Source: Candidatus Nomurabacteria bacterium (GTDB lineage: Bacteria > Patescibacteriota > Minisyncoccia > Phycocordibacterales > UBA9973). Taken from it: a stretch of DNA of 64,000 nucleotides. Both the position numbers and the translations under genes were made by a program. Positions within the stretch are counted from its first letter, which is position 1. Every line of letters begins with the position of its first letter. Under the pieces are notes generated by a model that was not told where the DNA came from, did no database searches, and saw nothing but the letters and a program-made list of their open reading frames with translations. Below, one piece after another: positions 1-64,000 of the stretch. The stretch covers positions 174,710 to 238,709 of the forward strand of contig JAHFNS010000001.1 in assembly GCA_023267215.1 (NCBI GenBank), in the 5' to 3' direction.

Positions 1-13
1 TATTCCTGAATTT

Positions 14-1438
14 TTAATAACCTTCTATAAACCTATATAGAAGTCTGACTGGAGTGCCTAGGGCGCCGCCTGCGAGGTTTTCGCCTTGTATTGCAGTCAT
101 ACGAGGGGCCATGTCTATGTGTATCCATTTATGACCTTTTATGAATTGGTAGAGAAAAATAGCTGCATAGATAGCTCCGCCATATCCCCCATCTTTATTT
201 TTAACATTCGTCCAATCCCCGAGCGAACCTTTGATTTCATTTTCATATTCTTCCCACATAGGCAATCTCCAAACATAATCCCCTGTCTCTTCTCCAGCTT
301 TTTCTATTGCTTTAGATAAATTGTCATCATCAGTAAAAATTGCCGAAGCTCTCTCGCCAAGTGCGACCATCGCAGCACCAGTCAAAGTCGCAATGTCTAT
401 AACGACTTCTGGTTTATATTTTTGAGAATAAGTTAATGCATCAGCTAAGATGACTCTGCCTTCGGCATCAGTATTTAAAATCTCAATCGTTTTACCGGAC
501 ATTGAGCGAATGACATCTCCTGGACGATAACTTTTCCCCGATGCCATATTTTCAACGGCCGGTATGAGCCCGATGACATTCTTTTTCAATTTCATTTTTG
601 CAACCAGAGCGAGGGTGTGGATGACAGCGGCACCACCAGACATATCCATATTCATACCGAGAAGACTATTTGAGGGTTTCAAATTTATTCCTCCAGTATC
701 AAATGTCACACCTTTGCCGACGAGGACAATAGGTTTCTCATTTTTCTTTCCGCCAGCGTATTCCATAATGATAAATTTAGATTCTTCGTCTGAACCACGG
801 CCGACAGAAAGTATCGCTCGCATTTTTTGCTTTTCCATTTCTTTTTCACCAAGTACAGTGACTTTCACAGGTAGATTTTTTACGGCTTCTTTTGCTTTTT
901 GCGCCAAAATTTGAGGAGTCATATCTCCACCTGGCATATTTGCAAGTGTCCTAGTCTTGTTCACTTCTTCTGCAATAGTGTGGCCTTTAAGAATGGATTT
1001 TTCAATATCCCCGAAAGACGGTCTTTGAGGAGTTCCCAAAAGACCGTCTTTGGGAGAATCTATACCAGAAATAATAATTTCTTTTACAAAATTAAAACCT
1101 TCTTCTGTCGGTGTTTTATATTCCACAAATTCATAATTTGCAAAATCTAGTTGAGAACCGATGAGTTCTCCCAATTCTGTATCTGTTAATTTAATATTTT
1201 TAAATTTAAAATCAGAAAAATCAAAAGCAATCTTTTCCGCTTTTATTCCTTTTGCCATTGTCACCATTTTACGGACAAGCAAAAAAAGCTTTCTCAAAGT
1301 CATTTTCTCATCGCATTTCAAAAAGAATGTTTTTGCACCATTTTCTTTTATAATCTCATCTTTATTTTTAGAACCGACAGATACAAAAAGAACTTCTCCT
1401 TTTACATCTTTTGGGTTGTTTTTAAATGCTATTTTCAT
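14..1438 (-). CDS. pepA: Leucyl aminopeptidase, M17 family
   Basis: 474 aa; M17 signature NTDAEGRL region (ILNTDAEGRVILADALTY) and conserved C-terminal catalytic domain. Confidence 0.85.
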   Translation of the reverse strand: MKIAFKNNPKDVKGEVLFVSVGSKNKDEIIKENGAKTFFLKCDEKMTLRKLFLLVRKMVTMAKGIKAEKIAFDFSDFKFKNIKLTDTELGELIGSQLDFANYEFVEYKTPTEEGFNFVKEIIISGIDSPKDGLLGTPQRPSFGDIEKSILKGHTIAEEVNKTRTLANMPGGDMTPQILAQKAKEAVKNLPVKVTVLGEKEMEKQKMRAILSVGRGSDEESKFIIMEYAGGKKNEKPIVLVGKGVTFDTGGINLKPSNSLLGMNMDMSGGAAVIHTLALVAKMKLKKNVIGLIPAVENMASGKSYRPGDVIRSMSGKTIEILNTDAEGRVILADALTYSQKYKPEVVIDIATLTGAAMVALGERASAIFTDDDNLSKAIEKAGEETGDYVWRLPMWEEYENEIKGSLGDWTNVKNKDGGYGGAIYAAIFLYQFIKGHKWIHIDMAPRMTAIQGENLAGGALGTPVRLLYRFIEGY

Positions 1439-1442
1439 ATTT

Positions 1443-2792
1443 TTAAAATCCTTCTTCTGTTAATCTTTCATCTATTCTATTCATATCTCGTGGAAACATA
1501 CAAGCTTCACGAATATTTTTTAGACCTAAAAGTTGCATAGTGATACGTTCAGCTCCAAAAGCAAAACCTCCTTCAGGCGGAACTCCATATTTGAAAGCTT
1601 CAAGAAACATTTTTATTTTAGCCGGATCCATTTTCCAAATTTTTACATGCTCCATGAGCTGGTCATAATCATTGATTCTGCGTCCACCAGAGAGCCATTC
1701 TACTCCACGACAAATGAGATCCACGCCTTCATTGTATTCTGGCTCTTCTTTACTTGGATAAATGTAAAATGGTTTTTTTAGTGTTGGATATCCGTAAATA
1801 AATACGAAATCCGAACCAGTCTCTTCTTTTATTATTTCACAAATTTGTCTTTCATCTTCTCCGTTTGTATCTTTTTCTCCACGAACATCACGACCAAATT
1901 TTTCAAAAATCTTTTGTTGAACTTCTCTTAAAGAAAGTGTTGGCGTTTTGTCTGTCATTGTCGGAAGAGTAACCCCTAACAATTTCAAATGTTCTTTGTT
2001 TTTTGTCTCTACTTGTTTCAAAATGTATCTTACTGTTTCTTCAGCCATATCTCGCACATCTGTCCATGAATCAATGAAGGCCATCTCTGCATCAAGTGAA
2101 ACCACTTCCGTCAAATGTCTAGTGGTTGAAGATGGCTCTGCGCGGAAAACTTTATTCACAGAAAAAACTCTTTCAAATGCTGACATCACGATTTGTTTGT
2201 AAAGTTGAGGAGATTGAGAAAGAAAAGCTTTTTTATCAAAATAATCAATCTTAAAAACTTCTGCTCCTCCTTCGGCAACAGCTGGAGATATACTAGGAGC
2301 TTGAAATTCAAAAAACATATTCTTTTTCATAAATTCCCTGAAAGCATCTATTACTGTTTCCTGTATTTTGAAAATTGCTTGTATTTTTGGTTGTCTTAAA
2401 ACTAACGCTCTATTATCAAGTTCTGCGGTCAACTCTAGATTATACCCACCAAGAGACATATCAAAAGGAAGAGGTGCTGCTTCGGATAAAATTTCAATAT
2501 TTAAAATTTCAAGTTCTATGTCGCCATTTAATACATCTGCTTTCACATTTCTCTCTGGACGCTTGTTTACTAAACCAGTGATCTTGAGAACCCATTCGAG
2601 TCTGATTTCTTTTGATTTTTCAATAACTTCCACATGAGAAGGTAATGCAACTACTTGCACTTTACCTGTCATATCTCGCATATCAAAAAATACCATTTTG
2701 CCTTGATCACGACGGACATCTACCCAGCCAGCTATGATGACTTCTTTGCCAACATTGTCTTTCAAATCTTTAATATAAATCCTATTTTTCAT
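1443..2792 (-). CDS. aspS: Aspartyl-tRNA synthetase, class IIb, short archaeal/non-discriminating type (AsnRS not fully excluded)
   Basis: 449 aa; N-terminal OB anticodon-binding domain; motif 2 FRAEPSSTTRHLTE; motif 3 GGFAFGAERI; GGRRINDYDQL resembles the AspRS-type GGxRIH segment rather than AsnRS GGSQREER. Confidence 0.8.
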   Translation of the reverse strand: MKNRIYIKDLKDNVGKEVIIAGWVDVRRDQGKMVFFDMRDMTGKVQVVALPSHVEVIEKSKEIRLEWVLKITGLVNKRPERNVKADVLNGDIELEILNIEILSEAAPLPFDMSLGGYNLELTAELDNRALVLRQPKIQAIFKIQETVIDAFREFMKKNMFFEFQAPSISPAVAEGGAEVFKIDYFDKKAFLSQSPQLYKQIVMSAFERVFSVNKVFRAEPSSTTRHLTEVVSLDAEMAFIDSWTDVRDMAEETVRYILKQVETKNKEHLKLLGVTLPTMTDKTPTLSLREVQQKIFEKFGRDVRGEKDTNGEDERQICEIIKEETGSDFVFIYGYPTLKKPFYIYPSKEEPEYNEGVDLICRGVEWLSGGRRINDYDQLMEHVKIWKMDPAKIKMFLEAFKYGVPPEGGFAFGAERITMQLLGLKNIREACMFPRDMNRIDERLTEEGF

Positions 2793-2820
2793 ATAAATAT
2801 TCTATCATATATTGAAAATA

Positions 2821-2856
2821 AAAAAAGCGGAGAATATGATGGGTCCCCGCTTTCTT
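2821..2856 (-). terminator. Intrinsic terminator (minus-strand stem AAAGCGGGGA...TCTCCGCTTT followed by a T-run), 28 nt upstream of the aspS start
   Basis: GC hairpin plus a run of 7 T on the minus strand, read directly from the sequence. Confidence 0.6.
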
Positions 2857-3300
2857 AATTTACCCTTTCCTTTATTAAGAAGGGTTTTAAAATTTATCAA
2901 TAATTTTTAAAAGCGGATTGCTACGTGGCTCTGCAGGAAGCCACTTTCCACTTATTTCTCTTATGCATCGGCTTTTTCCCCAATCAGGGTTAACACCGAT
3001 AAATTTGTTTTTTAAAGTCAGGAATTTTCTTCCTGATTTTGTGGCTTCTGCAAGCCACTTTAAACAATTCTCTAGGTCGCCACTGGCGACTTGGGAATCA
3101 CAAGAATTAGACATAAGAACTCCTTATAAAATTGATAAAATATTTAAAACAGTAAGGAACTATTACCCTCAGACCCAAATTTCATTTATTATTTGGGACT
3201 GGTGTGTATGTTTCTAGAAAACTGAGAGCACACACATCAGACTCAAACGCAAAACTGACTTCGATTTTATTCGGAGCCAGTTTTGTTTTTGTATTATTTC
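2857..3300 (-). ncRNA. GC-rich structured island upstream of aspS: candidate cis-regulatory leader or small structured RNA; the alternative reading is a 75-aa ORF at 2887..3114
   Basis: Local GC is about 45% against ~30% background. Two related hairpins occur (GTGGCTTGCAGAAGCCAC and GTGGCTTCCTGCAGAGCCAC), plus a GTCGCCACTGGCGAC hairpin and a GGTGTGTATG...CACACACATCAG hairpin. An upstream CCGCTTTT could pair with the terminator 5' arm as an antiterminator alternative. I could not match it to the RNase P, tmRNA, SRP or T-box consensus by eye. Confidence 0.3.
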
Positions 3301-3447
3301 AATTTTTCCAATTTATACAAAAGCAAATGGCTCCTTCTTAATGAGGGTGAGAATAAAGAGAACATTAATTTGTATATTTCTTAATTTCATAACTATATAA
3401 ACATATTAGCATAAAAAATAGAAACAACAACACACCTGTGGAAAACT

Positions 3448-4125
3448 CTAGACTTTTTCTACATTGAGCACTCTTCCATTTTTATCTAAAGAAACACAAA
3501 ATCCTTCTAAAAAATCGTAAGGCTTGATTTTCCAATCATAGTTTTTTATAAAAATATTTGCATTTTCAATCTTCATGTCATTTAAAAATAAAATTTCAAA
3601 AAATTTCATTACAAAAGCATGACTAATACAGACAGAACCATTGGGAATTTTTTTAAGTTTCTTGAAAAAAGAATCTATCCTCGCTATAACATCATTTACT
3701 TTCTCCTCATTTTTATCTTCCACAATACTTTTTACCACATTTTCACGCAATAAATTTACATTGAAATCTTTATTTTCTGGTGTAACAAAATTAGCTACTG
3801 AAAATTTAATTTCCTTTAATTCTGGTAAAATTTTTATGGGTAAATCAAAAAGCTTAGCTGTCTGTACGCAACGAGACACTGGCGAAGATAGGATATATTT
3901 AATTTTAAAATTTTTCTTTAAATTCTTAACTCTTTTAATTGTTTTTTCTGTATTCGTATCTAACAATGGATCATTTAACTGTAAACCATTTAAATCAAAA
4001 CTAGAAATCAAATCCATCCCTGGTATTAGGTCTAGATATATTGCTGGTCTTAAAAATAGTATTTTTTTCATAATTTTAATAAAGAAGCAGAGAAAATTTT
4101 CTCTGCTTAATAATTTAATAAACAA
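3448..4125 (-). CDS. Hypothetical protein with weak histidine-phosphatase-superfamily resemblance (degenerate RHG motif)
   Basis: 225 aa; SSPVSRCVQTAKLF resembles SSPLxRAxQTA and ISHAFVMKFF resembles the second His motif, but the N-terminal R-H-G is LRPA (no catalytic His). Confidence 0.4.
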   Translation of the reverse strand: MFIKLLSRENFLCFFIKIMKKILFLRPAIYLDLIPGMDLISSFDLNGLQLNDPLLDTNTEKTIKRVKNLKKNFKIKYILSSPVSRCVQTAKLFDLPIKILPELKEIKFSVANFVTPENKDFNVNLLRENVVKSIVEDKNEEKVNDVIARIDSFFKKLKKIPNGSVCISHAFVMKFFEILFLNDMKIENANIFIKNYDWKIKPYDFLEGFCVSLDKNGRVLNVEKV

Positions 4126-4786
4126 TTACTTCTAATTTTTGTCTATTTTGAGCTAAAAAAGAATGATTTTTTGTTATTCCTCTCAAATTTTCAGTTGCAT
4201 AATTCATAAGAATTTTCTTATTCATTTCATACATGATTTCTCTCAAAAGTATGTATTGAGCATAATGTCTAATTTGAAGTTTGCTTGTTTCTTCTATACT
4301 CAATTCTCTATTATACTGCAAAGAATATCTCTCTTTCCTTTTTTCCTGATAAAGAAGAAAAAAATAATTTAATTCAGAATCTGTGGGTAAAGAATCTCTT
4401 ATTTTGTCTTCTAGCTCATATTGACGAATATGCCAATTTTTAAACTGATTACTAAACAAAGAAACTTTTCCTTTAATATCTTGACTTAAAATTTCTTGAC
4501 TAAACTTAATTTCAGAGGTTTTTATATTGTCTCTTGGAAAATCAATGAAAATATCTTCCTCTGTATCGGCTATTAGAAATATAAAGAAGTTTTTTGGATA
4601 TTTACTTTGAACTTCTGACACTGCCTGAAGAGCTGAAATCATAAGAGAAGAAACACCATCAGAAATTCCCCCAGGAATATAATCTGGACAAAGTGGAACA
4701 AAAATTTCATTTCCATCTTCTAATATTTTTGGAAGCCTTCTCGAGGCTTCTTGTTTTTGAAAAGAAAAAATCTTGTTACTTATCAT
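4115..4786 (-). CDS. Hypothetical protein
   Basis: 223-aa ORF, no recognisable motifs; ends overlap the downstream ORF, suggesting an operon. Confidence 0.5.
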   Translation of the reverse strand: MISNKIFSFQKQEASRRLPKILEDGNEIFVPLCPDYIPGGISDGVSSLMISALQAVSEVQSKYPKNFFIFLIADTEEDIFIDFPRDNIKTSEIKFSQEILSQDIKGKVSLFSNQFKNWHIRQYELEDKIRDSLPTDSELNYFFLLYQEKRKERYSLQYNRELSIEETSKLQIRHYAQYILLREIMYEMNKKILMNYATENLRGITKNHSFLAQNRQKLEVIVY

Positions 4787-4849
4787 TCTGTAGTCCCTCC
4801 TAGGACTTTTTTAACTAATTAATTTTTAAAGAACAAAATACTCTCTCCT

Positions 4850-4881
4850 TCTGCTATCATGTACTAGTACATGATAGCAGA
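4850..4881. promoter_or_regulatory. Perfect 32-bp palindrome TCTGCTATCATGTACTAGTACATGATAGCAGA; candidate operator
   Basis: Perfect inverted repeat with a core GTACTAGTAC that resembles trp-operator CTAG half-sites. It lies between the TrpR-like gene and the 4115..4786 operon and has no flanking T-run, so it is unlikely to be a terminator. Confidence 0.45.
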
Positions 4882-4945
4882 AGAAAAAAGTAATGCAAGT
4901 GCATTTTATATAAAAACTGTGGATAACCCACAATCTCTTTTTTTA

Positions 4946-5233
4946 TTATTTACTTAATTTTTTTAACACTAAATGAAAACCCCCATTTTTATTACGAAGT
5001 TCGCGAGACCCTCTAGTGACCGTGCTTATACCAATACCTAAATCCCCTGCTATGTCTCTATGTTTCTCGTTTTTGTTAAGCCTCTTCACTATTTGCCATC
5101 TTATACAAATTTCATCAAATTCTGCAGGTGTCAAAATATCTCTCAAAAATTCAAATATTAATTCCTTATCTGTAGAAATTTTTGAAAAAACTTCTATAAT
5201 CTCCTTTTTGTATTGTGCGGAATTTTTTTTCAT
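4946..5233 (-). CDS. TrpR-like DNA-binding protein, YerC/YecD family
   Basis: 95 aa; RWQIVKRL...DIAGDLGIGISTVTRGSRELR matches the TrpR/YerC helix-turn-helix core. Confidence 0.7.
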   Translation of the reverse strand: MKKNSAQYKKEIIEVFSKISTDKELIFEFLRDILTPAEFDEICIRWQIVKRLNKNEKHRDIAGDLGIGISTVTRGSRELRNKNGGFHLVLKKLSK

Positions 5234-5236
5234 TTT

Positions 5237-6244
5237 TTAAAAATAATCAATCTTGATAGCTTTTTTAACTTTAGCCATTGTCTTTTTAGCTTCTTCTCTT
5301 GCCTTTTTTGTCCCATCTTCTAAAATCTTCATAACCTCTTCTGGGTGCTTTTCGAATTCTTTTCTTTTTTCACGAATTGGTTTAATTAATTTTTCTAAAA
5401 CCTCTATCAATCTTTTCTTAATAACAACATCTCCTAAACCACCCTTTTCATATTGCTTTTTTAATTCTAGAACTTCTTCTTTATTTTCATCAAAAATATC
5501 TAAATAAGTAAAGACAATATTTCCTTCTACTTTACCTTTATCTTCCACATGAATGTGGTTCGGGTCAGTATACATATTCATAACTTTTTTTGAAATTTCA
5601 TCATAACTATCTGAAAGATAAATACCATTATTAAGAGATTTACCCATTTTAGAATTTCCATCAGTGCCAATTAACCTCGGGATATCTCCCACTAAATGCT
5701 TTACACGTTTAAATGTTTCTCCGTAGAAACGATTGAAGTCGTCCACAATTTCATTCACTTGTTCAATAACTGGTAATTGATCTTCACCGACTGGAATTAA
5801 ATTTGATTCTGCAAAAAGAATATCCGCTGCTTGAGAAACAGGATAAGTTAAAAATCCAGCGGGAACATCTTCTCCATACCCTTTGTCTTTCATTTCACTT
5901 TTTACAGTCGGGTTCCTCTTCAATCGAGCAAGTGTCACCAAATTTAAAAACAAAACTGTAAGCTCTGCAATTTCTGGAATTTCTGATTGAATAAACATAA
6001 TAGTTTTTTTAGGGTCAAGACCACAAGCCAGATTATCAAGGGCAACTTCTAAAACATTTGCTCTAACTTTTTCTGGATTTTGTGCATTATCGGTAAGTGC
6101 TTGAATATCCGCAACCATATAAAAAGATTTATCGGCTTCATCTTGAAGTTTAACTCTATTTCTTATAGACCCGACAAAATGACCCAAATGGAGTTTACCC
6201 GTTGGGCGATCACCCGTGAGCACTATTTTTTCATCTTTTACCAT
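5237..6244 (-). CDS. trpS: Tryptophanyl-tRNA synthetase
   Basis: 335 aa; class I HIGH motif (TGDRPTGKLHLGHFVG) and KMSKS motif (KMGKS); size typical of TrpRS. Confidence 0.9.
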   Translation of the reverse strand: MVKDEKIVLTGDRPTGKLHLGHFVGSIRNRVKLQDEADKSFYMVADIQALTDNAQNPEKVRANVLEVALDNLACGLDPKKTIMFIQSEIPEIAELTVLFLNLVTLARLKRNPTVKSEMKDKGYGEDVPAGFLTYPVSQAADILFAESNLIPVGEDQLPVIEQVNEIVDDFNRFYGETFKRVKHLVGDIPRLIGTDGNSKMGKSLNNGIYLSDSYDEISKKVMNMYTDPNHIHVEDKGKVEGNIVFTYLDIFDENKEEVLELKKQYEKGGLGDVVIKKRLIEVLEKLIKPIREKRKEFEKHPEEVMKILEDGTKKAREEAKKTMAKVKKAIKIDYF

Positions 6245-6335
6245 ATAAATATATTACCATATTTGTCCCCATTTTAATAACATATTTAATAACTTTTCGT
6301 CTTTGACTATTTTTTTAAAGTGCTAGAATAACCAA

Positions 6336-7730
6336 ATGATAAAAGCAAAAAAAGATATAAATATACGTATTCCTCCTCAAAATATACCTTCTGAGCAGGC
6401 AGTGCTTGGTTCTATAATGCTCCGCAAAGATGCTATCCATGAAGTAGAAGATGTGATCACTCCAGATTCTTTTTACGTTGAAAAACACAAAATAATTTTC
6501 AGAGCAATGCTTGACCTCTCTCTTAAAAATGAACCAATAGATATGCTTTCTCTTTCTACAAAATTAGGTGAACAGAAAGTTTTAGAAAGAATTGGGGGTA
6601 ATCAATATTTAGCAGAAATAGCAAATATTGTCCCTTCTTCTGTAAATGTAAAACACTATGCCGAAATTGTACAAAAAAAATACGTTTTAAGAAGTTTAAT
6701 AGAAGCAGCAGATTATGTATCTGAACTTGGTTTTGAAGAAGGTGATGACCATATGGATGACATTTTAGATATGGCAGAAAAAAGAATTTTTAGCGTGATC
6801 TCTTCTCCTAAAAATCAAAAATATACGAATTTAAAAGATGCCTTACCTGAAGCATGGGAACGTCTTGAAAAATTACATGAACACAAAGGAGCTCTCAGAG
6901 GATTGCCGACTGGTTTCAAAGATTTGGATAGTACTCTTTCTGGTTTACAAAAGTCTGATCTAATTATTTTAGCCGCTCGTCCTTCTATGGGTAAAACGAC
7001 TCTGGCACTCGACATCGCTCGTATGTCTTCTGTTGTTCATGATAAATCTGTTTTAATTTTTTCCTTAGAAATGTCTTCTCAACAATTAGTAGATAGAATG
7101 CTTTCAGCACAATCTCGAGTAAATGCTTGGAACTTACGTACTGGACATTTGTCTTCTGATAGAGATTTTTCTCAACTTCGAGATTCATTAGATAAACTTG
7201 CTAAAGCAAAAATATATATTGATGATCAACCTGGCAATTCTATCGTTCGAATGAAAGCTCTTGCTCGCAGATTAAAAGCTGAAAAAGGATTGGATCTTAT
7301 AATCGTAGATTACTTACAACTTATGACTACTTCTAAAAATTATGATTCTATGGTCAATCAAGTGACAGAAATTTCAAGATCTTTAAAGAGCCTAGCAAAA
7401 GAACTCGATGTGCCCGTGCTCGCCCTCTCGCAGCTTTCTCGTGCTGTGGAATCTCGTGGAGGCAAACCAAGACTATCCGATCTTCGTGATTCAGGATCTA
7501 TCGAGCAGGATGCCGACGTCGTGATGTTTATTCATAGAGAAGATAAAGGCAAAGACGAATCTGAGAAAACAAACATTGCTGAAATATTGATTGAAAAACA
7601 CAGAAATGGTCCTACTGGTAAAGTTGATCTTTACTTTGATGAAAAAACAACTACCTTCTTAAATCTTGAAAAAAGTAGCTTGAGTGAATTTACCCAACCA
7701 AAAGTTAGTGGAGAGTTGGATGAGTTTTAA
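6336..7730 (+). CDS. dnaB: Replicative DNA helicase DnaB
   Basis: 464 aa; N-terminal DnaB domain, Walker A ARPSMGKTTLALDIA, conserved VPVLALSQLSR and DADVVMFIHR motifs. Confidence 0.95.
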   Translation: MIKAKKDINIRIPPQNIPSEQAVLGSIMLRKDAIHEVEDVITPDSFYVEKHKIIFRAMLDLSLKNEPIDMLSLSTKLGEQKVLERIGGNQYLAEIANIVPSSVNVKHYAEIVQKKYVLRSLIEAADYVSELGFEEGDDHMDDILDMAEKRIFSVISSPKNQKYTNLKDALPEAWERLEKLHEHKGALRGLPTGFKDLDSTLSGLQKSDLIILAARPSMGKTTLALDIARMSSVVHDKSVLIFSLEMSSQQLVDRMLSAQSRVNAWNLRTGHLSSDRDFSQLRDSLDKLAKAKIYIDDQPGNSIVRMKALARRLKAEKGLDLIIVDYLQLMTTSKNYDSMVNQVTEISRSLKSLAKELDVPVLALSQLSRAVESRGGKPRLSDLRDSGSIEQDADVVMFIHREDKGKDESEKTNIAEILIEKHRNGPTGKVDLYFDEKTTTFLNLEKSSLSEFTQPKVSGELDEF

Positions 7731-7740
7731 ATAAATAATT

Positions 7741-8373
7741 ATGAACACAATAGAAAGATTAACTGAAGTATTTAAAGAATTTCCAGGTATTGGGGAGAGA
7801 CAAGCAAAACGCTTTGTTTACTTTTTAATGTCTCGAGATGGAAGCTATTCTGACAATCTATCTAGTCTAGTGAAAGAATTAAAAAAGGAAGTATCTCAAT
7901 GTAAAGAATGTTTTAAATTTTTCCTTTTAGACTCAAACAATAAACTTTGCGAAATCTGCAGAGACCCAAATCTAGACTCTTCTGTACTTATGGTCGTCGA
8001 AAAAGATTCTGATTTAGAAAGTATGCATAAAAGTAGAATATATAATGGCAAATATTTTATCCTGGGAGGACTCGTGCCGATCGTGGAAAAAAATACAAAT
8101 TCAAGAATCAGAGTAAATGGACTTATAGAAAAAATAAAACGTGATTCAAAAGCCACACCAGAGGACGGACAAGCCTTAAAAGAAATTATTCTGGCTTTTT
8201 CATTGAGCCCTCAAGGCAACCATACAGACTTTTATATTCGCAACCAATTAAAACCCATCATTGAACCATTGGATATAAAAATTTCATCTTTGGGTAAAGG
8301 CCTCTCCACTGGCACCGAGCTCGAATACTCAGACAACGACACCCTCAAAAACGCTCTCAAAAATAGGCAATAA
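7741..8373 (+). CDS. recR: Recombination protein RecR
   Basis: 210 aa; HhH N-terminus, C4 zinc finger CKECFKF...CEIC, Toprim domain. Confidence 0.9.
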   Translation: MNTIERLTEVFKEFPGIGERQAKRFVYFLMSRDGSYSDNLSSLVKELKKEVSQCKECFKFFLLDSNNKLCEICRDPNLDSSVLMVVEKDSDLESMHKSRIYNGKYFILGGLVPIVEKNTNSRIRVNGLIEKIKRDSKATPEDGQALKEIILAFSLSPQGNHTDFYIRNQLKPIIEPLDIKISSLGKGLSTGTELEYSDNDTLKNALKNRQ

Positions 8374-8377
8374 AAAA

Positions 8378-8398
8378 TCCCGGAAACTAGTTCCGGGG
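8378..8398. terminator. Bidirectional hairpin CCCGGAAACTAGTTCCGGG between recR and the convergent ORF
   Basis: Perfect stem with A/T-rich flanks on both sides. Confidence 0.5.
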
Positions 8399-8401
8399 AA
8401 A

Positions 8402-8704
8402 TTAACTTTTGTAAAAACAAATATAACTGGCTACAAAAGTATCTACTTTTATATACACTTCAGTGCCAGATTTTACTATAAACTCTTGGTCAGTAAGAAG
8501 TAGCACTTCATTGTTGACTTTAAACATACCCGATGTTGCTTTCAACACCACTTCTTTTGAACTCATCTTTCCAAAAGGATAACTCCCAGGAAGTATAGTA
8601 CCAATAGAAATAATCTTTCTTCCATTTTCATCTACTACTTCAATGGTATCTACATTTCGTTGTCCTTCAAAATGAAGGACCCTAGGTATAGAAATATACT
8701 CCAT
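8402..8704 (-). CDS. Hypothetical protein
   Basis: 100-aa ORF between the rplU terminator and the recR terminator; no motif recognised; not L27. Confidence 0.45.
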   Translation of the reverse strand: MEYISIPRVLHFEGQRNVDTIEVVDENGRKIISIGTILPGSYPFGKMSSKEVVLKATSGMFKVNNEVLLLTDQEFIVKSGTEVYIKVDTFVASYICFYKS

Positions 8705-8801
8705 TTTTTACCTCGCTCTTTGTTTAAAAAACATTTAACTAAATTCATGAACTAATATGATTTAGTAATAACATAAACACAAGAAAAAGTCTATTAAAAA
8801 A

Positions 8802-8832
8802 TAAAAACACCCCTTACGGGGCATTTTTATTT
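8802..8832 (-). terminator. Intrinsic terminator downstream of rplU (CACCCCTTACGGGGCA hairpin plus T-run)
   Basis: Hairpin plus T-run readable on both strands. Confidence 0.6.
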
Positions 8833-9144
8833 TATATCTAAGATTTTTACTTTAAAGAATGGCTGACGGTGACCGTTTCTTTTGAGATAACGTGATTTTT
8901 GTTTATATTTGACAACCATAACTTTCCTAGTACGGCCGATTTGGACGAGCTCCGCTTCGACACTTGCCTCTTTTATATAAGGTGTACCGATAGTGGTATT
9001 TTTCCCATCATCAACTAAGAGGACTTTGTCAAAGGAAATCTTGTCTCCGACTTTGTATTCCCCCTTCATTTTCTCAACAGAAACAACGCTGTCTTTTGAG
9101 ACTTTATACTGCTTTCCACCTGTTTGTATAACTGCAAATTTCAT
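8827..9144 (-). CDS. rplU: 50S ribosomal protein L21
   Basis: 105 aa; MKFAVIQTGGKQYKV N-terminus characteristic of bL21. Confidence 0.9.
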   Translation of the reverse strand: MKFAVIQTGGKQYKVSKDSVVSVEKMKGEYKVGDKISFDKVLLVDDGKNTTIGTPYIKEASVEAELVQIGRTRKVMVVKYKQKSRYLKRNGHRQPFFKVKILDIK

Positions 9145-9206
9145 AAGATGTATATTATATTAATTTTCTTGAAAATGCAAGTCCAAGGTGTTATAATAAG
9201 CCTTAT

Positions 9207-10232
9207 ATGCAAACAAAAATTATTGAGAGATATTTTTTCTTTAGTTTATTATTAGCAACTCTCGCTTTTTCTCTTTTTATTTTTCGTCCATTTTGGATAG
9301 TGTTAGTGCTTTCTATCTCTTTTTCAATAGTCCTTTTTCCTATCTATAAATGGTTTAACAAAAAATTACCCAATTGGCTCTCAGCAGTTTTGACAGTATT
9401 GATTTTTGTCATTGCGATAATGATTTTGCTTTTTGGTATAGCGATAATTGTCTTGAATCAAAGTCAGAGTGTTTATAATCTTTTTATGAATGGAAATACT
9501 TTATCGACAATAGATTCTATAAACAATTCTATTATCAAGATATTACCTCAAGGACTATCTTTCAATCTATATGAAAAAATTTCAAACATAATCTCTTTTA
9601 TAACAAACAACGTGGCTAATCTTTTCACTACTACATTATCTACAGCCTTCGCTTTCTTCCTCACTTTTCTTTCGATGTTTTATTTTTTAAAAGACAATAT
9701 GTATTGGAAAAAAGCTATTAAGCTATTAAGTCCTCTTTCAGATAATGACGATGAAAAAATAATAAACAAACTTTCTATGGCGGTAAATGGAATTTTAAAA
9801 GGATATCTTTTATTAGCTTTTATTCAAGGATCTTTGGTCGGGATTGGTTTTGCTTTATTTGGCATACCAAACCCTGCACTTTGGGCATTGGTCGCTATGG
9901 TCACAGCTCTCGTACCTACCATAGGTAGTGGACTTGTCACAATACCAGCTATAATTTTTCTTTTAATAACTGAAAGCTATCTACCAGCACTGGGTCTCAC
10001 TATTTGGGGAGTAGCCATCGTTGGTACTATCGATAACATTTTAAATCCAGTTATCATTGGAAATAAAATAAATTTACATCCAATTTTAATTATGTTTTCT
10101 GCTTTAGGTGGTATATCTCTTTTTGGTCCGATTGGTATTTTGGTCGGACCATTGACAGTGAGCTTGCTCTATACCTTGATCTCTATATATAGAGATGAAT
10201 TTCGACAAAACCAAGTGACAGACAATTTGTAA
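9207..10232 (+). CDS. AI-2E family transporter (PerM/YdiK-like membrane protein)
   Basis: 341 aa; about 8 TM segments with the AI-2E/UPF0118 topology and a conserved C-terminal core. Confidence 0.75.
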   Translation: MQTKIIERYFFFSLLLATLAFSLFIFRPFWIVLVLSISFSIVLFPIYKWFNKKLPNWLSAVLTVLIFVIAIMILLFGIAIIVLNQSQSVYNLFMNGNTLSTIDSINNSIIKILPQGLSFNLYEKISNIISFITNNVANLFTTTLSTAFAFFLTFLSMFYFLKDNMYWKKAIKLLSPLSDNDDEKIINKLSMAVNGILKGYLLLAFIQGSLVGIGFALFGIPNPALWALVAMVTALVPTIGSGLVTIPAIIFLLITESYLPALGLTIWGVAIVGTIDNILNPVIIGNKINLHPILIMFSALGGISLFGPIGILVGPLTVSLLYTLISIYRDEFRQNQVTDNL

Positions 10233-10242
10233 TTTATTATAT

Positions 10243-11586
10243 ATGTCTCTAAAATTTTACAATACTTTAACTAAAGAAAAGGAAGAATTCGTACCGATTG
10301 ATAAAAAAAAGGTAAGTTTTTTTGTGTGTGGTCCTACCGTATATGATTACTCTCATTTAGGACATGGAAAAACATACACACAATTTGATGTTCTTGTTAG
10401 AGCTTTAAGATACTTTGGATATGAAGTTTTTTATCTACAGAATATTACAGATATAGATGATAAAATCATAAATCGTGCCAAAGAACAAAACATCTCTCCG
10501 AAGGAGCTATCAGAAAAATTCGAAAAAATTTATTTAGAAGACATGACAAGTTTAGGCAATACATCAATCAATAAATATGCAAGAGCTACTGATTATATTT
10601 CACAGATCATCAAACAGATTGAGACACTGATTGAAAAAGGCTATGCCTATAAAACAAGCGATGGTATTTATTTTGAAACAGCAAAATTTAAGAATTATGG
10701 AAAACTTTCCGGCCGAACAGAATTAAAAGAAGATGATGCCGTGTCTCGTATTGATGAATCAAAAGAAAAAAAGGGTTGGAATGATTTCTGTCTCTGGAAA
10801 GCGGAAAAAGAAGGCGAACCATCTTGGGATACACCTTTTGGTAAGGGACGTCCAGGTTGGCATATTGAAGATACTGCCATTACTGAAACTTTTTTCGGTC
10901 CACAATATGATATCCATGGAGGTGCAAGAGATCTAATTTTTCCTCATCACGAATGTGAAATTGCTCAAATGGAATCTGCTTCGGGTCGTTCTCCGCTTGT
11001 GAAATATTGGCTACACACTGGATTTCTGAATATAGATTCAAAAAGAATGGGTAAATCAAATGGTAATTTTAAGACACTTCGAACGATGATTGAGTTTGGT
11101 ATTTCCCCTATGTCTTTCCGTTTTTGGGTTTTAATGGCTCATTATCGTTCACCCATGAATTGGAACCAAGAAGCCTTAGAAGGCGCTGAAATAGCCCTAA
11201 AACGCTTATATAAGCTCTATATAGAGCTAGGTAAAGACTCTGGTGAAATAAGCACAAAATACCAGCAAAAGTTCAAAGAATACCTAGAAGACGACTTAGA
11301 TACACCGAGGGCAATTTCCCTACTTTGGGATGTGATAAAAGATGAGGACCTTTCTCCCGCCGATAAAAAAGCAACCATTCTTGATTTTGATAAAGTCTTT
11401 GGACTTGGTTTTGAAAATTTGAAAACAGAAAAAATTCCGGAAGAAATAATAAAAATTGCAGAAGAGCGCGAACTCGCTCGTAAAAATAAAGACTGGAAAA
11501 AATCTGACGAACTAAGAGATAAAATAATTTCCCTAGGATATGAAATAAAAGATTCTTCCGACGGCTACAAAATTTCTAAGATTTAA
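10243..11586 (+). CDS. cysS: Cysteinyl-tRNA synthetase
   Basis: 447 aa; CGPTVYDYSHLGHGKTY (HIGH) and KMGKS (KMSKS) motifs. Confidence 0.95.
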   Translation: MSLKFYNTLTKEKEEFVPIDKKKVSFFVCGPTVYDYSHLGHGKTYTQFDVLVRALRYFGYEVFYLQNITDIDDKIINRAKEQNISPKELSEKFEKIYLEDMTSLGNTSINKYARATDYISQIIKQIETLIEKGYAYKTSDGIYFETAKFKNYGKLSGRTELKEDDAVSRIDESKEKKGWNDFCLWKAEKEGEPSWDTPFGKGRPGWHIEDTAITETFFGPQYDIHGGARDLIFPHHECEIAQMESASGRSPLVKYWLHTGFLNIDSKRMGKSNGNFKTLRTMIEFGISPMSFRFWVLMAHYRSPMNWNQEALEGAEIALKRLYKLYIELGKDSGEISTKYQQKFKEYLEDDLDTPRAISLLWDVIKDEDLSPADKKATILDFDKVFGLGFENLKTEKIPEEIIKIAEERELARKNKDWKKSDELRDKIISLGYEIKDSSDGYKISKI

Positions 11587-12560
11587 TTATCCCAATTAAA
11601 ATTTCTACCAAAATGTCCCCATTTGGAAGTTTCAGCAAAATTTACATTTTCTAAATCTAAAAAATTTTTTATACCTTTAGGAGTCAAATTATATTCTGTT
11701 TGTGTATTTATTTTTATTTCCACACCATCTAAAATTGCTACAGCCATCACTGGCTCTGGTTTACCAATAGCATAAGCAAGTTTTACAAATACTTCTTTAG
11801 CTTTACCACTTTTTATAAAATCTACTGCTATCTTCCGAGCGATGTATGCTCCACTTCTATCTACTTTCGTATAATCTTTTCCAGAAAAAGAACCACCACC
11901 AATAGGAATTTCTGGTCCATAATTATCAATCACTAACTTCCTACCAGACAAACCTGTATCCGCATCAAAACCACCTTGAATCCATTCACCTGCAGGATTG
12001 ATTAAATACTGTGCCCCGTCGCTCGAGAGCGACTGGGGTTTTTTTGTTTCTATTATATTTTTTACTAATGGTAATAACTCTTCATTTTTTGTATTTTGGA
12101 AACTCACCACAACTGTCTCCACTTCACCATTATTTAATGTCACTTGTACTTTTCCATCATAGGGATATTTTTCAAAAACCCTCTCACATAAATCTCTTGC
12201 AAGTTCATACTCAGGTGGCATCATACTTTCCGTATCACTCGTCGCATATCCTTTCATTATTCCTTGGTCTCCTGCTCCACCTATATCTACTCCGAGTGCA
12301 ATACTAGGACTTTGTTTTGATAAATTAATTATTATTTTAAAATCTTCTCCGACTATTTCTTTTACTATTTTTTCTAATAGAGGAGACGCATGGCTCGTCA
12401 CTTCACCATTGATAGTTATCAACTTATGTCCACCCATCACTTCCACAGCCACTCGGCTATTTTTGTCTTCCGCCAAATAAGCATCTAAAATAGAATCAGC
12501 AATAAAATCACAGATTTTATCAGGGTGTTTAGGGCTCACAAATTCGGCTGTTTTTATCAT
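11583..12560 (-). CDS. metK: S-adenosylmethionine synthetase (short form)
   Basis: 325 aa; SPKHPDKICDFIADSILDA (GHPDK motif), INPAGEWIQGGFDADTGLSGRKLVIDNYG and GGGSFSGKDYTKVDRSGAY conserved MetK blocks; contains a GC-rich in-frame hairpin at 12014..12038. Confidence 0.8.
   Translation of the reverse strand: MIKTAEFVSPKHPDKICDFIADSILDAYLAEDKNSRVAVEVMGGHKLITINGEVTSHASPLLEKIVKEIVGEDFKIIINLSKQSPSIALGVDIGGAGDQGIMKGYATSDTESMMPPEYELARDLCERVFEKYPYDGKVQVTLNNGEVETVVVSFQNTKNEELLPLVKNIIETKKPQSLSSDGAQYLINPAGEWIQGGFDADTGLSGRKLVIDNYGPEIPIGGGSFSGKDYTKVDRSGAYIARKIAVDFIKSGKAKEVFVKLAYAIGKPEPVMAVAILDGVEIKINTQTEYNLTPKGIKNFLDLENVNFAETSKWGHFGRNFNWDN
12014..12038. repeat. GC-rich hairpin CCCCGTCGCTC-GAG-AGCGACTGGGG inside metK, in frame
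   Basis: Near-perfect 11-bp inverted repeat encoding KPQSLSSDGA in a variable MetK loop. Confidence 0.5.
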
Positions 12561-12621
12561 AAGTAAATCTAGTATAACAATAATTTTGCAAAATATGCAA
12601 TAATTTAGTAATCTTATAACT

Positions 12622-13515
12622 ATGATAGATAAAATAATAAATACGAAAAATATAAATGGATCTGAAGTAATATTATTAAGCGCTCCTTATGAAGGAAGTG
12701 TATCTTTTATGACAGGAACAACAAAAGCACCTCAAAAAATAATCGACTGCTTGGATAATTCTTTAGAACTTTTTGATACAGAATTACTTTGTGAACCAGG
12801 TAATAATATAAAAACTGCACATAAAAAAATTACTGGATTAGAAAAACTTAATTCAGAAAAAGCTGTTAAAAAAATAAAATCAGAATATTTAAACTTATTT
12901 AGTAATAAAAAATTTATAATTATTCTAGGAGGAGAACACACTGTATCTTTAGGGGCATTTGAATCAATTTCTAAAAAAGAAAATCCAAAAGATATAACTA
13001 TATTACAAATAGATGCTCATCAAGATTTGCGAAATGATAATAGCGATTATAGTAATGAAAAAAATAAATATGCTCATTCTTGTGTGATGCGTAGAGCTCA
13101 TGAACTTGGTTTTAATTTAGTACAAGTCGGCATTCGTACTTTTTCTAAATATGAATATGAATACACAGAAAAAAATAAAAAAACTATTACAGTTTTCCCT
13201 TGGAATAAAAACAATAAAATCCCAAAAATTGAAAATATTATAAAATCTATCAAAACCAAAAACGTATATTTATCACTTGATGTAGATGGCATAGATCCAA
13301 GTTTCATGCCTGGTACTGGTACTCCAGTTCAAGGAGGACTCGATTGGAATTACACACTTAATTTAATAGAAAAATTATTTGAGAAAAAAAATATAATAGG
13401 CGCAGATATTGTGGAAGTTTCTCCACAAAGAGATTCTGTACTTACAGAATTTGGGGCAGCTTTATTGTGTTATAAAATAATGACTTACAAATTTAAACAA
13501 AAATTACTTTCTTAA
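12622..13515 (+). CDS. speB: Agmatinase/arginase-family ureohydrolase
   Basis: 297 aa; GGEHTVS, DAHQDL and SLDVDGIDPSFMPGTGTP metal-binding signature motifs. Confidence 0.8.
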   Translation: MIDKIINTKNINGSEVILLSAPYEGSVSFMTGTTKAPQKIIDCLDNSLELFDTELLCEPGNNIKTAHKKITGLEKLNSEKAVKKIKSEYLNLFSNKKFIIILGGEHTVSLGAFESISKKENPKDITILQIDAHQDLRNDNSDYSNEKNKYAHSCVMRRAHELGFNLVQVGIRTFSKYEYEYTEKNKKTITVFPWNKNNKIPKIENIIKSIKTKNVYLSLDVDGIDPSFMPGTGTPVQGGLDWNYTLNLIEKLFEKKNIIGADIVEVSPQRDSVLTEFGAALLCYKIMTYKFKQKLLS

Positions 13516-14083
13516 AAATTTTTTTATGTAGAATAGCAAAACTAATTATCGCATTAATTAATATAAAATAAATACCTAAAGAATATATAGAAAAAGTCCA
13601 ATCTTTTATAATTAGCAACCCTATTATATTGTTAACAATTCCTAACATGTAAAGACCCGCATTTTCTGTTTCGGGGAACTTCCAAGATTTTACAATAGTA
13701 GGAACAGCAGCTAATCCATCACTTAAAATCACAAAAAGAATTGATATTTCTAAACTATGAGTAAATACATAAAGCACTAATGCTAATAAAGAAAGAATTC
13801 CACAAATTAAATCAAAAAGTGTAATCTTCCAATAACCATTTCTCAAAATCAAAGAATAAATAATAACCAAAAGAGGACAAAAACCTGATGCAAATACCGG
13901 AAATACAGAAAAACCCGCTCCAGCTTTAAGCTGAAAATATACTCCCAAAAATGGTGCTAACATCCAAATGAACCAAGAAACTAGGTTTGGCTTAGCATGT
14001 CCTAAATACATGCTCCTTAAATAAAGAAAATCTCCTATTAAACTTATTACAACCGCTATAATAATTATTTTTTCTGACAACAT
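13493..14083 (-). CDS. Hypothetical polytopic membrane protein
   Basis: 196 aa with about 6 hydrophobic segments; no other motif. Confidence 0.5.
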   Translation of the reverse strand: MLSEKIIIIAVVISLIGDFLYLRSMYLGHAKPNLVSWFIWMLAPFLGVYFQLKAGAGFSVFPVFASGFCPLLVIIYSLILRNGYWKITLFDLICGILSLLALVLYVFTHSLEISILFVILSDGLAAVPTIVKSWKFPETENAGLYMLGIVNNIIGLLIIKDWTFSIYSLGIYFILINAIISFAILHKKIFKKVIFV

Positions 14084-14085
14084 AA

Positions 14086-14123
14086 ATGTGGATAACTGCC
14101 CCTAAGCTGGGCTTAGGGGCACT
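14086..14123. repeat. DnaA-box-like TGTGGATAA followed by palindrome GCCCCTAAGC-TGG-GCTTAGGGGC (member of the CCTAAGC palindrome family)
   Basis: Perfect 10-bp stem; near-identical copy at 41006..41044 with an inverted loop; sits at the 3' end of Cys-rich paralog 1. Confidence 0.6.
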
Positions 14124-15834
14124 AATATATTTCTTGCTGATAACATCGTTCACAATAAACAATCTCTGATCTATCCGGTGCATATGTCGTTTCAAATTCA
14201 TTTTGACAACCTTCTTTCATACATTTTCTGTGCCAAAGTTTTAAAGGATTTCTCAAATTGATACGTTGATAATGTCGGCAGTTTGGACAAAGTCTCGGTA
14301 AAGGCAAATTCATTCTTTTGTAAAATTTTAATTCCTCTGGAAAAATTCTAAATGCTTCTGTGCATTGTTCTTTGCATTTACCAGCATGCTCACAAGCTAT
14401 AACTTTATTTATTATGTCATCTGTAATATCTTTAATACCATCTGGTATATCCGTGCATTCTATATCAATCTTATAATTTCTAATTTCTGCATCTTCCCAA
14501 TTATAACCTTTCTCAATTGCTTCTCTTTTGTCTAACGGAAAATATTCCTGAGCAATACTTTCATTATAAGCAAAAGGTGAAAGCTCGCTCGGGAAAAATT
14601 CTCCATATTTATATGTTCTTCCTTTTTTATCTACATATGGCATATCGTCCATATGTTTGATAATTTTAGGAATTAAATCTTCATACTCTTCTTTTGTGTA
14701 CTGTTTATTTAAAATACAGTATTGTTTTTTATATAGACCCTCACAACCAAAGATATTTAAACAATCATGACATTCTTCATTGTATCTTGAATCTTGATTT
14801 GAAAAATTTCTAATACCAAAAGCCCCGTTTGATCCACCAAAACCATGAGCAATCTCATAGAGAAGTTCCGCATTAAAGCCTTGAAATGAAGTATCATAAC
14901 TATCTTTGGTATTATTTCTGCTAAAAAATAGATACTTCGAATTTTCAGCTTGTCTAGAACTAAAAGAATTGTGGGTATTTCTAACTTCATATAAATCATC
15001 CCCATTAGAATTAATAGATTTGTATATATGGGCGTAGCGATGTGGTATTTTTAAATTGAGTTTTTTTAATTTTTCTAAATTATCAAGATGTATTTTATAA
15101 CTACCAATATTATTTGATTTAATAAATTCTTGATATTTTTCCTTTGTGTATTGCTGATTGAAAATATTATATTGTTTATTTACAAGTCCAACACAACCAA
15201 AACAATTCATACAATTTCTACAATCTAACAAATAATAACTATCAATACAATCTGTACAGTTATAACTAAAAAATAAAAGATTTGTTCGTGCGCATTCAAA
15301 AAGTTCATAACTAAATTGTATTTTTTCTGAAAAAGCTATATCTAAAGAATCTTGAGAATCAAAAATTTGATTACTAAAATAAACTCGTTCATTATTTATT
15401 CCACCAAATAAAAGATAGCATTCTTTAAGATCAAGACCATAATTACAATATTCGCTTGAAACAAAATTAGTCTGATATAAATTAGATCTTGGAACTTCTA
15501 ATTGTAATAATTGAAATTGACTAAAAAATGGAACAGAAAAATCATACTCACGACCATAATCTAATGGATTCCATTCATCAGAAAGCCAACAATCATGACA
15601 ATAAATTATATATAGTCTTTTTTTGCTATAAACACTAAGTATAGATTTTTTACATATAACACACTCATGTCTATAAAATACACGATTATTGCGAAATAAT
15701 AACCTTTTTTGAAATCGACAGTCCGGACAAAATGTTGGAGCTGGAACTTTTATTTTTTCGTAGAATTTAAAATCTTCGGGCTCTATAATGAAATCCTTCT
15801 TACAGTTTTGACAATTTTTTGTTTCAGAATTCAT
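14122..15834 (-). CDS. Cysteine-rich repeat protein, paralog 1 of 7 (uncharacterised family)
   Basis: 570 aa; N-terminal CQNCKKDFIIEPEDFKFYEKIKVPAPTFCPDCR; internal CxxCxxCFGCxxL modules followed by KxYCILNKQYTKEEY; PYVDKKGRTYKYGEFFPSELSPFAYNE block; C-terminal LCPNCRHYQRINLRNPLKLWHRKCMKEGCQNEFETTYAPDRSEIVYCERCY. Confidence 0.8.
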   Translation of the reverse strand: MNSETKNCQNCKKDFIIEPEDFKFYEKIKVPAPTFCPDCRFQKRLLFRNNRVFYRHECVICKKSILSVYSKKRLYIIYCHDCWLSDEWNPLDYGREYDFSVPFFSQFQLLQLEVPRSNLYQTNFVSSEYCNYGLDLKECYLLFGGINNERVYFSNQIFDSQDSLDIAFSEKIQFSYELFECARTNLLFFSYNCTDCIDSYYLLDCRNCMNCFGCVGLVNKQYNIFNQQYTKEKYQEFIKSNNIGSYKIHLDNLEKLKKLNLKIPHRYAHIYKSINSNGDDLYEVRNTHNSFSSRQAENSKYLFFSRNNTKDSYDTSFQGFNAELLYEIAHGFGGSNGAFGIRNFSNQDSRYNEECHDCLNIFGCEGLYKKQYCILNKQYTKEEYEDLIPKIIKHMDDMPYVDKKGRTYKYGEFFPSELSPFAYNESIAQEYFPLDKREAIEKGYNWEDAEIRNYKIDIECTDIPDGIKDITDDIINKVIACEHAGKCKEQCTEAFRIFPEELKFYKRMNLPLPRLCPNCRHYQRINLRNPLKLWHRKCMKEGCQNEFETTYAPDRSEIVYCERCYQQEIY

Positions 15835-15851
15835 GATTTATCTATTCTATA

Positions 15852-15874
15852 ATTCTATAGAATATTAGAATACT
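15852..15874. promoter_or_regulatory. Conserved upstream motif ATTCTATAGAAT-A-TTAGAATAC ahead of Cys-rich paralog 1
   Basis: Perfect 12-bp palindrome; the same motif recurs upstream of paralog 3 at 22208..22232. Confidence 0.4.
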
Positions 15875-16534
15875 TTAAATCCCCTCTTTTTTAAGTTCTT
15901 CTAGAAGTTCGCGGGCTTTTTTGGAAATTTTGTTTGGTATTCTAAAATTTATTTTTATATATAAATCACCTGCTTTTCCGTTTTTTATTGCCTCACCATA
16001 ACCTGTCATTTTGATAGTCTGTTTATTGTGAATACCAGCAGAAATTTTTATAATTACTTCTTTGTTTCCACTTACTACTATCTTTTTCTCTACACCTAAA
16101 ATAGAATCAATTAAAGAAATATATATATCCATCTGCATATCTCTTCCACGAGGAGTCCGCGTAAACCCCCCTCTACCTCCAGTGAAAAAATCACTGAATA
16201 TATCATTCAAATTTCCAAAATCAAAATCTACATTCCCACCTTGGAAACCTCCACCGAAACCAGAAAAATCAAAACCTTCAAAACCACCTTGTCTAGCTCC
16301 TCCATAACCACCTGCACCCATATTTTCAAAACCAGAGCCAAATTGGTCGTATTTTGCGCGTTTAGTGTCATCTGAAAGCACTTGGTAAGCTTCATTTACT
16401 TCTTTAAATTTTGCTTCATTCCCTTCTTTTTTGTCAGGATGATATTTGTGCGCCAACTTATAAAAAGCCTTCTTTATTTCGTCTTTGGAAGCACCTTTAT
16501 TTATACCTAAAACTTCATAATAATCCTTACTCAT
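15875..16534 (-). CDS. dnaJ: DnaJ-family co-chaperone: J domain, G/F region and short C-terminal domain, lacking the CxxCxGxG zinc finger
   Basis: 219 aa; [35 protein letters not shown] with the HPD motif; Gly/Phe-rich linker; no Cys repeats. Confidence 0.8.
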
Positions 16535-16541
16535 AGGGCTA

Positions 16542-18038
16542 TTATATCATAGGTTCAGCTTCTACTGAAGTCTTGTTTTTTGTTCCAATCTCTGATGAAC
16601 TTTCTTCATTTTCTTCTCCTTCTTCTTTCTTTTTTCCCTTTCCTTCAATTATAGCTTTCTCTTCCGCACTTCGGATAATCGTCGCTTCTTCTTCAGCAAT
16701 TAATCTTGCAGCATCATCTTTCGAAATTGAATATTTTTCTCGAGAAGAAGCAATTATTTCTTCTCTACAAGAACGATGAGTGGGAGGCAAAACTCGTAAA
16801 GTTTCTGCTGAAAATGGATCGTAAGATTCTCCATCGATAGTCATCTTAACGAAAATTTCTCCGACAGCAAGATTGATCATATCTTTTACAGCAAATATCG
16901 GATCAAATTCTGGCTTCATTTTTACCGCATCTTCACCACCAACACGAAAAGTAATGAGACTACCACAATTACCGAGCACAGCTTGATGAACTTTCGGAAT
17001 AATTTGTCCGACATATTGATGCGCAATGGTTAAATTCAATCCGTATTTTCTAGCCTCTGATAAAATATTTTCAAAAGTTTGCGTAACAACATTTTGGAAC
17101 TCATCTACATATAGGTAAAAGTCTTTACGATCTCGCTCTGGTATGGCAGCTCGCTCCATTCCTGCTTGTTTTATTTTCGTCAAAAACATTGAACCCAAAA
17201 AGGAAGAGTTCTCTTCTCCCAAACGTCCTTTTGATAAATTAATAAGAATAATTTTTTCTTCATTCATTAATTTACTTATATCTATTTTATTTTGCTTCTG
17301 TCCAAAAATATTTCGGAGTAATGGATCAGAAAGAAACTGCCCGAGTTTGTTGACGAGTGGGATGATAGCGTCTGTATCAAATTTTTCAGACCAATCGGCA
17401 AATTCGATAGCGAAGAATCTTTTGACCATGTCGTCTGTAATATACTCGACAACTTTTTGTCTATAATTTCTATCAGTCAACATTGAGATCATTCCACGCA
17501 TCGTGGCATGAGGATAGTCTAAAAGCGCCAAACAAGTAAAACGAAAAACGTGCTCCAAACGTGGAGTCCAGTTTGCACCGAATTGTTTCTGAAAAACTTC
17601 GATCAAACCTTGAGTAAGTTGAAACTTAAAAGTTGGTTCAACATTTGCGAGCGGATTAAAGGACGCTGGAAAATCAACATCTGCTGGATCAATAATACAA
17701 ACATCCGCTACTCTTTCCTTAGGAATATAATCAAGTATTGCATCAATAACATCTCCGTGTGGGTCGATCAAACATAAACCATGTTTGTAAGTAATATCTT
17801 GCCGTAAAAAAAGTTCCAATAATTTTGTTTTTCCGACACCTGACTTTCCAATAATATATAAGTGTCTTCTTCTGTCTATTCGTTTAATACCAAAAATAAA
17901 TTTCTTCTCTTCTAAAGAAGCAACATAATTTGTACGTCCAAAAAAAGAAACCTCTTCCGGGTCAACCTTTCCAAAAACAGGAAGCTCTGGTGGTGGTGGA
18001 GCGTATTTGATTATTTGCACTCGATTTGGCTTCGGCAT
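16542..18038 (-). CDS. P-loop ATPase of the FtsK/HerA/VirD4 (TraD/TraG-like, 'T4SS DNA-binding domain') superfamily, paralog A
   Basis: 498 aa; Walker [11 protein letters not shown], Walker [14 protein letters not shown] motif; soluble (no TM segment); acidic/Lys-rich C-terminal tail. Confidence 0.75.
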
Positions 18039-18057
18039 ATTTGATTATTCTAGCATA

Positions 18058-18130
18058 AATCACCACCCCTTTCATCCCCTAGCCCATATTCACCTCACCC
18101 CTGCCCCTCTCCTTAGTGAAATAGAGGGGT
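18058..18130. repeat. GC-rich palindromic element, family 1 (CACCTCACCCCTGCCCCTCTCCTT...AGAGGGG), intergenic copy
   Basis: GC island in an AT-rich spacer between ATPase A and Cys-rich paralog 2; shares the CCCCTCTCCTT arm with the copies at 22441 and 26504. Confidence 0.6.
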
Positions 18131-18132
18131 TT

Positions 18133-19839
18133 TTAATATACCTCTTTATTATAACAACTCTTACAAAATATTTTTGGTGCTTCTTCTTTAGTGTAATGGG
18201 TTTTAAAATTAATACCACATTTGTCGCAATTTCTATCAACTTGTTTCATTTGAGAAACCCATATCTTTGCTTTTTCTTCTATTCTACAAAATGGACACTG
18301 TCTAGAAAGAGGCACATTTAATTTTTTTACTAAATCAAGTTCTTGTTTTGCTATTCTGTACCCTCTTGGACAAACACTGCATTTTATAATTTCTTTTAAA
18401 ATTTTGTCATCAGTATTTTTGATATTATCTGGAATTTCTGAAGAATCCAGTGTTATTGGATATTTTTCAAAAAAATGATTACGCCATTTCAATTTATATT
18501 CTTCGACTTCTTTTTCTGTTTTTGGAAATAAAAAGTTAGCATAAGAGTTATTATAAGCGTGTGGAGAAAATTCCATTGGGAAAAATTCTCCATATTTGTA
18601 GATATTTCCTTTTTTGTCTACATATGGCATTTTATTCATGTGTTCAATAATTTTTTCTTTCAATCTAAAATATTCTTCTTTTGTGTATTGTTTATTTAAA
18701 ATACAGTATTTTTTATTTCTTAAAGAGATACATCCAAAACAATCTGACCCTCCGACAACTGACTTACAATATTCTGCATCATTTAATCCCCACCCAGATT
18801 CATGGCTAAATTTAACATTAAATGGGTTCTCCCCGACTGTCACACATTCATAAATCAATTCAGCATTAAATCCCCAATCTACATAATCATAACTATCTTT
18901 CGTAGAGCCTTCTTTCATAAGCATAAGATATTTAGAATTTTCACAGTTTGTAACATCAAAACATTCTTGGCAATTTTTTGATCTAAAAACATAACTACCC
19001 GAAACATTTTTACTTTGAGTTGCCCATACTGGTTGAGGAATATTTTCTTTAAAATATTCCTGCGCTTTTTCTTTCCAATATTGATATTGTTTATATGAAC
19101 CTAAATCAATACTTTTCATTTTATTTTTATATTCCTCTTCAGAAAGTTTCTCACCCATAAATATATATGACCCATTTTTAACATTCACAGCACCCAAACA
19201 ATGATGCACCCCCTCGCAATCTCGAAGAAAGGCACTATCATAACAAAATCTATTATTACTCAAAGATCCTACAATATTAAAAGATTTAAAGAGGTTCGAG
19301 CAATCAAAACACTTTTCTGAATCAAAAACAACTGAACACATATATAAATCTTTATTTCTGGTTAGCCAAAAACTAGAGACACAATCTTCATTGTAATCCG
19401 AGTAATAAACTAAATATAAATTTTTTGAGTGAGCGACATGGTTAACATATGGAGAAGTTTTAATAGTCGCAAAATCGACATGTAAACTCAAAACAGGAGT
19501 TTTTTGCAAAAGTTCTCTCCATTGTTCCAAAAATGGTCTAGAAAAATCAATATTCATACCCATAACAAATGGATCCCAGTTATCACTCCACCAACATTTA
19601 ACACAGTAAACAGTAAAAGGCGTATTTGGTTCATACATAGAAAACCCTTCTTCTCCACAAAGATCACATTTCCGTTTAAATAAAGTAAAATTCGGCATCC
19701 AAATTAATCTTCTTTGTAATCGACAAGATGGGCAAAAAGTTGGTGGTGGAACTTTTATCTTTTCATAAAATCCAAAATCATCTGGCTCGATGATAAAGTC
19801 TTTTTTGCAATTTTTACATTGTCGCATTTCACTTTGCAT
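18133..19839 (-). CDS. Cysteine-rich repeat protein, paralog 2
   Basis: 568 aa; same N-terminal CKNCKKDFIIEPDDFGFYEKIKVPPPTFCPSCR and PYVDKKGNIYKYGEFFPMEFSPHAYN block; diverged C terminus. Confidence 0.8.
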   Translation of the reverse strand: MQSEMRQCKNCKKDFIIEPDDFGFYEKIKVPPPTFCPSCRLQRRLIWMPNFTLFKRKCDLCGEEGFSMYEPNTPFTVYCVKCWWSDNWDPFVMGMNIDFSRPFLEQWRELLQKTPVLSLHVDFATIKTSPYVNHVAHSKNLYLVYYSDYNEDCVSSFWLTRNKDLYMCSVVFDSEKCFDCSNLFKSFNIVGSLSNNRFCYDSAFLRDCEGVHHCLGAVNVKNGSYIFMGEKLSEEEYKNKMKSIDLGSYKQYQYWKEKAQEYFKENIPQPVWATQSKNVSGSYVFRSKNCQECFDVTNCENSKYLMLMKEGSTKDSYDYVDWGFNAELIYECVTVGENPFNVKFSHESGWGLNDAEYCKSVVGGSDCFGCISLRNKKYCILNKQYTKEEYFRLKEKIIEHMNKMPYVDKKGNIYKYGEFFPMEFSPHAYNNSYANFLFPKTEKEVEEYKLKWRNHFFEKYPITLDSSEIPDNIKNTDDKILKEIIKCSVCPRGYRIAKQELDLVKKLNVPLSRQCPFCRIEEKAKIWVSQMKQVDRNCDKCGINFKTHYTKEEAPKIFCKSCYNKEVY

Positions 19840-19842
19840 AAA

Positions 19843-20427
19843 TTATTTCTTAATAATTACAAAAGCTATGCCGTATTTAATGTTTACTTCTTTATATTCT
19901 ATATTTAATTCATCCAACTGTCTTTTCCATCTATTTAATGGAACAGCGAATTGTCCATTTGATAACAACTTCTCTTCTGTTTCATAATCCCCTTTATCCA
20001 TAACATGAATAGCAAATCCACCAGACCTGAGAGAATCATAAGAATTTTTTATTAGATCCCATTGTTTTTCAGTCTCTATAAATTTTAATAAAACATGAGC
20101 ATAAGTAATATCAAAAGGAGCGTTTGGTAAAGTTAAAGTACAGTCATGTTCTACAACATTTTCACCACCTAAAAGGTGATCAACTGTAATATCAAATGTT
20201 GTTATCAAAAGAGGCCTTGTGATAAATTCTTGAAAAATTTTCTCATGATAATATATAAATCTTTTATCTCCACAACCAAGCACTGCAATTTTTACTAAAT
20301 CACTTTTTGTTTCTAGTTTTACTTGCTTAAAAATAAGAAACAACTCGTCTCTTTTTTCTTTAACACGATTTTCAATTTCTTCGTCTGAATAACTTATGTA
20401 TTTTTTATGGTAATCACTTAATTGCAT
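19843..20427 (-). CDS. Small class I SAM-dependent methyltransferase-like protein
   Basis: 194 aa; motif I IAVLGCGDKRF, motif II-like PFDITYAHVLL, LRSGGFAIHV; 4 nt upstream of paralog 2, suggesting translational coupling. Confidence 0.55.
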   Translation of the reverse strand: MQLSDYHKKYISYSDEEIENRVKEKRDELFLIFKQVKLETKSDLVKIAVLGCGDKRFIYYHEKIFQEFITRPLLITTFDITVDHLLGGENVVEHDCTLTLPNAPFDITYAHVLLKFIETEKQWDLIKNSYDSLRSGGFAIHVMDKGDYETEEKLLSNGQFAVPLNRWKRQLDELNIEYKEVNIKYGIAFVIIKK

Positions 20428-20476
20428 ATTTTTATATTAAATTTAAATTGTTGATATAATTTTTTCTCCTAATTTT

Positions 20477-22201
20477 TTAATACACTTCAGCTTGATAACA
20501 ACGTTCACAATAAATTATCTCTTTTCTATCTGGTGCGTAAGAAGTCTCGAATTCATTTTGACAGCCTTCTTTCATGCATTTGCGATGCCAGAGCTTCATA
20601 GGGTTACGCTTCTTTAATCTAGCCTCATGCCTACAAAGAAAACACAGATGTTGTAATGGCACTCCTATCTTTCTATATAAATTCAATTCATCTGGTGTTA
20701 TTTTATAAGCTCCTCTACAATAATTACTTTCTTTGTCTTTATTCTCACAACCTATGACTTCTTTTGTTATAGAATCATCAACATCATCTAAGCTATCTGG
20801 AAGATCTTTAGCTTCTATTGTTATTTCATATTCATTTGCCTTTTTATCTCTCCATCTATAACCCATCTCTAACGCCTTCTGTTTTGTTATTGGAAAATAA
20901 TCTTGAGCTTGAGTCTCGTTATAACAAAATGTCGAAAGTTCTGCTGGAAAAAATTCTCCATATTTATATATTCTTCCTTTTTTGTCCACATACGGCATAT
21001 TCATCATGTGCTCTTTTATTTTGGAAATTAACTCTTCATATTTTTCTTTAGAATATTGTTTATTTAAAATACAGTATTTTTTATTTCGTAATCCAATACA
21101 ACCAAACAAATTTGAACATCCATGACAACTAATGGAATATTCAACATCACTAGAACTATAAACCACACTTGTAAAAAGATTACGATAATTCCCTATCCCA
21201 GTATCGAAACATTCATACACAAGCTCTGCAAACCCTATACCAGGACCAGAATCATAAGTATCTTTCACATTTTTTGCCAACCAATGAGAATTTTTTGTAT
21301 CTTCAACATTTCCACTAATATCAAAACAGGTTTTACAATTCTTTGCACCCTCTAGATTATCACCTGTCGAATTTACAGTTTTTATCTGAACGGCGAAACG
21401 GTGTATTGTTTTTAAACAAAATTCATCAAATTTATTTTTTTGCTCTATGACACTTTTATGTTTCTTAAGATTTAATTTTTCTAAGCGTGTGTTGTATTCT
21501 TCTCTCGTTAGTTGCTCATTCCACATACAGTATGATTTGTTGCGCAAGTTCGTACAACCAAAACAATTTGTACAACCCATACAATCATATAAAAAATATG
21601 AATCAACACAACTTTTACAATTGAAAGAATACAATAAATGATAACTATCAGCACATATCATATCTTCATAACAAAGTTCTGAACGATGTAATATATAAGA
21701 ATCTAAACACTCCCTAGTTTCTGAAATTCTATTTGAATAGAATGTTTTCTCAATTCTCCAAGAACCAGAAGACATATAGCTATCTTTACTTTCTTCTGCC
21801 ACATTACAATAATCACTATTCGTAGCATGTATATTTGAAAGACATTGTATAGGAACACGGTCTCTCAATTCTCTCCATTGTTCAAAAAAATTCTTAGAAA
21901 AATCATATTCCTTTCCATATGAAGTAGAATCCCATGCATCACTCCACCAATATTCTGAATCATATACACAAACTTTTTCTTCTGGAGAAATAAAAGAAAT
22001 TATCGTTTCACTATGATTTGGAGCATCACATTTTCTTCTAAAGAAAGACATTTCATTACGCCAACATAAACGCCGAATAGTCCGACATTCCGGACAAAAT
22101 GTAGGTGGCGGAACTTTTATCTTTTCATAAAAATGAAAATCTTCAGATTCTATCTTAAATTCTTGCTTACAATTTTGACATATTTTAATTTCTTCTTTCA
22201 T
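20477..22201 (-). CDS. Cysteine-rich repeat protein, paralog 3
   Basis: 574 aa; CQNCKQEFKIESEDFHFYEKIKVPPPTFCPECR N terminus; C-terminal KLWHRKCMKEGCQNEFETSYAPDRKEIIYCERCY. Confidence 0.8.
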   Translation of the reverse strand: MKEEIKICQNCKQEFKIESEDFHFYEKIKVPPPTFCPECRTIRRLCWRNEMSFFRRKCDAPNHSETIISFISPEEKVCVYDSEYWWSDAWDSTSYGKEYDFSKNFFEQWRELRDRVPIQCLSNIHATNSDYCNVAEESKDSYMSSGSWRIEKTFYSNRISETRECLDSYILHRSELCYEDMICADSYHLLYSFNCKSCVDSYFLYDCMGCTNCFGCTNLRNKSYCMWNEQLTREEYNTRLEKLNLKKHKSVIEQKNKFDEFCLKTIHRFAVQIKTVNSTGDNLEGAKNCKTCFDISGNVEDTKNSHWLAKNVKDTYDSGPGIGFAELVYECFDTGIGNYRNLFTSVVYSSSDVEYSISCHGCSNLFGCIGLRNKKYCILNKQYSKEKYEELISKIKEHMMNMPYVDKKGRIYKYGEFFPAELSTFCYNETQAQDYFPITKQKALEMGYRWRDKKANEYEITIEAKDLPDSLDDVDDSITKEVIGCENKDKESNYCRGAYKITPDELNLYRKIGVPLQHLCFLCRHEARLKKRNPMKLWHRKCMKEGCQNEFETSYAPDRKEIIYCERCYQAEVY

Positions 22202-22207
22202 TCTAAT

Positions 22208-22232
22208 ATTCTATAGAATTTTAGAATAGATA
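22208..22232. promoter_or_regulatory. Conserved upstream motif ATTCTATAGAAT-TT-TAGAATAGATAC ahead of paralog 3
   Basis: Same 12-bp palindrome plus TAGAATA as upstream of paralog 1. Confidence 0.4.
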
Positions 22233-24308
22233 CTATTCTAATACTTTTTTCAAAACATCTTCTGGTACTTCTTTAATTTCTTTTTTTTCTGTCACAATAT
22301 TTGCTGTATCTATTAAACTTTTTAATTTATCCATATCACTCCTACTTGCTGATTTATCTTTCAAGATATTTTTATGTTCAGGTTTTTCATTTTTTAATTC
22401 ACTCAGTGAAATTGCTGGAGGTTTAGGCACAACTATATTTCCCCTCTCCTTGGTAAGGAGAGGGTCAGGGTGAGGTAAATTTGTTTCATTCAACGCTTTA
22501 TCTAAAACTTCTTTTAATGCTGAATTATCTTTAGCTCCTAAAGGTTTTGATTTTATTTTAAATGGTTCAAAAGAAGGTTTTTTACTGAAAACTTTTTTAA
22601 TAGTTGAAAATATTTTAGGAGAAACAGGTGCTACTTTTTTAATTGGTGCAATATTTTTAATTGGAACAGCTTTACCAAATTCATAACACACAGGTTTATC
22701 TTCTCTGTATCTATCTTCTCCTTCTTTCACATCTATCTCTTCGTTTGTTATATCCTTGTTCTGAAATTCTATTCCTAAATCTGCCAATGGTTTATAAAAT
22801 TTTGTTTCATCTTGTTTTATTTGTTTCATTGAACCAGCCACTGGTTTCAATTCTCCTGCTTTTATTTTAGAGATGCAATCTTTACAATAAACAGCTCGGC
22901 CTGGTTCTGGTTTAAAAGGCACTAACGTATCTTTTTTACAAATAGAACAAACTGCCGGAAATTTCTCCATACTACCTATATCACTTTCGTTACCAAGAGA
23001 CATCCCGCTCCAATTATTAATTTCTCTTTCCACTACTTCTCTTGGTCGACAATAAAGTTCTCGAGAAGTCTTAATAACTTCATCTTCAATATCTTTGTTA
23101 CCAGATTTTACCATCGGCGGAAGAGTTTTAGCAGAAAATGGACGCGAAGAAACACCATCTATCATTAATTTCAAATAAATTTTGTAATTTGGCAAACTGA
23201 CAATATCTTGAGGGGTAAATTCTGGTTCAAATTCTTTTTCTAAAAATTCTGCATCATCTGCACCAACCCTAAAAATCATCATCGTGCCAACGTTACCAAA
23301 AATAGAATCTCTCACACTTGAATTTTTATCTGAAATTAATTGAGCAGTGTATTGATGTGCCACGGTCAAATTTAATCTATATTTTCTAGCCTCGGACAAG
23401 ATACCAGCAAAAGCCTCCGTCACGAAATTTTGAAATTCATCTACATAAAGATAAAAATCTTTTCTATCATCTTCTGGAATACGCACACGTTCCATTGCAG
23501 CCAATTGAATCTTAGTAATTATCATCCCTCCTAAGAGTGCGGAGTTGTCTTCACCGATACGCCCTTTGGAAACATTCACTAAAAAAATTTTCCCTTCATT
23601 CATTATGTCAAAAACATTTATGGTGCTTATGGATTGTCCGACTATATTTCGAATAATAGAAGTGGAAAGAAATTGTCCGACTTTGTTTTGAATAGGTGCA
23701 ATAGCTTCATTTCTAAATTTCTCTTGCCAGGCTTCATATTCATGAACCCAAAAAGCTTTAATGACTGGATCTTTTAAATTCGAAATTATTTTTTGACGAT
23801 AATCTTTATCCACCAACATTCGAGGTATACCTAATAGTGTCGAACCTGGAGTATCAAGCAAAGCTAAAATAGTATTATTTAAAATATATTCCATACGGGC
23901 AGACCAAGCATTTGCCCAAATTTTCGTAAAGATACCCATCAATCCAGAAGCCACTAAATGTTTATACTTTGGATCAACAAGTTCAAGTACATTGAAACCA
24001 ATATGAAAATCTGCATCGGCTGGATTAAAATAAATAACATCTTTCATGCGGTGTGGCGGAATGGCAGAAAGAATGGCTTCCACATTTTCTCCGTGCGGGT
24101 CAACCATACAAACGCCGTCACCATTTTCAATGTTCTGAATGATCATATTAAACATCAAAGCAGATTTACCAGTACCAGACTTTCCAAGAATATAAACATG
24201 CTGACGCCTGTCTTTGCGCTTGATACCAAAAAGCTGGTTTTTATCCCTGTAAGTAGTGTAACCAATATAAGTAAGTTCTTTATTTTTAGGTATTTCCTTC
24301 AGGTCCAT
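22233..24308 (-). CDS. P-loop ATPase of the FtsK/HerA/VirD4 superfamily, paralog B, with a C-terminal CxxC...CxxC zinc-ribbon extension
   Basis: 691 aa; Walker A ILGKSGTGKS, Walker [13 protein letters not shown]; about 45% identical to paralog A over the ATPase core; C-terminal CSICKKDTLVPFKPEPGRAVYCKDC; contains an in-frame GC-rich element at 22441..22476. Confidence 0.75.
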   Translation of the reverse strand: MDLKEIPKNKELTYIGYTTYRDKNQLFGIKRKDRRQHVYILGKSGTGKSALMFNMIIQNIENGDGVCMVDPHGENVEAILSAIPPHRMKDVIYFNPADADFHIGFNVLELVDPKYKHLVASGLMGIFTKIWANAWSARMEYILNNTILALLDTPGSTLLGIPRMLVDKDYRQKIISNLKDPVIKAFWVHEYEAWQEKFRNEAIAPIQNKVGQFLSTSIIRNIVGQSISTINVFDIMNEGKIFLVNVSKGRIGEDNSALLGGMIITKIQLAAMERVRIPEDDRKDFYLYVDEFQNFVTEAFAGILSEARKYRLNLTVAHQYTAQLISDKNSSVRDSIFGNVGTMMIFRVGADDAEFLEKEFEPEFTPQDIVSLPNYKIYLKLMIDGVSSRPFSAKTLPPMVKSGNKDIEDEVIKTSRELYCRPREVVEREINNWSGMSLGNESDIGSMEKFPAVCSICKKDTLVPFKPEPGRAVYCKDCISKIKAGELKPVAGSMKQIKQDETKFYKPLADLGIEFQNKDITNEEIDVKEGEDRYREDKPVCYEFGKAVPIKNIAPIKKVAPVSPKIFSTIKKVFSKKPSFEPFKIKSKPLGAKDNSALKEVLDKALNETNLPHPDPLLTKERGNIVVPKPPAISLSELKNEKPEHKNILKDKSASRSDMDKLKSLIDTANIVTEKKEIKEVPEDVLKKVLE
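22441..22476. repeat. GC-rich palindromic element, family 1 (CCCCTCTCCTTGGTAAGGAGAGGGTCAGGGTGAGGT), inside the CDS in frame
   Basis: Perfect 11-bp inverted repeat; encodes PDPLLTKERG in ATPase B. Confidence 0.6.
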
Positions 24309-24357
24309 ATAGGTAAATTATACATCCTGTAGTCAATTTTAACAATATATTTCAGTC

Positions 24358-24393
24358 AAAAAAAAGACGGAAGCCTTGCTTCCGTCTTTTTTT
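24358..24393 (-). terminator. Intrinsic terminator downstream of dnaK (GACGGAAGC-CTT-GCTTCCGTC plus T-run)
   Basis: 9-bp perfect stem flanked by A-run and T-run (bidirectional). Confidence 0.7.
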
Positions 24394-24394
24394 C

Positions 24395-26317
24395 TTATTT
24401 TGTTTCCCCTTCAGGTTTTTCGCCTGCCTTATCGGCGGGTGAATTTTCTTTGTATTCCGCATCGTGGACTTCGGGATTTTGTTCTTCAGGAGCACTTGCA
24501 GGAGGAGTCTCAGCGCCAGCTTTATTCATAGCCTCACCGATTTTGGACATCTCAGCAGAAAGCTCTTCTGTTGCTTTCTTTATCGCTTCAACATCCGTTC
24601 CGTCTTTCACTCCACGAAGTGTAGTGATTTTCGTATTCACATTTTCTTTCACATCCGCAGGAATTTTTGCTTCATTATCTTTCAATGCTTTTTCAGCAGT
24701 GTAGATAATCATTTCTGCAGTATTTTTGATATCAACAATTTCTCTTTTCTTTTTATCTTCTTCAGCATGAAGCTCTGCATCTTGTTGCATTTTTTTAATA
24801 TCTTCTTCTTTGAGACCAGAACTTGCTTCAATCTTGATTGATTGAGCTTTACCTGAAGCTTTATCTTTCGCAGTCACGTTCAAGATTCCATTTACATCAA
24901 TATCAAATATAACTTCCACTTGTGGTATGCCACGTGGTGCTGGCGGAATTCCATCTAGAATAAAGCGTCCGAGTGATTTATTATCAGAGGCCATTGGGCG
25001 TTCTCCTTGGACAATATGAATCTCCACAGAAGTCTGATTATCAGCAGCAGTTGAAAACACTTGAGATTTTGAAGCTGGAATAGTCGTATTTCTATCAATC
25101 AATTTTGTACCCACTCCTCCTAATGTTTCAATACCTAAAGATAAAGGTATAACATCTAAAAGCAAAACATCTCGCACATCTCCTGCTAAAACGCCTGCTT
25201 GCACAGCAGCACCAAGAGCCACAACTTCATCTGGATTGATAGACATATTTGGCATTTTACCAAAAAGATTTTTCACTGCTTCCACAATCATTGGCATTCT
25301 AGTTTGTCCACCAACCATTATAATTTCATTTATTTCACCCATTTTAAATGGAGAAGCTTCTAAGGCTCTTTTAGTTATTTCAATTGACCTATCAACATAT
25401 TCTTTTGCTAAAGATTCCAAAGTTGCACGAGACATTTTCAAAAGTAAATGTTTTGGTCCACCAGCATCAGAAGTGATAAATGGGATATTTATTTCTGCTT
25501 CCATTGTGGTAGAAAGTTCGTGTTTTGCTTTTTCTGCTGCTTCTTTCAATCTTTGATGAGCAAGAGGGTCTTTGCGAACATCGATACCTGATTCCTTTTT
25601 ATACTCTTCAGCAATCCAAGAAATGATTTTTCTATCAATATCTCCTCCACCCATGTGCGAGTCACCATCTGTAGACTTCACTTCTATCACATCATCTCCA
25701 ATTTCAAGCACAGATACGTCGAAAGTTCCTCCACCGAAGTCATAAACAACTATTTTTTCATTTTTCTTTTTATTAAATCCATAAGCAAGTGCAGCAGCAG
25801 TTGGTTCATTGATGATTCTTTTGACATCAAGCCCTGCTATTTGTCCTGCATCTTTCGTTGCTTTTCTTTGTGCATCATTAAAATAAGCAGGCACAGTGAT
25901 GACAGCTTCTGTAATTTTTTCTCCAAGCTTTGCTTCTACATCTGTTTTTATTTTCTGCAAAATCATCGCAGAAATTTCTTCTGGACGATAAAACTTATCA
26001 GACATTTTTACTTTTACTCCACCATCTTCTCCAGTCTCAATTTTAAACGGAGCAGTTCCTTTATCTTTCTGTACTTCTGGATCATCAAATCTGTGACCCA
26101 TGTATCTTTTTATTTCAGAAATTGTATTTTCCGGATTTGTGACTGCTTGTCTTTTTGCAAGAAGCCCAACGATACGGTCACCATTCTTTGCTGTCGCGAC
26201 GACAGAAGGAGTGGTGCGATTGCCCTCCACATTTTCAATAATTTTTGGCACGCCTCCTTCAATGAAAGCGACTGCCGAATTTGTTGTACCTAAATCTATA
26301 CCTATTATTTTTGACAT
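24395..26317 (-). CDS. dnaK: Chaperone DnaK (Hsp70)
   Basis: 640 aa; [21 protein letters not shown] and VGGQTRMP Hsp70 signatures. Confidence 0.97.
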
Positions 26318-26416
26318 ATATTTTATAAGGTTAATTTATAATGTTTAATAATTTTACTAATATTTCGCGACCACTAAAAACTTGTATAATTAGAGTATAT
26401 ATGATAGCATATAGGT

Positions 26417-26974
26417 ATGTCAAGTAAAAATGAATATTCTAATAAAATACTTAAAATTCTAGGTGAAAAACCAGTTATTCCTGTAGACGAAGTAAAAAGA
26501 ATTCACCTCTCCCCAACCCCTCTCCTTGATAAGGAGAGGGGCGAAGGGGTGAGGTCTGGCTATGCCTTAAATCGTTCAATAAAAAACTTAATTGAATCTG
26601 GATGCGTAGATATGATTCAATCTGATAATCAAAATTATTTAAAATTAACCAAAAAAGGGAAAAATAAATTAAACTCTATTAAGCTTGAAGGAGATCAAGC
26701 TCTCGTATCTAACACTTGGGATGGTTTGTGGAGAATAATAATTTTAGATATTCCAGAAAACAGAAAAAACGAAAGAGAAAGTTTACGTTATCTTTTAAAG
26801 AAAGCCGATTTCGTTTGTATTAAGAATACTGTTTGGATATCACCTTTCCCTTATGAACATCTTTTTACAAATATCAAAAAAGATTTAGGTCTCGGTACTG
26901 AACTGATGATTATCGTCACCGACAAAATTGACGAGGAAACAAAACTCGCTTTTTTGAAAAGTCTCAAAAAATAG
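26417..26974 (+). CDS. Hypothetical protein: N-terminal winged-helix-like region plus a C-terminal Cas2/VapD-like segment
   Basis: 185 aa; WDGLWRIIILDIPENRKNERESLRYLLKKADFVCIKNTVWISPFP resembles the Cas2 beta1-alpha1 core pattern; contains an in-frame GC-rich element. Confidence 0.4.
   Translation: MSSKNEYSNKILKILGEKPVIPVDEVKRIHLSPTPLLDKERGEGVRSGYALNRSIKNLIESGCVDMIQSDNQNYLKLTKKGKNKLNSIKLEGDQALVSNTWDGLWRIIILDIPENRKNERESLRYLLKKADFVCIKNTVWISPFPYEHLFTNIKKDLGLGTELMIIVTDKIDEETKLAFLKSLKK
26504..26555. repeat. GC-rich nested palindromic element, family 1 (CACCTCTCCCCAA-CCCCTCTCCTTGATAAGGAGAGGGG-CGAAGGGGTGAGGT), in frame
   Basis: Inner perfect 11-bp stem plus outer complementary arms; encodes LSPTPLLDKERGEGV. 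Confidence 0.65.
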
Positions 26975-27000
26975 GAAATTTAAAAAATTTTAAGAGTCGT

Positions 27001-27045
27001 GTTGGTCCCCTGTCCTCTTGACTCCGAGGGCGAAGGCTCAAGAAA
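27001..27045. repeat. Degenerate GC-rich element (...GAGGGCGAAGGCTCAAG), intergenic
   Basis: Shares GAGGGCGAAGG with the 26504 copy; GC island in an AT-rich spacer. Confidence 0.35.
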
Positions 27046-27072
27046 TTTTTTGAAATTCCCTATTTTTTATTT

Positions 27073-28947
27073 TTAAATTCTATTTTTAAATCCTCCAGCT
27101 TGTAGATCCCAAAGTTTTTTGTAAACTCCATCTTGTTTATTTGAGAGTTCGTCGTGATTTCCATCTTCCACAATTTTTCCTTTTTCTAAAACAATAATCC
27201 GATCCATCTGTCTTATCGTAGAAAGTCTGTGAGCAATTACGATTGTTGTCTTCCCTTTTATAAGTTTAACAAGAGCATCTTGGATTAAGGATTCAGAGTG
27301 AGAGTCAAGTGAAGATGTCGCTTCGTCTAATGTGAGTATTGGAGCATTTTTGAGAATTGCTCGAGCAATAGCCACGCGTTGACGTTCTCCCCCAGAAAGT
27401 TTGATTCCTCGTTCTCCTACATATGTTTCATATTTTTGTGGTAATTGATCTATAAAGTCATCACAATGAGCCATGTGTGCTGCTACTAATACTTCTTCGT
27501 CTGTCGCATCTCTCCTGCCATAACGAATATTCTCCATTAAAGTACGGTGAAAAAGCACAGGGTCTTGGGGAACGAAAGCAATTTGTTCGCGAAGATTTTC
27601 TTGAGAAATTTTACTTATATCTATTCCATCAATCATTATCTTGCCATCAGTTATATTAAATAATCTCATTAAAAGACGTACAAAAGTTGTTTTACCAGAG
27701 CCAGAAGAACCAACAATAGCTATCTTCTGTCCGGCAGGTATAGTCAAAGAAAAATCATCTAATACTTTACTATTGTTATTTTTATAAATATAAGTCACTT
27801 TATCAAAAACAACTTCTCCCTTCGGATATAAAGCTACCGGCAAAACTTTTATATTTTTTGCAACTTCTACTCCATTATCAATTATTTCATAAGGTGTGTC
27901 AAAAATTAATGCCATTTCTTGAGCGTTAGAAAAACTGTCATAGTAAGTTCTAATGATTCCAGCAAAACCCCATAAACTATCACCGAGACGGACAAAATAA
28001 GTTTGTAATAATATCATTACAGGTAAAGTGATAAGAGAGATTTGCCAATCACTAATAGCTACCCAAAAAATAATAAATTCAGTAATAACTAAATAAAAAC
28101 TTTGAACAAGAGTGAGCCCTTCCCACAAGTACCAATTGAAAATAGTTGCTTTTTGTTGTTCTTCAATCACTTCCCCTGTACGCTTCCTTTCGTATTGAGT
28201 TCCCGTAAAAAATTGTATCGAAGAATGGTTTCCAATAGCGTCAGAAACAACCCCATTGGTTTTACTGTCGGCAATAGAAGCTAAAACATCATACTTGAGT
28301 TTGTATCGAGTGTAAATAAAAGCTGTTAACAAAAATACAAGACAAAAAATACCTAAAATATAAGCATATTTAGGAAATAAGGTATAAATAGCTATGACTG
28401 TACCAACACTACGAATAAGAAGAGGTAATGCATTAGCAGCCATTTGATCTGTTAACCTTTCAAACGCATTAGAATATTTATTTATTTTTTGAGTTAATGA
28501 TCCAGTAAAACTATTCGCAAAAAAAGAATGCGAATGTCCAATCATATAAGAAAAAGCTTGTTCACGTAATCCTGCTTTTACTTTTGATTCAAAATAAGCC
28601 AAACAAAATCCTGAAATTCTACGCATGGCCCAAGCAGATAAATTTAATATAAAAATAAAGATTATTATAGATTTAGCAATTGAGACAATTGAAAAATTGT
28701 TAACGCTTAAAACATCCCATAATTTCAAATATTGAAGTGGTATATAAACACTTAGAGCCGAAAAAAGTGTAGTCAAAATGATAACAGAAAAAAAAGAAAT
28801 CTTGTATTTCCTTATAACTTGCCAATAATATTTAAGCACCAACTTAAGGCGCAAATTTGAATAATCCTTTTCTTTTTCCATATAAAGCCAAAAAATAAGG
28901 CATTTCTGCCTTGTTTTTACTATACCATAAAAAATATAAATCACCAA
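27073..28947 (-). CDS. ABC exporter, fused permease/ATPase (MsbA-like type I)
   Basis: 624 aa; six-TM domain; Walker A GSSGSGKTT; ABC signature LSGGERQRVAIARA; Walker B ILTLDEATS; true start may be the internal Met at about 28881. Confidence 0.9.
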   Translation of the reverse strand: MVIYIFYGIVKTRQKCLIFWLYMEKEKDYSNLRLKLVLKYYWQVIRKYKISFFSVIILTTLFSALSVYIPLQYLKLWDVLSVNNFSIVSIAKSIIIFIFILNLSAWAMRRISGFCLAYFESKVKAGLREQAFSYMIGHSHSFFANSFTGSLTQKINKYSNAFERLTDQMAANALPLLIRSVGTVIAIYTLFPKYAYILGIFCLVFLLTAFIYTRYKLKYDVLASIADSKTNGVVSDAIGNHSSIQFFTGTQYERKRTGEVIEEQQKATIFNWYLWEGLTLVQSFYLVITEFIIFWVAISDWQISLITLPVMILLQTYFVRLGDSLWGFAGIIRTYYDSFSNAQEMALIFDTPYEIIDNGVEVAKNIKVLPVALYPKGEVVFDKVTYIYKNNNSKVLDDFSLTIPAGQKIAIVGSSGSGKTTFVRLLMRLFNITDGKIMIDGIDISKISQENLREQIAFVPQDPVLFHRTLMENIRYGRRDATDEEVLVAAHMAHCDDFIDQLPQKYETYVGERGIKLSGGERQRVAIARAILKNAPILTLDEATSSLDSHSESLIQDALVKLIKGKTTIVIAHRLSTIRQMDRIIVLEKGKIVEDGNHDELSNKQDGVYKKLWDLQAGGFKNRI

Positions 28948-28990
28948 AATTTAACTCTTTCACACATATACGCTATCGCTGATATGTGTA

Positions 28991-30706
28991 TTAGTATATC
29001 TCTTTTTTATAACATTCACTACAAATGACTTTTTTAGGGCCACCCTCTGACTCCGATCTATATGTCGTATCTATTTCTTTTTTACATAAAAAACACGATC
29101 TCCTATTTAATCTCATTGGATTACGAAGTTTTAATCTTCTATTGTGTCGTTCATCTGGATGGACAGACGGCAAAGGTAAATCAAATCTTCTATAAAAATT
29201 TAATTCTTGTTCTATTATTTTGAAAGGCCTGCCAGTAACTTCACATTCAATGACCTCATTTAAAATTGAATCATCTACTTCAGAAATTGTTTGTGGTAAA
29301 TCTTTACCTTTTATTGTAACTTTATAAGAACCAGAAATATACTCACGCCAAAGATATCCTTTTTCTTCTGCTATTTTTTCACTAATTGGAAAATAATCTT
29401 GAGCAACAGTTTCATTATAGGCAAATGGCGAAAGTTCAGATGGAAAAAATTCACCAAACTTATATATTTTCCCCTCTTTATCTACATATGGCATATCTAG
29501 CATATGCTGTTTGATTTTTGGAAGCAAATTTTCATATTCCTCTTTCGTATATTGTTTATTTAAAATACAATATTTTTTTCTATTCATTTCTGTGCAACCA
29601 AAACAATCCTGACAGTTATTCATCATAAAACTATAATAGATATCCCTAGAATACCAAATAATGGCACCTAAAAAACATCTACTGTTGTAAACACCAATAC
29701 TTATGCCTTCGTAAGTTAATTCTGAATTACCTCCAGATCCAGGGCCTACATCATAGGCATCACTACATCCTTGACTACCCCAATTTGCATATTTTACATT
29801 TTGAAATTCACCATCTAAATCAAAAACGTTATAACAATTGCGTGAATTATATACGTGATCACCAACAACATTTGTCGTGTTTATAAGTTTTACATCTCTG
29901 TGTAAAGCTTCCTGCCAAAGTTTTTTAAATTTATTTCTAGCTTCTTCTATGCCATGACGTGTATCAAGAGCAAGCGCATCTTTCTTTTTCAAATATTCTT
30001 CTTTTGTATATTGAATATTCTCAATACAATAATTTTTGTTTCTCAAATTTGTGCACAAAACACAATCCGAACAATTTCTACAGTCATATAGGAAATAAGA
30101 ATCCAAACATCCTTCACTTTCTAGTGAAAAAAATAATCGACTAGAATCTCGGCAATATACATTTTCATATCCAAATTCCATATCATAACAAATATAAGAA
30201 TCTTGAATAAATTTACATCTAGAGACCCTGTTGCAATATAAAGAATCCTCACAATTCCAAGCTGCAGTAATTAAATAACAATTTTTTAGTTCTACACTTA
30301 CATTACAAAATCTAGAATTTACCGACTTTGAATCGGATAAGGCAAGATGTGGTACTTCCTCTATAAGATTAGCAAATTGCTCAAAAAATGGCTTAGAAAA
30401 ATCATAATCTCTGCCATGGGAAGATGAATCCCATCGATCGCTCCACCACATTTCCTTATCATAAGTTTTTACCTTAGCATCAGGATGAAAAACTGAAATA
30501 ATTAAATCTTTTTTACCCTCTTCTGCATTTGGTCTCTTAAAAAGTGAATGTTCATTACGCCAAACAAGCCGACGAATAAGTCTACACTCCGGACACCAAG
30601 TCGGCGGAGGGACTTTTATTTTTTCATAAAATTTAAAATCTTCCGGTTCTATCATGAAGTTTTGTTTACAATTCTGACATATTCTTTTTTCTTGTTTATA
30701 TTCCAT
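28991..30706 (-). CDS. Cysteine-rich repeat protein, paralog 4
   Basis: 571 aa; MEYKQEKRICQNCKQNFMIEPEDFKFYEKIKVPPPTWCPECR; C-terminal ribbon partly degenerate (SVHPDERHNRR in place of CPNCRHYQR). Confidence 0.8.
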   Translation of the reverse strand: MEYKQEKRICQNCKQNFMIEPEDFKFYEKIKVPPPTWCPECRLIRRLVWRNEHSLFKRPNAEEGKKDLIISVFHPDAKVKTYDKEMWWSDRWDSSSHGRDYDFSKPFFEQFANLIEEVPHLALSDSKSVNSRFCNVSVELKNCYLITAAWNCEDSLYCNRVSRCKFIQDSYICYDMEFGYENVYCRDSSRLFFSLESEGCLDSYFLYDCRNCSDCVLCTNLRNKNYCIENIQYTKEEYLKKKDALALDTRHGIEEARNKFKKLWQEALHRDVKLINTTNVVGDHVYNSRNCYNVFDLDGEFQNVKYANWGSQGCSDAYDVGPGSGGNSELTYEGISIGVYNSRCFLGAIIWYSRDIYYSFMMNNCQDCFGCTEMNRKKYCILNKQYTKEEYENLLPKIKQHMLDMPYVDKEGKIYKFGEFFPSELSPFAYNETVAQDYFPISEKIAEEKGYLWREYISGSYKVTIKGKDLPQTISEVDDSILNEVIECEVTGRPFKIIEQELNFYRRFDLPLPSVHPDERHNRRLKLRNPMRLNRRSCFLCKKEIDTTYRSESEGGPKKVICSECYKKEIY

Positions 30707-30713
30707 AATTCAA

Positions 30714-30731
30714 TCTACGCCATGGCGTAGA
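30714..30731. promoter_or_regulatory. Perfect palindrome TCTACGCCATGGCGTAGA just upstream of the paralog 4 start
   Basis: 18-bp inverted repeat; related ACGCCATGGC at 32641..32652 upstream of paralog 5. Confidence 0.4.
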
Positions 30732-30840
30732 TGCTACTTTTTGATATTGTGCCACCAGATTTTAACGCGAAATTTAACTGTCTGCCAAGCCATTGGCACA
30801 ACATATCTGATATATTTTAATTTTGTTTTTATTCTGTTCA

Positions 30841-32622
30841 TCATACAAATTCAGCTTGATAACATTTCTCACAATATACTATTTCCTTCCTTTCGTCACT
30901 TATAGCTGTCTCAAATTCATTCTGGCAAGGACTATTATCATGTGTATGTTTTATGGTATTTTTATATACACCATCTTTTGATTCTACACCATTACACATA
31001 CATTTTCTATGCCATAATTTCGGTGGATTTTTCTTTTTTGTACGTTGTATGTATCTACAATTAGGACATAAATGCGGTAAGGTTATATTTATTTGTCTGT
31101 GAAATTGTAGCTCATTAGGCAATATACGGAAAGCCTCTGTACATTGTTCATTACATTCTCCTTTATGTTCACATTCTATTACTTCGTTTAAAATCGAATC
31201 TTCTACATCTTTAATATCATCTGGTAAATCTTCAGCTTTTAAAGTAACTCTATAATTTCTTTCTTTTTCTTCATGCCATTTAAATCCTTTTTCTAGAGCT
31301 TCTTCTTTACTTAAAGGAAAATATTTATGAGCCCATGTTTCATTGTAAGAGAATAAAGAAAGATCACTCGGAAAATGCTCCCCATATTTATATATCTTTC
31401 CACAACTATCTATATGTGGCATATCCATCATATGCTGTTTGATTTTAGGAATTAATTCCTCATATTCCTCTTTAGTATATTGTTTATTTAAAATGCAATA
31501 TTTTTTATTTTTTAGATTTGTGCAACCAAAACAATTTGAACAATTATATATTTTATTAGAATATTCAATATCTTTAGAGTCATAACAGGCACGGCTAAAA
31601 AAACAACGTTGAGAATGCATCCCTCCGGTATTTTCATAATAAAGTTCTGTATTACCACCACATAAAATGGCATCATAACTATCTTTCATTAAAAGACCAG
31701 CCATAAAAATAAACTTGCTGTTTTCAACCCCCATACGTGTAGCAAAACAAAATTGACAATTTTTAGTATTTCTAAGATCGTCCCCAGTTACATTTACAGA
31801 ATTAGTTATTAAAGCAAATCGTCTTGGAATTTTATAATAAAAATCCCAGAATTTTTCTTCTATTTTTTTTAAAGTACCATAACTACTTAAATTCCAATTT
31901 TTGATTTCTTTTTCATATTCTTCTTTTGTATATTTCTTGTTAAAGATACAATATTTTTGATTTCTCAAATTTACACAACCAAAACAGTTCGAACATCCAA
32001 TACAATTTAAAAGAAATGCGGAATCCATACATTCATCTGAAAAATAAACAAATTTAGTGTTATAAACCCCATTTGAGTCTAAAGTTTCATATATGTGGTC
32101 ACCATTTATTATAAAATCAGAATCCATAGAATCACGAACAAAACCAGGGGTTTGACAGTTATAACAATTAATTGATTCATAGCCATCAAATGTCAGCATG
32201 CAATTTTTACAACGGATATTCCCATTACAATAACCAAGATCAGAGGAGTTTTTAGATCCCGTCGCTTGATTTGGTACAACTTTTTGCAATTCATAAAATT
32301 GTTCTAAAAATGGCTTTGAAAAATCATATTCCCTACCATATTCTATTCCATCCCAAGAATCTCCATGCCAACATGAAATACAATAAACCTTAAATGGAGA
32401 ATTTTCATTATAAATACTTATAATTTCTTTATTACAATTTTCACATTTATCCTTATAGAGAGATCTATCTTCACGATAAGCAAGACGTCTTATCATTCTA
32501 CACTCCGGACACCAAGTCGGTGAAGGTACTTTTATCTTTTCATAAAAATTAAAATCTTCCGGCTCTATTGTGAAGTCTTTTTTGCAATTCTGACATATTC
32601 TTTTTTCTTGTTTATATTCCAT
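30841..32622 (-). CDS. Cysteine-rich repeat protein, paralog 5
   Basis: 593 aa; same N terminus as paralog 4; C-terminal CEHKGECNEQCTEAFRILPNELQFHRQINITLPHLCPNCR with a 20-aa insertion. Confidence 0.8.
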   Translation of the reverse strand: MEYKQEKRICQNCKKDFTIEPEDFNFYEKIKVPSPTWCPECRMIRRLAYREDRSLYKDKCENCNKEIISIYNENSPFKVYCISCWHGDSWDGIEYGREYDFSKPFLEQFYELQKVVPNQATGSKNSSDLGYCNGNIRCKNCMLTFDGYESINCYNCQTPGFVRDSMDSDFIINGDHIYETLDSNGVYNTKFVYFSDECMDSAFLLNCIGCSNCFGCVNLRNQKYCIFNKKYTKEEYEKEIKNWNLSSYGTLKKIEEKFWDFYYKIPRRFALITNSVNVTGDDLRNTKNCQFCFATRMGVENSKFIFMAGLLMKDSYDAILCGGNTELYYENTGGMHSQRCFFSRACYDSKDIEYSNKIYNCSNCFGCTNLKNKKYCILNKQYTKEEYEELIPKIKQHMMDMPHIDSCGKIYKYGEHFPSDLSLFSYNETWAHKYFPLSKEEALEKGFKWHEEKERNYRVTLKAEDLPDDIKDVEDSILNEVIECEHKGECNEQCTEAFRILPNELQFHRQINITLPHLCPNCRYIQRTKKKNPPKLWHRKCMCNGVESKDGVYKNTIKHTHDNSPCQNEFETAISDERKEIVYCEKCYQAEFV

Positions 32623-32664
32623 AATCCAGATTCCCCCATATACGCCATGGCTGATATGAGGGAA

Positions 32665-34335
32665 TTAATTGATATTTTGTTTATAACACTCTTCGCAGGC
32701 TATTTTTTGATATCCCCATTCTGGTAAATAATATGCTTCTATATCCTTTTTACAATAAATACATTTGTATGGATATACTTGCAATACCATCAAATCTTTC
32801 AAGATATTTTTTATTCTCACATCAAAATGTAATCTCGGAAGTGGAATATTATTTTCTTTATAAAAAATAAGTTCATTTTTTGCAATATTAAAACGCCATC
32901 CTGTCTCCGGGCAAATGAGTGCTTGGGTAACTATCGTATCTTCTACATCTTTAATATCATCTGGTAATTGATTTGTCGGCATACCTTCTACATTATTTTC
33001 AACAACATCTTCCCAGTAACCCCCAAGTTTTAAAATATCCTCTTTTTTCGTATCAGGAAAATATAAAAATGCACTGGAAAAATTGAAAGGTCCAGCGCTC
33101 ATAGAATAAGGTAAAAACTTTCCATATTCTTCTCTTTTCTTCATATCAGAAATAATTTTATTTTTTAATTCTTCATACTGTTCTTTAGTATATTGTTTAT
33201 TTAAAATACAATATTTCTTCTTCTTTAAGCCAACACAACCAAAACAATATTCACATTCAATACATAGATCTAAATATTCAGAATATCTAGATGAAGACCA
33301 GTTAGAGTACTTGAGTGCATAATTCTTATCACAACAACTACAATTACCAGATAATTCTGAATACCAACAACCATTAGCATCAATATCGGATTTTTTTCTC
33401 ATTCCTCGAATACAATTCGAGCAATCCTCAGATTCATTTATTGTATTACAATTATGACAATTTTTTACATCTAGTAGATAATCGCCATCAGAACCATAAG
33501 CTCTCATATTAAAGTTTTCTCTATGGACTACTTCTTTTTGAACAATTTCATCAAAATGTCTCTTATAATCTTGTATTGATTCATACGAGCCGAGTTTGAA
33601 TAATTTTAATTTTTCCAAATATTCTTCCCTTTTATATTGAATATTTTCTATACAATATGATTTTCCCCTTAAATTCCAACACATAAAACAATTCTGGCAA
33701 TTGCGACAATCATACAAGAAATAGGAATCTATGCAATCGCGGGAATGTTTAGAGAAAAAAAGTCTATAAGAATGGTGACATTCTGAAATTTCATAGCATT
33801 TTTCACAATCAAAACATATTGTTGCGTCCAGGGAATTTTTAACTTTTATGTTTCTATATGAATAGAATAAATCTTCACATTCTTCCATAGAACGAGATAA
33901 GTAACAATTTTTAGAATTCCATACATCATCACACCAATCACAGCCAGTATTTTTTTTACCGTTCTGATGAGGATGAGGGACTTTTTCTTGAAGCTCTTGA
34001 AGTTGTTCAAAAAATGATTTATTTTCATCATAATCTTGACCGTAATCCATAGCATCCCATTTGTCGCTATACCATTCGGAAGATGTATAGATTGGATAAC
34101 GACTTTTTTCCGGTAATACTGTGATCAAGCTTTCACCTGAGAGGTCAGACTTGCCTTTTCTAAATTTTCCAAACATCCAAAAAGATAAATGTATCTTTAC
34201 ACGACAGAAAAAACATATGGTTGGTAATTCTATGCCAACTTTTTCATATAAAGAAAGTTCCCCCTCTGTTATGGTAAATAGATTTAGACAGTGCTCACAA
34301 GTTTTACTTTGCGTTTTCATTGTACTCAAAAACAT
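32665..34335 (-). CDS. Cysteine-rich repeat protein, paralog 6 (most divergent)
   Basis: 556 aa; retains the CxxCxxCF(G/M)CxxL plus KKKYCILNKQYTKEQYEEL modules; N and C termini diverged; start overlaps the grpE stop. Confidence 0.7.
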   Translation of the reverse strand: MFLSTMKTQSKTCEHCLNLFTITEGELSLYEKVGIELPTICFFCRVKIHLSFWMFGKFRKGKSDLSGESLITVLPEKSRYPIYTSSEWYSDKWDAMDYGQDYDENKSFFEQLQELQEKVPHPHQNGKKNTGCDWCDDVWNSKNCYLSRSMEECEDLFYSYRNIKVKNSLDATICFDCEKCYEISECHHSYRLFFSKHSRDCIDSYFLYDCRNCQNCFMCWNLRGKSYCIENIQYKREEYLEKLKLFKLGSYESIQDYKRHFDEIVQKEVVHRENFNMRAYGSDGDYLLDVKNCHNCNTINESEDCSNCIRGMRKKSDIDANGCWYSELSGNCSCCDKNYALKYSNWSSSRYSEYLDLCIECEYCFGCVGLKKKKYCILNKQYTKEQYEELKNKIISDMKKREEYGKFLPYSMSAGPFNFSSAFLYFPDTKKEDILKLGGYWEDVVENNVEGMPTNQLPDDIKDVEDTIVTQALICPETGWRFNIAKNELIFYKENNIPLPRLHFDVRIKNILKDLMVLQVYPYKCIYCKKDIEAYYLPEWGYQKIACEECYKQNIN

Positions 34336-34900
34336 TCACTCGGGCGGCACGAATCACACGGTCGCCAAGTTTATAACCCTTTTGAATAACTTCAGATATT
34401 TTATGATTATCTTCTTTTTTTTCTGTCGGCGTCATATCTATAGATTGATGAATATTTGGATCAAAATTTTCTCCAACTTCTCCTATTTCTTTCACATTAT
34501 ATTCTTCAAAAATTGTGTTCAATTGAGCATGAATATATTCCACTCCTTTTCTCCAACTTTCATCCACTTTCTCCCAAGCTTCACGATTAGCAAAAGCCAT
34601 ATTAAAACTATCTAAAACACTTAAAAATCTAGTTAGAATTCTCTCACGCATAGATTCTGAAAAATTGGCTTTCCTTTCTTCTTCTTGTTTTTTATAATTT
34701 ATAAAATCTGCTCGCTCTTTCTGCCAACCTGTCAGATATTCTTCTTTTTCAGCTTTACACGTCTTCAAATCGGCCCTTAGTTTCTTAAGAGTCTTTTTTA
34801 GATCTTCTTCACCATCTTCATTGAATTCAAACTCCAAAACTTCTGCCTCTGGTTCAGATTCTTTTGAGATTTCTTTATTTTCTTCTTCTGCCATAAGCAT
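34304..34900 (-). CDS. grpE: Nucleotide exchange factor GrpE
   Basis: 198 aa; GWQKERADFINYKKQ and FDPNIHQSI conserved GrpE blocks. Confidence 0.85.
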   Translation of the reverse strand: MLMAEEENKEISKESEPEAEVLEFEFNEDGEEDLKKTLKKLRADLKTCKAEKEEYLTGWQKERADFINYKKQEEERKANFSESMRERILTRFLSVLDSFNMAFANREAWEKVDESWRKGVEYIHAQLNTIFEEYNVKEIGEVGENFDPNIHQSIDMTPTEKKEDNHKISEVIQKGYKLGDRVIRAARVNVFEYNENAK

Positions 34901-34927
34901 ATATTAGCATATCTTTTAAAAAAGATA

Positions 34928-35012
34928 AAATAATACTTTTTTCGACATACGCTTCAAAAAGATACTTAACGATATCAGGTTCGAGTGCGAGCCGTTAAAA
35001 AGTGTTATTTTA
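34928..35012. repeat. ~85-nt intergenic element, copy A (second copy at 48312..48396)
   Basis: About 85% identical to copy B: ACTTTTTTCGACATACGCT...AGATACTTAA.GA..TCAGGTTCG.GTGCGAG.CG..AAAAAGT. On the minus strand it contains sigma-70-like TTGAAG-N16-TATTAT ahead of grpE. Confidence 0.55.
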
Positions 35013-35018
35013 TATTTT

Positions 35019-35444
35019 TTATCTCTTAGACCACTGAGGTGCCTTTCTTGCCTTTTTGAGGCCGAATTTTCTACGTTCTTTTGCACGAGGGTCACGTTTT
35101 AAATATCCTAAATCTTTCAAATTGTGTCGTAATTCTCCATCAAATAAAACCAAGGCTCTAGAGAGACCATGTCGTACAGCTTCTGCTTGTGAATGAATCC
35201 CCCCACCTAGAACTTTTGCTACAACTTTCCATTTTAAATTATTCTTTTCTTTATCTTCAATCCCTTTCATAAGCGGATCCCAAATTAAGCGACGTTGTTC
35301 TTCAGTTCTAAAATATTCCTTGGAATCTTTATCATTAACAACAAAACTAGATTTAGAGGCTTCAAAAATACGCACTCTAGCTGTTGAAGTTTTTCTTCTA
35401 CCTATTGCCTCAATATATTTTTCTTTTGATATTTCTTTTATCAT
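35019..35444 (-). CDS. rpsI: 30S ribosomal protein S9
   Basis: 141 aa; C-terminal RRKFGLKKARKAPQWSKR. Confidence 0.9.
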   Translation of the reverse strand: MIKEISKEKYIEAIGRRKTSTARVRIFEASKSSFVVNDKDSKEYFRTEEQRRLIWDPLMKGIEDKEKNNLKWKVVAKVLGGGIHSQAEAVRHGLSRALVLFDGELRHNLKDLGYLKRDPRAKERRKFGLKKARKAPQWSKR

Positions 35445-35460
35445 TTTTCTTATAAATATT

Positions 35461-35829
35461 TTAATCTTCTACTATTAAATTTTTCATCATTTCTCTTCTT
35501 AATTTATTTCCTGGAAGCATGTGATAGACAGCTAGTTTGACTAATTCTTTCATCCCTTTCTTTTCAGCTGTTTCTGTGCCTTTCAAAATACGAAGACCAC
35601 CTCTATATCCAGAATATCTAGTGTGAAAAATTTCATCTAATTTTTTGGTAGTAATCTTAATTTTTGAAGAATTCATCACTCTTACTTTAAAACCAGAATA
35701 AACATTTCTTTCAAATGAAGCTTTATTTTTACCCATCAAAAATACAGCCACCTCGCTTGCAACTCGGCCTAAAGTTCTCCCACTGGCATCTATTATTTTT
35801 TCTTCTGTTTTATTGTCTTGCTTTTTCAT
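35461..35829 (-). CDS. rplM: 50S ribosomal protein L13
   Basis: 122 aa; IIDASGRTLGRVASEVA uL13 N terminus. Confidence 0.9.
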   Translation of the reverse strand: MKKQDNKTEEKIIDASGRTLGRVASEVAVFLMGKNKASFERNVYSGFKVRVMNSSKIKITTKKLDEIFHTRYSGYRGGLRILKGTETAEKKGMKELVKLAVYHMLPGNKLRREMMKNLIVED

Positions 35830-35835
35830 AATTTT

Positions 35836-36189
35836 TTATACAAATTCTATTAAAGCCATCGGTGCTCCATCTGCTTTTCTAAGACCCAATTTTAAAACTC
35901 TAGTGTAACCACCTTTTTGATCTTTATATTTAGGCGCAATTATTTCAAAAAGTTTCTTCACTTCACGACTACGATTTGAAAGTTTGGAAATAATAACTCT
36001 GCGTGTAGCCATATCTCCTTTTTTTGCTTTTGTTATAAGTTTCTCAATAAAAGGACGCAATTCTTTTGCTTTTGGTTCAGTTGTTTTTATTTTTCCACGT
36101 ACAATCAAATTAAGTGCCAAAGAATTCAACAGCGCTTTTTTTTGATTTTTAGTTCTTCCAAATTTTCTTTTTGTATTATGGTGTCGCAT
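35836..36189 (-). CDS. rplQ: 50S ribosomal protein L17
   Basis: 117 aa; MRHHNTKRKFGRTKNQKKALLNSLA bL17 N terminus. Confidence 0.9.
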   Translation of the reverse strand: MRHHNTKRKFGRTKNQKKALLNSLALNLIVRGKIKTTEPKAKELRPFIEKLITKAKKGDMATRRVIISKLSNRSREVKKLFEIIAPKYKDQKGGYTRVLKLGLRKADGAPMALIEFV

Positions 36190-36193
36190 ATAA

Positions 36194-37183
36194 TTATTCT
36201 TTTAGGTTTAAACCAAATTTGCTCAAAACTTTTTTAATTTCACTTATTCCTTTTTCTCCAATACCTTCAATTTCAAGTAAATCTTCTCGTTTTTTTCGAG
36301 CCAAACCTCCTAAGGTTCTCACATTTCCAGCTGTAAGAGCATTCAATGTTCTAGTAGAAAGATCAAGACTGTCAGTGCGAGTTTTTAAAACATCGGTAAA
36401 ATCATCACCTTTTTTTTCTTCATTATCTTCTTTTTTATCTTTTCCAATATTTTTAACTGCAACTTCTTTATTTTCAAGTATTGGAACTTCCACTTCTTTA
36501 AAATCAATAATGGACTTTAATTGATAAATCATTATTTCAATAGACTTTAAAAATGCTTCACGTGGAGTAAGGGTGCCATCTGTCTCAATAGAGATTCTTA
36601 AACGGTTATAATTTGTATTGTCTCCGACACGCATATTTTCAACTTCATAAGCTACACGACGAATCGGAGTAAAGATACCATCAACAGCAATCATCCCTAT
36701 ATCAACTTTTTCTTTTTGTAAAATTTCTTTAGGAACAAAACCTAAACCTTTTTCAACCTTCATTTCAATATTTAAATCAACTTTGCCTGTGACCTCAACA
36801 ATGTATAATTCAGGATTTAAAATTTCTACTTGTCCACCAGTTTTTACATCTTTTGCAGTAACTTCTTTTGGACCTTTAACAGAAAGCGTCACCATTTGTG
36901 GTTCATCGGATATCATCTTAAAACGAATCTTTTTCAAGTTCAAGATCATCACAATGACATCTTCTTTTATACCATCCATTGTTTGAAATTCATGGCTAAT
37001 ACCATCTATCTTTATAGATGTAATACTAGCACCCGGCAAAGAAGAGAGAATAATTCTTCTCAAACTATTGCCAAGAGTATGACCATATCCAGGATAAAGA
37101 CCATCTATTTCAAATACTCCTTTATTGTTTTCTTCTAAAACAATACGAGGTTTAGAAGGCAAAATTATTTTATATTCAGGCAT
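36194..37183 (-). CDS. rpoA: DNA-directed RNA polymerase alpha subunit
   Basis: 329 aa; GYGHTLGNSLRRIILSSLPG N-terminal domain and C-terminal domain. Confidence 0.92.
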   Translation of the reverse strand: MPEYKIILPSKPRIVLEENNKGVFEIDGLYPGYGHTLGNSLRRIILSSLPGASITSIKIDGISHEFQTMDGIKEDVIVMILNLKKIRFKMISDEPQMVTLSVKGPKEVTAKDVKTGGQVEILNPELYIVEVTGKVDLNIEMKVEKGLGFVPKEILQKEKVDIGMIAVDGIFTPIRRVAYEVENMRVGDNTNYNRLRISIETDGTLTPREAFLKSIEIMIYQLKSIIDFKEVEVPILENKEVAVKNIGKDKKEDNEEKKGDDFTDVLKTRTDSLDLSTRTLNALTAGNVRTLGGLARKKREDLLEIEGIGEKGISEIKKVLSKFGLNLKE

Positions 37184-37248
37184 AATATTTTTATACTTTT
37201 AAATTTTAATAATGCTTGTTCCGCTTTTAGCGGAAATAAATAATAAAA

Positions 37249-37854
37249 TTAACGACTATAAAATTCGAGCACAGCATTTAAATCAAGAAAAGTCTCTACA
37301 TTTTTTGGCTTTGCTAAAATATTTCCTTCCATCTTAGTAACATCAAATGTCATCCAAGAAGGAGAATTATAATCTTTCAATCTTTCGGTTAAATTATCAA
37401 ATATTTTCTTTATTTTTGAACCTTCACGAATCTTGACCACATCTCCTACTTTTACCTCATAGGAAGGAATAGTGATTTTATGGTTATTCACAATAAAATG
37501 TCCATGAGAAACCATCTGTCTTGCTGCTCGTCTACTTGCTGCTAAACCCATTCGATAAACTACGTTATCTAAACGAGCTTCTAATTCTTCATAAAATTTC
37601 TCGGCTGTTCCAGCTCCTTTAATATGACTTGCTTTTTTAACGTAATTTGAAAGTTGACGTTCAGTGATACCATAAGAAAAACGGATTTTTTGCTTTTCTA
37701 TAAGTTGAACACCGTATTCAGATAAAGCTTTGGGGCGACGCGCGTTTGGACCACCAAATTTAGGAGATGAAGCAGAAAACTTTGGAGTCTGACATTTGTC
37801 ATATACCCCGGCTCCTAATCTTCTTCCTATTTTAAATTTTGGTTTTGATATCAT
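37249..37854 (-). CDS. rpsD: 30S ribosomal protein S4
   Basis: 201 aa; uS4 N terminus and S4 RNA-binding domain. Confidence 0.9.
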   Translation of the reverse strand: MISKPKFKIGRRLGAGVYDKCQTPKFSASSPKFGGPNARRPKALSEYGVQLIEKQKIRFSYGITERQLSNYVKKASHIKGAGTAEKFYEELEARLDNVVYRMGLAASRRAARQMVSHGHFIVNNHKITIPSYEVKVGDVVKIREGSKIKKIFDNLTERLKDYNSPSWMTFDVTKMEGNILAKPKNVETFLDLNAVLEFYSR

Positions 37855-37898
37855 AAGTTAGTTTCTAGATTCACTAATCGCTAGTACCTAATTGATAA

Positions 37899-38330
37899 TT
37901 ACACTCTCCTTGGTTTCTTGGCTTTTGGACCATTATGTGGAACTGGAGTAGCATCTTTTATGGCTGTTATTTCTATTCCATGAGCCATAAATGCTCTAAT
38001 AACTGGTTCACGTCCTGAACCAACCCCTCGTACCACAACATCCGAATCTTTTACTCCGAGTACAGCTGCCTTATCACCTATCAAATCACCTACTTTGGAA
38101 GCTGCAAATGGAGTCCCCTTTTTTGCTCCTCTAAAACCTAAACTCCCTGCACTAGACCAAAATAGTGTATTTCCTAATTTGTCTCCAAAAAGAACCTTCG
38201 TATTATTAAATGTTGCGTCAATATACAAAATCCCAGAAGTTATTTTTTTCTTAGGTGTTTTCGCCTGAGTTGTTTTAACTTCTACTTTTTCTAAAGAATC
38301 AGATTCAGTTGTAATTTTTGTTTTTCCCAT
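37899..38330 (-). CDS. rpsK: 30S ribosomal protein S11
   Basis: 143 aa; GILYIDATFNNT...FRGAKKGTPFAA uS11 core. Confidence 0.9.
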   Translation of the reverse strand: MGKTKITTESDSLEKVEVKTTQAKTPKKKITSGILYIDATFNNTKVLFGDKLGNTLFWSSAGSLGFRGAKKGTPFAASKVGDLIGDKAAVLGVKDSDVVVRGVGSGREPVIRAFMAHGIEITAIKDATPVPHNGPKAKKPRRV

Positions 38331-38339
38331 TTTTATAAA

Positions 38340-38720
38340 TTATGTTTTACTTTCTTTTCTCTTACCTGAAGCCATTGTACGTCTTACATTTCCTCTTACT
38401 GTTCGAGAATTTGTTTTTGTTCTTTGGCCTCTAACTGGCAATCTTTTGATATGTCTAACACCTCTATAGGTCTTAATGTCTTTCAATCTTTTGATATTTG
38501 CAGAAATTTCTCTTTTTAAATTTCCTTCAATTTTCATTCCTTCAATAATTGCACGAATTTTATTTTCCTCTTCGGGTGTCAAATCTTTTGCTTTTTTACC
38601 GACATCTATACTAACTTGTTTTAAAATTTTTCGAGCAGTCGAAATACCTATTCCATAAAGGCATGTCAAACCAATCTCAAGTCTCTTTTCGTCTGGTACT
38701 GTTATTCCTAAAATTCTCAT
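38340..38720 (-). CDS. rpsM: 30S ribosomal protein S13
   Basis: 126 aa; MRILGITVPDEKRLEIGLTCLYGIG. Confidence 0.9.
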   Translation of the reverse strand: MRILGITVPDEKRLEIGLTCLYGIGISTARKILKQVSIDVGKKAKDLTPEEENKIRAIIEGMKIEGNLKREISANIKRLKDIKTYRGVRHIKRLPVRGQRTKTNSRTVRGNVRRTMASGKRKESKT

Positions 38721-38722
38721 AA

Positions 38723-38833
38723 TTATTGTTTTTGTTTATGTTTTGGATTAGAACAAATCACTCTTAAATGTCTGGCTCTTTTAACCATTTTACAATTATC
38801 ACATATTTTTTTAACTGTTGATCTAATTCGCAT
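38723..38833 (-). CDS. rpmJ: 50S ribosomal protein L36 (absent from the ORF track because it is under 60 aa)
   Basis: Manual translation gives [36 protein letters not shown], the canonical bL36 with its C-x2-C...C-x4-H zinc ribbon; it sits between rpsM and infA as expected. Confidence 0.85.
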
Positions 38834-38955
38834 AAAAATATTTAATTGACCAAAACAAGACAAAAATAAAGGGAAAACCCTTATTTTTCAATGTTTAAAA
38901 TCTTTTATAAACTGTAATTACTATAATACACCATTCTTAAAAAAAATACAACTAT

Positions 38956-39201
38956 TTAAAACCTTTTTATTATTCTTCCTTTTCCACCATAAGGATCGAG
39001 TACGACCTCTACAGAATCCCCAATTAAAACTTTAATTCTATGCATACGCATTTTTCCACTAAGATAAGCCAGAATTTCTTTCTTCCCTTCTATATTACTT
39101 TCTGTTTTATCTTCAATTTGAACTCTAAACAAAGTAGAAGGTAATGATTCAGTAATAACCCCTCTAGTCGTTAAAATTTTTTCGTTTTTTAAATCACTCA
39201 T
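38956..39201 (-). CDS. infA: Translation initiation factor IF-1
   Basis: 81 aa; S1-like OB fold; GVITESLPSTLFRVQIE...MRMHRIKVLIGDSVEV. Confidence 0.9.
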   Translation of the reverse strand: MSDLKNEKILTTRGVITESLPSTLFRVQIEDKTESNIEGKKEILAYLSGKMRMHRIKVLIGDSVEVVLDPYGGKGRIIKRF

Positions 39202-39253
39202 TAAGTACTATGATTATAATAAATATAAAACTTTAAGTCAAAGCACAATGTTG

Positions 39254-39297
39254 ATAAGCTGGGCTTAAGGAAACTTCTCCTAAGCCCAGCTTACGGG
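39254..39297. repeat. Long hairpin TAAGCTGGGCTTAAGGA-AACTTC-TCCTAAGCCCAGCTTA (CCTAAGC palindrome family) at the 3' end of paralog 7
   Basis: About 16-bp stem read directly; shares its core with the 14098, 41021 and 50635 copies. Confidence 0.6.
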
Positions 39298-39300
39298 AAA

Positions 39301-41004
39301 TTAATATACCTCTTGATTATAACATTTCTCACAGTAAATTATTTCTGGTCTATCTGGTGCATAGCTAGTCTCAAACTCGTTTTGGCAACCATCTTTCATA
39401 CACTTTCTATGCCAAAGTTTAAGAGGATTTCTTTGTTTAAGTCTATTATAGTGTCTGCAGTTAGGACAGAAGTGAGAAATGGGTAGATTCATTCGTTTAT
39501 AGAAGGATAGCTCATCTGGTATGATTTTGAAGGCTTCAGTACATTGTTCATTACATTTTCCTTTATGTTCACATTCTATGACTTTGTTCACGATATCATC
39601 TTTCACATCTTTTATATCATTAGGAATATCTTCATTCTTAATGTCTATTGTGTAATTTCTCTCTTCTTTATCTTTCCACTTATATCCTTGTGTTATGGCT
39701 TCTTCTTTAGTTAATGGGAAGTATTCTTGGGCTATGGTTTCGTTATAGCAGAATGGACTTAATTCACTTGGGAAGAATTCACCGTATTTATAGATTCTTC
39801 CCTTTTTATCTATATAGGGCATATCGTTCATGTGTTTGATTATCTTGGGGACTAATTCTTCGTATTCTTCCTTTGTATATTGTTTGTTTAAGATGCAGTA
39901 TTGTTTGGAACGGAGACCGATGCAGGCGAAACAATTATTACAAACATAACAAAAATCACAATAAGAAAGTTCACTTGATTCTCCACAAGTATTGGTAATT
40001 TTCGTATTAGTATTTTTCCAAAATGATATATTCTCATAAACGAGTTCCATAAATTCACAAAAGTTTGCATCATAAACATTACGACCATCTATCATTCTGG
40101 TACAATACTTTTCGTCTTCACATTTTTTCACGTCAAAACAATCATGAACATTTTTTGACTGGATGATATTATTTCCTGATACATTTTTACTCTGTAACTC
40201 TATTGAAAATTTATGAGGAATTGTTTTTTTAACTTTCAAAAACTCTTCTTTCACTTTTTCAAGTCCCTCTTTTGTATTTAAGCCTAATGCATTTTTTTTA
40301 TTTGAAAATTCCTCTTTTGTATAGGCTTTATTAAAAATATGATATTTCTGTCCACGAAGACCTACACAACCAATACAATCTTGGCAATTTTTACAATCGA
40401 AGCAATAAATTAGGTCAAAAGAATTTGAACATTCTTGTGCAAAAATAGAATGGGAAAGTTTTTCACAATCTATGCATTCATAACAATATTCACATTCTCG
40501 TGCTAGGTGTGTATCAATACAATTCTTTGATTCATAAGGAGAACCATACATACAATCTTCAATGGCAATAGAACCAAAACAAAGATAGGAATTTTTTACA
40601 TCGCCAACATAATTACAATAATCACTATTATAAACAAAATTTGCGTTTAAATTTATTCTTGGTACTTTTTCTTGTAACTCCTTTAATTGAATAAAAAAGT
40701 TTTTAGAGAAATCATAATCTATTCCATAAGATAAAGCATCCCAATTGTCAGACCAAAAATAATCTCTTTCATATACTTTATATGGTTTATCTAAAGAATA
40801 AACGGAAATTATATTTTTACCAGTTCCATCACACAATCTTTTATAAAGAGAACGTTCATTTCTGAAAGAAAAACGTCTAATTAATCTACATTCCGGACAA
40901 AAAGTTGGAGGTGGAACTTTGATTTTTTCATAAAATCCAAAATCATCTGGCTCTATAATAAAGTCTTTTTTGCAATTCTGGCAATTTCTAGTTTCACTTT
41001 GCAT
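39301..41004 (-). CDS. Cysteine-rich repeat protein, paralog 7
   Basis: 567 aa; N-terminal 45 aa nearly identical to paralog 2; C terminus nearly identical to paralog 1 (KLWHRKCMKDGCQNEFETSYAPDRPEIIYCEKCY). Confidence 0.8.
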   Translation of the reverse strand: MQSETRNCQNCKKDFIIEPDDFGFYEKIKVPPPTFCPECRLIRRFSFRNERSLYKRLCDGTGKNIISVYSLDKPYKVYERDYFWSDNWDALSYGIDYDFSKNFFIQLKELQEKVPRINLNANFVYNSDYCNYVGDVKNSYLCFGSIAIEDCMYGSPYESKNCIDTHLARECEYCYECIDCEKLSHSIFAQECSNSFDLIYCFDCKNCQDCIGCVGLRGQKYHIFNKAYTKEEFSNKKNALGLNTKEGLEKVKEEFLKVKKTIPHKFSIELQSKNVSGNNIIQSKNVHDCFDVKKCEDEKYCTRMIDGRNVYDANFCEFMELVYENISFWKNTNTKITNTCGESSELSYCDFCYVCNNCFACIGLRSKQYCILNKQYTKEEYEELVPKIIKHMNDMPYIDKKGRIYKYGEFFPSELSPFCYNETIAQEYFPLTKEEAITQGYKWKDKEERNYTIDIKNEDIPNDIKDVKDDIVNKVIECEHKGKCNEQCTEAFKIIPDELSFYKRMNLPISHFCPNCRHYNRLKQRNPLKLWHRKCMKDGCQNEFETSYAPDRPEIIYCEKCYNQEVY

Positions 41005-41005
41005 A

Positions 41006-41044
41006 ACTGTGGATAACTGCCCCTAAGCCCAGCTTAGGAGAGAT
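41006..41044. repeat. CTGTGGATAACTGCCCCTAAGC-CCA-GCTTAGGAG (DnaA-box-like motif plus CCTAAGC palindrome) at the 5' side of paralog 7
   Basis: Near-identical to 14086..14123 with the loop inverted. Confidence 0.6.
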
Positions 41045-42354
41045 TATTTTGGATAATTTACAATAACTTGAATGCTTTTACTTTTATCAGGAAAAGAAGA
41101 TTTCCAAAAAGGACGAAGAACTAACTCAGCAGAATCAATATTTGGGTACTTGGATAAAATCTGGTTAAACTCAGTTTTCTTTTTTCCTAATACATCATTA
41201 ATGAATGATGTTTGATCAACTTTCCAAATGATTTTCGAAGTACCAGTTAAAGTGAAATTAATACTTTTTACATCTGCAAAAGATACATTTTCTTTATCTG
41301 CTAAAACGAAAGACATATCTCTAATGTTTGGTATATAAATATCTTCTCCTGCGTATTTATCAACAATATCTTCTGCTATTTTTTTGGTTAACTTTTTTTC
41401 ATCAAAAAGAAAACCATAAAGGGTACCTTTCACTTTTACCGAAACTTTATTATCTTTATCTGGAGAAAAAGTGATATCTTTATCTAAAATACTGGTAAAT
41501 ACAGCATCTTTGTAAAGGATAAACCCACTTGGAATCTGATCTGTTACTTTTTTCACAAGCTTAGTCTCTAAAATAGCTTTTAGTTCATTCACTGCACTCG
41601 CCTTATCTAATGAAGATACAACTGGTGATTTACCTTTAAAACCACCACTAATATCTCCCTTTGACCTAGCATAAAATTTAGAATACTTAGGTGTGCCCTT
41701 AAATCCTAAAATTTTAAAATCTAACGGAGTACTGTTGTATTCTTCTCCGCCTTCTGCTCCATAGATACCTACCTCGACGTTTCCAGGTTTACCATCTTTT
41801 GTGATTCCGGGTACAGTTATTTTATTACTTGTCTTGTAAATTTTTCCATTTGACCCCTCTAAGCGAGTATCTATGTCGAGCATTTGTGGGGAAGAATTGT
41901 AAGAGTTATAAACAATGATAGTGCCTGTAGCTTTTATGGTTGTGTCTTTCATTTCTCCACCCTGTATAGATTTATTTTCTTCTCCTGAAATAACAACTAA
42001 ATCAAAAGATAAACCAGGTGTACTTAAATCTTTTGTAGCTGTTAAATTATCATTCAATTGTATTTCTTTTACCTTGGGAATTATTGTAATTTTGGCACCA
42101 GAAAATAAAAAAGAAAGAGCAAAAAGAAGAAATAAAACAGAAATAAACGCTACAAAAAAAAGCCTATACTTAGATTTTTTACTGCTCTTTTTTACTCCAC
42201 CATAAACTATTTCTCTTTCTCTTATTTTTTCTTTTTTTCTATCAGAAAAACTCTCAGCATTAATAGTAGGTCTCTCTTTAACTTTTATAATTTTTATAGA
42301 TGCAGGTGTATGAGTTTTAACTTTCACCATATCCTGCATTAAATTTTTTGCCAT
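41044..42354 (-). CDS. Hypothetical single-pass membrane-anchored protein (possibly PilN/PilO-like)
   Basis: 436 aa; basic cytoplasmic N terminus, one TM segment (VAFISVLFLLFALSFLF), large extracytoplasmic domain; placed downstream of an actin-fold ATPase. Confidence 0.3.
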   Translation of the reverse strand: MAKNLMQDMVKVKTHTPASIKIIKVKERPTINAESFSDRKKEKIREREIVYGGVKKSSKKSKYRLFFVAFISVLFLLFALSFLFSGAKITIIPKVKEIQLNDNLTATKDLSTPGLSFDLVVISGEENKSIQGGEMKDTTIKATGTIIVYNSYNSSPQMLDIDTRLEGSNGKIYKTSNKITVPGITKDGKPGNVEVGIYGAEGGEEYNSTPLDFKILGFKGTPKYSKFYARSKGDISGGFKGKSPVVSSLDKASAVNELKAILETKLVKKVTDQIPSGFILYKDAVFTSILDKDITFSPDKDNKVSVKVKGTLYGFLFDEKKLTKKIAEDIVDKYAGEDIYIPNIRDMSFVLADKENVSFADVKSINFTLTGTSKIIWKVDQTSFINDVLGKKKTEFNQILSKYPNIDSAELVLRPFWKSSFPDKSKSIQVIVNYPK

Positions 42355-42363
42355 AATATAATT

Positions 42364-43566
42364 TTAACAAATAAAACGATTAATATAAACAGACTCAATA
42401 ATAAGGAATGGGTCACGATCTATATTTTCTTTATCTGAGTAATCCAATCGGACAGATTTGAAATCTACATTTCCGTGAAGAATTTGGTTATTCAAAAATA
42501 TAATTTTAAACTTGGAAATAGTTGAAATATATTGATTAAATTGTTCCCTATTAATAATATCACCAAAAAAATCTGCAAAATCTTGATCTACTGTTATAAA
42601 AATAGTTGATGGAATAGATGTATTTTTTGAAATATCCACTAAAGATTTTTGGAATAGATCAAGCCATTCTGTTTTTAATTTATCCATAACAGGACCAATT
42701 TTTTTAAAAATGGCATCCGAGGCATGTCCATCCATATAGATGGAAATATAAGTTTTTGCTTCATCTAAGGAACAATTTAATTTGGTAGCGGTTTTGCGAA
42801 TCATAAAATTACGTCCTAAAGGAAAAGAAACAGAACTTATTAACGCTTCTTTTTTGATTATAGAAATATCCGTCATCTCTCCACAAATATCCATTAAAAG
42901 AAAGTCTTCCTGGCTCATAAACATATCTCGAACGATGGTGAAAGATGCTATGGTAAAAGAAGAAAATCTTATGTCTCTCGGATGAAAGTGTTTAAATATA
43001 CTCTCTTCAATTTTTTTTAAAACTTTTTCTCCACTCATAGAAACAAAAATATTCATCTCGAGCTTTTGACATTTTTTATTAAAAGGTTCTTTAGTTACAT
43101 AACCATTTAACATGGTCTTAATATTTTTAAATTCAATCATTCTAATTTTATTTGGAGTATCTTTAAATTCTGCCAAGTGCTCTTTTTCAAATAAACTTAT
43201 CTCTTTTTGAATTAAACCGTCAGCAAGTTTAGAAGTAAATATGAAAGGAATATTTTTCTCTAATTTAATAATTCTAGTCTCCGAGACATACCAAGGTGAA
43301 GAAAGAACACAGAAAATTTTGGTTGGATTTCCAACCGAAGATAAAGATATTTTTTTAGCTATAATATCAAGTGCTTTTAAAGTTAATAAAAGAAACCTAT
43401 CGGAATCCATCTTGTTTTCAAAAGTTATTGATTCTCTAATAGAAAAAATTATTTTAGGAGTTTTGTTTTTATTTATTTCAAAAACTGCACCTCCAACAGA
43501 AGAAGATCCAATATCAAAAACTAAACCTAATTTCTTCCCTTCTGCTTTCTTAGAAAAGATTCCCAT
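42364..43566 (-). CDS. Actin-like ATPase-fold protein (PilM/FtsA-like)
   Basis: 400 aa; N-terminal phosphate-1 motif GLVFDIGSSSVGGAVFE typical of the ASKHA/actin fold. Confidence 0.4.
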   Translation of the reverse strand: MGIFSKKAEGKKLGLVFDIGSSSVGGAVFEINKNKTPKIIFSIRESITFENKMDSDRFLLLTLKALDIIAKKISLSSVGNPTKIFCVLSSPWYVSETRIIKLEKNIPFIFTSKLADGLIQKEISLFEKEHLAEFKDTPNKIRMIEFKNIKTMLNGYVTKEPFNKKCQKLEMNIFVSMSGEKVLKKIEESIFKHFHPRDIRFSSFTIASFTIVRDMFMSQEDFLLMDICGEMTDISIIKKEALISSVSFPLGRNFMIRKTATKLNCSLDEAKTYISIYMDGHASDAIFKKIGPVMDKLKTEWLDLFQKSLVDISKNTSIPSTIFITVDQDFADFFGDIINREQFNQYISTISKFKIIFLNNQILHGNVDFKSVRLDYSDKENIDRDPFLIIESVYINRFIC

Positions 43567-43590
43567 AAATGTAATTGTATCATAAAAACT

Positions 43591-45234
43591 CTATAGAAGC
43601 ACAGCCTTTATACGTCTAACTCCAGCTGAAACAGCTTCTTCTTTTATTATTTTAAATTGTCCTAATTCACCTGTATTTTTGACATGCGGCCCTCCACAAA
43701 ATTCTTTTGAAATTTGATTCCCATCTTTGTCTTCAATAAAATATACGCTCACCATATCTGGGTATTTAGCTCCGAATTCCATTTCTGCCCCTATTTTTTC
43801 TGCCTCAGAAAGAGGCATTTCACAACGAATAACGTCAAGCTTATTTTCTATTTTTTCATTAACAAAATCTTCTACTTTCTTTTTTTCTTCATCTGTTAGT
43901 TTGTGATCACAAATGAAATCTATACGCAAACGTTCTTCTGTGATATTACTTCCCTTTTGTTTTATATTTTTATCAACAATATTTTGTAAACCAGCTAAAA
44001 GTAAATGATGTGCAGTATGTAATCTAATAGTTTTTTCATTATGATTAAGAAGTCCACCCTTGAACATTCCCGCCGAAGCAGTCTGCGAAAGCCTCTGGTG
44101 TTCTGCCATTTTTTTATTAAAATCTTCTAAATCTATCTTTTGTTCTTTCTCTTTTGCAAGCTCAAGAGTAAGCTCGATTGGGAAACCATAAGTAGTAGCC
44201 AAAATAAATGGATCTTCTCCTCTTTCAAATTCTTTTAAACCTCTACCTAGCGTTTCTCTAAATTTTTGTTCTTCTTTATTTATTTCTCCATTATCATTCA
44301 AAACATAAATACCTTCATACCTTTTTTTATTTCTTTCAATTATTTTTTCTAATGGCTCCTTAGAAAATCTTACAGCCCTGCGTACTAATCTCCTCAAAAC
44401 ATATCCTCGTCCAGTATTAGAAGGTAAAACTCCATCAGAAATAATAAAAAGTGCAGCTTTTATATGGTCAGAAATAATTCTCTCTTCTTTTGCCTTTTCT
44501 CCATTAAATAAATCCGTATCATAAACACTTTCTTTTTTTTGTACTATCGAAACCAATCTTTCAAGTCCCATACCTGTATCAATACCCAATATATCTAGCT
44601 TTTTAAGGGTTACCTCACCTTTATCTAATTTTTCTCGAGAACCATCACAAAAATACTCATTGAAAACTATATTCCAAATTTCAACATCTTCTCCGTTTGC
44701 ATTTTTGCAATAAACTTCTGTAGTTCTACCACAAGGACCAGAATTTCCTGTCGGTCCCCAAAATACATCTTCCCCTTCTTCTTTTATATTTTTAACTCCG
44801 ATTTCTTTCCAAATTCTTTCTGACTCTTCATCTTTCGGAACATTTTTACTTCCTTTATAAACTGTCACATAAGAAATATCCAAATTCATTTCTTTAGTAA
44901 TAAAATCATAAGCATACTCTATCGCTTCTTTTCTTCCATATCCACCAAAAGAAAAATTACCCAACATTTCAAAAAATGTTAAATGCGTAGAATCTCCGAC
45001 TTCATCAATATCTCCTGTACGTATACATTTTTGAATAGTGGTTACATTTAAACTTCCAAAATCTTTTTCTGCATCCTTTGGATTAATATAATAAGGTTTA
45101 AATTGTTGCATTCCTGCCGTTGTAAAAAGTACTGAAGGATCATTCTCAGGTATTAATAAAGAAGAAGGTATTATTTTGTGTCCTCTTTTCTCAAAAAACT
45201 TTAAAAATCTTGACCTAATTTCATTTGAATCCAT
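43591..45234 (-). CDS. alaS: Alanyl-tRNA synthetase, short form (catalytic plus editing domains, no C-Ala domain)
   Basis: 547 aa; FTTAGMQQFKPYY catalytic motif; editing-domain HTAHHLL and CGGPHV zinc motifs. Confidence 0.85.
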   Translation of the reverse strand: MDSNEIRSRFLKFFEKRGHKIIPSSLLIPENDPSVLFTTAGMQQFKPYYINPKDAEKDFGSLNVTTIQKCIRTGDIDEVGDSTHLTFFEMLGNFSFGGYGRKEAIEYAYDFITKEMNLDISYVTVYKGSKNVPKDEESERIWKEIGVKNIKEEGEDVFWGPTGNSGPCGRTTEVYCKNANGEDVEIWNIVFNEYFCDGSREKLDKGEVTLKKLDILGIDTGMGLERLVSIVQKKESVYDTDLFNGEKAKEERIISDHIKAALFIISDGVLPSNTGRGYVLRRLVRRAVRFSKEPLEKIIERNKKRYEGIYVLNDNGEINKEEQKFRETLGRGLKEFERGEDPFILATTYGFPIELTLELAKEKEQKIDLEDFNKKMAEHQRLSQTASAGMFKGGLLNHNEKTIRLHTAHHLLLAGLQNIVDKNIKQKGSNITEERLRIDFICDHKLTDEEKKKVEDFVNEKIENKLDVIRCEMPLSEAEKIGAEMEFGAKYPDMVSVYFIEDKDGNQISKEFCGGPHVKNTGELGQFKIIKEEAVSAGVRRIKAVLL

Positions 45235-45238
45235 AAAC

Positions 45239-45727
45239 TTATCTTTCTTTATTTAAATTTTCATCAGAAATTCTTCTAATTGGTTTTTCAAGAATATTAA
45301 GAAAAATAAAAATCAAAAGTACTAAAATAGTTGATATAATTGCAAGATTAAAAAGTCCGAATCCAGCAGCCATACCAATGCCTGCAGTCACCCAAAGTCC
45401 ACCAGCGGTCGTAAGCCCCCTTGTACGAGAATCTCTGAACATTATCATACCAGCGCCAAGAAAGCCGATACCCACAATAATATTAGAAGCTATCATTACA
45501 GGATTAAAACCTGGTGTATTTATATATTTTTCTCCCATAGTCTCAGAAATCATTATAAAAAGAGCTGCTCCCATAGAAACAAGGGCATGAGTTTTCATTC
45601 CCGCTTCTTTATGTACCAAAAGACGTTCAACACCAATAAGCATTCCTAAAACTATCGCTACTATTAATTTTAAAAAAATATCACTATTTTGTATAAAAAA
45701 TTGTTCCATATAATAATCATACAACAA
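45239..45727 (-). CDS. MgtC/SapB-family membrane protein
   Basis: 162 aa; LIVAIVLGMLIGVERLLVHKEAGMKTHALVSMGAALFIM MgtC signature. Confidence 0.75.
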   Translation of the reverse strand: MLYDYYMEQFFIQNSDIFLKLIVAIVLGMLIGVERLLVHKEAGMKTHALVSMGAALFIMISETMGEKYINTPGFNPVMIASNIIVGIGFLGAGMIMFRDSRTRGLTTAGGLWVTAGIGMAAGFGLFNLAIISTILVLLIFIFLNILEKPIRRISDENLNKER

Positions 45728-46910
45728 TTCCTCCGCCTAAACAAACATCTTTATCATATATGACACAAGATTGCCCAGAGGCCACCAATATAGGTTTTTT
45801 AAATATAACCTCTGCGGAAGCCTTGCTTCCGCAAATTACATTACAGGTCAAAAATTCACTATGATAACGAATTTGAGCTGTGTAAGTTTTATCTTGTTTA
45901 GGAGTAGTAAAGATCCAATTTATATTACTTATTTTAATTTCTTCCCCTCCTTGATGAGGAGGGGTGCCCTTTAGGGTGGGGTGGTGCTTTTTAGAATTAC
46001 CACCCCCTGCCCCCTCCTCCACGAGGAGGGGGTTAAGATTTTTGTCTTGCGACACATATAAAATATTTTTCTTTATATCTTTACCAACTATATAATAGGC
46101 TCCATCATTAGGACTTTTTTTAATAATAGTAAAACCATGACGTTCTCCTAAAGTATGGAAAACTACTCCATCGTGATATCCAATTTCTTCTCCTTTTTCA
46201 TTCCCCGCCTCTGACGGGGCAAGCAAAACTTTTCCCTTTTTTTCTTTAATATAATGTTTCAAAAAATCTTTCAAATCTACAGCCCCTAGAAAGCAAATAC
46301 CCTGGCTATCTTTTTTAAGAGCGACTGGCAATTTGAATTTTTTAGCAAGCTTGCGGACTTCTGTTTTTTTTAGATGACCTATAGGAAATAAAATTCTACT
46401 TAATTGCTCTTGCTTCAATGTCCACAAAAAATATGATTGATCTTTTGAAGGGTCAATGCCTTTTCTTAAATTTTTGGAAAAAGTCGGCCCTTTTTGAATT
46501 CTTAAGGGCCGGCCTTCTCCAAAAATTTGTGCATAATGCCCTGTTGCGATGTAGTCAGCTCCCATAGCAATTGCTTTTTTAAGAAAAGCCCCAAATTTCA
46601 CTTCTTTATTACACATCACATCAGGATTCGGCGTTCTCCCTCTCTTATATTCGGCAATCATATAGTCTGCAACTTCTTTTTTATACACGTCACTCAAATC
46701 AAAAGTAAGAAATGGAATATCCAAAAAAGCTGCGACGCGCATAGCGTCCAGGCGTTCTTCTTCTTCATTACATTCCAAGAAATCCGGATGCCAAGTACGT
46801 ATAAAAACCCCGACTACGTCATAGCCTTGTTTTTTTAATAATGCTGCACTTACAGCAGAATCAACACCACCAGATAAACCAACAAATACTACTTTTTTAT
46901 TCTTTTTCAT
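45717..46910 (-). CDS. mnmA: tRNA-specific 2-thiouridylase MnmA
   Basis: 397 aa; PP-loop VGLSGGVDSAVSA; conserved catalytic Cys; carries an ~85-nt GC-rich in-frame insertion encoding EEGAGGGNSKKHHPTLKGTPPHQGGEE. Confidence 0.85.
   Translation of the reverse strand: MKKNKKVVFVGLSGGVDSAVSAALLKKQGYDVVGVFIRTWHPDFLECNEEEERLDAMRVAAFLDIPFLTFDLSDVYKKEVADYMIAEYKRGRTPNPDVMCNKEVKFGAFLKKAIAMGADYIATGHYAQIFGEGRPLRIQKGPTFSKNLRKGIDPSKDQSYFLWTLKQEQLSRILFPIGHLKKTEVRKLAKKFKLPVALKKDSQGICFLGAVDLKDFLKHYIKEKKGKVLLAPSEAGNEKGEEIGYHDGVVFHTLGERHGFTIIKKSPNDGAYYIVGKDIKKNILYVSQDKNLNPLLVEEGAGGGNSKKHHPTLKGTPPHQGGEEIKISNINWIFTTPKQDKTYTAQIRYHSEFLTCNVICGSKASAEVIFKKPILVASGQSCVIYDKDVCLGGGIVV
45944..46032. repeat. Composite GC-rich palindromic element (CCCCTCCTTGATGAGGAGGGG ... 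GGTGG..CCACC ... CCCCCTCCTCCACGAGGAGGGGG), in frame inside mnmA
   Basis: Two hairpins related to the family 1 core plus a third stem; strongly GC-rich against the surrounding coding sequence. Confidence 0.6.
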
Positions 46911-46914
46911 AAAA

Positions 46915-47757
46915 CTATCTAATTCCTATAAACTTTTTTATCACTTCATCAAGTTTTTCAAAATTTTCTCTCTTAAAACTATGTTCTTCACTAAGTAATA
47001 TACTTATTTGATGATTGTTCTCAATGGCAAAATTTACATAGTCTCTTCTTGGAAAAATCATATCTTTTTCACCACAAATAAATAAGATATCCTTGTCCAT
47101 TAATTTATATTTATGTGCAACTACATGTGTTGATTTCATATTACCAAATATATCGTATCCGGCTTTTGCATATTTTGAGACAATTTTACCCCAATCTTTT
47201 ATTTTTAAATTATTTTGTAAAACCTTTCTTGGTCTCTTCTTTGGAATCCAAAAAGAACATAACCATGACAATATAATACTTTTTGTTATAACCCGACTAA
47301 AAAAAGCAAAAACATAGCCCATCTTTTTATCAAAACCTGCTGGAGTAACTAAAATTATTTTTTCAAAATTATTTTTATAATCATTATACAGATAAGCCAA
47401 TGGTATTGCAGACATTGATTTAGCAATAATATAAAATTTATCTTCCAAAATTTGATTCTTAATTAAATTATCAATTACTACACTCAAATAACTTGCCATA
47501 TATCTTGCATCGTATGTATCTTCTTCTCTAAATAATTTAGTTGCTTTTCCATGCCCTAACCAATCGATAGCACACAAACGTTCATTGGGAATATCTACAG
47601 CCATTCTTTCATAAAATTCATATGCATCTGATCCTAATCCATGAAGTAAAAGAATATCTTTCTTGATTTTCGTATTATCCTTACAAACCCCAACATCAAC
47701 GTTAAGTCCTTTAAAATCAATCTTCATTAAAAAACATTCAAATTTTGAATTTAACAT
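46915..47757 (-). CDS. Alpha/beta-hydrolase-fold protein
   Basis: 280 aa; LLLHGLGSD motif; nucleophile elbow IIAKSMSA. Confidence 0.6.
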   Translation of the reverse strand: MLNSKFECFLMKIDFKGLNVDVGVCKDNTKIKKDILLLHGLGSDAYEFYERMAVDIPNERLCAIDWLGHGKATKLFREEDTYDARYMASYLSVVIDNLIKNQILEDKFYIIAKSMSAIPLAYLYNDYKNNFEKIILVTPAGFDKKMGYVFAFFSRVITKSIILSWLCSFWIPKKRPRKVLQNNLKIKDWGKIVSKYAKAGYDIFGNMKSTHVVAHKYKLMDKDILFICGEKDMIFPRRDYVNFAIENNHQISILLSEEHSFKRENFEKLDEVIKKFIGIR

Positions 47758-47766
47758 TATATTAAT

Positions 47767-48294
47767 TTACAGTTTCATTAGCTTTTTGTAAAGCTCATAT
47801 GTCGCATAAGCGTCTGATAAGGCACTATGGGGACGTTCATTTTTTATATCAAAAAGCTTGCACATATCACGCAAAGAAAAATGTTTGAAATTTGGTTTTT
47901 TGTGAAATTTCGCCCAAGCAATAGAGATAGTATCTAATTTATGGTAATGCATGGTATTTTTCCATTTATTTTTAGCAAAAGCATATTCCAAAAATCCATA
48001 ATCAAAAGAAACGTTTTGCCCAACCATAATACAATCTTTTACTTTTTTGGCTAAAATCTGTATCGCCTCTTCTAAATTAGAAGCTTGATTCCAATCTTTT
48101 TTATTATAATGATTTATTTTTAAAGCCACAGGGTCTGCGTTTTTTATATGTTTTGGTTTTATTTTTAATTCAAATTTCTCAATAACTCTGAGTTTTGGTG
48201 TTGTTATCACGCAACCAATCTCAATAATTTCATGTCTAGTGAAATCAAGTCCCGTAGTTTCTATATCTATAAAAGCTAAATTGTGTTTTCGCAT
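47767..48294 (-). CDS. DEDDh 3'-5' exonuclease (DnaQ/epsilon-like)
   Basis: 175 aa; Exo I FIDIETTGLD, Exo II GQNVSFDYGFL, Exo III HSALSDAYAT. Confidence 0.8.
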   Translation of the reverse strand: MRKHNLAFIDIETTGLDFTRHEIIEIGCVITTPKLRVIEKFELKIKPKHIKNADPVALKINHYNKKDWNQASNLEEAIQILAKKVKDCIMVGQNVSFDYGFLEYAFAKNKWKNTMHYHKLDTISIAWAKFHKKPNFKHFSLRDMCKLFDIKNERPHSALSDAYATYELYKKLMKL

Positions 48295-48311
48295 ATAATT
48301 TATAAAATCTA

Positions 48312-48396
48312 AAATAGTACTTTTTTCGACATACGCTACTGTAAGATACTTAATGACGTCAGGTTCGTGTGCGAGTCGTGAAAAAGTAGCTATTTT
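48312..48396. repeat. ~85-nt intergenic element, copy B
   Basis: See copy A at 34928..35012; located upstream of the exonuclease gene on the minus strand. Confidence 0.55.
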
Positions 48397-48406
48397 GAAT
48401 TTTATA

Positions 48407-49291
48407 TTAATTTTTTAAATATCTCTGTTTGTTTAATAAATGCTCTGCAAAAGTCTTCGCATAATGAATATTACCATCTTTATCATGTAAATAATAAAGA
48501 TAAGGTGAACTTACAGGATTTATAGCAGCTTCAATAGCTTTTATACCCGGATTAGAAATAGGATTTTCTGGTAATCCTTTCATTTTATAAGTGATAGAAG
48601 CGGCATCTACTTGTAAAGGCATACCCATAGCTATTCTTTTCCATAAAATTCCCGAGATAAATTTTCTATCTGTGTCTCCTTTTGATTCTTCTTCTATAAG
48701 AGAAGCCATAATAATGATATCTTTTTCAGATTTGCCAGATGACATAATCTGAGATTTTAAAATTGAGATTTTCTTTTCAAAATTATTACCCATAGCAGAC
48801 AAAACATCTTGTTCTCCATCAGTAGTTAAGAAAAAATATGTATCAGGAAAAAGATATCCCTCTTTTGCTTTTGCTAAAAAATTATCTTGATTAAAATTTG
48901 GTAATTTAGAAATAAAAGTTTTAGAAATATCGGATAAATTAAAACCTTCTGGAATCGTTACTTTTACTGGAGCCAAATGTCTTTCACCTTTTGCTAAACG
49001 TTTAGCAATTTCTATAACGGACAATTTATCTTCAAACAGATAGTCTCCAGAAATTATATGTTTCTCTCCGCCAAAAATTATAGCAAAAATCTCAAATAAG
49101 GCACGAGAATGAATAAGATTTTTTGTTTTTAAATCTTTAGAAATAGATCTTAAACTTGTTCCTTCTTTTATGCTTATAATCGTTCCCAAAGGAAAATCTT
49201 TTGGAGAATTAAAAAATAAAGAAAAAACTAATAAAAAAAGCACAATCAAACAAACTATATAGACAGTTTTAGATGAAGAAAAATTTAACAT
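48407..49291 (-). CDS. mltG: Endolytic murein transglycosylase MltG (YceG-like)
   Basis: 294 aa; N-terminal TM segment; YLFPDTYFF and GILWKRIAMGMPLQVDA YceG motifs. Confidence 0.8.
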   Translation of the reverse strand: MLNFSSSKTVYIVCLIVLFLLVFSLFFNSPKDFPLGTIISIKEGTSLRSISKDLKTKNLIHSRALFEIFAIIFGGEKHIISGDYLFEDKLSVIEIAKRLAKGERHLAPVKVTIPEGFNLSDISKTFISKLPNFNQDNFLAKAKEGYLFPDTYFFLTTDGEQDVLSAMGNNFEKKISILKSQIMSSGKSEKDIIIMASLIEEESKGDTDRKFISGILWKRIAMGMPLQVDAASITYKMKGLPENPISNPGIKAIEAAINPVSSPYLYYLHDKDGNIHYAKTFAEHLLNKQRYLKN

Positions 49292-49294
49292 AAG

Positions 49295-50590
49295 CTATGT
49301 AGGTAAATTTGTAGGTGGAGAAGCTTCTTTTGATTCGATACGTTCCAAAGAAGGAACTTTCAATATTTGACCTGGAAAATGCCATAAAGTAGCCAGCTCT
49401 TCAGTGTTTAAAATCATTATATGGTGATGAAAAAAGTTTGGAAATATCAAAGGAGAAAGAGGCCAAGGTAACTGAATTTTATGTCTCATTGGTGGATGGA
49501 AGAATTCTCTTTCTTGATACTCTTGCAACATTCTGTTTGATAAACGCATAATCTTTTTACTAGAAAGTGGGAAAAATCCAGAAATAAAGTTGGGACTCAT
49601 GGCATCTGCTTGTGTAGGGTTGATACGCCAAAGTTCGTTTATGAAAGGCTGAGCATATTGTCTAAAAATAAGACGAATATTTCTTCTATTGTTTATATTA
49701 AACAATTCTCTTTTTGCAACATAACAAACTCTAATACCGGTTTCAAAACCAACTTTCAACATTTTTCTGCCAGCCCCTTCCATCATTGGTCTCATAAAAT
49801 CAGGAGAACGAACTTCTTTCGAGTATGTCCCATCTGGTCTTTCTCGAGCACCAGTAAACTCTTCTAAGGCTTTTAAAATCACCTCTCTTCCTTCTTCTAC
49901 CCAATCATGAGTGCCAAACCAAGTTCCTTTTGTTTTATATTTTTTCTGTGAAGGAGTAACAACTATTTGCATCCACATTTGTTCTCCTTTCCCCATTGAA
50001 CCAAAAAGTTCAACCACTGGAGAAATAGGGTCAACTTTAAATTCTTCTTTCGGATCTTTGTCCAGCCCGAAATCAACATAAGTTTTAATCGGAAAAACAT
50101 CCGGCTTTAATAATTTAAACTCGCAACCCCATAAACTATATTCACTATTTACACTAATTTTATCAACGGCTAAAGTATAATCTTCCACTTCTTTTACTTG
50201 TGCTTGAGGATATTGTGCATACATCTGAGTTTCTATTAAACCTTTTACACGAGAAGGTGTACGAATATAAAAATGAACTTGTCCTTCAATAGAGGCTATC
50301 TCTAGTGAGAACCAAAACCAGACAGCCCCTTGCCAGTATGTCTCAAGCCCACTTTTTTGGCTCCAGTGATATAAGGCATTGGTTATAAAAAGTTCCATTG
50401 CTTTCGGAGACCTCAAAACATCTCGTGGAGGGACAATTTCAAGTAAAACCCACTCGATACCAGAAATAAAATTGGCCTGCACATAATGCAACCAAAATTG
50501 ATGAGCAATATAAACTAAAAGTGCTGTACCCAAAAAAGGTAAAATACCTAAAATTATTTTATAAATCCAAAGGATGATTAAATCTGCCAT
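49295..50590 (-). CDS. Hypothetical protein with N-terminal TM segments
   Basis: 431-aa ORF; no P-loop or other catalytic motif recognised. Confidence 0.5.
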   Translation of the reverse strand: MADLIILWIYKIILGILPFLGTALLVYIAHQFWLHYVQANFISGIEWVLLEIVPPRDVLRSPKAMELFITNALYHWSQKSGLETYWQGAVWFWFSLEIASIEGQVHFYIRTPSRVKGLIETQMYAQYPQAQVKEVEDYTLAVDKISVNSEYSLWGCEFKLLKPDVFPIKTYVDFGLDKDPKEEFKVDPISPVVELFGSMGKGEQMWMQIVVTPSQKKYKTKGTWFGTHDWVEEGREVILKALEEFTGARERPDGTYSKEVRSPDFMRPMMEGAGRKMLKVGFETGIRVCYVAKRELFNINNRRNIRLIFRQYAQPFINELWRINPTQADAMSPNFISGFFPLSSKKIMRLSNRMLQEYQEREFFHPPMRHKIQLPWPLSPLIFPNFFHHHIMILNTEELATLWHFPGQILKVPSLERIESKEASPPTNLPT

Positions 50591-50632
50591 TAGTTATATT
50601 TTAATATAAAAAAGAAAATAAAGAAAGAAAAT

Positions 50633-50675
50633 ACCCCTAAGCTCCGCTTAGGGGTTCCAGAAGCCCAGCTTATTT
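50633..50675. repeat. CCCCTAAGC-TCCG-CTTAGGGG palindrome plus an AGAAGCCCAGCTTA fragment (CCTAAGC family)
   Basis: Perfect 9-bp stem; the adjacent half-copy matches the arms of the 39254 and 41021 copies. Confidence 0.55.
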
Positions 50676-51702
50676 ACACCAAAGCATAAAGCCCATTCTT
50701 GTTTTTCTTAAAGAATTTAGGATTTACAAGATTGACTAAAATAGTATTCTTCTTAAAATATCTTTCTTTCATTACTCTTTCTACTATATCTTCTTTTGAG
50801 AGTGGACCTTCTTTTTTTAAGATATCTTTTATGACTTCTCTGGCAATACCAGTCTTGTATCCCCATTCAGCTAACGCATAAAGCCCACGACCGACAAGTA
50901 CAAATCTAGAATCTTTGATAAGTTCATTGTGGCAAGTGGCATAATGAGTCTTCTTGCCAAAAGTCTTAGAAATAGCATCCGCTACTTCTCTAAAATGCAT
51001 TGGAGAACCGTGACGTCTCATTACTAGAAAAGCATAATCTTTCACTCCGCGAGTACGAACATTTGGTGAGCTTAATTTACCCCATTCCCCTAATGGATTT
51101 TTAGAAATTGTTTTAGATATAGAAAGCCATCTCTTTGCTATTTCATCATTTTTATATTGTTCTGACACATCTTTCATTTGGTCAAAAAACTTTTTAATCA
51201 TTTCTGCTTCCAAGACAAGATCTTCATCTTTTAAAGATGAATAGAGTTTTTTTAGAGAATCATGAACTTTTTCTGCCATTTCATCATCTACGCTCCAACG
51301 AGTCTTAAAATGATCATCTTCACGATGTTTCTTAAAATAATCTCCCAATTCTAGATAAAAATGAATATGATTTTGAGTATTTTTATCTTTGGAAATATGA
51401 GCTAAAAGATCATGTTCGGCAACAATTGAACCTAAAGAATGTATAACTTGTTTAAGTTCTTCAAAAATTACTTGCTCTTCTTTATAAGCAGCAGATTTTT
51501 TTATCAAAGCGAGTGCAGCATCTTCAATCTGACGAACACGCTCTCTGGTGATGTTGTATTTCTTGCCTATTTCTTCTAAAGTCTTCCTCTCGGCGTCAGC
51601 TGTCAAACCAAAACGATTCATAATGACATCGCGAGTACGGTCTTGAAGATGTGAAGTTATTTTTTTAGTGACTTGTTTTGGTTTAAAAGATATTATTGCC
51701 AT
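50674..51702 (-). CDS. Protein with a sigma-70 region-4-like HTH followed by a ~250-aa uncharacterised C-terminal domain
   Basis: 342 aa; DVIMNRFGL...TLEEIGKKYNITRERVRQIEDAAL matches sigma-70 region 4.2; no region 2 visible. Confidence 0.55.
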   Translation of the reverse strand: MAIISFKPKQVTKKITSHLQDRTRDVIMNRFGLTADAERKTLEEIGKKYNITRERVRQIEDAALALIKKSAAYKEEQVIFEELKQVIHSLGSIVAEHDLLAHISKDKNTQNHIHFYLELGDYFKKHREDDHFKTRWSVDDEMAEKVHDSLKKLYSSLKDEDLVLEAEMIKKFFDQMKDVSEQYKNDEIAKRWLSISKTISKNPLGEWGKLSSPNVRTRGVKDYAFLVMRRHGSPMHFREVADAISKTFGKKTHYATCHNELIKDSRFVLVGRGLYALAEWGYKTGIAREVIKDILKKEGPLSKEDIVERVMKERYFKKNTILVNLVNPKFFKKNKNGLYALV

Positions 51703-51771
51703 AATTTTTTTATTAATTAAATTTAATACTTTTATAATACACCTATGTCAACTTAATGTCAAATCTCCCAA

Positions 51772-53586
51772 CTACTTTTTTCTTAATGCTCTCGCTCGAT
51801 CTATCTCAGTAAGATATTTTTTACGAATTCGGACTGATTTCGGAGTGATTTCTAAATATTCATCTCCATTCATAACCTCAAGGCCTCGTTCAATACTCAA
51901 GGTAAATACAGGATTTAAATAAATTGCTTCATCAGTACCTGAAGCTCTCATGTTTGTAAGCTGTTTACCTTTGGTAGGATTTACTGACATATCGTCTCCT
52001 TTTAAGACATTACCAATAACCATACCTTCATATACCTCTGTACCGTGATCAACATACATTATACCACGTTCTTGTAAATTTGCAAGAGAAAAAGTTACAG
52101 CTTTACCAGGGACCATAGAAACCATAGAACCATACTCTCTCCTTTTTATTTCCCCTGCATACTCCTTAAAGCCTATAACCCTAGAAGACATTATGCCTTC
52201 CCCTTTTGTATCTATAATAAATTCTCCACGGTATCCTAATAATCCACGTGTTGGTATGTCAAAAACGATTCTCGCAACACCATGCTTCTCTGACATGTCT
52301 TTCATTAAACCTCTTCTTTTATTAATTTTTTCTATAACTCCTCCAGAAGACTCCATCGGTACATCTATCACTAATTCTTCATACGGCTCTGTCATCACGC
52401 CATCTTGTTCTTTAATAATAACTTCTGGTTGAGAAACCTGCATTTCAAATCCTTCTCTACGCATGTTTTCCAATAAAATAGCAATATGAAGCTCTCCTCT
52501 TCCGTAAATTTTAAAGAAACTAGGTCCCATTTTATCGCCTTGATCTGGAGAAAAATCAACTTTTAATCCGACATTTATTTCAAGTTCTTTTTCCAATCTC
52601 TCTTTGATTTGTCGAGAAGTGACAAATTTACCTTCGCGGCCAGCAAATGGAGAATCATTCACCAAAAAATTTAAAGATAAAGTCGGTTCGTCAATCGCGA
52701 TATGCGGGAGTTGCTCTACACTTTCATCTTCACAAATAGTTTCTCCAATATAAATATCTGGAATACCAGACAAAAGTACAATATCACCAGAAGTCGCTTC
52801 TCTCACCTCTTTTCTATTTATTCCTTCAAAACCGAAAAGCTTGGTTATCTTACCTACTCTCGTGCTAGCTTGTTCTCCTTTTATAAAAACCTGGCTTCCT
52901 GAAATCATTTTGCCAGAATAAATTCTAGCGACAGCCATACGTCCTAAAAAATTGTCATAGCCTAAGTTGAAAACTTGAGCAGACATTTTCCCCTCTGCGT
53001 TTAAAGAAGCTGGTGACACATGTTCTAGTATCATATCTAATAATGGAGACAAATCTTCACTTTTATCTCTATCCTCTAATTTTCTAAAAGCTTTTCCTTC
53101 ACGTCCTATAGCATATACTGTCTCGAAATTTGCTTGGTCATCATTTGCACCCAATTCAAAAAACAATTCTAAAACTTCTTCATGCACTCTATGCGGATCT
53201 GAAGCAGGTTTATCTATCTTATTTATAACTACAATAGGCTTGATACCAAGTTCAAGAGATTTCTTCAAAACAAATCTAGTCTGTGGCATTGGTCCTTCTA
53301 CGGCATCCACAAGCAATAAAACTGAATCTACGGCTCTTAGCACACGTTCTACTTCTGAACCGAAATCTGCGTGGCCAGGAGTATCTACAATATTTATTTT
53401 CGTACCCTTATACATTATAGAGGTATTTTTGGAATAAATAGTAATACCTCGCTCTTTTTCTAGAGCGTTTGAATCCATTGATATATTTTCATCTTGAAGC
53501 CCTCCGTTTTGTTTCATCAAGGCATCCGTCAGAGTCGTCTTGCCATGGTCCACGTGGGCGATGATTGCGATATTGCGTATTTCCAT
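51772..53586 (-). CDS. typA: Translational GTPase TypA/BipA
   Basis: 604 aa; [14 protein letters not shown] and DTPGHADF G motifs; EF-G-like domains; BipA C-terminal domain. Confidence 0.9.
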
Positions 53587-53718
53587 ACAATAATTCTTTT
53601 GTAAACGAAAAAAGCCCTTGGGCTCTCATTCGATTAAATATATAATAGCATACTTTTTAAAAAATAACAAATAAAATAATAAAAGGAGTGCGTTTTTCAT
53701 TGCACTCCTTTAAACATT

Positions 53719-54183
53719 TTACTCTTTACAAACTATCACCCCGACCCTTGACTCAGAACGGTCTAAGGGGAAAGGTTTTTTTGATAAAAAAATTTGCTGT
53801 TTAGAATTTAAAATTGCTTCCAATTCAGAAGCAAAATCTTCCAAGTTTATTAATCTTTTCTCTACTAAAATCTCTGGCTCAGCAAAGTATTCAATCGCCT
53901 TTACCATAGATATTCTCTGCTGATCCTTGTCAATGAAGCAAGCAATTATAGAAATACTATTGTTCCGATCATGAATATTTTTAAATAATTTTTGGATATC
54001 GGTGTTTGAAAGTTCAATATCAAAAATTACTGCAAAATAATTCGTCCCGTCCCATATTTCCTCTAACGCCTGTTGTCCTGAGGAAACAATTATAAACTTG
54101 TAACCCCATTTGTTTAGATAATTACTAAGTAGTTTGGAAGTTAAGTAATCATCTTCAATAATTAGAATTTTTTTACTAAACAT
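53719..54183 (-). CDS. Receiver-domain (CheY-like) protein
   Basis: 154 aa; KKILIIEDD... N terminus and an acidic pocket; no output domain. Confidence 0.5.
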   Translation of the reverse strand: MFSKKILIIEDDYLTSKLLSNYLNKWGYKFIIVSSGQQALEEIWDGTNYFAVIFDIELSNTDIQKLFKNIHDRNNSISIIACFIDKDQQRISMVKAIEYFAEPEILVEKRLINLEDFASELEAILNSKQQIFLSKKPFPLDRSESRVGVIVCKE

Positions 54184-54228
54184 ATGTCCTCCTTTTAAGT
54201 CAACAACTTATTTCTTAATAAAGAATAA

Positions 54229-54462
54229 TTAATTACATTGAGCTTTGATTAATTTAATGCCTTCATCAGAATACCTGCAAAGAATGACTTTGCCCTGTTT
54301 TTCTGAATCTTTTCTTGCTTCCTTTATCCTTGTTTCTAAAGAATTGATTATTTGATCATCTACTTCCTGATCAGGACAAAAATCAATTTCTTCATCCCCA
54401 AAGTTCATATTACTACAGAAGTCAAAAATTCTTTGAAGAGATGTATAAACAATGGTAGCCAT
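54229..54462 (-). CDS. Hypothetical small protein
   Basis: 77-aa ORF, no motif; weak support. Confidence 0.3.
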   Translation of the reverse strand: MATIVYTSLQRIFDFCSNMNFGDEEIDFCPDQEVDDQIINSLETRIKEARKDSEKQGKVILCRYSDEGIKLIKAQCN

Positions 54463-54547
54463 TGTGCCTCCGATTTAATTGTAAAAATAACTAAATTTAT
54501 TTACCTAAAAGATTACAACTTTATAGAAAAAAGTCAATGCGTGGATT

Positions 54548-55033
54548 TTAAGAAAAAACATTGTGAGATTTTATGTAACGATACTCGTGAATCGTTAAAG
54601 AGATGATGACTACATCAAGAATTGTGAGCAATAGCAATGGAATTGAAAAGGTATGGAAATAACGATAAATTTCATAAATAATAAATAGGCTGAAAACTAC
54701 GATGGAAACGGGATAAGCCAAAAGCTTTCTTCTTAGTAGTCCGACTACCAATAAAAGCTTGATGACACCATGAGTAAGTAAATAAAAAGCTAAAAGATAT
54801 TTTGTATGAATAGAAAAATTATTAATTATAGTCATAAAATAATTCGCAAAGAAGTCTCTAGGATCTTCTAAGAGCTCACCATGAGAAAGAAATGCGACGA
54901 CAGAAACGATAAAAGTTTTCGTCACAAAAAAAGCGATAATTCCTGTAACAATTTCGAGAAAAGCATACACCCCCTTCACGACGACGATCACTTCAAATAT
55001 AGAATGAATTTTTTTTTCGCTGATCTTTTTCAC
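54548..55033 (-). CDS. Hypothetical 4-TM membrane protein
   Basis: 161 aa with four hydrophobic helices. Confidence 0.5.
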   Translation of the reverse strand: MKKISEKKIHSIFEVIVVVKGVYAFLEIVTGIIAFFVTKTFIVSVVAFLSHGELLEDPRDFFANYFMTIINNFSIHTKYLLAFYLLTHGVIKLLLVVGLLRRKLLAYPVSIVVFSLFIIYEIYRYFHTFSIPLLLLTILDVVIISLTIHEYRYIKSHNVFS

Positions 55034-55059
55034 ATATTAATGATAGCACAAATTAATTG

Positions 55060-55142
55060 TGCGCCGGGTAGGATTCGAACCTACGTAGCCCGAAGGCGAC
55101 AGATTTACAGTCTGTTGTAATTGACCACTCTACCACCGACGC
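55060..55142 (-). tRNA. tRNA-Tyr (anticodon GTA), long variable arm, no encoded CCA
   Basis: Manual fold: acceptor GCGTCGG/CCGGCGC with one G-U pair, anticodon loop CTGTAAA, variable arm TCGCCTTCGGGCTACG, T-loop GGTTCGAATCC. Confidence 0.85.
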
Positions 55143-55296
55143 ATTAGTATAAATTAACATAAAATAACTTTTTTTGCATCTTATTTATTCTCACTTTACA
55201 TTCATTGATTAATCCTATATGAAGTGGTATCCTTACCATAAATAGATTTAGTCTCTGTTTAAAAAACAATTTGACAATAAAATCTCGGAGGTAAAA

Positions 55297-55725
55297 TTGA
55301 ACAAAATAAAAGTATTACTCGTGGAAGATTCAAAGGAATTACAATGCGTTCTTTTTAATCTTCTAAAAGAAAATGGCTTCGACTATATTTCATGTGCAGA
55401 CAACGGCAAAGAAGCCATTGAACTTTCTGAAATAGATGATTTTGATTTAATCATAATGGATATGCAAATGCCCGTTATAAATGGTTTTGAAGCATCTGAA
55501 AAGATTCGCAAAATGCTGGGTTATGGGAAAATTCCAATCTTCGCATTGCATTTTTATGACTCAGAAATAGACATAAAAATGTGTGTTGAAGCTGGAGCCA
55601 CAAAAGTCTTCAAAAAACCACTTAATCAAAAAGATTTAATTTTCAAAGTAAAAGAGTGTTTTCCAAAAGACGCTCCTAAAAAAATAGGGAAACGCCGTTA
55701 TACAAACAAAAAACCGTTTGCATAA
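55297..55725 (+). CDS. Stand-alone response-regulator receiver domain (CheY-like)
   Basis: 142 aa; VLLVEDS...DLIIMDMQMPVINGF with phospho-acceptor Asp and a conserved Lys. Confidence 0.75.
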   Translation: MNKIKVLLVEDSKELQCVLFNLLKENGFDYISCADNGKEAIELSEIDDFDLIIMDMQMPVINGFEASEKIRKMLGYGKIPIFALHFYDSEIDIKMCVEAGATKVFKKPLNQKDLIFKVKECFPKDAPKKIGKRRYTNKKPFA

Positions 55726-55741
55726 CGGCTTTTTGTTTTTT
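55695..55741. terminator. Hairpin (CCGTT-TGCAT-AACGG inside GCCGTTAT...ATAACGGC) plus T-run, overlapping the receiver-gene stop
   Basis: Stem-loop followed by CTTTTTGTTTTTT. Confidence 0.5.
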
Positions 55742-58427
55742 ATACTCTGCTTTTTGATTTTAGATGGATTGGACTTTTAACTCTCGATTTTTTAGTTTCA
55801 ATAAGAAGCTCGTCGTTTTTGACGGAAACAAATACAGTGTCCCCTTTCTTCACATTATTAGAGATTATGAAATTTGCCACAGGGTTTAAGATTTTATTTT
55901 GTATCAAGCGATTGAGTGGTCTTGCACCATAGTGTGGATCGTATCCTTCTTTTGCTAGGAAAGACAATGCTTCTTCAGAAACCTTAAAATCAATCTCTTT
56001 TGCGAGGAGTCTTTCTTTCACAACTTTCATTCTCAAATCAACGATGCCTTTGATAGCTTCTTCTGAAAGAATATCAAAAACAATAATCTCATCCAGACGA
56101 TTTATAAATTCTGGTCGAAAATGATCCTTCATTGCTTCCATTACTTTATCTTTCATATTACTATAATCTTCTTTGTCGGATTTATTTGAAAATCCAATTG
56201 ATTCCATTTTTTCTATAAACTGTGAGCCAATATTGGAAGTCAAAATAATAATGGCATTTTTGAAATTAACTACTCTCCCTTTACCATCCGTCAATCTTCC
56301 TTCATCAATAACCTGTAATAACATATTGAAAACTTCCGGATGAGCTTTTTCTATCTCGTCAAAAAGTATTACGGAAAATGGACGATGACGAATAGATTCA
56401 GTGAGTTGTCCTGCTTCATCATAGCCAACATATCCTGGAGGAGAACCGATAAGTTTAGAAATAGAATGTTTTTCCATATATTCAGACATATCAACACGAA
56501 TGAGAGAGCTGTCGTCGTTAAACATAAATTGTGCCAAAGCCTTAGTAAGTTCTGTTTTACCGACTCCTGTTGGCCCTAGGAAAATAAAGGAGCCATTAGG
56601 TCTATTCGGGTCTCCAATACCTGCACGTGAACGACGAATGACATCTGAGACACGCTTAATAGCTTCATCTTGACCGACTACTCTCTTCTTCAATTCTTCT
56701 TCCATTCTTTGTAATTTTGCACGATCTTCTTCAAGCATTTTTGTAAGTGGAATACCCGTCCAACGTGCAACGACTTCAGCAATATCTTCAGTAGTCACTT
56801 CTTCTTTCAAGATTCTGCGTAACTTTTGAAGTTTTTGTAAACGCGTAAGTTTTATTTCTAACTCTTTTTTCAAAATAGGTATTTTACCATAACGGATTTC
56901 AGCAGCTTTAGATAAATCAGATCTCATTTCTGCATCTTCAGCTAAAAGACGCAAGACATCCAATTCTTTTTTGATAGAACGAATCTCAACAACTGTTTCT
57001 TTTTCGTTTTGCCATTTTAACTCAAGTTCTTTTGTTTTTTCGTGTAAATTGGCAATCTCTTTATCTATTTCTTTTATTCTTAACTTATTTTTTGTATCTT
57101 TAATATTTTTTGTATCATTTTCAATTTCTGTTTTTAATGCTTCTTTTTCAATTTCTAGACGCATAATTCTTCGATGAGCATCTTCTAAAACAGGAGGCTT
57201 ATTTTCAAGTGCAATTTTTAAAGAAGAAGAAGCTTCATCTATAAGATCAACAGCTTTATCTGGTAAAAATCTATTTGTCACATAACGAGTCGAAAGATTT
57301 ACTGCAGAAATTATTGCATCATCGGTAATTCTCACACCGTGGAAAAGTTCATATTTCTCTTTAAGGCCACGCAGAATAGTGATGGCATCATCCACACTCG
57401 GTTCATCGATATAAACTGGTTGGAAACGTCTGGCAAGTGCTGGATCTTTTTCAATATGTTTTTGATATTCTTTCAAAGTCGTCGCGCCAACAGCTCGAAG
57501 CTCTCCACGAGAAAGCGCAGGCTTCAACATATTTGAGGCATCCATTGTGCCCTCTCCGCCACCAGCCCCAACGATAGTGTGAATTTCGTCAATAAAAAGA
57601 ATTATTTTACCATCTGCTCTTTCTATTTCTTTCATTATCCCTTTTAATCTTTCTTCAAATTCTCCACGATATTTTGTGCCAGCAATAAGAGAACCTAAAT
57701 CAAGCGAAACAAGTTCTTTTTCTTTTAAAGATTCAGGCACGTTACCTTTAGCAATACGTTCTGCCAAACCTTCGACTACAGCTGTTTTTCCTGTACCTGC
57801 TTCTCCGATTAAAATTGGATTATTTTTCGTTCGACGCGAAAGAATTTGTATAATTCGCATTATTTCATTATCTCTTCCTATCACAGGATCCAACTTATCT
57901 TCTTTGGCTAATTTTGTAAGATTGCGGGTATATTTCAAAATTAATTTAAATTTTTTAGGCTCTCCAGCATCTGTAATATTTTGATTGCGGAGTTCTTCTA
58001 GCACTTTCAAAACAGGCTCTTTTAAAATTCGAAATCGTGCCAATACTTCTTTCGCCTCACCACCAACTTCGAGCATAGCAATAAAAAGATGTTCAGTAGA
58101 AACAAAATCATCTTTCATATATTCTGCTAGTTTTACAGAATGTTCTATCACCTGTGCTAAATCAGGATTGAGATAAATTTGATATGCAGGTGAAAGAGTA
58201 CTACGAGATTCTGGTGTTTCGATAGATTCTAAAATAGAGTCAGTTAAAAATACTATATCCACTTCCAATTTATCTAAAATAGAATTAACCATGCTTTCTT
58301 CCTGAAGCAAAAGAGCAGCTAGTAAATGCAAAGAAGAGACATGATTTTGTCCACGTTCAATAGCTAGCTCATGAGCTTTTTTGATTGCGTCTTTTGATTT
58401 AGTTGTGAATTTATTAAGTGGTGGCAT
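55740..58427 (-). CDS. clpB: Chaperone ClpB (AAA+ disaggregase)
   Basis: 895 aa; Clp_N, two AAA+ modules (GEAGTGKTA and GPTGVGKTE Walker A), long coiled-coil M domain. Confidence 0.9.
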
Positions 58428-58493
58428 ACGTAATAGTTATAAAGTTAAAAGTTTATAAAGTAGAAAGTTAAATAGAGAAGCTAGAAAATAATT

Positions 58494-59273
58494 TTATGGC
58501 GTGGTTTTTGTTTCTGGTTTAGAATCTTTTGTTTTTAGTGCTTCAAGTATTGAATTAATTGGGGTAAAAGAAGTGACGTCACCTGATAATGCTATACCTA
58601 AAATATCTCCATCTAAGTCAAGTACCAACCCGCCAGCATTTGCTTTTGTAACATTAAATCTCATATCTTTGTTTCCATCAAAAATAAAAGAAGATACTGT
58701 ACTACCAAAAACTAAAATTTTCTGGCCTATCTTCATTTTACTTAAATCTCCAAAGGTGGGTAATGTGAAAGCAATTTTATTCTTTTCATCAAGAGGTGCT
58801 CCTACTTTTAAAAAAGAAAAACCATTTTTATCAAGAGAAACAAAACTTGCTTTAAATTTGCCACTATCATTTTTTACATAATATATTCCGACATCTGACA
58901 CAAGTGTACCGTCAGCCACAATAATGTCATCATTAGAAATCACAAAACCTCTCCCAGCCCCTACTTCAATAATTTTACCATCGACGTCTTGTGTTTCTTT
59001 AGTGATAGTGAAAACAGATGATTGATTTTTAGCAATTGCATCAACTACCAAATCTTCCTCTTTTATAACTACAGTCTGTACTGTATTTTTGATTTCACCT
59101 GGTACTATTTTTTCAACTGTCTGTCTAATAACACGATTTATGGGAGCAGTTACTGATGTCGGTGCTTGCTGCATTAAAGTCACTGTCGTAATACCTGTCG
59201 CAATAGAAGTGACAAAAGAAAGCAATATGGCAAGTAATATAAGCTGAGGTTTATTTAAATCTTTAATATCCAT
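58494..59273 (-). CDS. Trypsin-like (S1C/HtrA-like) peptidase-fold protein, probably catalytically inactive (Ser to Ala)
   Basis: 259 aa; N-terminal TM anchor; ANAGGLVLDLDGDILGIA aligns to the HtrA GNSGGPLvNxxGevIGIN block with the nucleophile Ser replaced by Ala. Confidence 0.5.
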   Translation of the reverse strand: MDIKDLNKPQLILLAILLSFVTSIATGITTVTLMQQAPTSVTAPINRVIRQTVEKIVPGEIKNTVQTVVIKEEDLVVDAIAKNQSSVFTITKETQDVDGKIIEVGAGRGFVISNDDIIVADGTLVSDVGIYYVKNDSGKFKASFVSLDKNGFSFLKVGAPLDEKNKIAFTLPTFGDLSKMKIGQKILVFGSTVSSFIFDGNKDMRFNVTKANAGGLVLDLDGDILGIALSGDVTSFTPINSILEALKTKDSKPETKTTP

Positions 59274-59276
59274 ACG

Positions 59277-60521
59277 TCAATTATACCATTTTTTTAATTT
59301 TTGCAAAATCTGAGATAAGGCTTTAATTGTGTAATCTATATCAGATTTAGTTGTCTTAACTCCTAGAGAAAAACGTAAACCACCTATTTCAGTATTCTGT
59401 TCTGGACGGATAGCGTCTATAACATACGAACCTTCTTTACGAGAGCTTTCACAAGCACTTTTTGCTGAAGCCATTATTCCCTTCGCTGAAAGTTCTATCA
59501 CCAGAAGTTCACTCGGGATTTTTGGAAAAGTAATATTTATATTATTTGGTAATCTATTTTCTAAATCTCCGTTAATAATCATCCCCGTGTCAAGGGGCAT
59601 CCTTGACAGTTTATTAACAAAATAATCTCGCAAAATTGTTAAACGTTTATTTTCTTTTTCTTTATTTTTTTGTACAGATTTTAAAGCAGAAGAAAATTTA
59701 ATAATTGCTGGTAAATTCTCTGTCCCCGGACGCAAACCATTTTCTTGATCTCCCCCACCAAACATTGGCGAAAGCGGCACAGTTTTTCTCTTATAAAGCA
59801 CCCCGACCCTCCCTGACCCTTCTATTTTAGAACCAGAAATTGAAAGCAAGTCAACTCCCAATTTTTCTACATTTAAATCTAAATAATTTACTGCTTGCAC
59901 AGCGTCTATGTGAAATAGAGGAAAGGAAAACTCGTCAAAAATCTTTTTTCCAGGTCCTCGGTTCTCGGGGTCCCCTACCCCCGCCAGACCATGTAAAAAA
60001 GTTTTTTGCCGAGTTTTCCTGCAATACCTAATTTCTTTTGCAATTTCTTTTATAGGCTGAATAATACCAATTTCATTATTCGCATACATTACTGAAATAA
60101 GTACAGTATTTTTCTTTATTTCTTTTTTTATTTTTTTAGGATCTATTATTCCATTTTTTTCAACTGACACTATCGATATTTCTGCAAATTTCCTTTTCTC
60201 TAACATTCTAAAAGTTTCGAGCACTGAAGGATGTTCTATGTTGGTGGTGATGATATGTGGCTTAGTGAAGGCCTTTCTTTCGCCTAAAAGCGAAGGAAAG
60301 ACTTTCGCTAATACGACTCCCTGAATCGCAAGATTGTTTGATTCTGTTCCTCCACTTGTAAAAATTATTTCTTCAGATCGACAATTCAAACTATTAGCGA
60401 CCTCCTTTCTCGCATTTTCAAGCCTTTTTTTAGCTTCTACTCCTTCTCTATGTACAGAACTAGAATTAGCAGAGAACCCTGCTGCATAATCTATGTATAT
60501 ATTTTTATTTGATTTAGCCAT
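59277..60521 (-). CDS. Cysteine desulfurase (class V aminotransferase, IscS/NifS-like)
   Basis: 414 aa; PLP-fold IIFTSGGTESNN, HIDAVQAV, SGSKIEG (Lys) motifs; contains a GC-rich in-frame insertion at 59951..59990. Confidence 0.8.
   Translation of the reverse strand: MAKSNKNIYIDYAAGFSANSSSVHREGVEAKKRLENARKEVANSLNCRSEEIIFTSGGTESNNLAIQGVVLAKVFPSLLGERKAFTKPHIITTNIEHPSVLETFRMLEKRKFAEISIVSVEKNGIIDPKKIKKEIKKNTVLISVMYANNEIGIIQPIKEIAKEIRYCRKTRQKTFLHGLAGVGDPENRGPGKKIFDEFSFPLFHIDAVQAVNYLDLNVEKLGVDLLSISGSKIEGSGRVGVLYKRKTVPLSPMFGGGDQENGLRPGTENLPAIIKFSSALKSVQKNKEKENKRLTILRDYFVNKLSRMPLDTGMIINGDLENRLPNNINITFPKIPSELLVIELSAKGIMASAKSACESSRKEGSYVIDAIRPEQNTEIGGLRFSLGVKTTKSDIDYTIKALSQILQKLKKWYN
59951..59990. repeat. 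GC-rich insertion inside the cysteine desulfurase CDS, in frame
   Basis: CAGGTCCTCGGTTCTCGGGGTCCCCTACCCCCGCCAGACC encodes GLAGVGDPENRGPG just before the conserved HIDAVQAV block. Confidence 0.45.
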
Positions 60522-60545
60522 TTAAATAGTATATATTGAAACAAT

Positions 60546-61016
60546 ATGAATATAAAGCTTGAAATCATTTTTTTTGTTTTTCTTGGGATAATTATTTTAA
60601 TCGATGCTATTTGGATATTCAGGACAGAAAAACGTCTAAGGAAGTTTTTTGCTGGTAAAAAAGCTAAGGACCTAGAAGAAAACATAGAAGTATTAGAAGA
60701 AAATATTTTAAAATTAAAATTAGCTAAAGAAGAAATAGAAAAAGAGTTAAAAAATATAAATACAAAATTAAGAAAAAGTATAAGAGGTCTTGAAACAATT
60801 CGTTTCAATCCTTTTCCAGACCAAGGCAGTAATCAAAGTTTCGCTATAGGAATCATGAATGAAGATGGTGATGGAGTAGTACTTTCTAGTTTATATTCTC
60901 GAGAAAGAATGAGTATATTTGCCAAATCTATTAAAAATGGTAAATCAGAATACGAACTTACTAAAGAAGAAAAAGAGGTTTTAAAAAAAGCAGAAGTAGA
61001 GCACAAAGCTTTATAA
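60546..61016 (+). CDS. Hypothetical protein: N-terminal TM segment plus coiled coil
   Basis: 156 aa. Confidence 0.5.
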   Translation: MNIKLEIIFFVFLGIIILIDAIWIFRTEKRLRKFFAGKKAKDLEENIEVLEENILKLKLAKEEIEKELKNINTKLRKSIRGLETIRFNPFPDQGSNQSFAIGIMNEDGDGVVLSSLYSRERMSIFAKSIKNGKSEYELTKEEKEVLKKAEVEHKAL

Positions 61017-61037
61017 ATTTTGTATTAACAAAATAAA

Positions 61038-62549
61038 ATGGAAGAAAACAAAAACAATATAATAACTAGACCACCAATAGTGGTAGTGATGGGACACATT
61101 GATCATGGTAAATCAACGCTTCTTGACTATATAAGAAAAACAAATGTAGTTGATAAAGAAGTTGGAGGTATTACTCAAAATATTTCTGCTTACGAAGTTA
61201 TGCATTTGACAGATAAAGGAGAAAATCGAAAAATTACTTTTATTGATACACCAGGACATGAGTCATTTTCAAAAATGCGTGAACGAGGATGTCAAATAGC
61301 TGATGTTGCTATCTTAATAGTTTCTGCTGAAGATGGAGTAAAACCTCAAACGATAGAAGCTTGGAAAACAATAGTTGCTAATAATATTCCCTGCTTGATT
61401 GCAATAAATAAAATAGATAAACCAAATGCAAATATAGAAAAGACTAAAAACGAACTTGCAGAAAACGAAATTTATTTGGAAAATTATGGAGGGAAAATTC
61501 CATTTGTAGAGATTTCTGCAAAAACTGGCGTAGGAATAGATGATTTATTATCTTTAGTAAATATTGTAGCGGAAATGGAAAATTTTACTGGCAATACGAA
61601 TGAAAACGCTTCTGGTTTTGTATTAGAAGCAAATCTTGATTCAAAACGTGGAATAGAGGCAACTCTCATAATTAAAAATGGAACTCTTTCCAAGGGAATG
61701 GTAGTGATAGTAGAAGATAGTATGTGTTCTGTACATATTATGGAAGATTTTAAAGGAAAAAATATAAATGAAGCAACTTTCTCTTCTCCTGTTCGACTTA
61801 TTGGTTTCTGTAAAATTCCCAGGATAGGTGCAGAATTTAAATCTTTCAAAAACAAAAAGGAAGCAGAAAAATTTTCAGAATCTTTAAAGTCTGATTTAAA
61901 ATCTTCAAAAAGATCCAACCTTTGTCCACCAGAAGAAAATGGTAAAAAAATTATTCCAATTATTTTAAAAGCAGATATATCTGGCTCAATAGAGGCAATA
62001 GAAAAAGAAATAAAAAAGATACAAAACGAAAACACTGAATTTAGAATCATCCAAAAAGGTGTCGGACCCATTGGGGAGTCAGATATTAAAACCATAGGTG
62101 GTTGTGAAAATATATTGGTTATCGGATTCAATGTAAAAATAGAAAAAAGTGCTATTGAATTGGCAGAAAAACGCAGTATTACTATCTCCTCTTTTGATAT
62201 TATTTACAAAATGACTGAATGGCTAGAAATGGAAATGGAAAACCGAAGATCTAAAATAGAAACCATAGAAACAACTGGCAAAACTAAAATTCTGAAAGTC
62301 TTTAGTCATACTAAAGAGCGTCAAATAGTCGGTGGTAAAGTATTACAAGGAAGAATAGTCTTAGATAAAACGGTAAAGATCTTGCGTCGAGATTTTGAAA
62401 TAGGTCGTGGAAAAATAGTAAATTTAGAAAAAAACAAAACAAAAGTAAAAGAAGTTGAAGAAGGTGCAGAATTTGGAATGATGCTTGAATCGAAAATAGA
62501 AGTTGTCGAAGGTGACATAATAGAATCTTTTAATATTACCCAAAAATAA
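61038..62549 (+). CDS. infB: Translation initiation factor IF-2 (short form)
   Basis: 503 aa; G domain VVVMGHIDHGKSTLLD, DTPGHESF, NKID; beta-barrel and C2 domains. Confidence 0.9.
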   Translation: MEENKNNIITRPPIVVVMGHIDHGKSTLLDYIRKTNVVDKEVGGITQNISAYEVMHLTDKGENRKITFIDTPGHESFSKMRERGCQIADVAILIVSAEDGVKPQTIEAWKTIVANNIPCLIAINKIDKPNANIEKTKNELAENEIYLENYGGKIPFVEISAKTGVGIDDLLSLVNIVAEMENFTGNTNENASGFVLEANLDSKRGIEATLIIKNGTLSKGMVVIVEDSMCSVHIMEDFKGKNINEATFSSPVRLIGFCKIPRIGAEFKSFKNKKEAEKFSESLKSDLKSSKRSNLCPPEENGKKIIPIILKADISGSIEAIEKEIKKIQNENTEFRIIQKGVGPIGESDIKTIGGCENILVIGFNVKIEKSAIELAEKRSITISSFDIIYKMTEWLEMEMENRRSKIETIETTGKTKILKVFSHTKERQIVGGKVLQGRIVLDKTVKILRRDFEIGRGKIVNLEKNKTKVKEVEEGAEFGMMLESKIEVVEGDIIESFNITQK

Positions 62550-62550
62550 G

Positions 62551-62874
62551 ATGCTTCAGAGAAATGAAAAAGTGGCAAATTTAATAAAGGAGTTGGGGGC
62601 TCAATTTCTAGAACGTGAAAATAACGGCACTTCTCTTATCACTGTCACTTCCTGCAACGTCTCCCCTGATCTTAAAAAAGCAACTCTCTTCATAACAGTT
62701 CTTCCTGACGAAAAAGAACATGATGCCTTAGACTTCGCTAAAAGAAGACGTGGAGATTTGAGAGATTATTTAAAAAAGAATATAGAAATAAAGACTATTC
62801 CTTTTATTGATATAAAAATAGATCAAGGAGAAAAAAATAGGCAAAAAATTGAAGAATTGCTTCGAGAAAAATAA
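62551..62874 (+). CDS. rbfA: Ribosome-binding factor A
   Basis: 107 aa; KH-like RbfA fold signature ITVTSCNVSPDLKKATLFITV; immediately follows infB. Confidence 0.8.
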   Translation: MLQRNEKVANLIKELGAQFLERENNGTSLITVTSCNVSPDLKKATLFITVLPDEKEHDALDFAKRRRGDLRDYLKKNIEIKTIPFIDIKIDQGEKNRQKIEELLREK

Positions 62875-62882
62875 TATTTTTG

Positions 62883-62964
62883 TGCCCGGAGTGGGAATCG
62901 AACCCACATCCCTTGCGAGACACGATTTTAAGTCGTGCGCGTATACCAGTTCCGCCATCCGGGC
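62883..62964 (-). tRNA. tRNA-Leu (anticodon TAA), no encoded CCA
   Basis: Manual fold: acceptor GCCCGGA/TCCGGGC, anticodon loop CTTAAAA, long variable arm, T-loop GGGTTCGATTCCC. Confidence 0.85.
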
Positions 62965-62980
62965 ATTTCTTTTCGTAGTG

Positions 62981-63052
62981 AGGCCTGGGGCGGAATTGAA
63001 CCGCCGTATAGAGATTTTGCAGATCTCTGCCTTACCACTTGGCTACCAGGCC
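62981..63052 (-). tRNA. tRNA-Cys (anticodon GCA)
   Basis: Manual fold: acceptor GGCCTGG/CCAGGCC, anticodon loop CTGCAAA, T-loop GGTTCAATTCC. Confidence 0.8.
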
Positions 63053-63124
63053 ATTAAGTTAATATAACATTTTTAAAAAAATTTTCAAAATAAAGAAAAT
63101 GTGTTAAACTTATATTGTTCTAAT

Positions 63125-63197
63125 CCGCCCTTAGCTCAGCTGGTAGAGCAGATCCCTCTTAAGGATAAGGTCGAAGGTTCGATCCCTTCAGGGCGGA
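63125..63197 (+). tRNA. tRNA-Lys (anticodon CTT) with an unusual C1-G72 first pair
   Basis: Manual fold: acceptor CCGCCCT/AGGGCGG, D arm GCTC-AGCTGGTA-GAGC, anticodon loop CTCTTAA, T arm GAAGG-TTCGATC-CCTTC. Confidence 0.75.
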
Positions 63198-63326
63198 CAA
63201 TTTAAAAAGTTTATGTTATAAAGTTTTTAAATTGTCCGAGACGGAGCATGACGGTGCGAGTCCGGGTCGGGGAAGTTTTTAGTAAAAAACTATTCCTGAC
63301 GACAAGTACAAATAGAGTTTATATAT

Positions 63327-63410
63327 GCCGGGGTGGCGAAATTGGCAGACGCACTTGCCTTAGGAGCAAGCGAGAGTAATCTCATGGGAGTTCAAGTCTC
63401 CCCTCCGGCA
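63327..63410 (+). tRNA. tRNA-Leu (anticodon TAG), no encoded CCA
   Basis: Manual fold: acceptor GCCGGGG/CTCCGGC, anticodon loop CTTAGGA, long variable arm, T-loop GAGTTCAAGTCTC. Confidence 0.85.
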
Positions 63411-63445
63411 CTTGACTTTTTATTTCAATATGCTATACTATTAGC

Positions 63446-64000
63446 ATGAGTAAAACAAACAACAAATTAATCTTTATTTCCGGTGTTTTTTCCTTTATTT
63501 TGGGGCTTTTATTGTCAGCTTCACCTGTTTATGCTCGTGGTGGTGTAGTAGAAAGTGGATTAACGTTTACTCCCTATAATTATCCTATACAATATTTATC
63601 AAATCCTGTACCTAATCAAACATCAATCCCTGGCTGTGAAGGAAGAAATACTGGTTTTAGTACAATAAATGGACAATCTTGTGTTGGAAATAATATAAAC
63701 AACACAAATAATGCTGATCAAAATACAAACACAACTTCTTCAAATATCACCAACACTACTACAAAAAATTCTAACACTACCACAGAGAATAATAATACTG
63801 TTTCAAAAATTACTGACACAAACAACACTATAGCCACTCTTGATTCTAATAGTAGTAATAAAGACACTTACGGTAGTCTTACAGCTAATGCTTTAATTGG
63901 CTCAAATAGTTTTATGCCTACTGGCTTATTGCAATGGATTATCTGTATAATCTTAATATTAGCAATAATCTTTTTGTGGAGATATGTTCATAATTCAAAA
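63446..64000 (+). CDS. 3'-partial Asn/Thr-rich secreted or surface protein (runs off the window end; not in the ORF track)
   Basis: Manual translation from ATG at 63446 gives MSKTNNKLIFISGVFSFILGLLLSASPVYARGG... with a signal-peptide-like N terminus, a CEGRNTGFSTINGQSCVG Cys pair, long N/T-rich low complexity and a C-terminal hydrophobic segment; no stop before 64000. Confidence 0.55.
   Translation, partial: MSKTNNKLIFISGVFSFILGLLLSASPVYARGGVVESGLTFTPYNYPIQYLSNPVPNQTSIPGCEGRNTGFSTINGQSCVGNNINNTNNADQNTNTTSSNITNTTTKNSNTTTENNNTVSKITDTNNTIATLDSNSSNKDTYGSLTANALIGSNSFMPTGLLQWIICIILILAIIFLWRYVHNSK

What the first reader, a model, noticed from the sequence alone, without database searches (positions are those of the whole stretch)
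34928..35012. Duplicated ~85-nt intergenic element upstream of grpE and of the DEDDh exonuclease gene
34928..35012 and 48312..48396 are about 85% identical: AAT(A/G)(A/G)TACTTTTTTCGACATACGCT...AGATACTTAA.GA..TCAGGTTCG.GTGCGAG.CG..AAAAAGT. Both lie just upstream, on the minus strand, of a gene start (grpE and the 3'-5' exonuclease).

Read on the minus strand, each contains a sigma-70-like -35/-10 pair (TTGAAG-N16-TATTAT and TTACAG-N17-TACTAT). A conserved GC-rich segment (CGGCTCGCACTCGAACC) lies upstream of that; it has a half-CIRCE-like GCACTC but no full inverted repeat. The outer ACTTTTT / AAAAAGT arms are complementary.

This could be a shared promoter-operator module (a regulon marker), a small RNA gene, or a mobile promoter-bearing miniature element.
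Basis: seen in the sequence. Interest (0 to 1): 0.5.

Follow-up and report, generated by a model that had tools for sequence, protein, structure and literature searches.

The report
Palindromic repeat element, also inserted inside genes
The duplicated 85-base stretch is two copies of a roughly 105-base palindromic repeat that is scattered through the genomes of these ultra-small (Nomurabacteria) bacteria. In relatives it even sits in-frame inside essential genes, so it looks like "selfish" DNA of the kind known from Rickettsia rather than a shared promoter or operator.

Summary
The repeat is real. Window 34917-35021 and 48301-48406 (minus strand) match at 87 of 105 positions, and there is no third copy in the window.

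It is not a promoter-operator module. Each copy is a 105-106 nt palindrome made of 25-nt arms and an asymmetric 53-nt core. Each starts at or next to the stop codon of the upstream gene (rpsI, yceG).

I collected 113 distinct copies from related Candidatus Nomurabacteria/Paceibacterota genomes and metagenomes.
- **In genes:** 60 lie inside long ORFs. 57 of these are in one reading frame, encoding ..HGSHSNLNVVNExNIAYAEKS... Hosts are MnmA (two sites), LeuRS (two sites), TGT, a methyltransferase and a racemase.
- **Between genes:** 52 copies, almost always directly after a same-strand stop codon or between convergent genes.
- **Insertion polymorphism:** orthologous sites are filled in some species and empty in others.
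- **Arms:** 95% Watson-Crick paired with many compensatory changes but no G·U excess, so complementarity is kept at the DNA level.
- **Concerted evolution:** copies within one genome resemble each other more than orthologous copies do.

grpE has its own conserved extended -10 box outside the element.

Best reading: a non-autonomous palindromic mobile element comparable to Rickettsia palindromic elements (RPEs), and not described for the candidate phyla radiation in the papers I searched. The two window copies probably also act as terminators.

The parts
34917..35021 (-). Copy A: complete palindromic element (105 nt) between rpsI and grpE
   Evidence: Covariance-model (CM) hit of 103 bits at 34912-35026. 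Inverted repeat I4. Palindrome extent. Folds at -22 kcal/mol, z = -3.9.
34997..35021 (-). Copy A 5' arm (A-rich). Its first three bases, 35021-35019, are the rpsI stop codon TAA.
   Evidence: 25 nt, 92% complementary to 34917-34941. The rpsI ORF ends at 35019.
34942..34996 (-). Copy A core: conserved, non-palindromic centre (..ACGGCTCGCACTCGAACCTGA..TTAAGTATC..GCGTATGTCG..), subtype T1
   Evidence: Alignments A2 and A9. Subtype table. T1 cores are 53 nt and all are intergenic.
34917..34941 (-). Copy A 3' arm (U/T-rich), which could serve as the U-tract of a terminator
   Evidence: It occupies the place where relatives carry a short GC hairpin plus T-run terminator.
48301..48406 (-). Copy B: complete palindromic element (106 nt) between yceG/mltG (stop codon 48407-48409) and the RNase_T exonuclease (ATG at 48294)
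   Evidence: CM hit of 112 bits at 48296-48411. Sequence. The same site is filled in L094, L097 and L068.
34901..34909 (-). Not part of the element: the conserved extended -10-like box TGCTAATAT, the likely real grpE promoter, 6 nt before the second ATG (34894)
   Evidence: TTTATGCTAATATA is kept in nearly all of about 34 relatives, with or without the element. P0002 and the relatives start at MAEEE.

Best explanation
The two stretches are copies of a small non-autonomous palindromic repeat element. It is MITE-like and, functionally, a counterpart of the Rickettsia palindromic elements (RPEs). It is spread through genomes of Candidatus Nomurabacteria/Paceibacterota.

**Anatomy (shown).** Each unit is about 105-107 bp. 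It has an asymmetric, conserved 53-54-nt core (CACGGCTCGCAC...TGA...GCGnnTnnCG) enclosed by arms of about 25 bp. The arm sequences differ between copies but stay Watson-Crick complementary.

**Behaviour (shown).**
- The element occupies many unrelated sites.
- Orthologous sites are filled in some species and empty in others.
- Copies within one genome are homogenised.
- About half of the copies lie in-frame inside conserved genes, where one stop-free frame adds about 39 residues to a loop.
- The other half lie directly after stop codons.

**Mechanism (inferred).**
- It spreads as DNA through an unidentified enzyme that recognises the core plus the hairpin shape rather than a fixed terminal sequence.
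- Arm complementarity is kept by a DNA-level process: hairpin-templated repair or conversion, or propagation from hairpin-competent masters.
- Inside genes, only insertions in the open frame survive.

**The two window copies (less certain).** They are the intergenic subtype, T1. They most likely do nothing specific for grpE or the exonuclease. They replace, and probably act as, the intrinsic terminators of rplM-rpsI and of yceG, with a long hairpin followed by a U-rich arm.
For: **Family and structure**
- 9 copies were found first, then 109 metagenome stretches, giving 113 distinct copies.
- 94.8% of stem cells are paired, against 43-54% in the slid controls. 24 of 32 pairs show changes on both sides.
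- The whole palindrome is 103-109 bp in most copies.

**In-frame coding copies**
- The first cases were in MnmA.
- 57 of 60 coding copies use one frame.
- Hosts are MnmA, LeuRS, TGT, a PF10672 methyltransferase and an Asp/Glu racemase.
- Frame +0 has no stops in 0/38 coding copies, against stops in 27/38 intergenic copies. Third-codon positions show no extra variability, so the peptide itself is not under selection.
- Among the 120 closest MnmA homologues, 80 have no copy, 31 have one and 9 have two.
- In an AlphaFold model of a two-copy MnmA, both inserts are low-confidence loops between adjacent beta strands in an otherwise confident fold.

**Mobility and turnover**
- The mnmA-mgtC junction is a 7-nt spacer in the window, L012 and L014, but holds the element in L010.
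- The rpsI-grpE spacer holds this element, a plain terminator, or other palindrome families, depending on the species.
- Core identity is 0.93 between sites within a genome, against 0.76 between genomes.

**DNA-level symmetry**
- G·U mismatches are not enriched over A·C: 83 vs 104, and 0.5-2.1% vs 1.6-4.2%.

**Terminator-like placement**
- In about 43 of 48 intergenic copies, the upstream same-strand ORF ends within -9 to +6 nt of the element.
- 10 copies are between convergent genes and 2 between divergent genes.

**Known analogues**
- RPEs and other bacterial MITEs fused in frame to genes are described in PMC2229807 and PMC10969869.
Against: - No transposase or autonomous partner was identified.
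- No clear target-site duplication could be defined. TA ends cannot be told apart from palindrome extension in this AT-rich DNA.
- The outer arms are the least conserved part. This is the opposite of classical MITEs, whose terminal repeats are what the transposase recognises.
- Compensatory changes occur even among copies at one orthologous site. That could mean selection for a hairpin with a host function.
- Intergenic copies show a strong orientation bias (26 sense vs 2 antisense in co-directional spacers). A purely selfish, symmetric palindrome does not predict this.
- The core is well conserved across species, which could reflect function rather than turnover.
- There are no transcript or protein data, so neither translation of the inserts nor terminator activity is demonstrated.
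- The generic terminator scan does not call the element, because the stem is AT-rich and the loop is large.
Confidence: 0.75

Rival explanations
1. Host-selected structural element. The long hairpin is kept by selection because it works as a bidirectional intrinsic terminator or mRNA 3'-end stabiliser, as proposed for REP, ERIC or SPRITE. Mobility would be secondary or extinct. The coding copies would be accidents.
For: - Intergenic copies sit exactly at gene 3' ends and between convergent genes.
- In the window and L003 the element stands where relatives have a canonical terminator.
- The stem is kept at 95% pairing, with compensatory changes even within orthologous sites.
- The fold is stable.
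Against: - It does not explain 60 in-frame copies inside essential genes, where a terminator would be harmful.
- There is no G·U tolerance, which RNA-level selection would predict.
- It does not explain why an asymmetric 54-nt core is conserved, or why copies are homogenised within genomes.
Confidence: 0.12
2. A structured RNA that is transcribed and functional: an sRNA, a cis-regulatory leader, or an RNA-level intervening sequence that is excised from mRNAs.
For: - Strong covariation in a long stem with a conserved apical region.
- Nearly all copies are in the sense orientation relative to transcription.
- The core is conserved at all three codon positions alike.
Against: - No Rfam family matches.
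- G·U pairs are rare and not more common than A·C.
- Coding copies always keep one frame open and keep the downstream frame (0/38 with stops, against 27/38 intergenic). An excised element would not need this.
- No conserved promoter or terminator of its own.
- The apical region does not fold the same way in subtypes T1, T2 and T3.
Confidence: 0.07
3. One reading: a shared promoter-operator module that marks a heat-shock or other regulon and drives grpE and the exonuclease.
For: - Both window copies lie upstream of gene starts.
- A 9/12 sigma-70-like match exists in copy A.
- GCACTC resembles half of a CIRCE arm.
Against: - The promoter match is at chance level and absent in copy B.
- There is no CIRCE in the window.
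- The element is upstream of grpE in only 2 of about 34 related loci. All of those loci keep a separate conserved TGCTAATAT box next to the ATG.
- Half the copies are intragenic.
- Ten intergenic copies face no downstream gene start.
Confidence: 0.03
4. A protein-level module. The 39-residue peptide (..HGSHSNLNVVNE..) would be a functional insertion, for example an interaction loop shared by tRNA-handling enzymes. The DNA palindrome would be incidental.
For: Most hosts act on RNA: MnmA, LeuRS, TGT and an rRNA/tRNA-type methyltransferase. The peptide is recognisably conserved.
Against: - Sequence variation shows no codon periodicity, so there is no amino-acid-level purifying selection.
- The inserts are predicted to be disordered loops.
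- Half the copies are non-coding and carry stops.
- At MnmA site 2 two genomes carry the element inverted, which gives an unrelated peptide.
- 80 of 120 close MnmA homologues lack the element.
Confidence: 0.03

Closest known systems
Rickettsia palindromic elements (RPE; Ogata et al. 2000, as summarised in PMC2229807 and PMC10969869)
   Same: - Size: 105-146 bp there, 105-107 bp here.
- A long stem formed by the two ends.
- Found both between genes and fused in frame inside conserved housekeeping genes, with the ORF preserved.
- One usable reading frame.
- Inserts tolerated in loops.
- Several families occur in one small, reduced genome.
- No known transposase, and the target-site duplication is unclear.
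   Different: - Unrelated lineage (candidate phyla radiation, not Alphaproteobacteria), and no sequence relationship was shown.
- Lower copy number: at least 5 on a 599-kb contig, against 44 in R. conorii.
- Here the asymmetric core is the conserved part, and the outer arms vary while staying complementary.
- Clear homogenisation of copies within a genome.
Correia/NEMIS elements of Neisseria and ERIC/IRU of enterobacteria (bacterial MITEs; PMC2229807)
   Same: - Palindromic units of about 100-150 bp with arms of about 25 bp.
- Located in transcribed spacers at gene ends.
- Long RNA hairpins that can affect neighbouring transcripts.
- A shorter, ORF-compatible variant is found in genes and another variant only between genes (Correia 107 vs 155 bp). 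This parallels subtypes T2/T3 vs T1 here.
   Different: Those elements have conserved terminal inverted repeats and TA target duplications that tie them to IS families. Neither could be shown here. Promoter, IHF-site or RNase III functions are documented for them and untested here.
REP/BIME with RAYT, IS200/IS605 ends and integron attC sites (elements recognised as DNA hairpins)
   Same: Structure is conserved while the stem sequence varies. Complementarity is kept at the DNA level. Orientation is biased relative to gene or replication direction.
   Different: - REPs are 20-40 bp with a GTAG/CGTC tag.
- attC sites conserve their outer ends, not their centre.
- No Y1 transposase, RAYT or integrase was looked for or found near the copies.
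- None of these is known for in-frame insertion into genes.
SPRITE and other terminator-like repeats
   Same: Repeated hairpin plus T-rich tail placed right after stop codons. Can stand in for an intrinsic terminator.
   Different: Much longer, AT-rich stem with a 54-nt conserved centre. Also occurs inside coding sequences.

Membership tests
Bacterial MITE (as defined in PMC2229807) | Small (about 100-200 bp) non-coding-size unit present in several copies at unrelated loci | tested here: met
   105-107 bp. 113 distinct copies. At least 5 copies on one 599-kb contig.
Bacterial MITE (as defined in PMC2229807) | Terminal inverted repeats, and a transcript that folds into one long stem-loop | tested here: met
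   25-nt arms at 92% complementarity. 94.8% of stem cells paired in 93 copies. However, the arm sequence is not conserved between sites.
Bacterial MITE (as defined in PMC2229807) | Target-site duplication (often TA) at the ends | tested here: inconclusive
   Many intergenic copies begin TA.. and end ..TA. TA is self-complementary and common in 32% GC DNA. No direct repeat was seen at the L010 filled site.
Bacterial MITE (as defined in PMC2229807) | Evidence of mobility: filled versus empty orthologous sites | tested here: met
   The mnmA-mgtC junction, the rpsI-grpE spacer, and MnmA sites 1 and 2.
Bacterial MITE (as defined in PMC2229807) | A cognate IS or transposase sharing the ends | not tested
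   No systematic transposase search of the host genomes was possible. No viral contig carries the core.
RPE-like protein-coding palindrome | In-frame insertion into conserved protein genes with the ORF and downstream frame preserved | tested here: met
   57 copies in frame +0 within MnmA, LeuRS, TGT, a methyltransferase and a racemase. 0/38 carry stops.
RPE-like protein-coding palindrome | Insertion points compatible with the protein fold (surface loops) | tested here: met
   AlphaFold model of MnmA P0126: both inserts are low-pLDDT loops between adjacent strands, and the rest of the fold is confident. This is a prediction only.
RPE-like protein-coding palindrome | The insert is actually translated | not testable with these tools
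   Needs proteomics. Stop-codon avoidance supports it only indirectly.
RPE-like protein-coding palindrome | Sequence homology to a Rickettsia or Wolbachia RPE family | not tested
   No RPE sequences were compared. The resemblance claimed is one of kind, not of descent.
HrcA-CIRCE or other shared promoter-operator | Inverted repeat TTAGCACTC-N9-GAGTGCTAA, or an element conserved at a fixed distance upstream of regulon genes | tested here: not met
   0 CIRCE matches with up to 3 mismatches. The element is upstream of grpE in 2 of about 34 loci. Its position is tied to the upstream stop codon.
Known RNA family (Rfam 15) or tRNA-like gene | Match to a covariance model or a tRNA scan | tested here: not met
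   Nothing at gathering score, and only noise at E up to 10. ARAGORN finds no gene there.
Structured functional RNA (generic) | Strand-specific pairing signature: G·U tolerated, A·C purged | tested here: not met
   G·U 83 vs A·C 104. G·U 0.5-2.1% vs A·C 1.6-4.2% in each site group.
Intrinsic terminator | Stable hairpin followed by a U-tract directly after a stop codon | tested here: inconclusive
   Position and U-rich 3' arm fit. The consensus scan does not call it because the stem is AT-rich and the loop is large. No transcript data.

The most novel reading that the evidence does not exclude
Candidate-phyla-radiation bacteria (Nomurabacteria/Paceibacterota) carry several families of protein-coding palindromic elements. 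This would be an independent second occurrence of the 'selfish DNA inside essential genes' phenomenon known from Rickettsia.

This family would be mobilised or maintained by a structure-recognising mechanism: conserved asymmetric core, fixed hairpin length, free but self-correcting arm sequence, strand-biased orientation. That differs from TIR-recognising MITE transposition and would point to an unrecognised hairpin-specific recombinase or repair pathway in these minimal genomes.
Probability: 0.3. Interest if true: 0.7.

Novelty: new member of a known kind. Interest (0 to 1): 0.5.

Why it matters
**Annotation.** The repeat should not be read as a regulon marker. The real grpE promoter is probably the conserved box next to the start codon.

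**Biology of CPR genomes.** These bacteria have tiny, streamlined genomes, and mobile DNA in them is poorly known. A palindromic element that sits in-frame in MnmA, LeuRS and TGT shows that such genomes tolerate, and keep homogenising, selfish insertions in core translation genes. Other palindrome families occupy the same hot spots.

**Comparison with Rickettsia.** The element gives a second, independent system for asking how protein-coding palindromes spread and whether they seed new protein loops.

**Practical uses.**
- It explains some of the unexplained insertions in CPR proteins.
- It offers markers for strain typing.
- It warns gene callers about spurious small ORFs; P0121 and P0122 are examples.

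Tried and rejected
- **Rfam:** gathering thresholds on the whole window and permissive E-values on both copies gave only noise.
- **tRNA/tmRNA scan:** nothing at the element, despite a GGTTCGAGT string on the plus strand.
- **CIRCE search:** no match.
- **Promoter reading:** at chance level.
- **Peptide search of the protein database with the insert-encoded peptide.** The second returned only two small spurious ORFs called in intergenic copies, so the host range had to come from DNA pattern scans instead.
- **Viral contigs:** no copy.
- **Target-site duplication:** sought from palindrome boundaries and one filled/empty pair, without a clear result.
- **Hammerhead and other small ribozymes:** considered from the CUGA string and rejected, because the core motifs do not fit and there is no Rfam hit.
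- **Intein or intron readings:** rejected on size (39 codons) and on strict stop-codon avoidance.
- **Host-flank identity** was computed without gaps and is only a rough lower bound. I do not rely on it.

Full report
**1. The observation**

Window 34928-35012 and 48312-48396 are clearly related. Identity is 80% ungapped. Over the full element it is 87 of 105 positions with one gap. The conserved 20-nt blocks occur exactly twice in the 64-kb window, against 0.00-0.01 expected. A filter-free covariance-model (CM) search finds no third copy.

All neighbouring genes are on the minus strand.
- Copy A lies between rpsI (35019-35444) and grpE (34304-34900).
- Copy B lies between a YceG/MltG gene (48407-49291) and an RNase_T/DEDDh exonuclease (47767-48294).

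GrpE homologues place the window in Candidatus Nomurabacteria/Paceibacterota, within the candidate phyla radiation (CPR). It is a 105/106-nt palindrome (34917-35021 and 48301-48406) with 25-nt arms at 92% complementarity around a 53-nt asymmetric centre. Copy A begins with the rpsI stop codon itself.

**2. What it is not**

- No Rfam family matches, at gathering score or at permissive E-values.
- No tRNA-like gene is called there.
- No CIRCE repeat occurs in the window.
The pair in copy B fails the scan.

**3. Relatives**

I fetched grpE loci from 49 genomes, about 34 of them Nomurabacteria-like. Profile and CM searches found the element upstream of grpE only in the window and in L003.

The other species have one of two things in the rpsI-grpE spacer: a short GC hairpin plus T-run terminator, or quite different long palindromes. 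Nearly all of them keep a box TTTATGCTAATATA 5-8 nt before the grpE ATG. That box is an extended -10 (TGnTAATAT) lying outside the element. It is the better candidate for the grpE promoter, and it would give a nearly leaderless mRNA (inference).

**4. The turning point**

In L006, L012, L014 (twice) and L034 the same element lies inside the mnmA coding sequence. The reading frame runs straight through it, and it is always in the same frame and orientation. It encodes ..HGSHSILNMxDRALVAN.. or ..HGSHSNLNVVNExNIAYAEKS...

**5. Census**

A pattern built from the invariant core positions found no copy in viral contigs and 109 stretches in metagenome contigs. Together with the genome loci this gives 113 distinct copies.

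*Coding copies.* Sixty lie within ORFs of at least 150 residues.
- 57 are in frame +0 (CAC GGC TCG CAC..).
- Two are at MnmA site 2 with the core inverted.
- One is doubtful.
- The hosts are MnmA (after GHYAQ and after YVSQ), LeuRS (two sites), queuine tRNA-ribosyltransferase (TGT), a PF10672 SAM methyltransferase and an Asp/Glu racemase.
- That makes at least seven independent insertion sites, each shared by several species.
- Of the 120 closest MnmA homologues in the protein database, 80 have no copy, 31 have one and 9 have two.
- In an AlphaFold model of a two-copy MnmA (mean pLDDT 81), both inserts are low-confidence coil loops joining adjacent beta strands.

*Intergenic copies.* There are 52.
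- They start within -9 to +6 nt of the stop codon of a same-strand upstream ORF in about 43 of 48 scorable cases.
- 26 sit in co-directional spacers in sense orientation and 2 in antisense.
- 10 sit between convergent genes and 2 between divergent genes.
- So the element tracks gene 3' ends, not gene starts.

**6. Structure and evolution**

- **Pairing.** On 93 sense-strand copies, 94.8% of stem cells are standard pairs, against 43-54% when partners are slid. 24 of 32 pairs show changes on both sides, in 491 cells.
- **Within one site.** Even among copies at one orthologous site, 7-20 of the 32 pairs show two or more Watson-Crick types.
- **No RNA signature.** G·U pairs are rare and not commoner than A·C: 83 vs 104, and 0.5-2.1% vs 1.6-4.2%. 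Complementarity is therefore Watson-Crick and strand-symmetric, a DNA-level property rather than sense-RNA selection.
- **Length.** Total palindrome length is nearly constant, with modes at 105 and 107 bp. The outer 10-14 nt differ between sites.
- **No selection on the peptide.** The core varies equally at all three codon positions, in coding and intergenic copies alike (position 3 is 0.24 bits, position 1 is 0.33). Coding copies nevertheless never carry a stop in frame +0 (0/38), against 27/38 intergenic copies. The only visible constraint from translation is "no stop".
- **Concerted evolution.** Copies at different sites in one genome share core variants (identity 0.93), while copies in different genomes share fewer (0.76). 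Some also share arm sequences, as in L095. This indicates recent intragenomic copying or gene conversion.
- **Subtypes.** Three core subtypes exist. T1 is the window type, with a 53-nt core. It has about 11 copies, all intergenic. T2 has 39 coding and 33 intergenic copies. T3 has 12 coding and 1 intergenic.
- **Filled and empty sites.** The mnmA-mgtC junction is a 7-nt spacer in the window, L012 and L014, and holds the element in L010. Other examples are the rpsI-grpE spacer and the two MnmA sites.

**7. Interpretation**

The element behaves like a small non-autonomous palindromic mobile element. Its closest described counterparts are the Rickettsia palindromic elements. These are 105-146 bp palindromes found between genes and fused in frame into conserved genes, with no known transposase (PMC2229807; PMC10969869).

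It also resembles Correia and ERIC elements, which sit in transcribed spacers and have ORF-compatible and intergenic-only variants. It differs from textbook MITEs in that the centre is conserved and the arms are free but self-complementary. That points to recognition of shape plus core, or to continual hairpin-templated correction. Both are inferences.

For the two window copies, the most economical reading is that they are intergenic insertions at the 3' ends of rpsI and yceG. They replace the usual terminator hairpin and probably terminate transcription themselves. This last step is plausible but unproven.

I found no description of such elements in CPR bacteria in the searchable literature. 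That is absence from that library, not proof of novelty.

**8. What remains unexplained**

- The strong sense-orientation bias of intergenic copies (26 vs 2).
- How arm complementarity is maintained.
- The identity of any mobilising enzyme.
- Whether there is a target-site duplication.

Noticed in passing
window 34901-34909 (minus strand); L003-L036 upstream of grpE: A conserved box TTTATGCTAATATA (extended -10-like TGCTAATAT) lies 5-8 nt before the grpE ATG in nearly all of about 34 Nomurabacteria relatives, whatever fills the spacer. It suggests a nearly leaderless grpE mRNA. It also suggests the true start is the second ATG (34894, MAEEE..), not 34900.
   Followed up: partly
L004/L009/L030, L006/L007/L027, L007/L011/L027, L008, L032 (rpsI-grpE spacers); L006 and L008 (mnmA-mgtC junction): The same short spacers hold at least four other unrelated long-palindrome families in different species. 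One is present in both orientations (L004 vs L030). These spacers are insertion hot spots, and the lineage carries several palindromic element families.
   Followed up: partly
window 46468-46528 and 45944-46031 (inside mnmA, 45717-46910, minus strand): The window's own MnmA lacks the studied element. It carries two other palindromic in-frame inserts (arms of 25 nt and 21 nt) at the very two loop sites where relatives carry the element. One encodes ..GGNSKKHHPTLKGTPPHQGGE...
   Followed up: partly
window 59919-60025 (inside ORF 59277-60521, minus strand): A 107-nt GC-richer palindrome (29-nt arms, 90% complementary) with the same overall size as the studied element but a different centre. It lies inside a 414-aa ORF and is probably another in-frame palindromic family.
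   Followed up: no
window 26960-27074: A 115-nt palindrome between convergent ORFs (26417-26974 on the plus strand, 27073-28947 on the minus strand). Its centre (..GAGTCGTGTTGGTCCCCTGTCCTCTTGACTCCGAGGGCGAAGGCTC..) is the reverse complement of the family seen in the rpsI-grpE spacers of L007, L011 and L027.
   Followed up: partly
L060 8085-8201 and L137 5903-6019: At MnmA site 2 the element is present in inverted orientation. The ORF is still open, and it encodes an unrelated peptide (..RHSQPKLGQSCSRWSASREK..). This is consistent with inversion of the core by recombination between the arms.
   Followed up: partly
window 30841-34335 (minus strand): grpE is followed not by dnaK but by two large ORFs (556 and 593 aa) with no Pfam match. 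Equivalents of 557 and 586 aa follow grpE in L003. In L012, dnaK lies about 4.6 kb downstream of grpE.
   Followed up: no
intergenic copies in L052-L160: Intergenic copies are almost always in the sense orientation of the flanking genes (26 vs 2 in co-directional spacers), although the hairpin is symmetric. This is unexplained. It might reflect strand-specific (replication-linked) insertion.
   Followed up: no
P0121, P0122 (metagenome gene calls): Public gene predictions include 36- and 58-aa 'proteins' (MLFHGSHSNLNVV..) that are simply the open frame of intergenic copies of the element. They are probably spurious genes.
   Followed up: partly
L075 9-2990: A 994-codon stop-free frame joins a serine-recombinase-like region (Resolvase/Recombinase/Zn-ribbon Pfam hits) to an MnmA carrying two copies of the element. 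I did not check whether this is one gene or two adjacent genes in the same frame.
   Followed up: no

What the first reader, a model, noticed from the sequence alone, without database searches (positions are those of the whole stretch)
39301..41044. A Cys-rich paralog inserted in the ribosomal-protein/infA cluster, bracketed by palindromic repeats
The gene order is rpsI, rplM, rplQ, rpoA, rpsD, rpsK, rpsM, rpmJ and infA. Where map, adk and secY would normally sit upstream, paralog 7 is present instead.

Paralog 7 is flanked by 41006..41044 (CTGTGGATAACTGCCCCTAAGC-CCA-GCTTAGG) and 39254..39297 (a long TAAGCTGGGCTTAAGGA / TCCTAAGCCCAGCTTA hairpin). The same element sits 3' of paralog 1 at 14086..14123, with the loop inverted (TGGG versus CCCA).

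The repeats may be terminators, but they also look like the ends of a duplicated cassette. The TGTGGATAA within two of them is a perfect DnaA-box sequence.
Basis: seen in the sequence. Interest (0 to 1): 0.55.

Follow-up and report, generated by a model that had tools for sequence, protein, structure and literature searches.

The report
Gene insert flanked by selfish palindromes
A cysteine-rich gene of unknown function has been slotted in front of the infA/ribosomal-protein operon of an ultra-small (Patescibacteria) bacterium, and the hairpin repeats on either side of it are copies of a dispersed palindromic element that also sits in frame inside housekeeping genes of close relatives, not cassette ends or DnaA sites.

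Summary
P7 (39301-41004, minus strand) is an intact 567-aa, 40-Cys gene, one of seven paralogs in the window, between a 436-aa membrane-protein gene and infA, and it is flanked by related palindromes.

- The lineage baseline is alaS / ftsA-like / 436aa / infA, not secY-adk-map. Of 68 sister loci with the 436aa homolog upstream of infA, 60 have an empty 23-102 nt spacer.
- P7 is a real insertion at a hotspot. Five sister genomes carry a Cys-rich gene there; the three complete ones belong to other subfamilies. One carries a frameshifted remnant and four carry unrelated inserts.
- P7's true orthologs (69-80% identity) sit in five other gene contexts.
- The palindromes belong to a dispersed family ("A") that occupies the empty site as a single copy in the sister genome L031. 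Other copies lie between rplF and rplR, and in frame inside mnmA, an IleRS-type synthetase, lepA and gatB. This resembles Rickettsia palindromic elements.
- P7 is bracketed by a direct duplication of the element's ~20-nt core, the signature of repeat-mediated insertion or deletion.
- The element is nevertheless enriched directly 3' of Cys-rich genes (5 of 14 copies).
- The DnaA-box 9-mer is part of a 21-nt segment copied twice. Nothing supports an origin or DnaA function.

The parts
39301..41004 (-). P7: intact 567-aa Cys-rich gene (40 Cys). It belongs to a Patescibacteria-wide family with no annotation. The model shows N- and C-terminal zinc-ribbon/treble-clef-like modules and two central beta-solenoids.
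41005..41043 (-). 5' spacer between the 436aa stop and the P7 start. It holds the left arm/short hairpin of the family-A palindrome (41017-41042) plus the tail CAGTTATCCACAGTT, which contains the DnaA-box-like 9-mer (41008-41016). There is no room for a promoter.
   Evidence: Sequence. Fold -12.7 kcal/mol. 21 nt identical to 14087-14107. Its left junction, directly after the 436aa stop, matches the left junction of the single element in L031.
39254..39294 (-). 3' flank of P7: full family-A palindrome, TAAGCTGGGCTTAGGA / TCCTTAAGCCCAGCTTA. It is joined to TCAACAT in the same way that the L031 single copy is joined to TTAACAT.
   Evidence: Spacer fold -33.5 kcal/mol, z -6.7. No T-run, and not called by the terminator scan. 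L031 comparison.
39213..39241 (-). infA promoter, TTGACT-17-TATAAT. It lies downstream of the 3' palindrome, so infA and the ribosomal genes keep their own promoter.
   Evidence: Best promoter match in the region, 11 of 12. TTGAC-N16-19-TAnnnT is present in 54 of 60 empty sister spacers.
38956..39201 (-). infA, the first gene of the infA-rpmJ-rpsM-rpsK-rpsD-rpoA-rplQ-rplM-rpsI block.
   Evidence: Pfam eIF-1a and the ribosomal families.
41044..42354 (-). 436-aa membrane-protein gene, last gene of the alaS / ftsA-like / 436aa unit. It is the ancestral upstream neighbour of infA in this clade.
   Evidence: A homolog lies upstream of infA in 68 of 80 sister loci, 60 of them with a spacer of 110 nt or less.
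14084..14121 (-). 38-nt spacer between the P1 stop and the start of the 196-aa gene. It holds a family-A short hairpin (14097-14121, loop inverted) plus the tail CAGTTATCCACATTT. It is the closest copy of the P7 5' spacer.
   Evidence: Fold -20.1 kcal/mol, z -5.1. 31 of 38 identical to the P7 5' spacer.
50634..50673 (+). Family-A copy not adjacent to any Cys-rich gene: CCCCTAAGCTCCGCTTAGGGG-TTCCAG-AAGCCCAGCTTAT. On the minus strand it follows the stop of a sigma-like gene and is followed by a T-rich run, so it looks like a terminator.
   Evidence: 87.5% identical over 40 nt to the L031 empty-site element.
14122..15834 (-). P1, a Cys-rich paralog, 52% identical to P7 in MAFFT alignment A1 (54% in the pairwise MAFFT alignment).

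Best explanation
**What is shown**
- P7 is a functional-looking member of a very large, uncharacterised Patescibacteria family of ~570-aa cytoplasmic Cys-rich proteins.
- It sits in a recurrent insertion slot: the short spacer between the last gene of the alaS / ftsA-like / 436aa unit and the infA promoter.
- The palindromes around it are not part of the gene. They are copies of a lineage-specific dispersed palindromic repeat, family A, with core CCCCTAAGCTGGGCTTAGGGG-N-AAGCCCAGCTTA.
- Family A behaves like selfish palindromic DNA of the REP or Rickettsia-RPE type. It is found after stop codons, inside operons, and in frame inside housekeeping genes.
- In the sister genome L031 the slot is empty and holds one complete copy of the element.
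- In the window that resident copy is split. Its left junction and core lie 5' of P7. A second copy of the core, the right arm and the original right junction lie 3' of P7.

**What is inferred**
- The difference between the two genomes is 'gene plus one copy of a ~20-nt repeat'. This is what recombination at the repeat would give. Either a P7-bearing segment carrying its own copy integrated by a single crossover, or the gene was deleted between the two copies in the relative.
- Insertion is the more likely direction for P7, because its orthologs lie elsewhere in other genomes.
- P7 has no promoter of its own. It is probably read through from the upstream unit, across a hairpin that lacks a U-tract.
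- infA keeps its conserved promoter downstream of the 3' palindrome.
- The DnaA-box 9-mer is a passenger in the tail of a segment that was copied twice.
For: **Slot and baseline**
- 68 of 80 sister loci have the 436aa homolog upstream of infA, 60 of them with an empty spacer of 110 nt or less. 54 of those 60 carry the promoter motif.

**Hotspot**
- Cys-rich genes occupy the slot in L003, L029, L069, L012 and L053.
- L013 holds a frameshifted N-terminus/C-terminus remnant.
- L004, L005, L007 and L078 hold unrelated inserts.

**Independent events**
- The L003, L029 and L069 inserts are 43-52% identical to P7 and to each other.
- The 3' junctions differ: stop inside the -35 box, stop inside TTAACAT, stop plus 11 nt, or stop plus palindrome.

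**P7 orthologs are elsewhere**
- The P7 orthogroup (65-85% mutual identity) lies after purB, S30AE, rnc, rseP and dnaJ in five other genomes.

**Element census**
- Window: 4 sites. L031: 3 sites, one at the empty slot and two in frame in mnmA.
- Metagenome scan: copies 3' of three further Cys-rich genes, between rplF and rplR, and inside an IleRS-type gene, lepA and gatB.
- The mnmA alignment shows two insert sites that are empty in 3 of 16 genomes. Every insert over 42 nt folds as a hairpin with z from -2.4 to -10, against -0.1 to -1.2 at the empty sites.

**Junction logic**
- L031 reads TAA-TTATTTCCCCTAAGCTGGGCTTAGGGGACAGAAGCCCAGCTTATTAACAT.
- The window reads TAA-TCTCTCCTAAGCTGGGCTTAGGGGCAG...P7...TAA-TTTCCCGTAAGCTGGGCTTAGGAGAAGTTTCCTTAAGCCCAGCTTATCAACAT.

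**Age**
- The P1|196aa and 436aa|P7 spacers are 31/38 identical (21-nt perfect run), against 50% third-position identity between the P1 and P7 genes.

**Transcription signals**
- infA promoter and absence of T-runs after the P7 hairpins.
Against: - The donor site and the direction of the event (insertion here or deletion in L031) are not demonstrated.
- Two independent arrivals of the element, one after the 436aa gene and one after P7, would also give flanking copies. The matching left and right junctions argue against this but do not exclude it.
- Only 64 kb of the source genome was available, and L031 is only a moderately close relative: 69% identity for the 436aa protein and 84% for IF1.
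- The excess of family-A copies right after Cys-rich genes is not explained by a purely selfish element.
- Mobility of the palindromes is inferred from their distribution. No transposase was identified.
- The metagenome sample is biased towards well-preserved long-form copies.
Confidence: 0.68

Rival explanations
1. Cassette model. The palindromes are the ends of a mobile or duplicated Cys-rich gene cassette, comparable to an integron cassette with its attC site, and they travel with the gene.
For: - 5 of 14 family-A copies lie directly 3' of Cys-rich genes of different subfamilies: P1, P7 and the genes in L085, L087 and L091.
- P7 is flanked by direct repeats.
- A second hairpin family, ATCTACGC..GCGTAGAT, also recurs next to Cys-rich genes in the window, L013, L085 and L105.
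- Different subfamilies occupy the same slots in different genomes.
Against: - P7 orthologs in L001, L002, L083, L084 and L085 have unrelated flanks.
- The element occurs at the empty slot in L031, after unrelated genes, inside ORFs and inside the spc operon.
- Paralogs P2 to P6 have other flanks or none.
- The flanks are far more similar than the genes.
- No integrase or transposase family appeared among the window ORFs scanned against Pfam.
- The family is essentially absent from viral contigs.
Confidence: 0.15
2. The hairpins are ordinary intrinsic terminators or mRNA-stabilising 3' stem-loops. They look alike only because of shared ancestry or convergence.
For: - All intergenic copies lie within a few bases of a stop codon.
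- The 50634-50673 copy is followed by a T-rich run.
- 21% of all spacers of 30 nt or more in these genomes hold a hairpin of -12 kcal/mol or stronger. Cys-rich genes are not significantly different (44%, n = 16, p = 0.15).
Against: - There is no T-run after the P7 or P1 copies, and the terminator scan does not call them.
- One copy lies between rplF and rplR inside a ribosomal operon. Five copies lie in frame inside housekeeping ORFs.
- Near-identical sequence at unrelated loci, with presence/absence at orthologous sites.
Confidence: 0.12
3. Ancestral-presence model. A Cys-rich gene was originally present between the 436aa gene and infA, and most lineages lost it. P7 would then be a positional descendant rather than a newcomer.
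For: - The L013 frameshifted remnant shows that losses do occur at this slot.
- Six genomes carry a Cys-rich gene there.
- Deletion between P7's flanking repeats would give exactly the L031 state.
Against: - The occupants belong to different subfamilies, at 43-52% identity. True P7 orthologs at 69-80% lie in other contexts.
- The junctions differ between genomes.
- 60 of 68 loci are empty, including the sister loci with the highest 436aa identity (64-70%: L074, L031, L015, L052, L027, L043, L008, L047).
Confidence: 0.2
4. The TTATCCACA sites are functional DnaA boxes, either regulating P7 and the 196-aa gene or marking an origin.
For: A perfect consensus 9-mer lies 3-4 nt upstream of two start codons. 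One-mismatch boxes are slightly enriched in the window: 30 found against 20.5 expected.
Against: - The two sites are one duplicated 21-nt segment.
- The only box within 100 nt of the 41008 site is a one-mismatch match 32 nt away, inside the conserved C-terminal codons of the 436aa gene.
- No dnaA or dnaN among the window ORFs scanned against Pfam.
- GC skew is uniformly negative from 1 to 60 kb.
- The 9-mer occurs about once per 45 kb in sister loci.
- The 3' flank of P7 carries TTATCAACA and sister genomes carry TTATTAACA at the corresponding place. The perfect box may be a variant of promoter-upstream sequence.
Confidence: 0.03

Closest known systems
Rickettsia palindromic elements (RPEs; Ogata et al. 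2000, cited from my own knowledge)
   Same: Dispersed palindromic repeats in a small, reduced genome. They occur both between genes and in frame inside conserved protein-coding genes, with presence/absence between relatives.
   Different: Family A is shorter, at ~35-50 nt against ~100-150 bp. Sequence similarity to RPE families was not tested. The host is a Patescibacteria lineage. It shows an unexplained excess directly 3' of one gene family.
REP/BIME repetitive extragenic palindromes of Proteobacteria
   Same: Short imperfect palindromes just downstream of stop codons, in either orientation, without a U-tract. They are known to stabilise mRNA and to serve as recombination substrates.
   Different: REPs are extragenic by definition and are mobilised by RAYT transposases. 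Here five copies are intragenic and no RAYT-like gene was seen in the ORFs scanned.
Integron gene cassettes (promoterless ORF plus palindromic attC)
   Same: A promoterless ORF with a palindrome at its 3' end, inserted co-directionally at a fixed slot. Different family members occupy the same slot in different genomes.
   Different: No integrase, no attI or cassette array, and no attC core-site consensus visible by eye in the tail (not formally scanned). The palindrome also occurs inside ORFs and at the empty slot. Orthologs elsewhere lack it.
Small hairpin-loop inversions and template-switch mutations at quasipalindromes (known from chloroplast and bacterial genomes; from my own knowledge)
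   Same: The 14101 and 41022 copies differ by an exact inversion of the 3-nt loop (TGG/CCA) with identical stems and flank.
   Different: This explains only the loop flip, not the distribution of the element.
Cys-ladder beta-solenoid proteins and left-handed beta-helix proteins (for example insect antifreeze proteins, LpxA and gamma-carbonic anhydrase)
   Different: No significant sequence or Foldseek match. P7 has terminal zinc-ribbon-like modules and no signal peptide by eye. Its function is unknown.

Membership tests
Intrinsic (Rho-independent) terminator | G+C-rich stem-loop | tested here: met
   Hairpins of -12.7, -20.1 and about -27 kcal/mol.
Intrinsic (Rho-independent) terminator | U/T-run immediately after the stem | tested here: not met
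   The tails are GTTATCCACA and TCAACATTGTG. The terminator scan does not call them. Only the 50634-50673 copy has a T-rich tail.
Intrinsic (Rho-independent) terminator | Located at the end of a transcription unit | tested here: inconclusive
   Some copies follow stop codons. Others lie between rplF and rplR or inside ORFs. No transcript data.
REP/BIME | Short imperfect palindrome repeated at many unrelated loci | tested here: met
   4 sites in the 64-kb window, 3 in the 12-kb L031 locus, 7 in low-GC metagenome contigs. The genome-wide count could not be tested.
REP/BIME | Strictly extragenic | tested here: not met
   In-frame copies in mnmA (two), an IleRS-type gene, lepA and gatB.
REP/BIME | Associated RAYT (IS200/IS605-like) transposase | not testable with these tools
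   None among the window ORFs scanned against Pfam. The rest of the genome was unavailable.
RPE-like intragenic palindromic element | In-frame insertion in conserved genes, absent from orthologs | tested here: met
   The mnmA alignment shows two sites, empty in L027/L064/L079 (site 1) and in L038/L064/L079 (site 2). Every insert over 42 nt folds with z from -2.4 to -10.
RPE-like intragenic palindromic element | Sequence homology to the described RPE families | not tested
   No RPE sequences were available. Rfam at gathering threshold found only tRNAs in the window. The claim is 'works like', not 'is a member'.
Integron cassette / attC | Integrase and attI next to an array of cassettes | tested here: not met
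   No integrase family among the window ORFs scanned against Pfam. The paralogs are interleaved with housekeeping genes.
Integron cassette / attC | The palindrome travels with the ORF | tested here: not met
   Five P7 orthologs have unrelated flanks. The element is present at the empty slot.
DnaA box / oriC | Consensus 9-mer TTATCCACA | tested here: met
   Perfect at 14087, 41008 and 4918.
DnaA box / oriC | Cluster of several boxes with an AT-rich unwinding element, next to dnaA/dnaN, at a GC-skew switch | tested here: not met
   No cluster, no dnaA or dnaN among the ORFs scanned, uniform skew across the locus.
DnaA box / oriC | DnaA binding | not testable with these tools
   Needs EMSA or ChIP.
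Treble-clef zinc finger families (Pfam PF13451 zf_Tbcl, PF23477 zf_Tbcl_2), for the P7 termini | Pfam score above the gathering threshold | tested here: not met
   P7 has no hit. P1 scores E 0.029, 14.7 bits, against a cutoff of 24. One homolog (P0071) carries a precomputed PF23477 hit.

The most novel reading that the evidence does not exclude
Nomurabacteria-type Patescibacteria may shuffle members of one large Cys-rich gene family among a small set of fixed intergenic slots: 436aa|infA, dnaJ|196aa, after rpsI/grpE and after rseP. The shuffling would use recombination at dispersed palindromic elements, giving an integron-like cassette exchange without an integrase. The same palindromes would be selfish RPE-like DNA that has colonised essential genes of these streamlined genomes.
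Probability: 0.2. Interest if true: 0.8.

Novelty: new member of a known kind. Interest (0 to 1): 0.5.

Why it matters
- Patescibacteria are regarded as extremely streamlined, so selfish palindromes in their genes are unexpected. The window and its relatives carry several families of dispersed palindromes, some in frame within essential genes (mnmA, lepA, gatB, an aminoacyl-tRNA synthetase).
- In-frame palindromes of this kind are classically known from Rickettsia. I found no paper in the held library that links them to this phylum.
- The locus gives a concrete before/after pair, the window against L031. That pair makes repeat-mediated gain or loss of a gene directly testable.
- It also exposes a very large family (at least 7952 clusters in the database) of Cys-rich beta-solenoid proteins. 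Their copies sit next to translation and chaperone genes and change position between genomes. Their function is entirely unknown.

Tried and rejected
- **Protein family searches.** Pfam, NCBIfam, PADLOC and PDB sequence searches of P7 gave nothing at threshold.
- **Phage carriage.** Only one fragmentary hit to the family in viral contigs, and no hit for the hairpin-plus-tail sequence.
- **Rfam.** Only tRNAs in the window.
- **TTATTAACAT as a deletion scar.** I considered that this motif in empty slots is the remains of the Cys-rich gene's last codons. I rejected it because L012 has the gene's stop codon, then 11 nt, then the motif.
- **Donor site.** I considered an ancestral order dnaJ-P1-S-P7-S-196aa as the donor. 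It is not supported: L105 and L085 have a different, conserved leader before the 196aa gene, and another subfamily sits in that slot.
- **Generic hairpin enrichment after Cys-rich genes.** Not significant (p = 0.15, n = 16).
- **Literature.** Searches for Cys-rich proteins or palindromic elements in this phylum returned nothing relevant.
- **Source contig DNA.** It could not be fetched beyond the window.
Full report
**1. What is in the window**

The window has about 32% G+C. Its proteins match Nomurabacteria and Paceibacteria MAGs.

Reading the minus strand, the gene order is:
- alaS (43591-45234), an ftsA-like gene (42364-43566) and a 436-aa membrane-protein gene (41044-42354);
- P7 (39301-41004);
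- infA, rpmJ, rpsM, rpsK, rpsD, rpoA, rplQ, rplM, rpsI and grpE;
- P6, P5, P4 and an ABC transporter gene;
- dnaK, a TrwB/HerA-like ATPase gene with a zinc finger, P3, a 194-aa gene and P2;
- a second TrwB-like ATPase gene, dnaJ, P1 and a 196-aa gene.

The seven Cys-rich paralogs have 29-40 cysteines each and are 35-52% identical to P7.

**2. Check of the observation**

- CCTAAGC-N3-GCTTAGG occurs three times, against none in 100 shuffles. The third copy, at 50636, follows a sigma-like gene rather than a Cys-rich gene.
- The DnaA-box 9-mer occurs three times, against 0.82 expected. Five of 100 shuffles reach three.
- Two of those three sites lie in a 21-nt segment that is identical at 14087-14107 and 41008-41028. 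They count as one event.

**3. What P7 is**

P7 has at least 7952 homologs in the protein collection. All are unnamed, and all named sources are Patescibacteria. There is no match at threshold in Pfam, NCBIfam, PADLOC or PDB sequences.

An AlphaFold2 model built on 56 sequences is confident, with pLDDT 85 and pTM 0.83. It shows:
- N- and C-terminal modules of the same type, with the motif CxxC...FYxK..(V/L)P...CPxCR;
- two central beta-solenoids, each followed by a helix.

I see no signal peptide in the sequence. I therefore read P7 as a cytoplasmic, probably metal-binding, solenoid protein of unknown function. That reading is inference.

**4. The true baseline of the locus**

I fetched 80 infA loci from species representatives.
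- In 68 of them the homolog of the 436-aa gene lies upstream of infA, preceded by the ftsA-like gene and alaS.
- In 60 of these the spacer is 110 nt or less.
- 54 of those 60 contain TTGAC-N16-19-TAnnnT.

So map, adk and secY are not the expected neighbours in this clade. In the window the same promoter is present after the 3' palindrome: TTGACT-17-TATAAT at 39241-39213, the best match in the region.

**5. The slot is a hotspot**

Besides the window, the slot is occupied as follows.
- A Cys-rich gene lies directly upstream of infA in L003, L029 and L069, which are complete, and in L012 and L053, where the contigs are cut.
- L013 holds a remnant: the first 21 codons joined out of frame to the last 25 codons.
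- L004, L005, L007 and L078 hold other small inserts.

These look like independent events.
- The occupants are 43-52% identical to P7 and to each other.
- Their 3' junctions differ. The stop codon lies inside the -35 box in L003 and L053, and inside TTAACAT in L029 and L013. In L012 the stop is followed by 11 nt. In the window it is followed by the palindrome.

By contrast, real P7 orthologs (65-85% mutual identity) lie in other places: after purB, after the S30AE hibernation factor gene, between rnc and an SMC-like gene, after rseP, and after dnaJ. So the gene changes position while staying conserved.

The dnaJ|196aa slot behaves the same way. It holds P1 in the window, a P7 ortholog in L085, other subfamilies in L105 and L107, and nothing in L002.

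**6. What the palindromes are**

The core AAGCTGGGCTT/AAGCCCAGCTT occurs only in the window and in L031, out of 921 kb of related DNA.

In L031 the empty 436aa|infA spacer reads TAA-TTATTTCCCCTAAGCTGGGCTTAGGGGACAGAAGCCCAGCTTATTAACAT, followed by the promoter. This single copy combines two junctions seen in the window:
- the left junction of P7's 5' copy, directly after the 436aa stop;
- the right junction of P7's 3' copy (AAGCCCAGCTTA-TCAACAT).

The two other L031 copies lie in frame inside mnmA. An alignment of 16 MnmA proteins shows two insert sites that are empty in three genomes. Every insert over 42 nt folds into a hairpin, with z from -2.4 to -10 against -0.1 to -1.2 at the empty sites. 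Different palindrome families occupy the same site in different genomes.

A metagenome scan for the long form returned 19 contigs. The eight low-G+C contigs represent seven distinct copies, because L090 and L097 are the same locus:
- directly 3' of Cys-rich genes of three further subfamilies (L085, L087, L091);
- between rplF and rplR (L090/L097);
- in frame inside an IleRS-type synthetase gene, lepA and gatB.

The window contains further families.
- Family B, at 26975-27072, is 85-95% identical to copies in nine sister genomes, mostly inside mnmA.
- Family C is at 34926-35003 and 48310-48387.
- Two in-frame palindromes lie in the window's own mnmA.

This is the behaviour of selfish palindromic DNA of the REP or RPE type, not of cassette ends.

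**7. How P7 relates to the palindromes**

P7 is bracketed by a direct duplication: CCTAAGCTGGGCTTAGGGGCAG on the 5' side and CGTAAGCTGGGCTTAGGAGAAG on the 3' side, 18 of 22 identical. The outer junctions are those of the single L031 copy.

The window and L031 therefore differ by 'P7 plus one repeat copy'. That is the expected product of recombination at the repeat, in one of two ways:
- single-crossover integration of a segment that carried its own copy. The 38-nt P1|196aa spacer shows that a stop-core-CAGTTATCCACAnTT-ATG spacer exists in this genome;
- deletion between the two copies in the relative.

This step is inference. I could not identify the donor.

The repeats are not relics of the gene duplication. 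P1 and P7 are 62% identical in DNA and 50% at third codon positions, yet the shared spacer is 31/38 identical with a 21-nt perfect run.

The exact TGG/CCA loop flip between otherwise identical copies is what template switching at a hairpin produces. That attribution rests on general knowledge.

**8. Association with Cys-rich genes**

Five of 14 family-A copies, or five of nine intergenic copies, lie directly 3' of a Cys-rich gene. With assumed base rates of 1.7-12%, binomial p is 0.02 to 2.5e-6 for n = 14, and 2e-3 to 2e-7 for n = 9.

In contrast, strong hairpins of any kind are not significantly more common after Cys-rich genes than after other genes with spacers of 30 nt or more (44% against 21%, n = 16, p = 0.15).

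The specific association is real in this sample but unexplained.

**9. Terminator and DnaA readings**

The P7 and P1 copies lack a T-run and are not called by the terminator scan. One family member sits inside the spc operon. These are therefore not efficient terminators everywhere. With only 39 nt and a hairpin upstream, P7 is most likely expressed by read-through from the alaS / ftsA-like / 436aa unit.

For DnaA:
- there is no box cluster;
- there is no dnaA or dnaN among the ORFs scanned;
- GC skew is uniformly negative from 1 to 60 kb;
- the neighbouring one-mismatch box lies in conserved coding sequence.

**10. Verdict**

The palindromes are new members of a known kind, dispersed palindromic elements that tolerate coding regions, in a phylum where I found no description of them. 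P7 belongs to a large protein family that has not been studied and that changes position between genomes.

Noticed in passing
window 46464-46529 and 45933-46046 (inside mnmA, 45717-46910, minus strand): Two in-frame palindromic inserts in the tRNA-modification gene mnmA, with dG -32 and -56 kcal/mol and z -10 and -8.6. The same two sites carry different palindromes in 13 sister genomes and are empty in three.
   Followed up: yes
window 26975-27072 (between the convergent PaaX-like and ABC transporter genes): Palindromic element 'family B' (...TTCGCCCTCGGAGTCAAGAGGACAGGGGACC...). It is 85-95% identical to copies in nine sister genomes whose proteins are only ~50-70% identical. Most of those copies lie inside mnmA.
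   Followed up: partly
window 34926-35003 (grpE|rpsI spacer) and 48310-48387 (RNase T-like|yceG spacer): Two copies of a third repeat, 'family C', 86% identical over 78 nt. It is also found in L047, L053 and L008. They are not tRNAs.
   Followed up: partly
window 15839-15872 and 22200-22232; also L003 4177-4196, L007 ~10807-10837, L010 ~10873-10904, L038 ~11016-11048: An AT-rich palindrome, TATTCTAATATTCTATAGAATTATAGAATA, abuts the start codons of P1 and P3. It also abuts Cys-rich genes in four sister genomes, at 96-100% over 26-29 nt in L007, L010 and L038 and 95% over 20 nt in L003. It looks like a conserved promoter or operator giving nearly leaderless mRNAs. P7 lacks it.
   Followed up: partly
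window 28948-28990, 30707-30840, 32623-32664; L013 ~1800-1834; L085 ~300-342; L105 7535-7614: Another hairpin family, ATCTACGC-N4-GCGTAGAT and the related CATATCAGC..GCGTATATG, recurs between or next to Cys-rich genes in several genomes.
   Followed up: partly
window 13493-34900: The grpE, dnaK and dnaJ chaperone genes are interleaved with six Cys-rich paralogs and two TrwB/HerA-like ATPase genes. One ATPase carries a treble-clef zinc finger (PF23477). The same neighbourhood (Cys-rich, TrwB-like, dnaJ) recurs in L002, L085, L105 and L107.
   Followed up: partly
window 15875-16534: dnaJ encodes only 219 aa and lacks the CXXCXGXG zinc-finger domain. Sister genomes have 364-370 aa with that domain. 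It may be a shortened or decaying copy.
   Followed up: no
L013 1835-1975: Frameshifted remnant of a Cys-rich gene at the 436aa|infA slot. The N-terminal 21 codons (MKSKIKSCQNCKNDFAIEPEE) are joined out of frame to the C-terminal 25 codons (EFETSYAPDRPEIVYCEKCYQQEVY*).
   Followed up: yes
window 60522-61037: GC skew changes sign and gene orientation flips at a 516-nt spacer between a class-V aminotransferase gene (minus) and infB (plus). This looks like an origin or a terminus, yet no DnaA box with one mismatch or fewer lies there.
   Followed up: no
window 4839-4892 and 4918-4926: A 27-bp near-perfect hairpin (-33.6 kcal/mol) downstream of a TrpR-like gene. It is followed by the third perfect TTATCCACA, within ACTGTGGATAAC, a 12-mer shared with 41007-41018.
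   Followed up: no
window 13493-14083: The source annotation starts this gene 24 codons downstream (P0124, 172 aa). Homologs at 89-90% identity support the 196-aa start that abuts the family-A spacer.
   Followed up: partly
window 38869-38882: A canonical bidirectional terminator (AAGGGTTTTCCCTT plus T-runs) lies between infA and rpmJ. infA may therefore be transcribed separately from the ribosomal genes.
   Followed up: no
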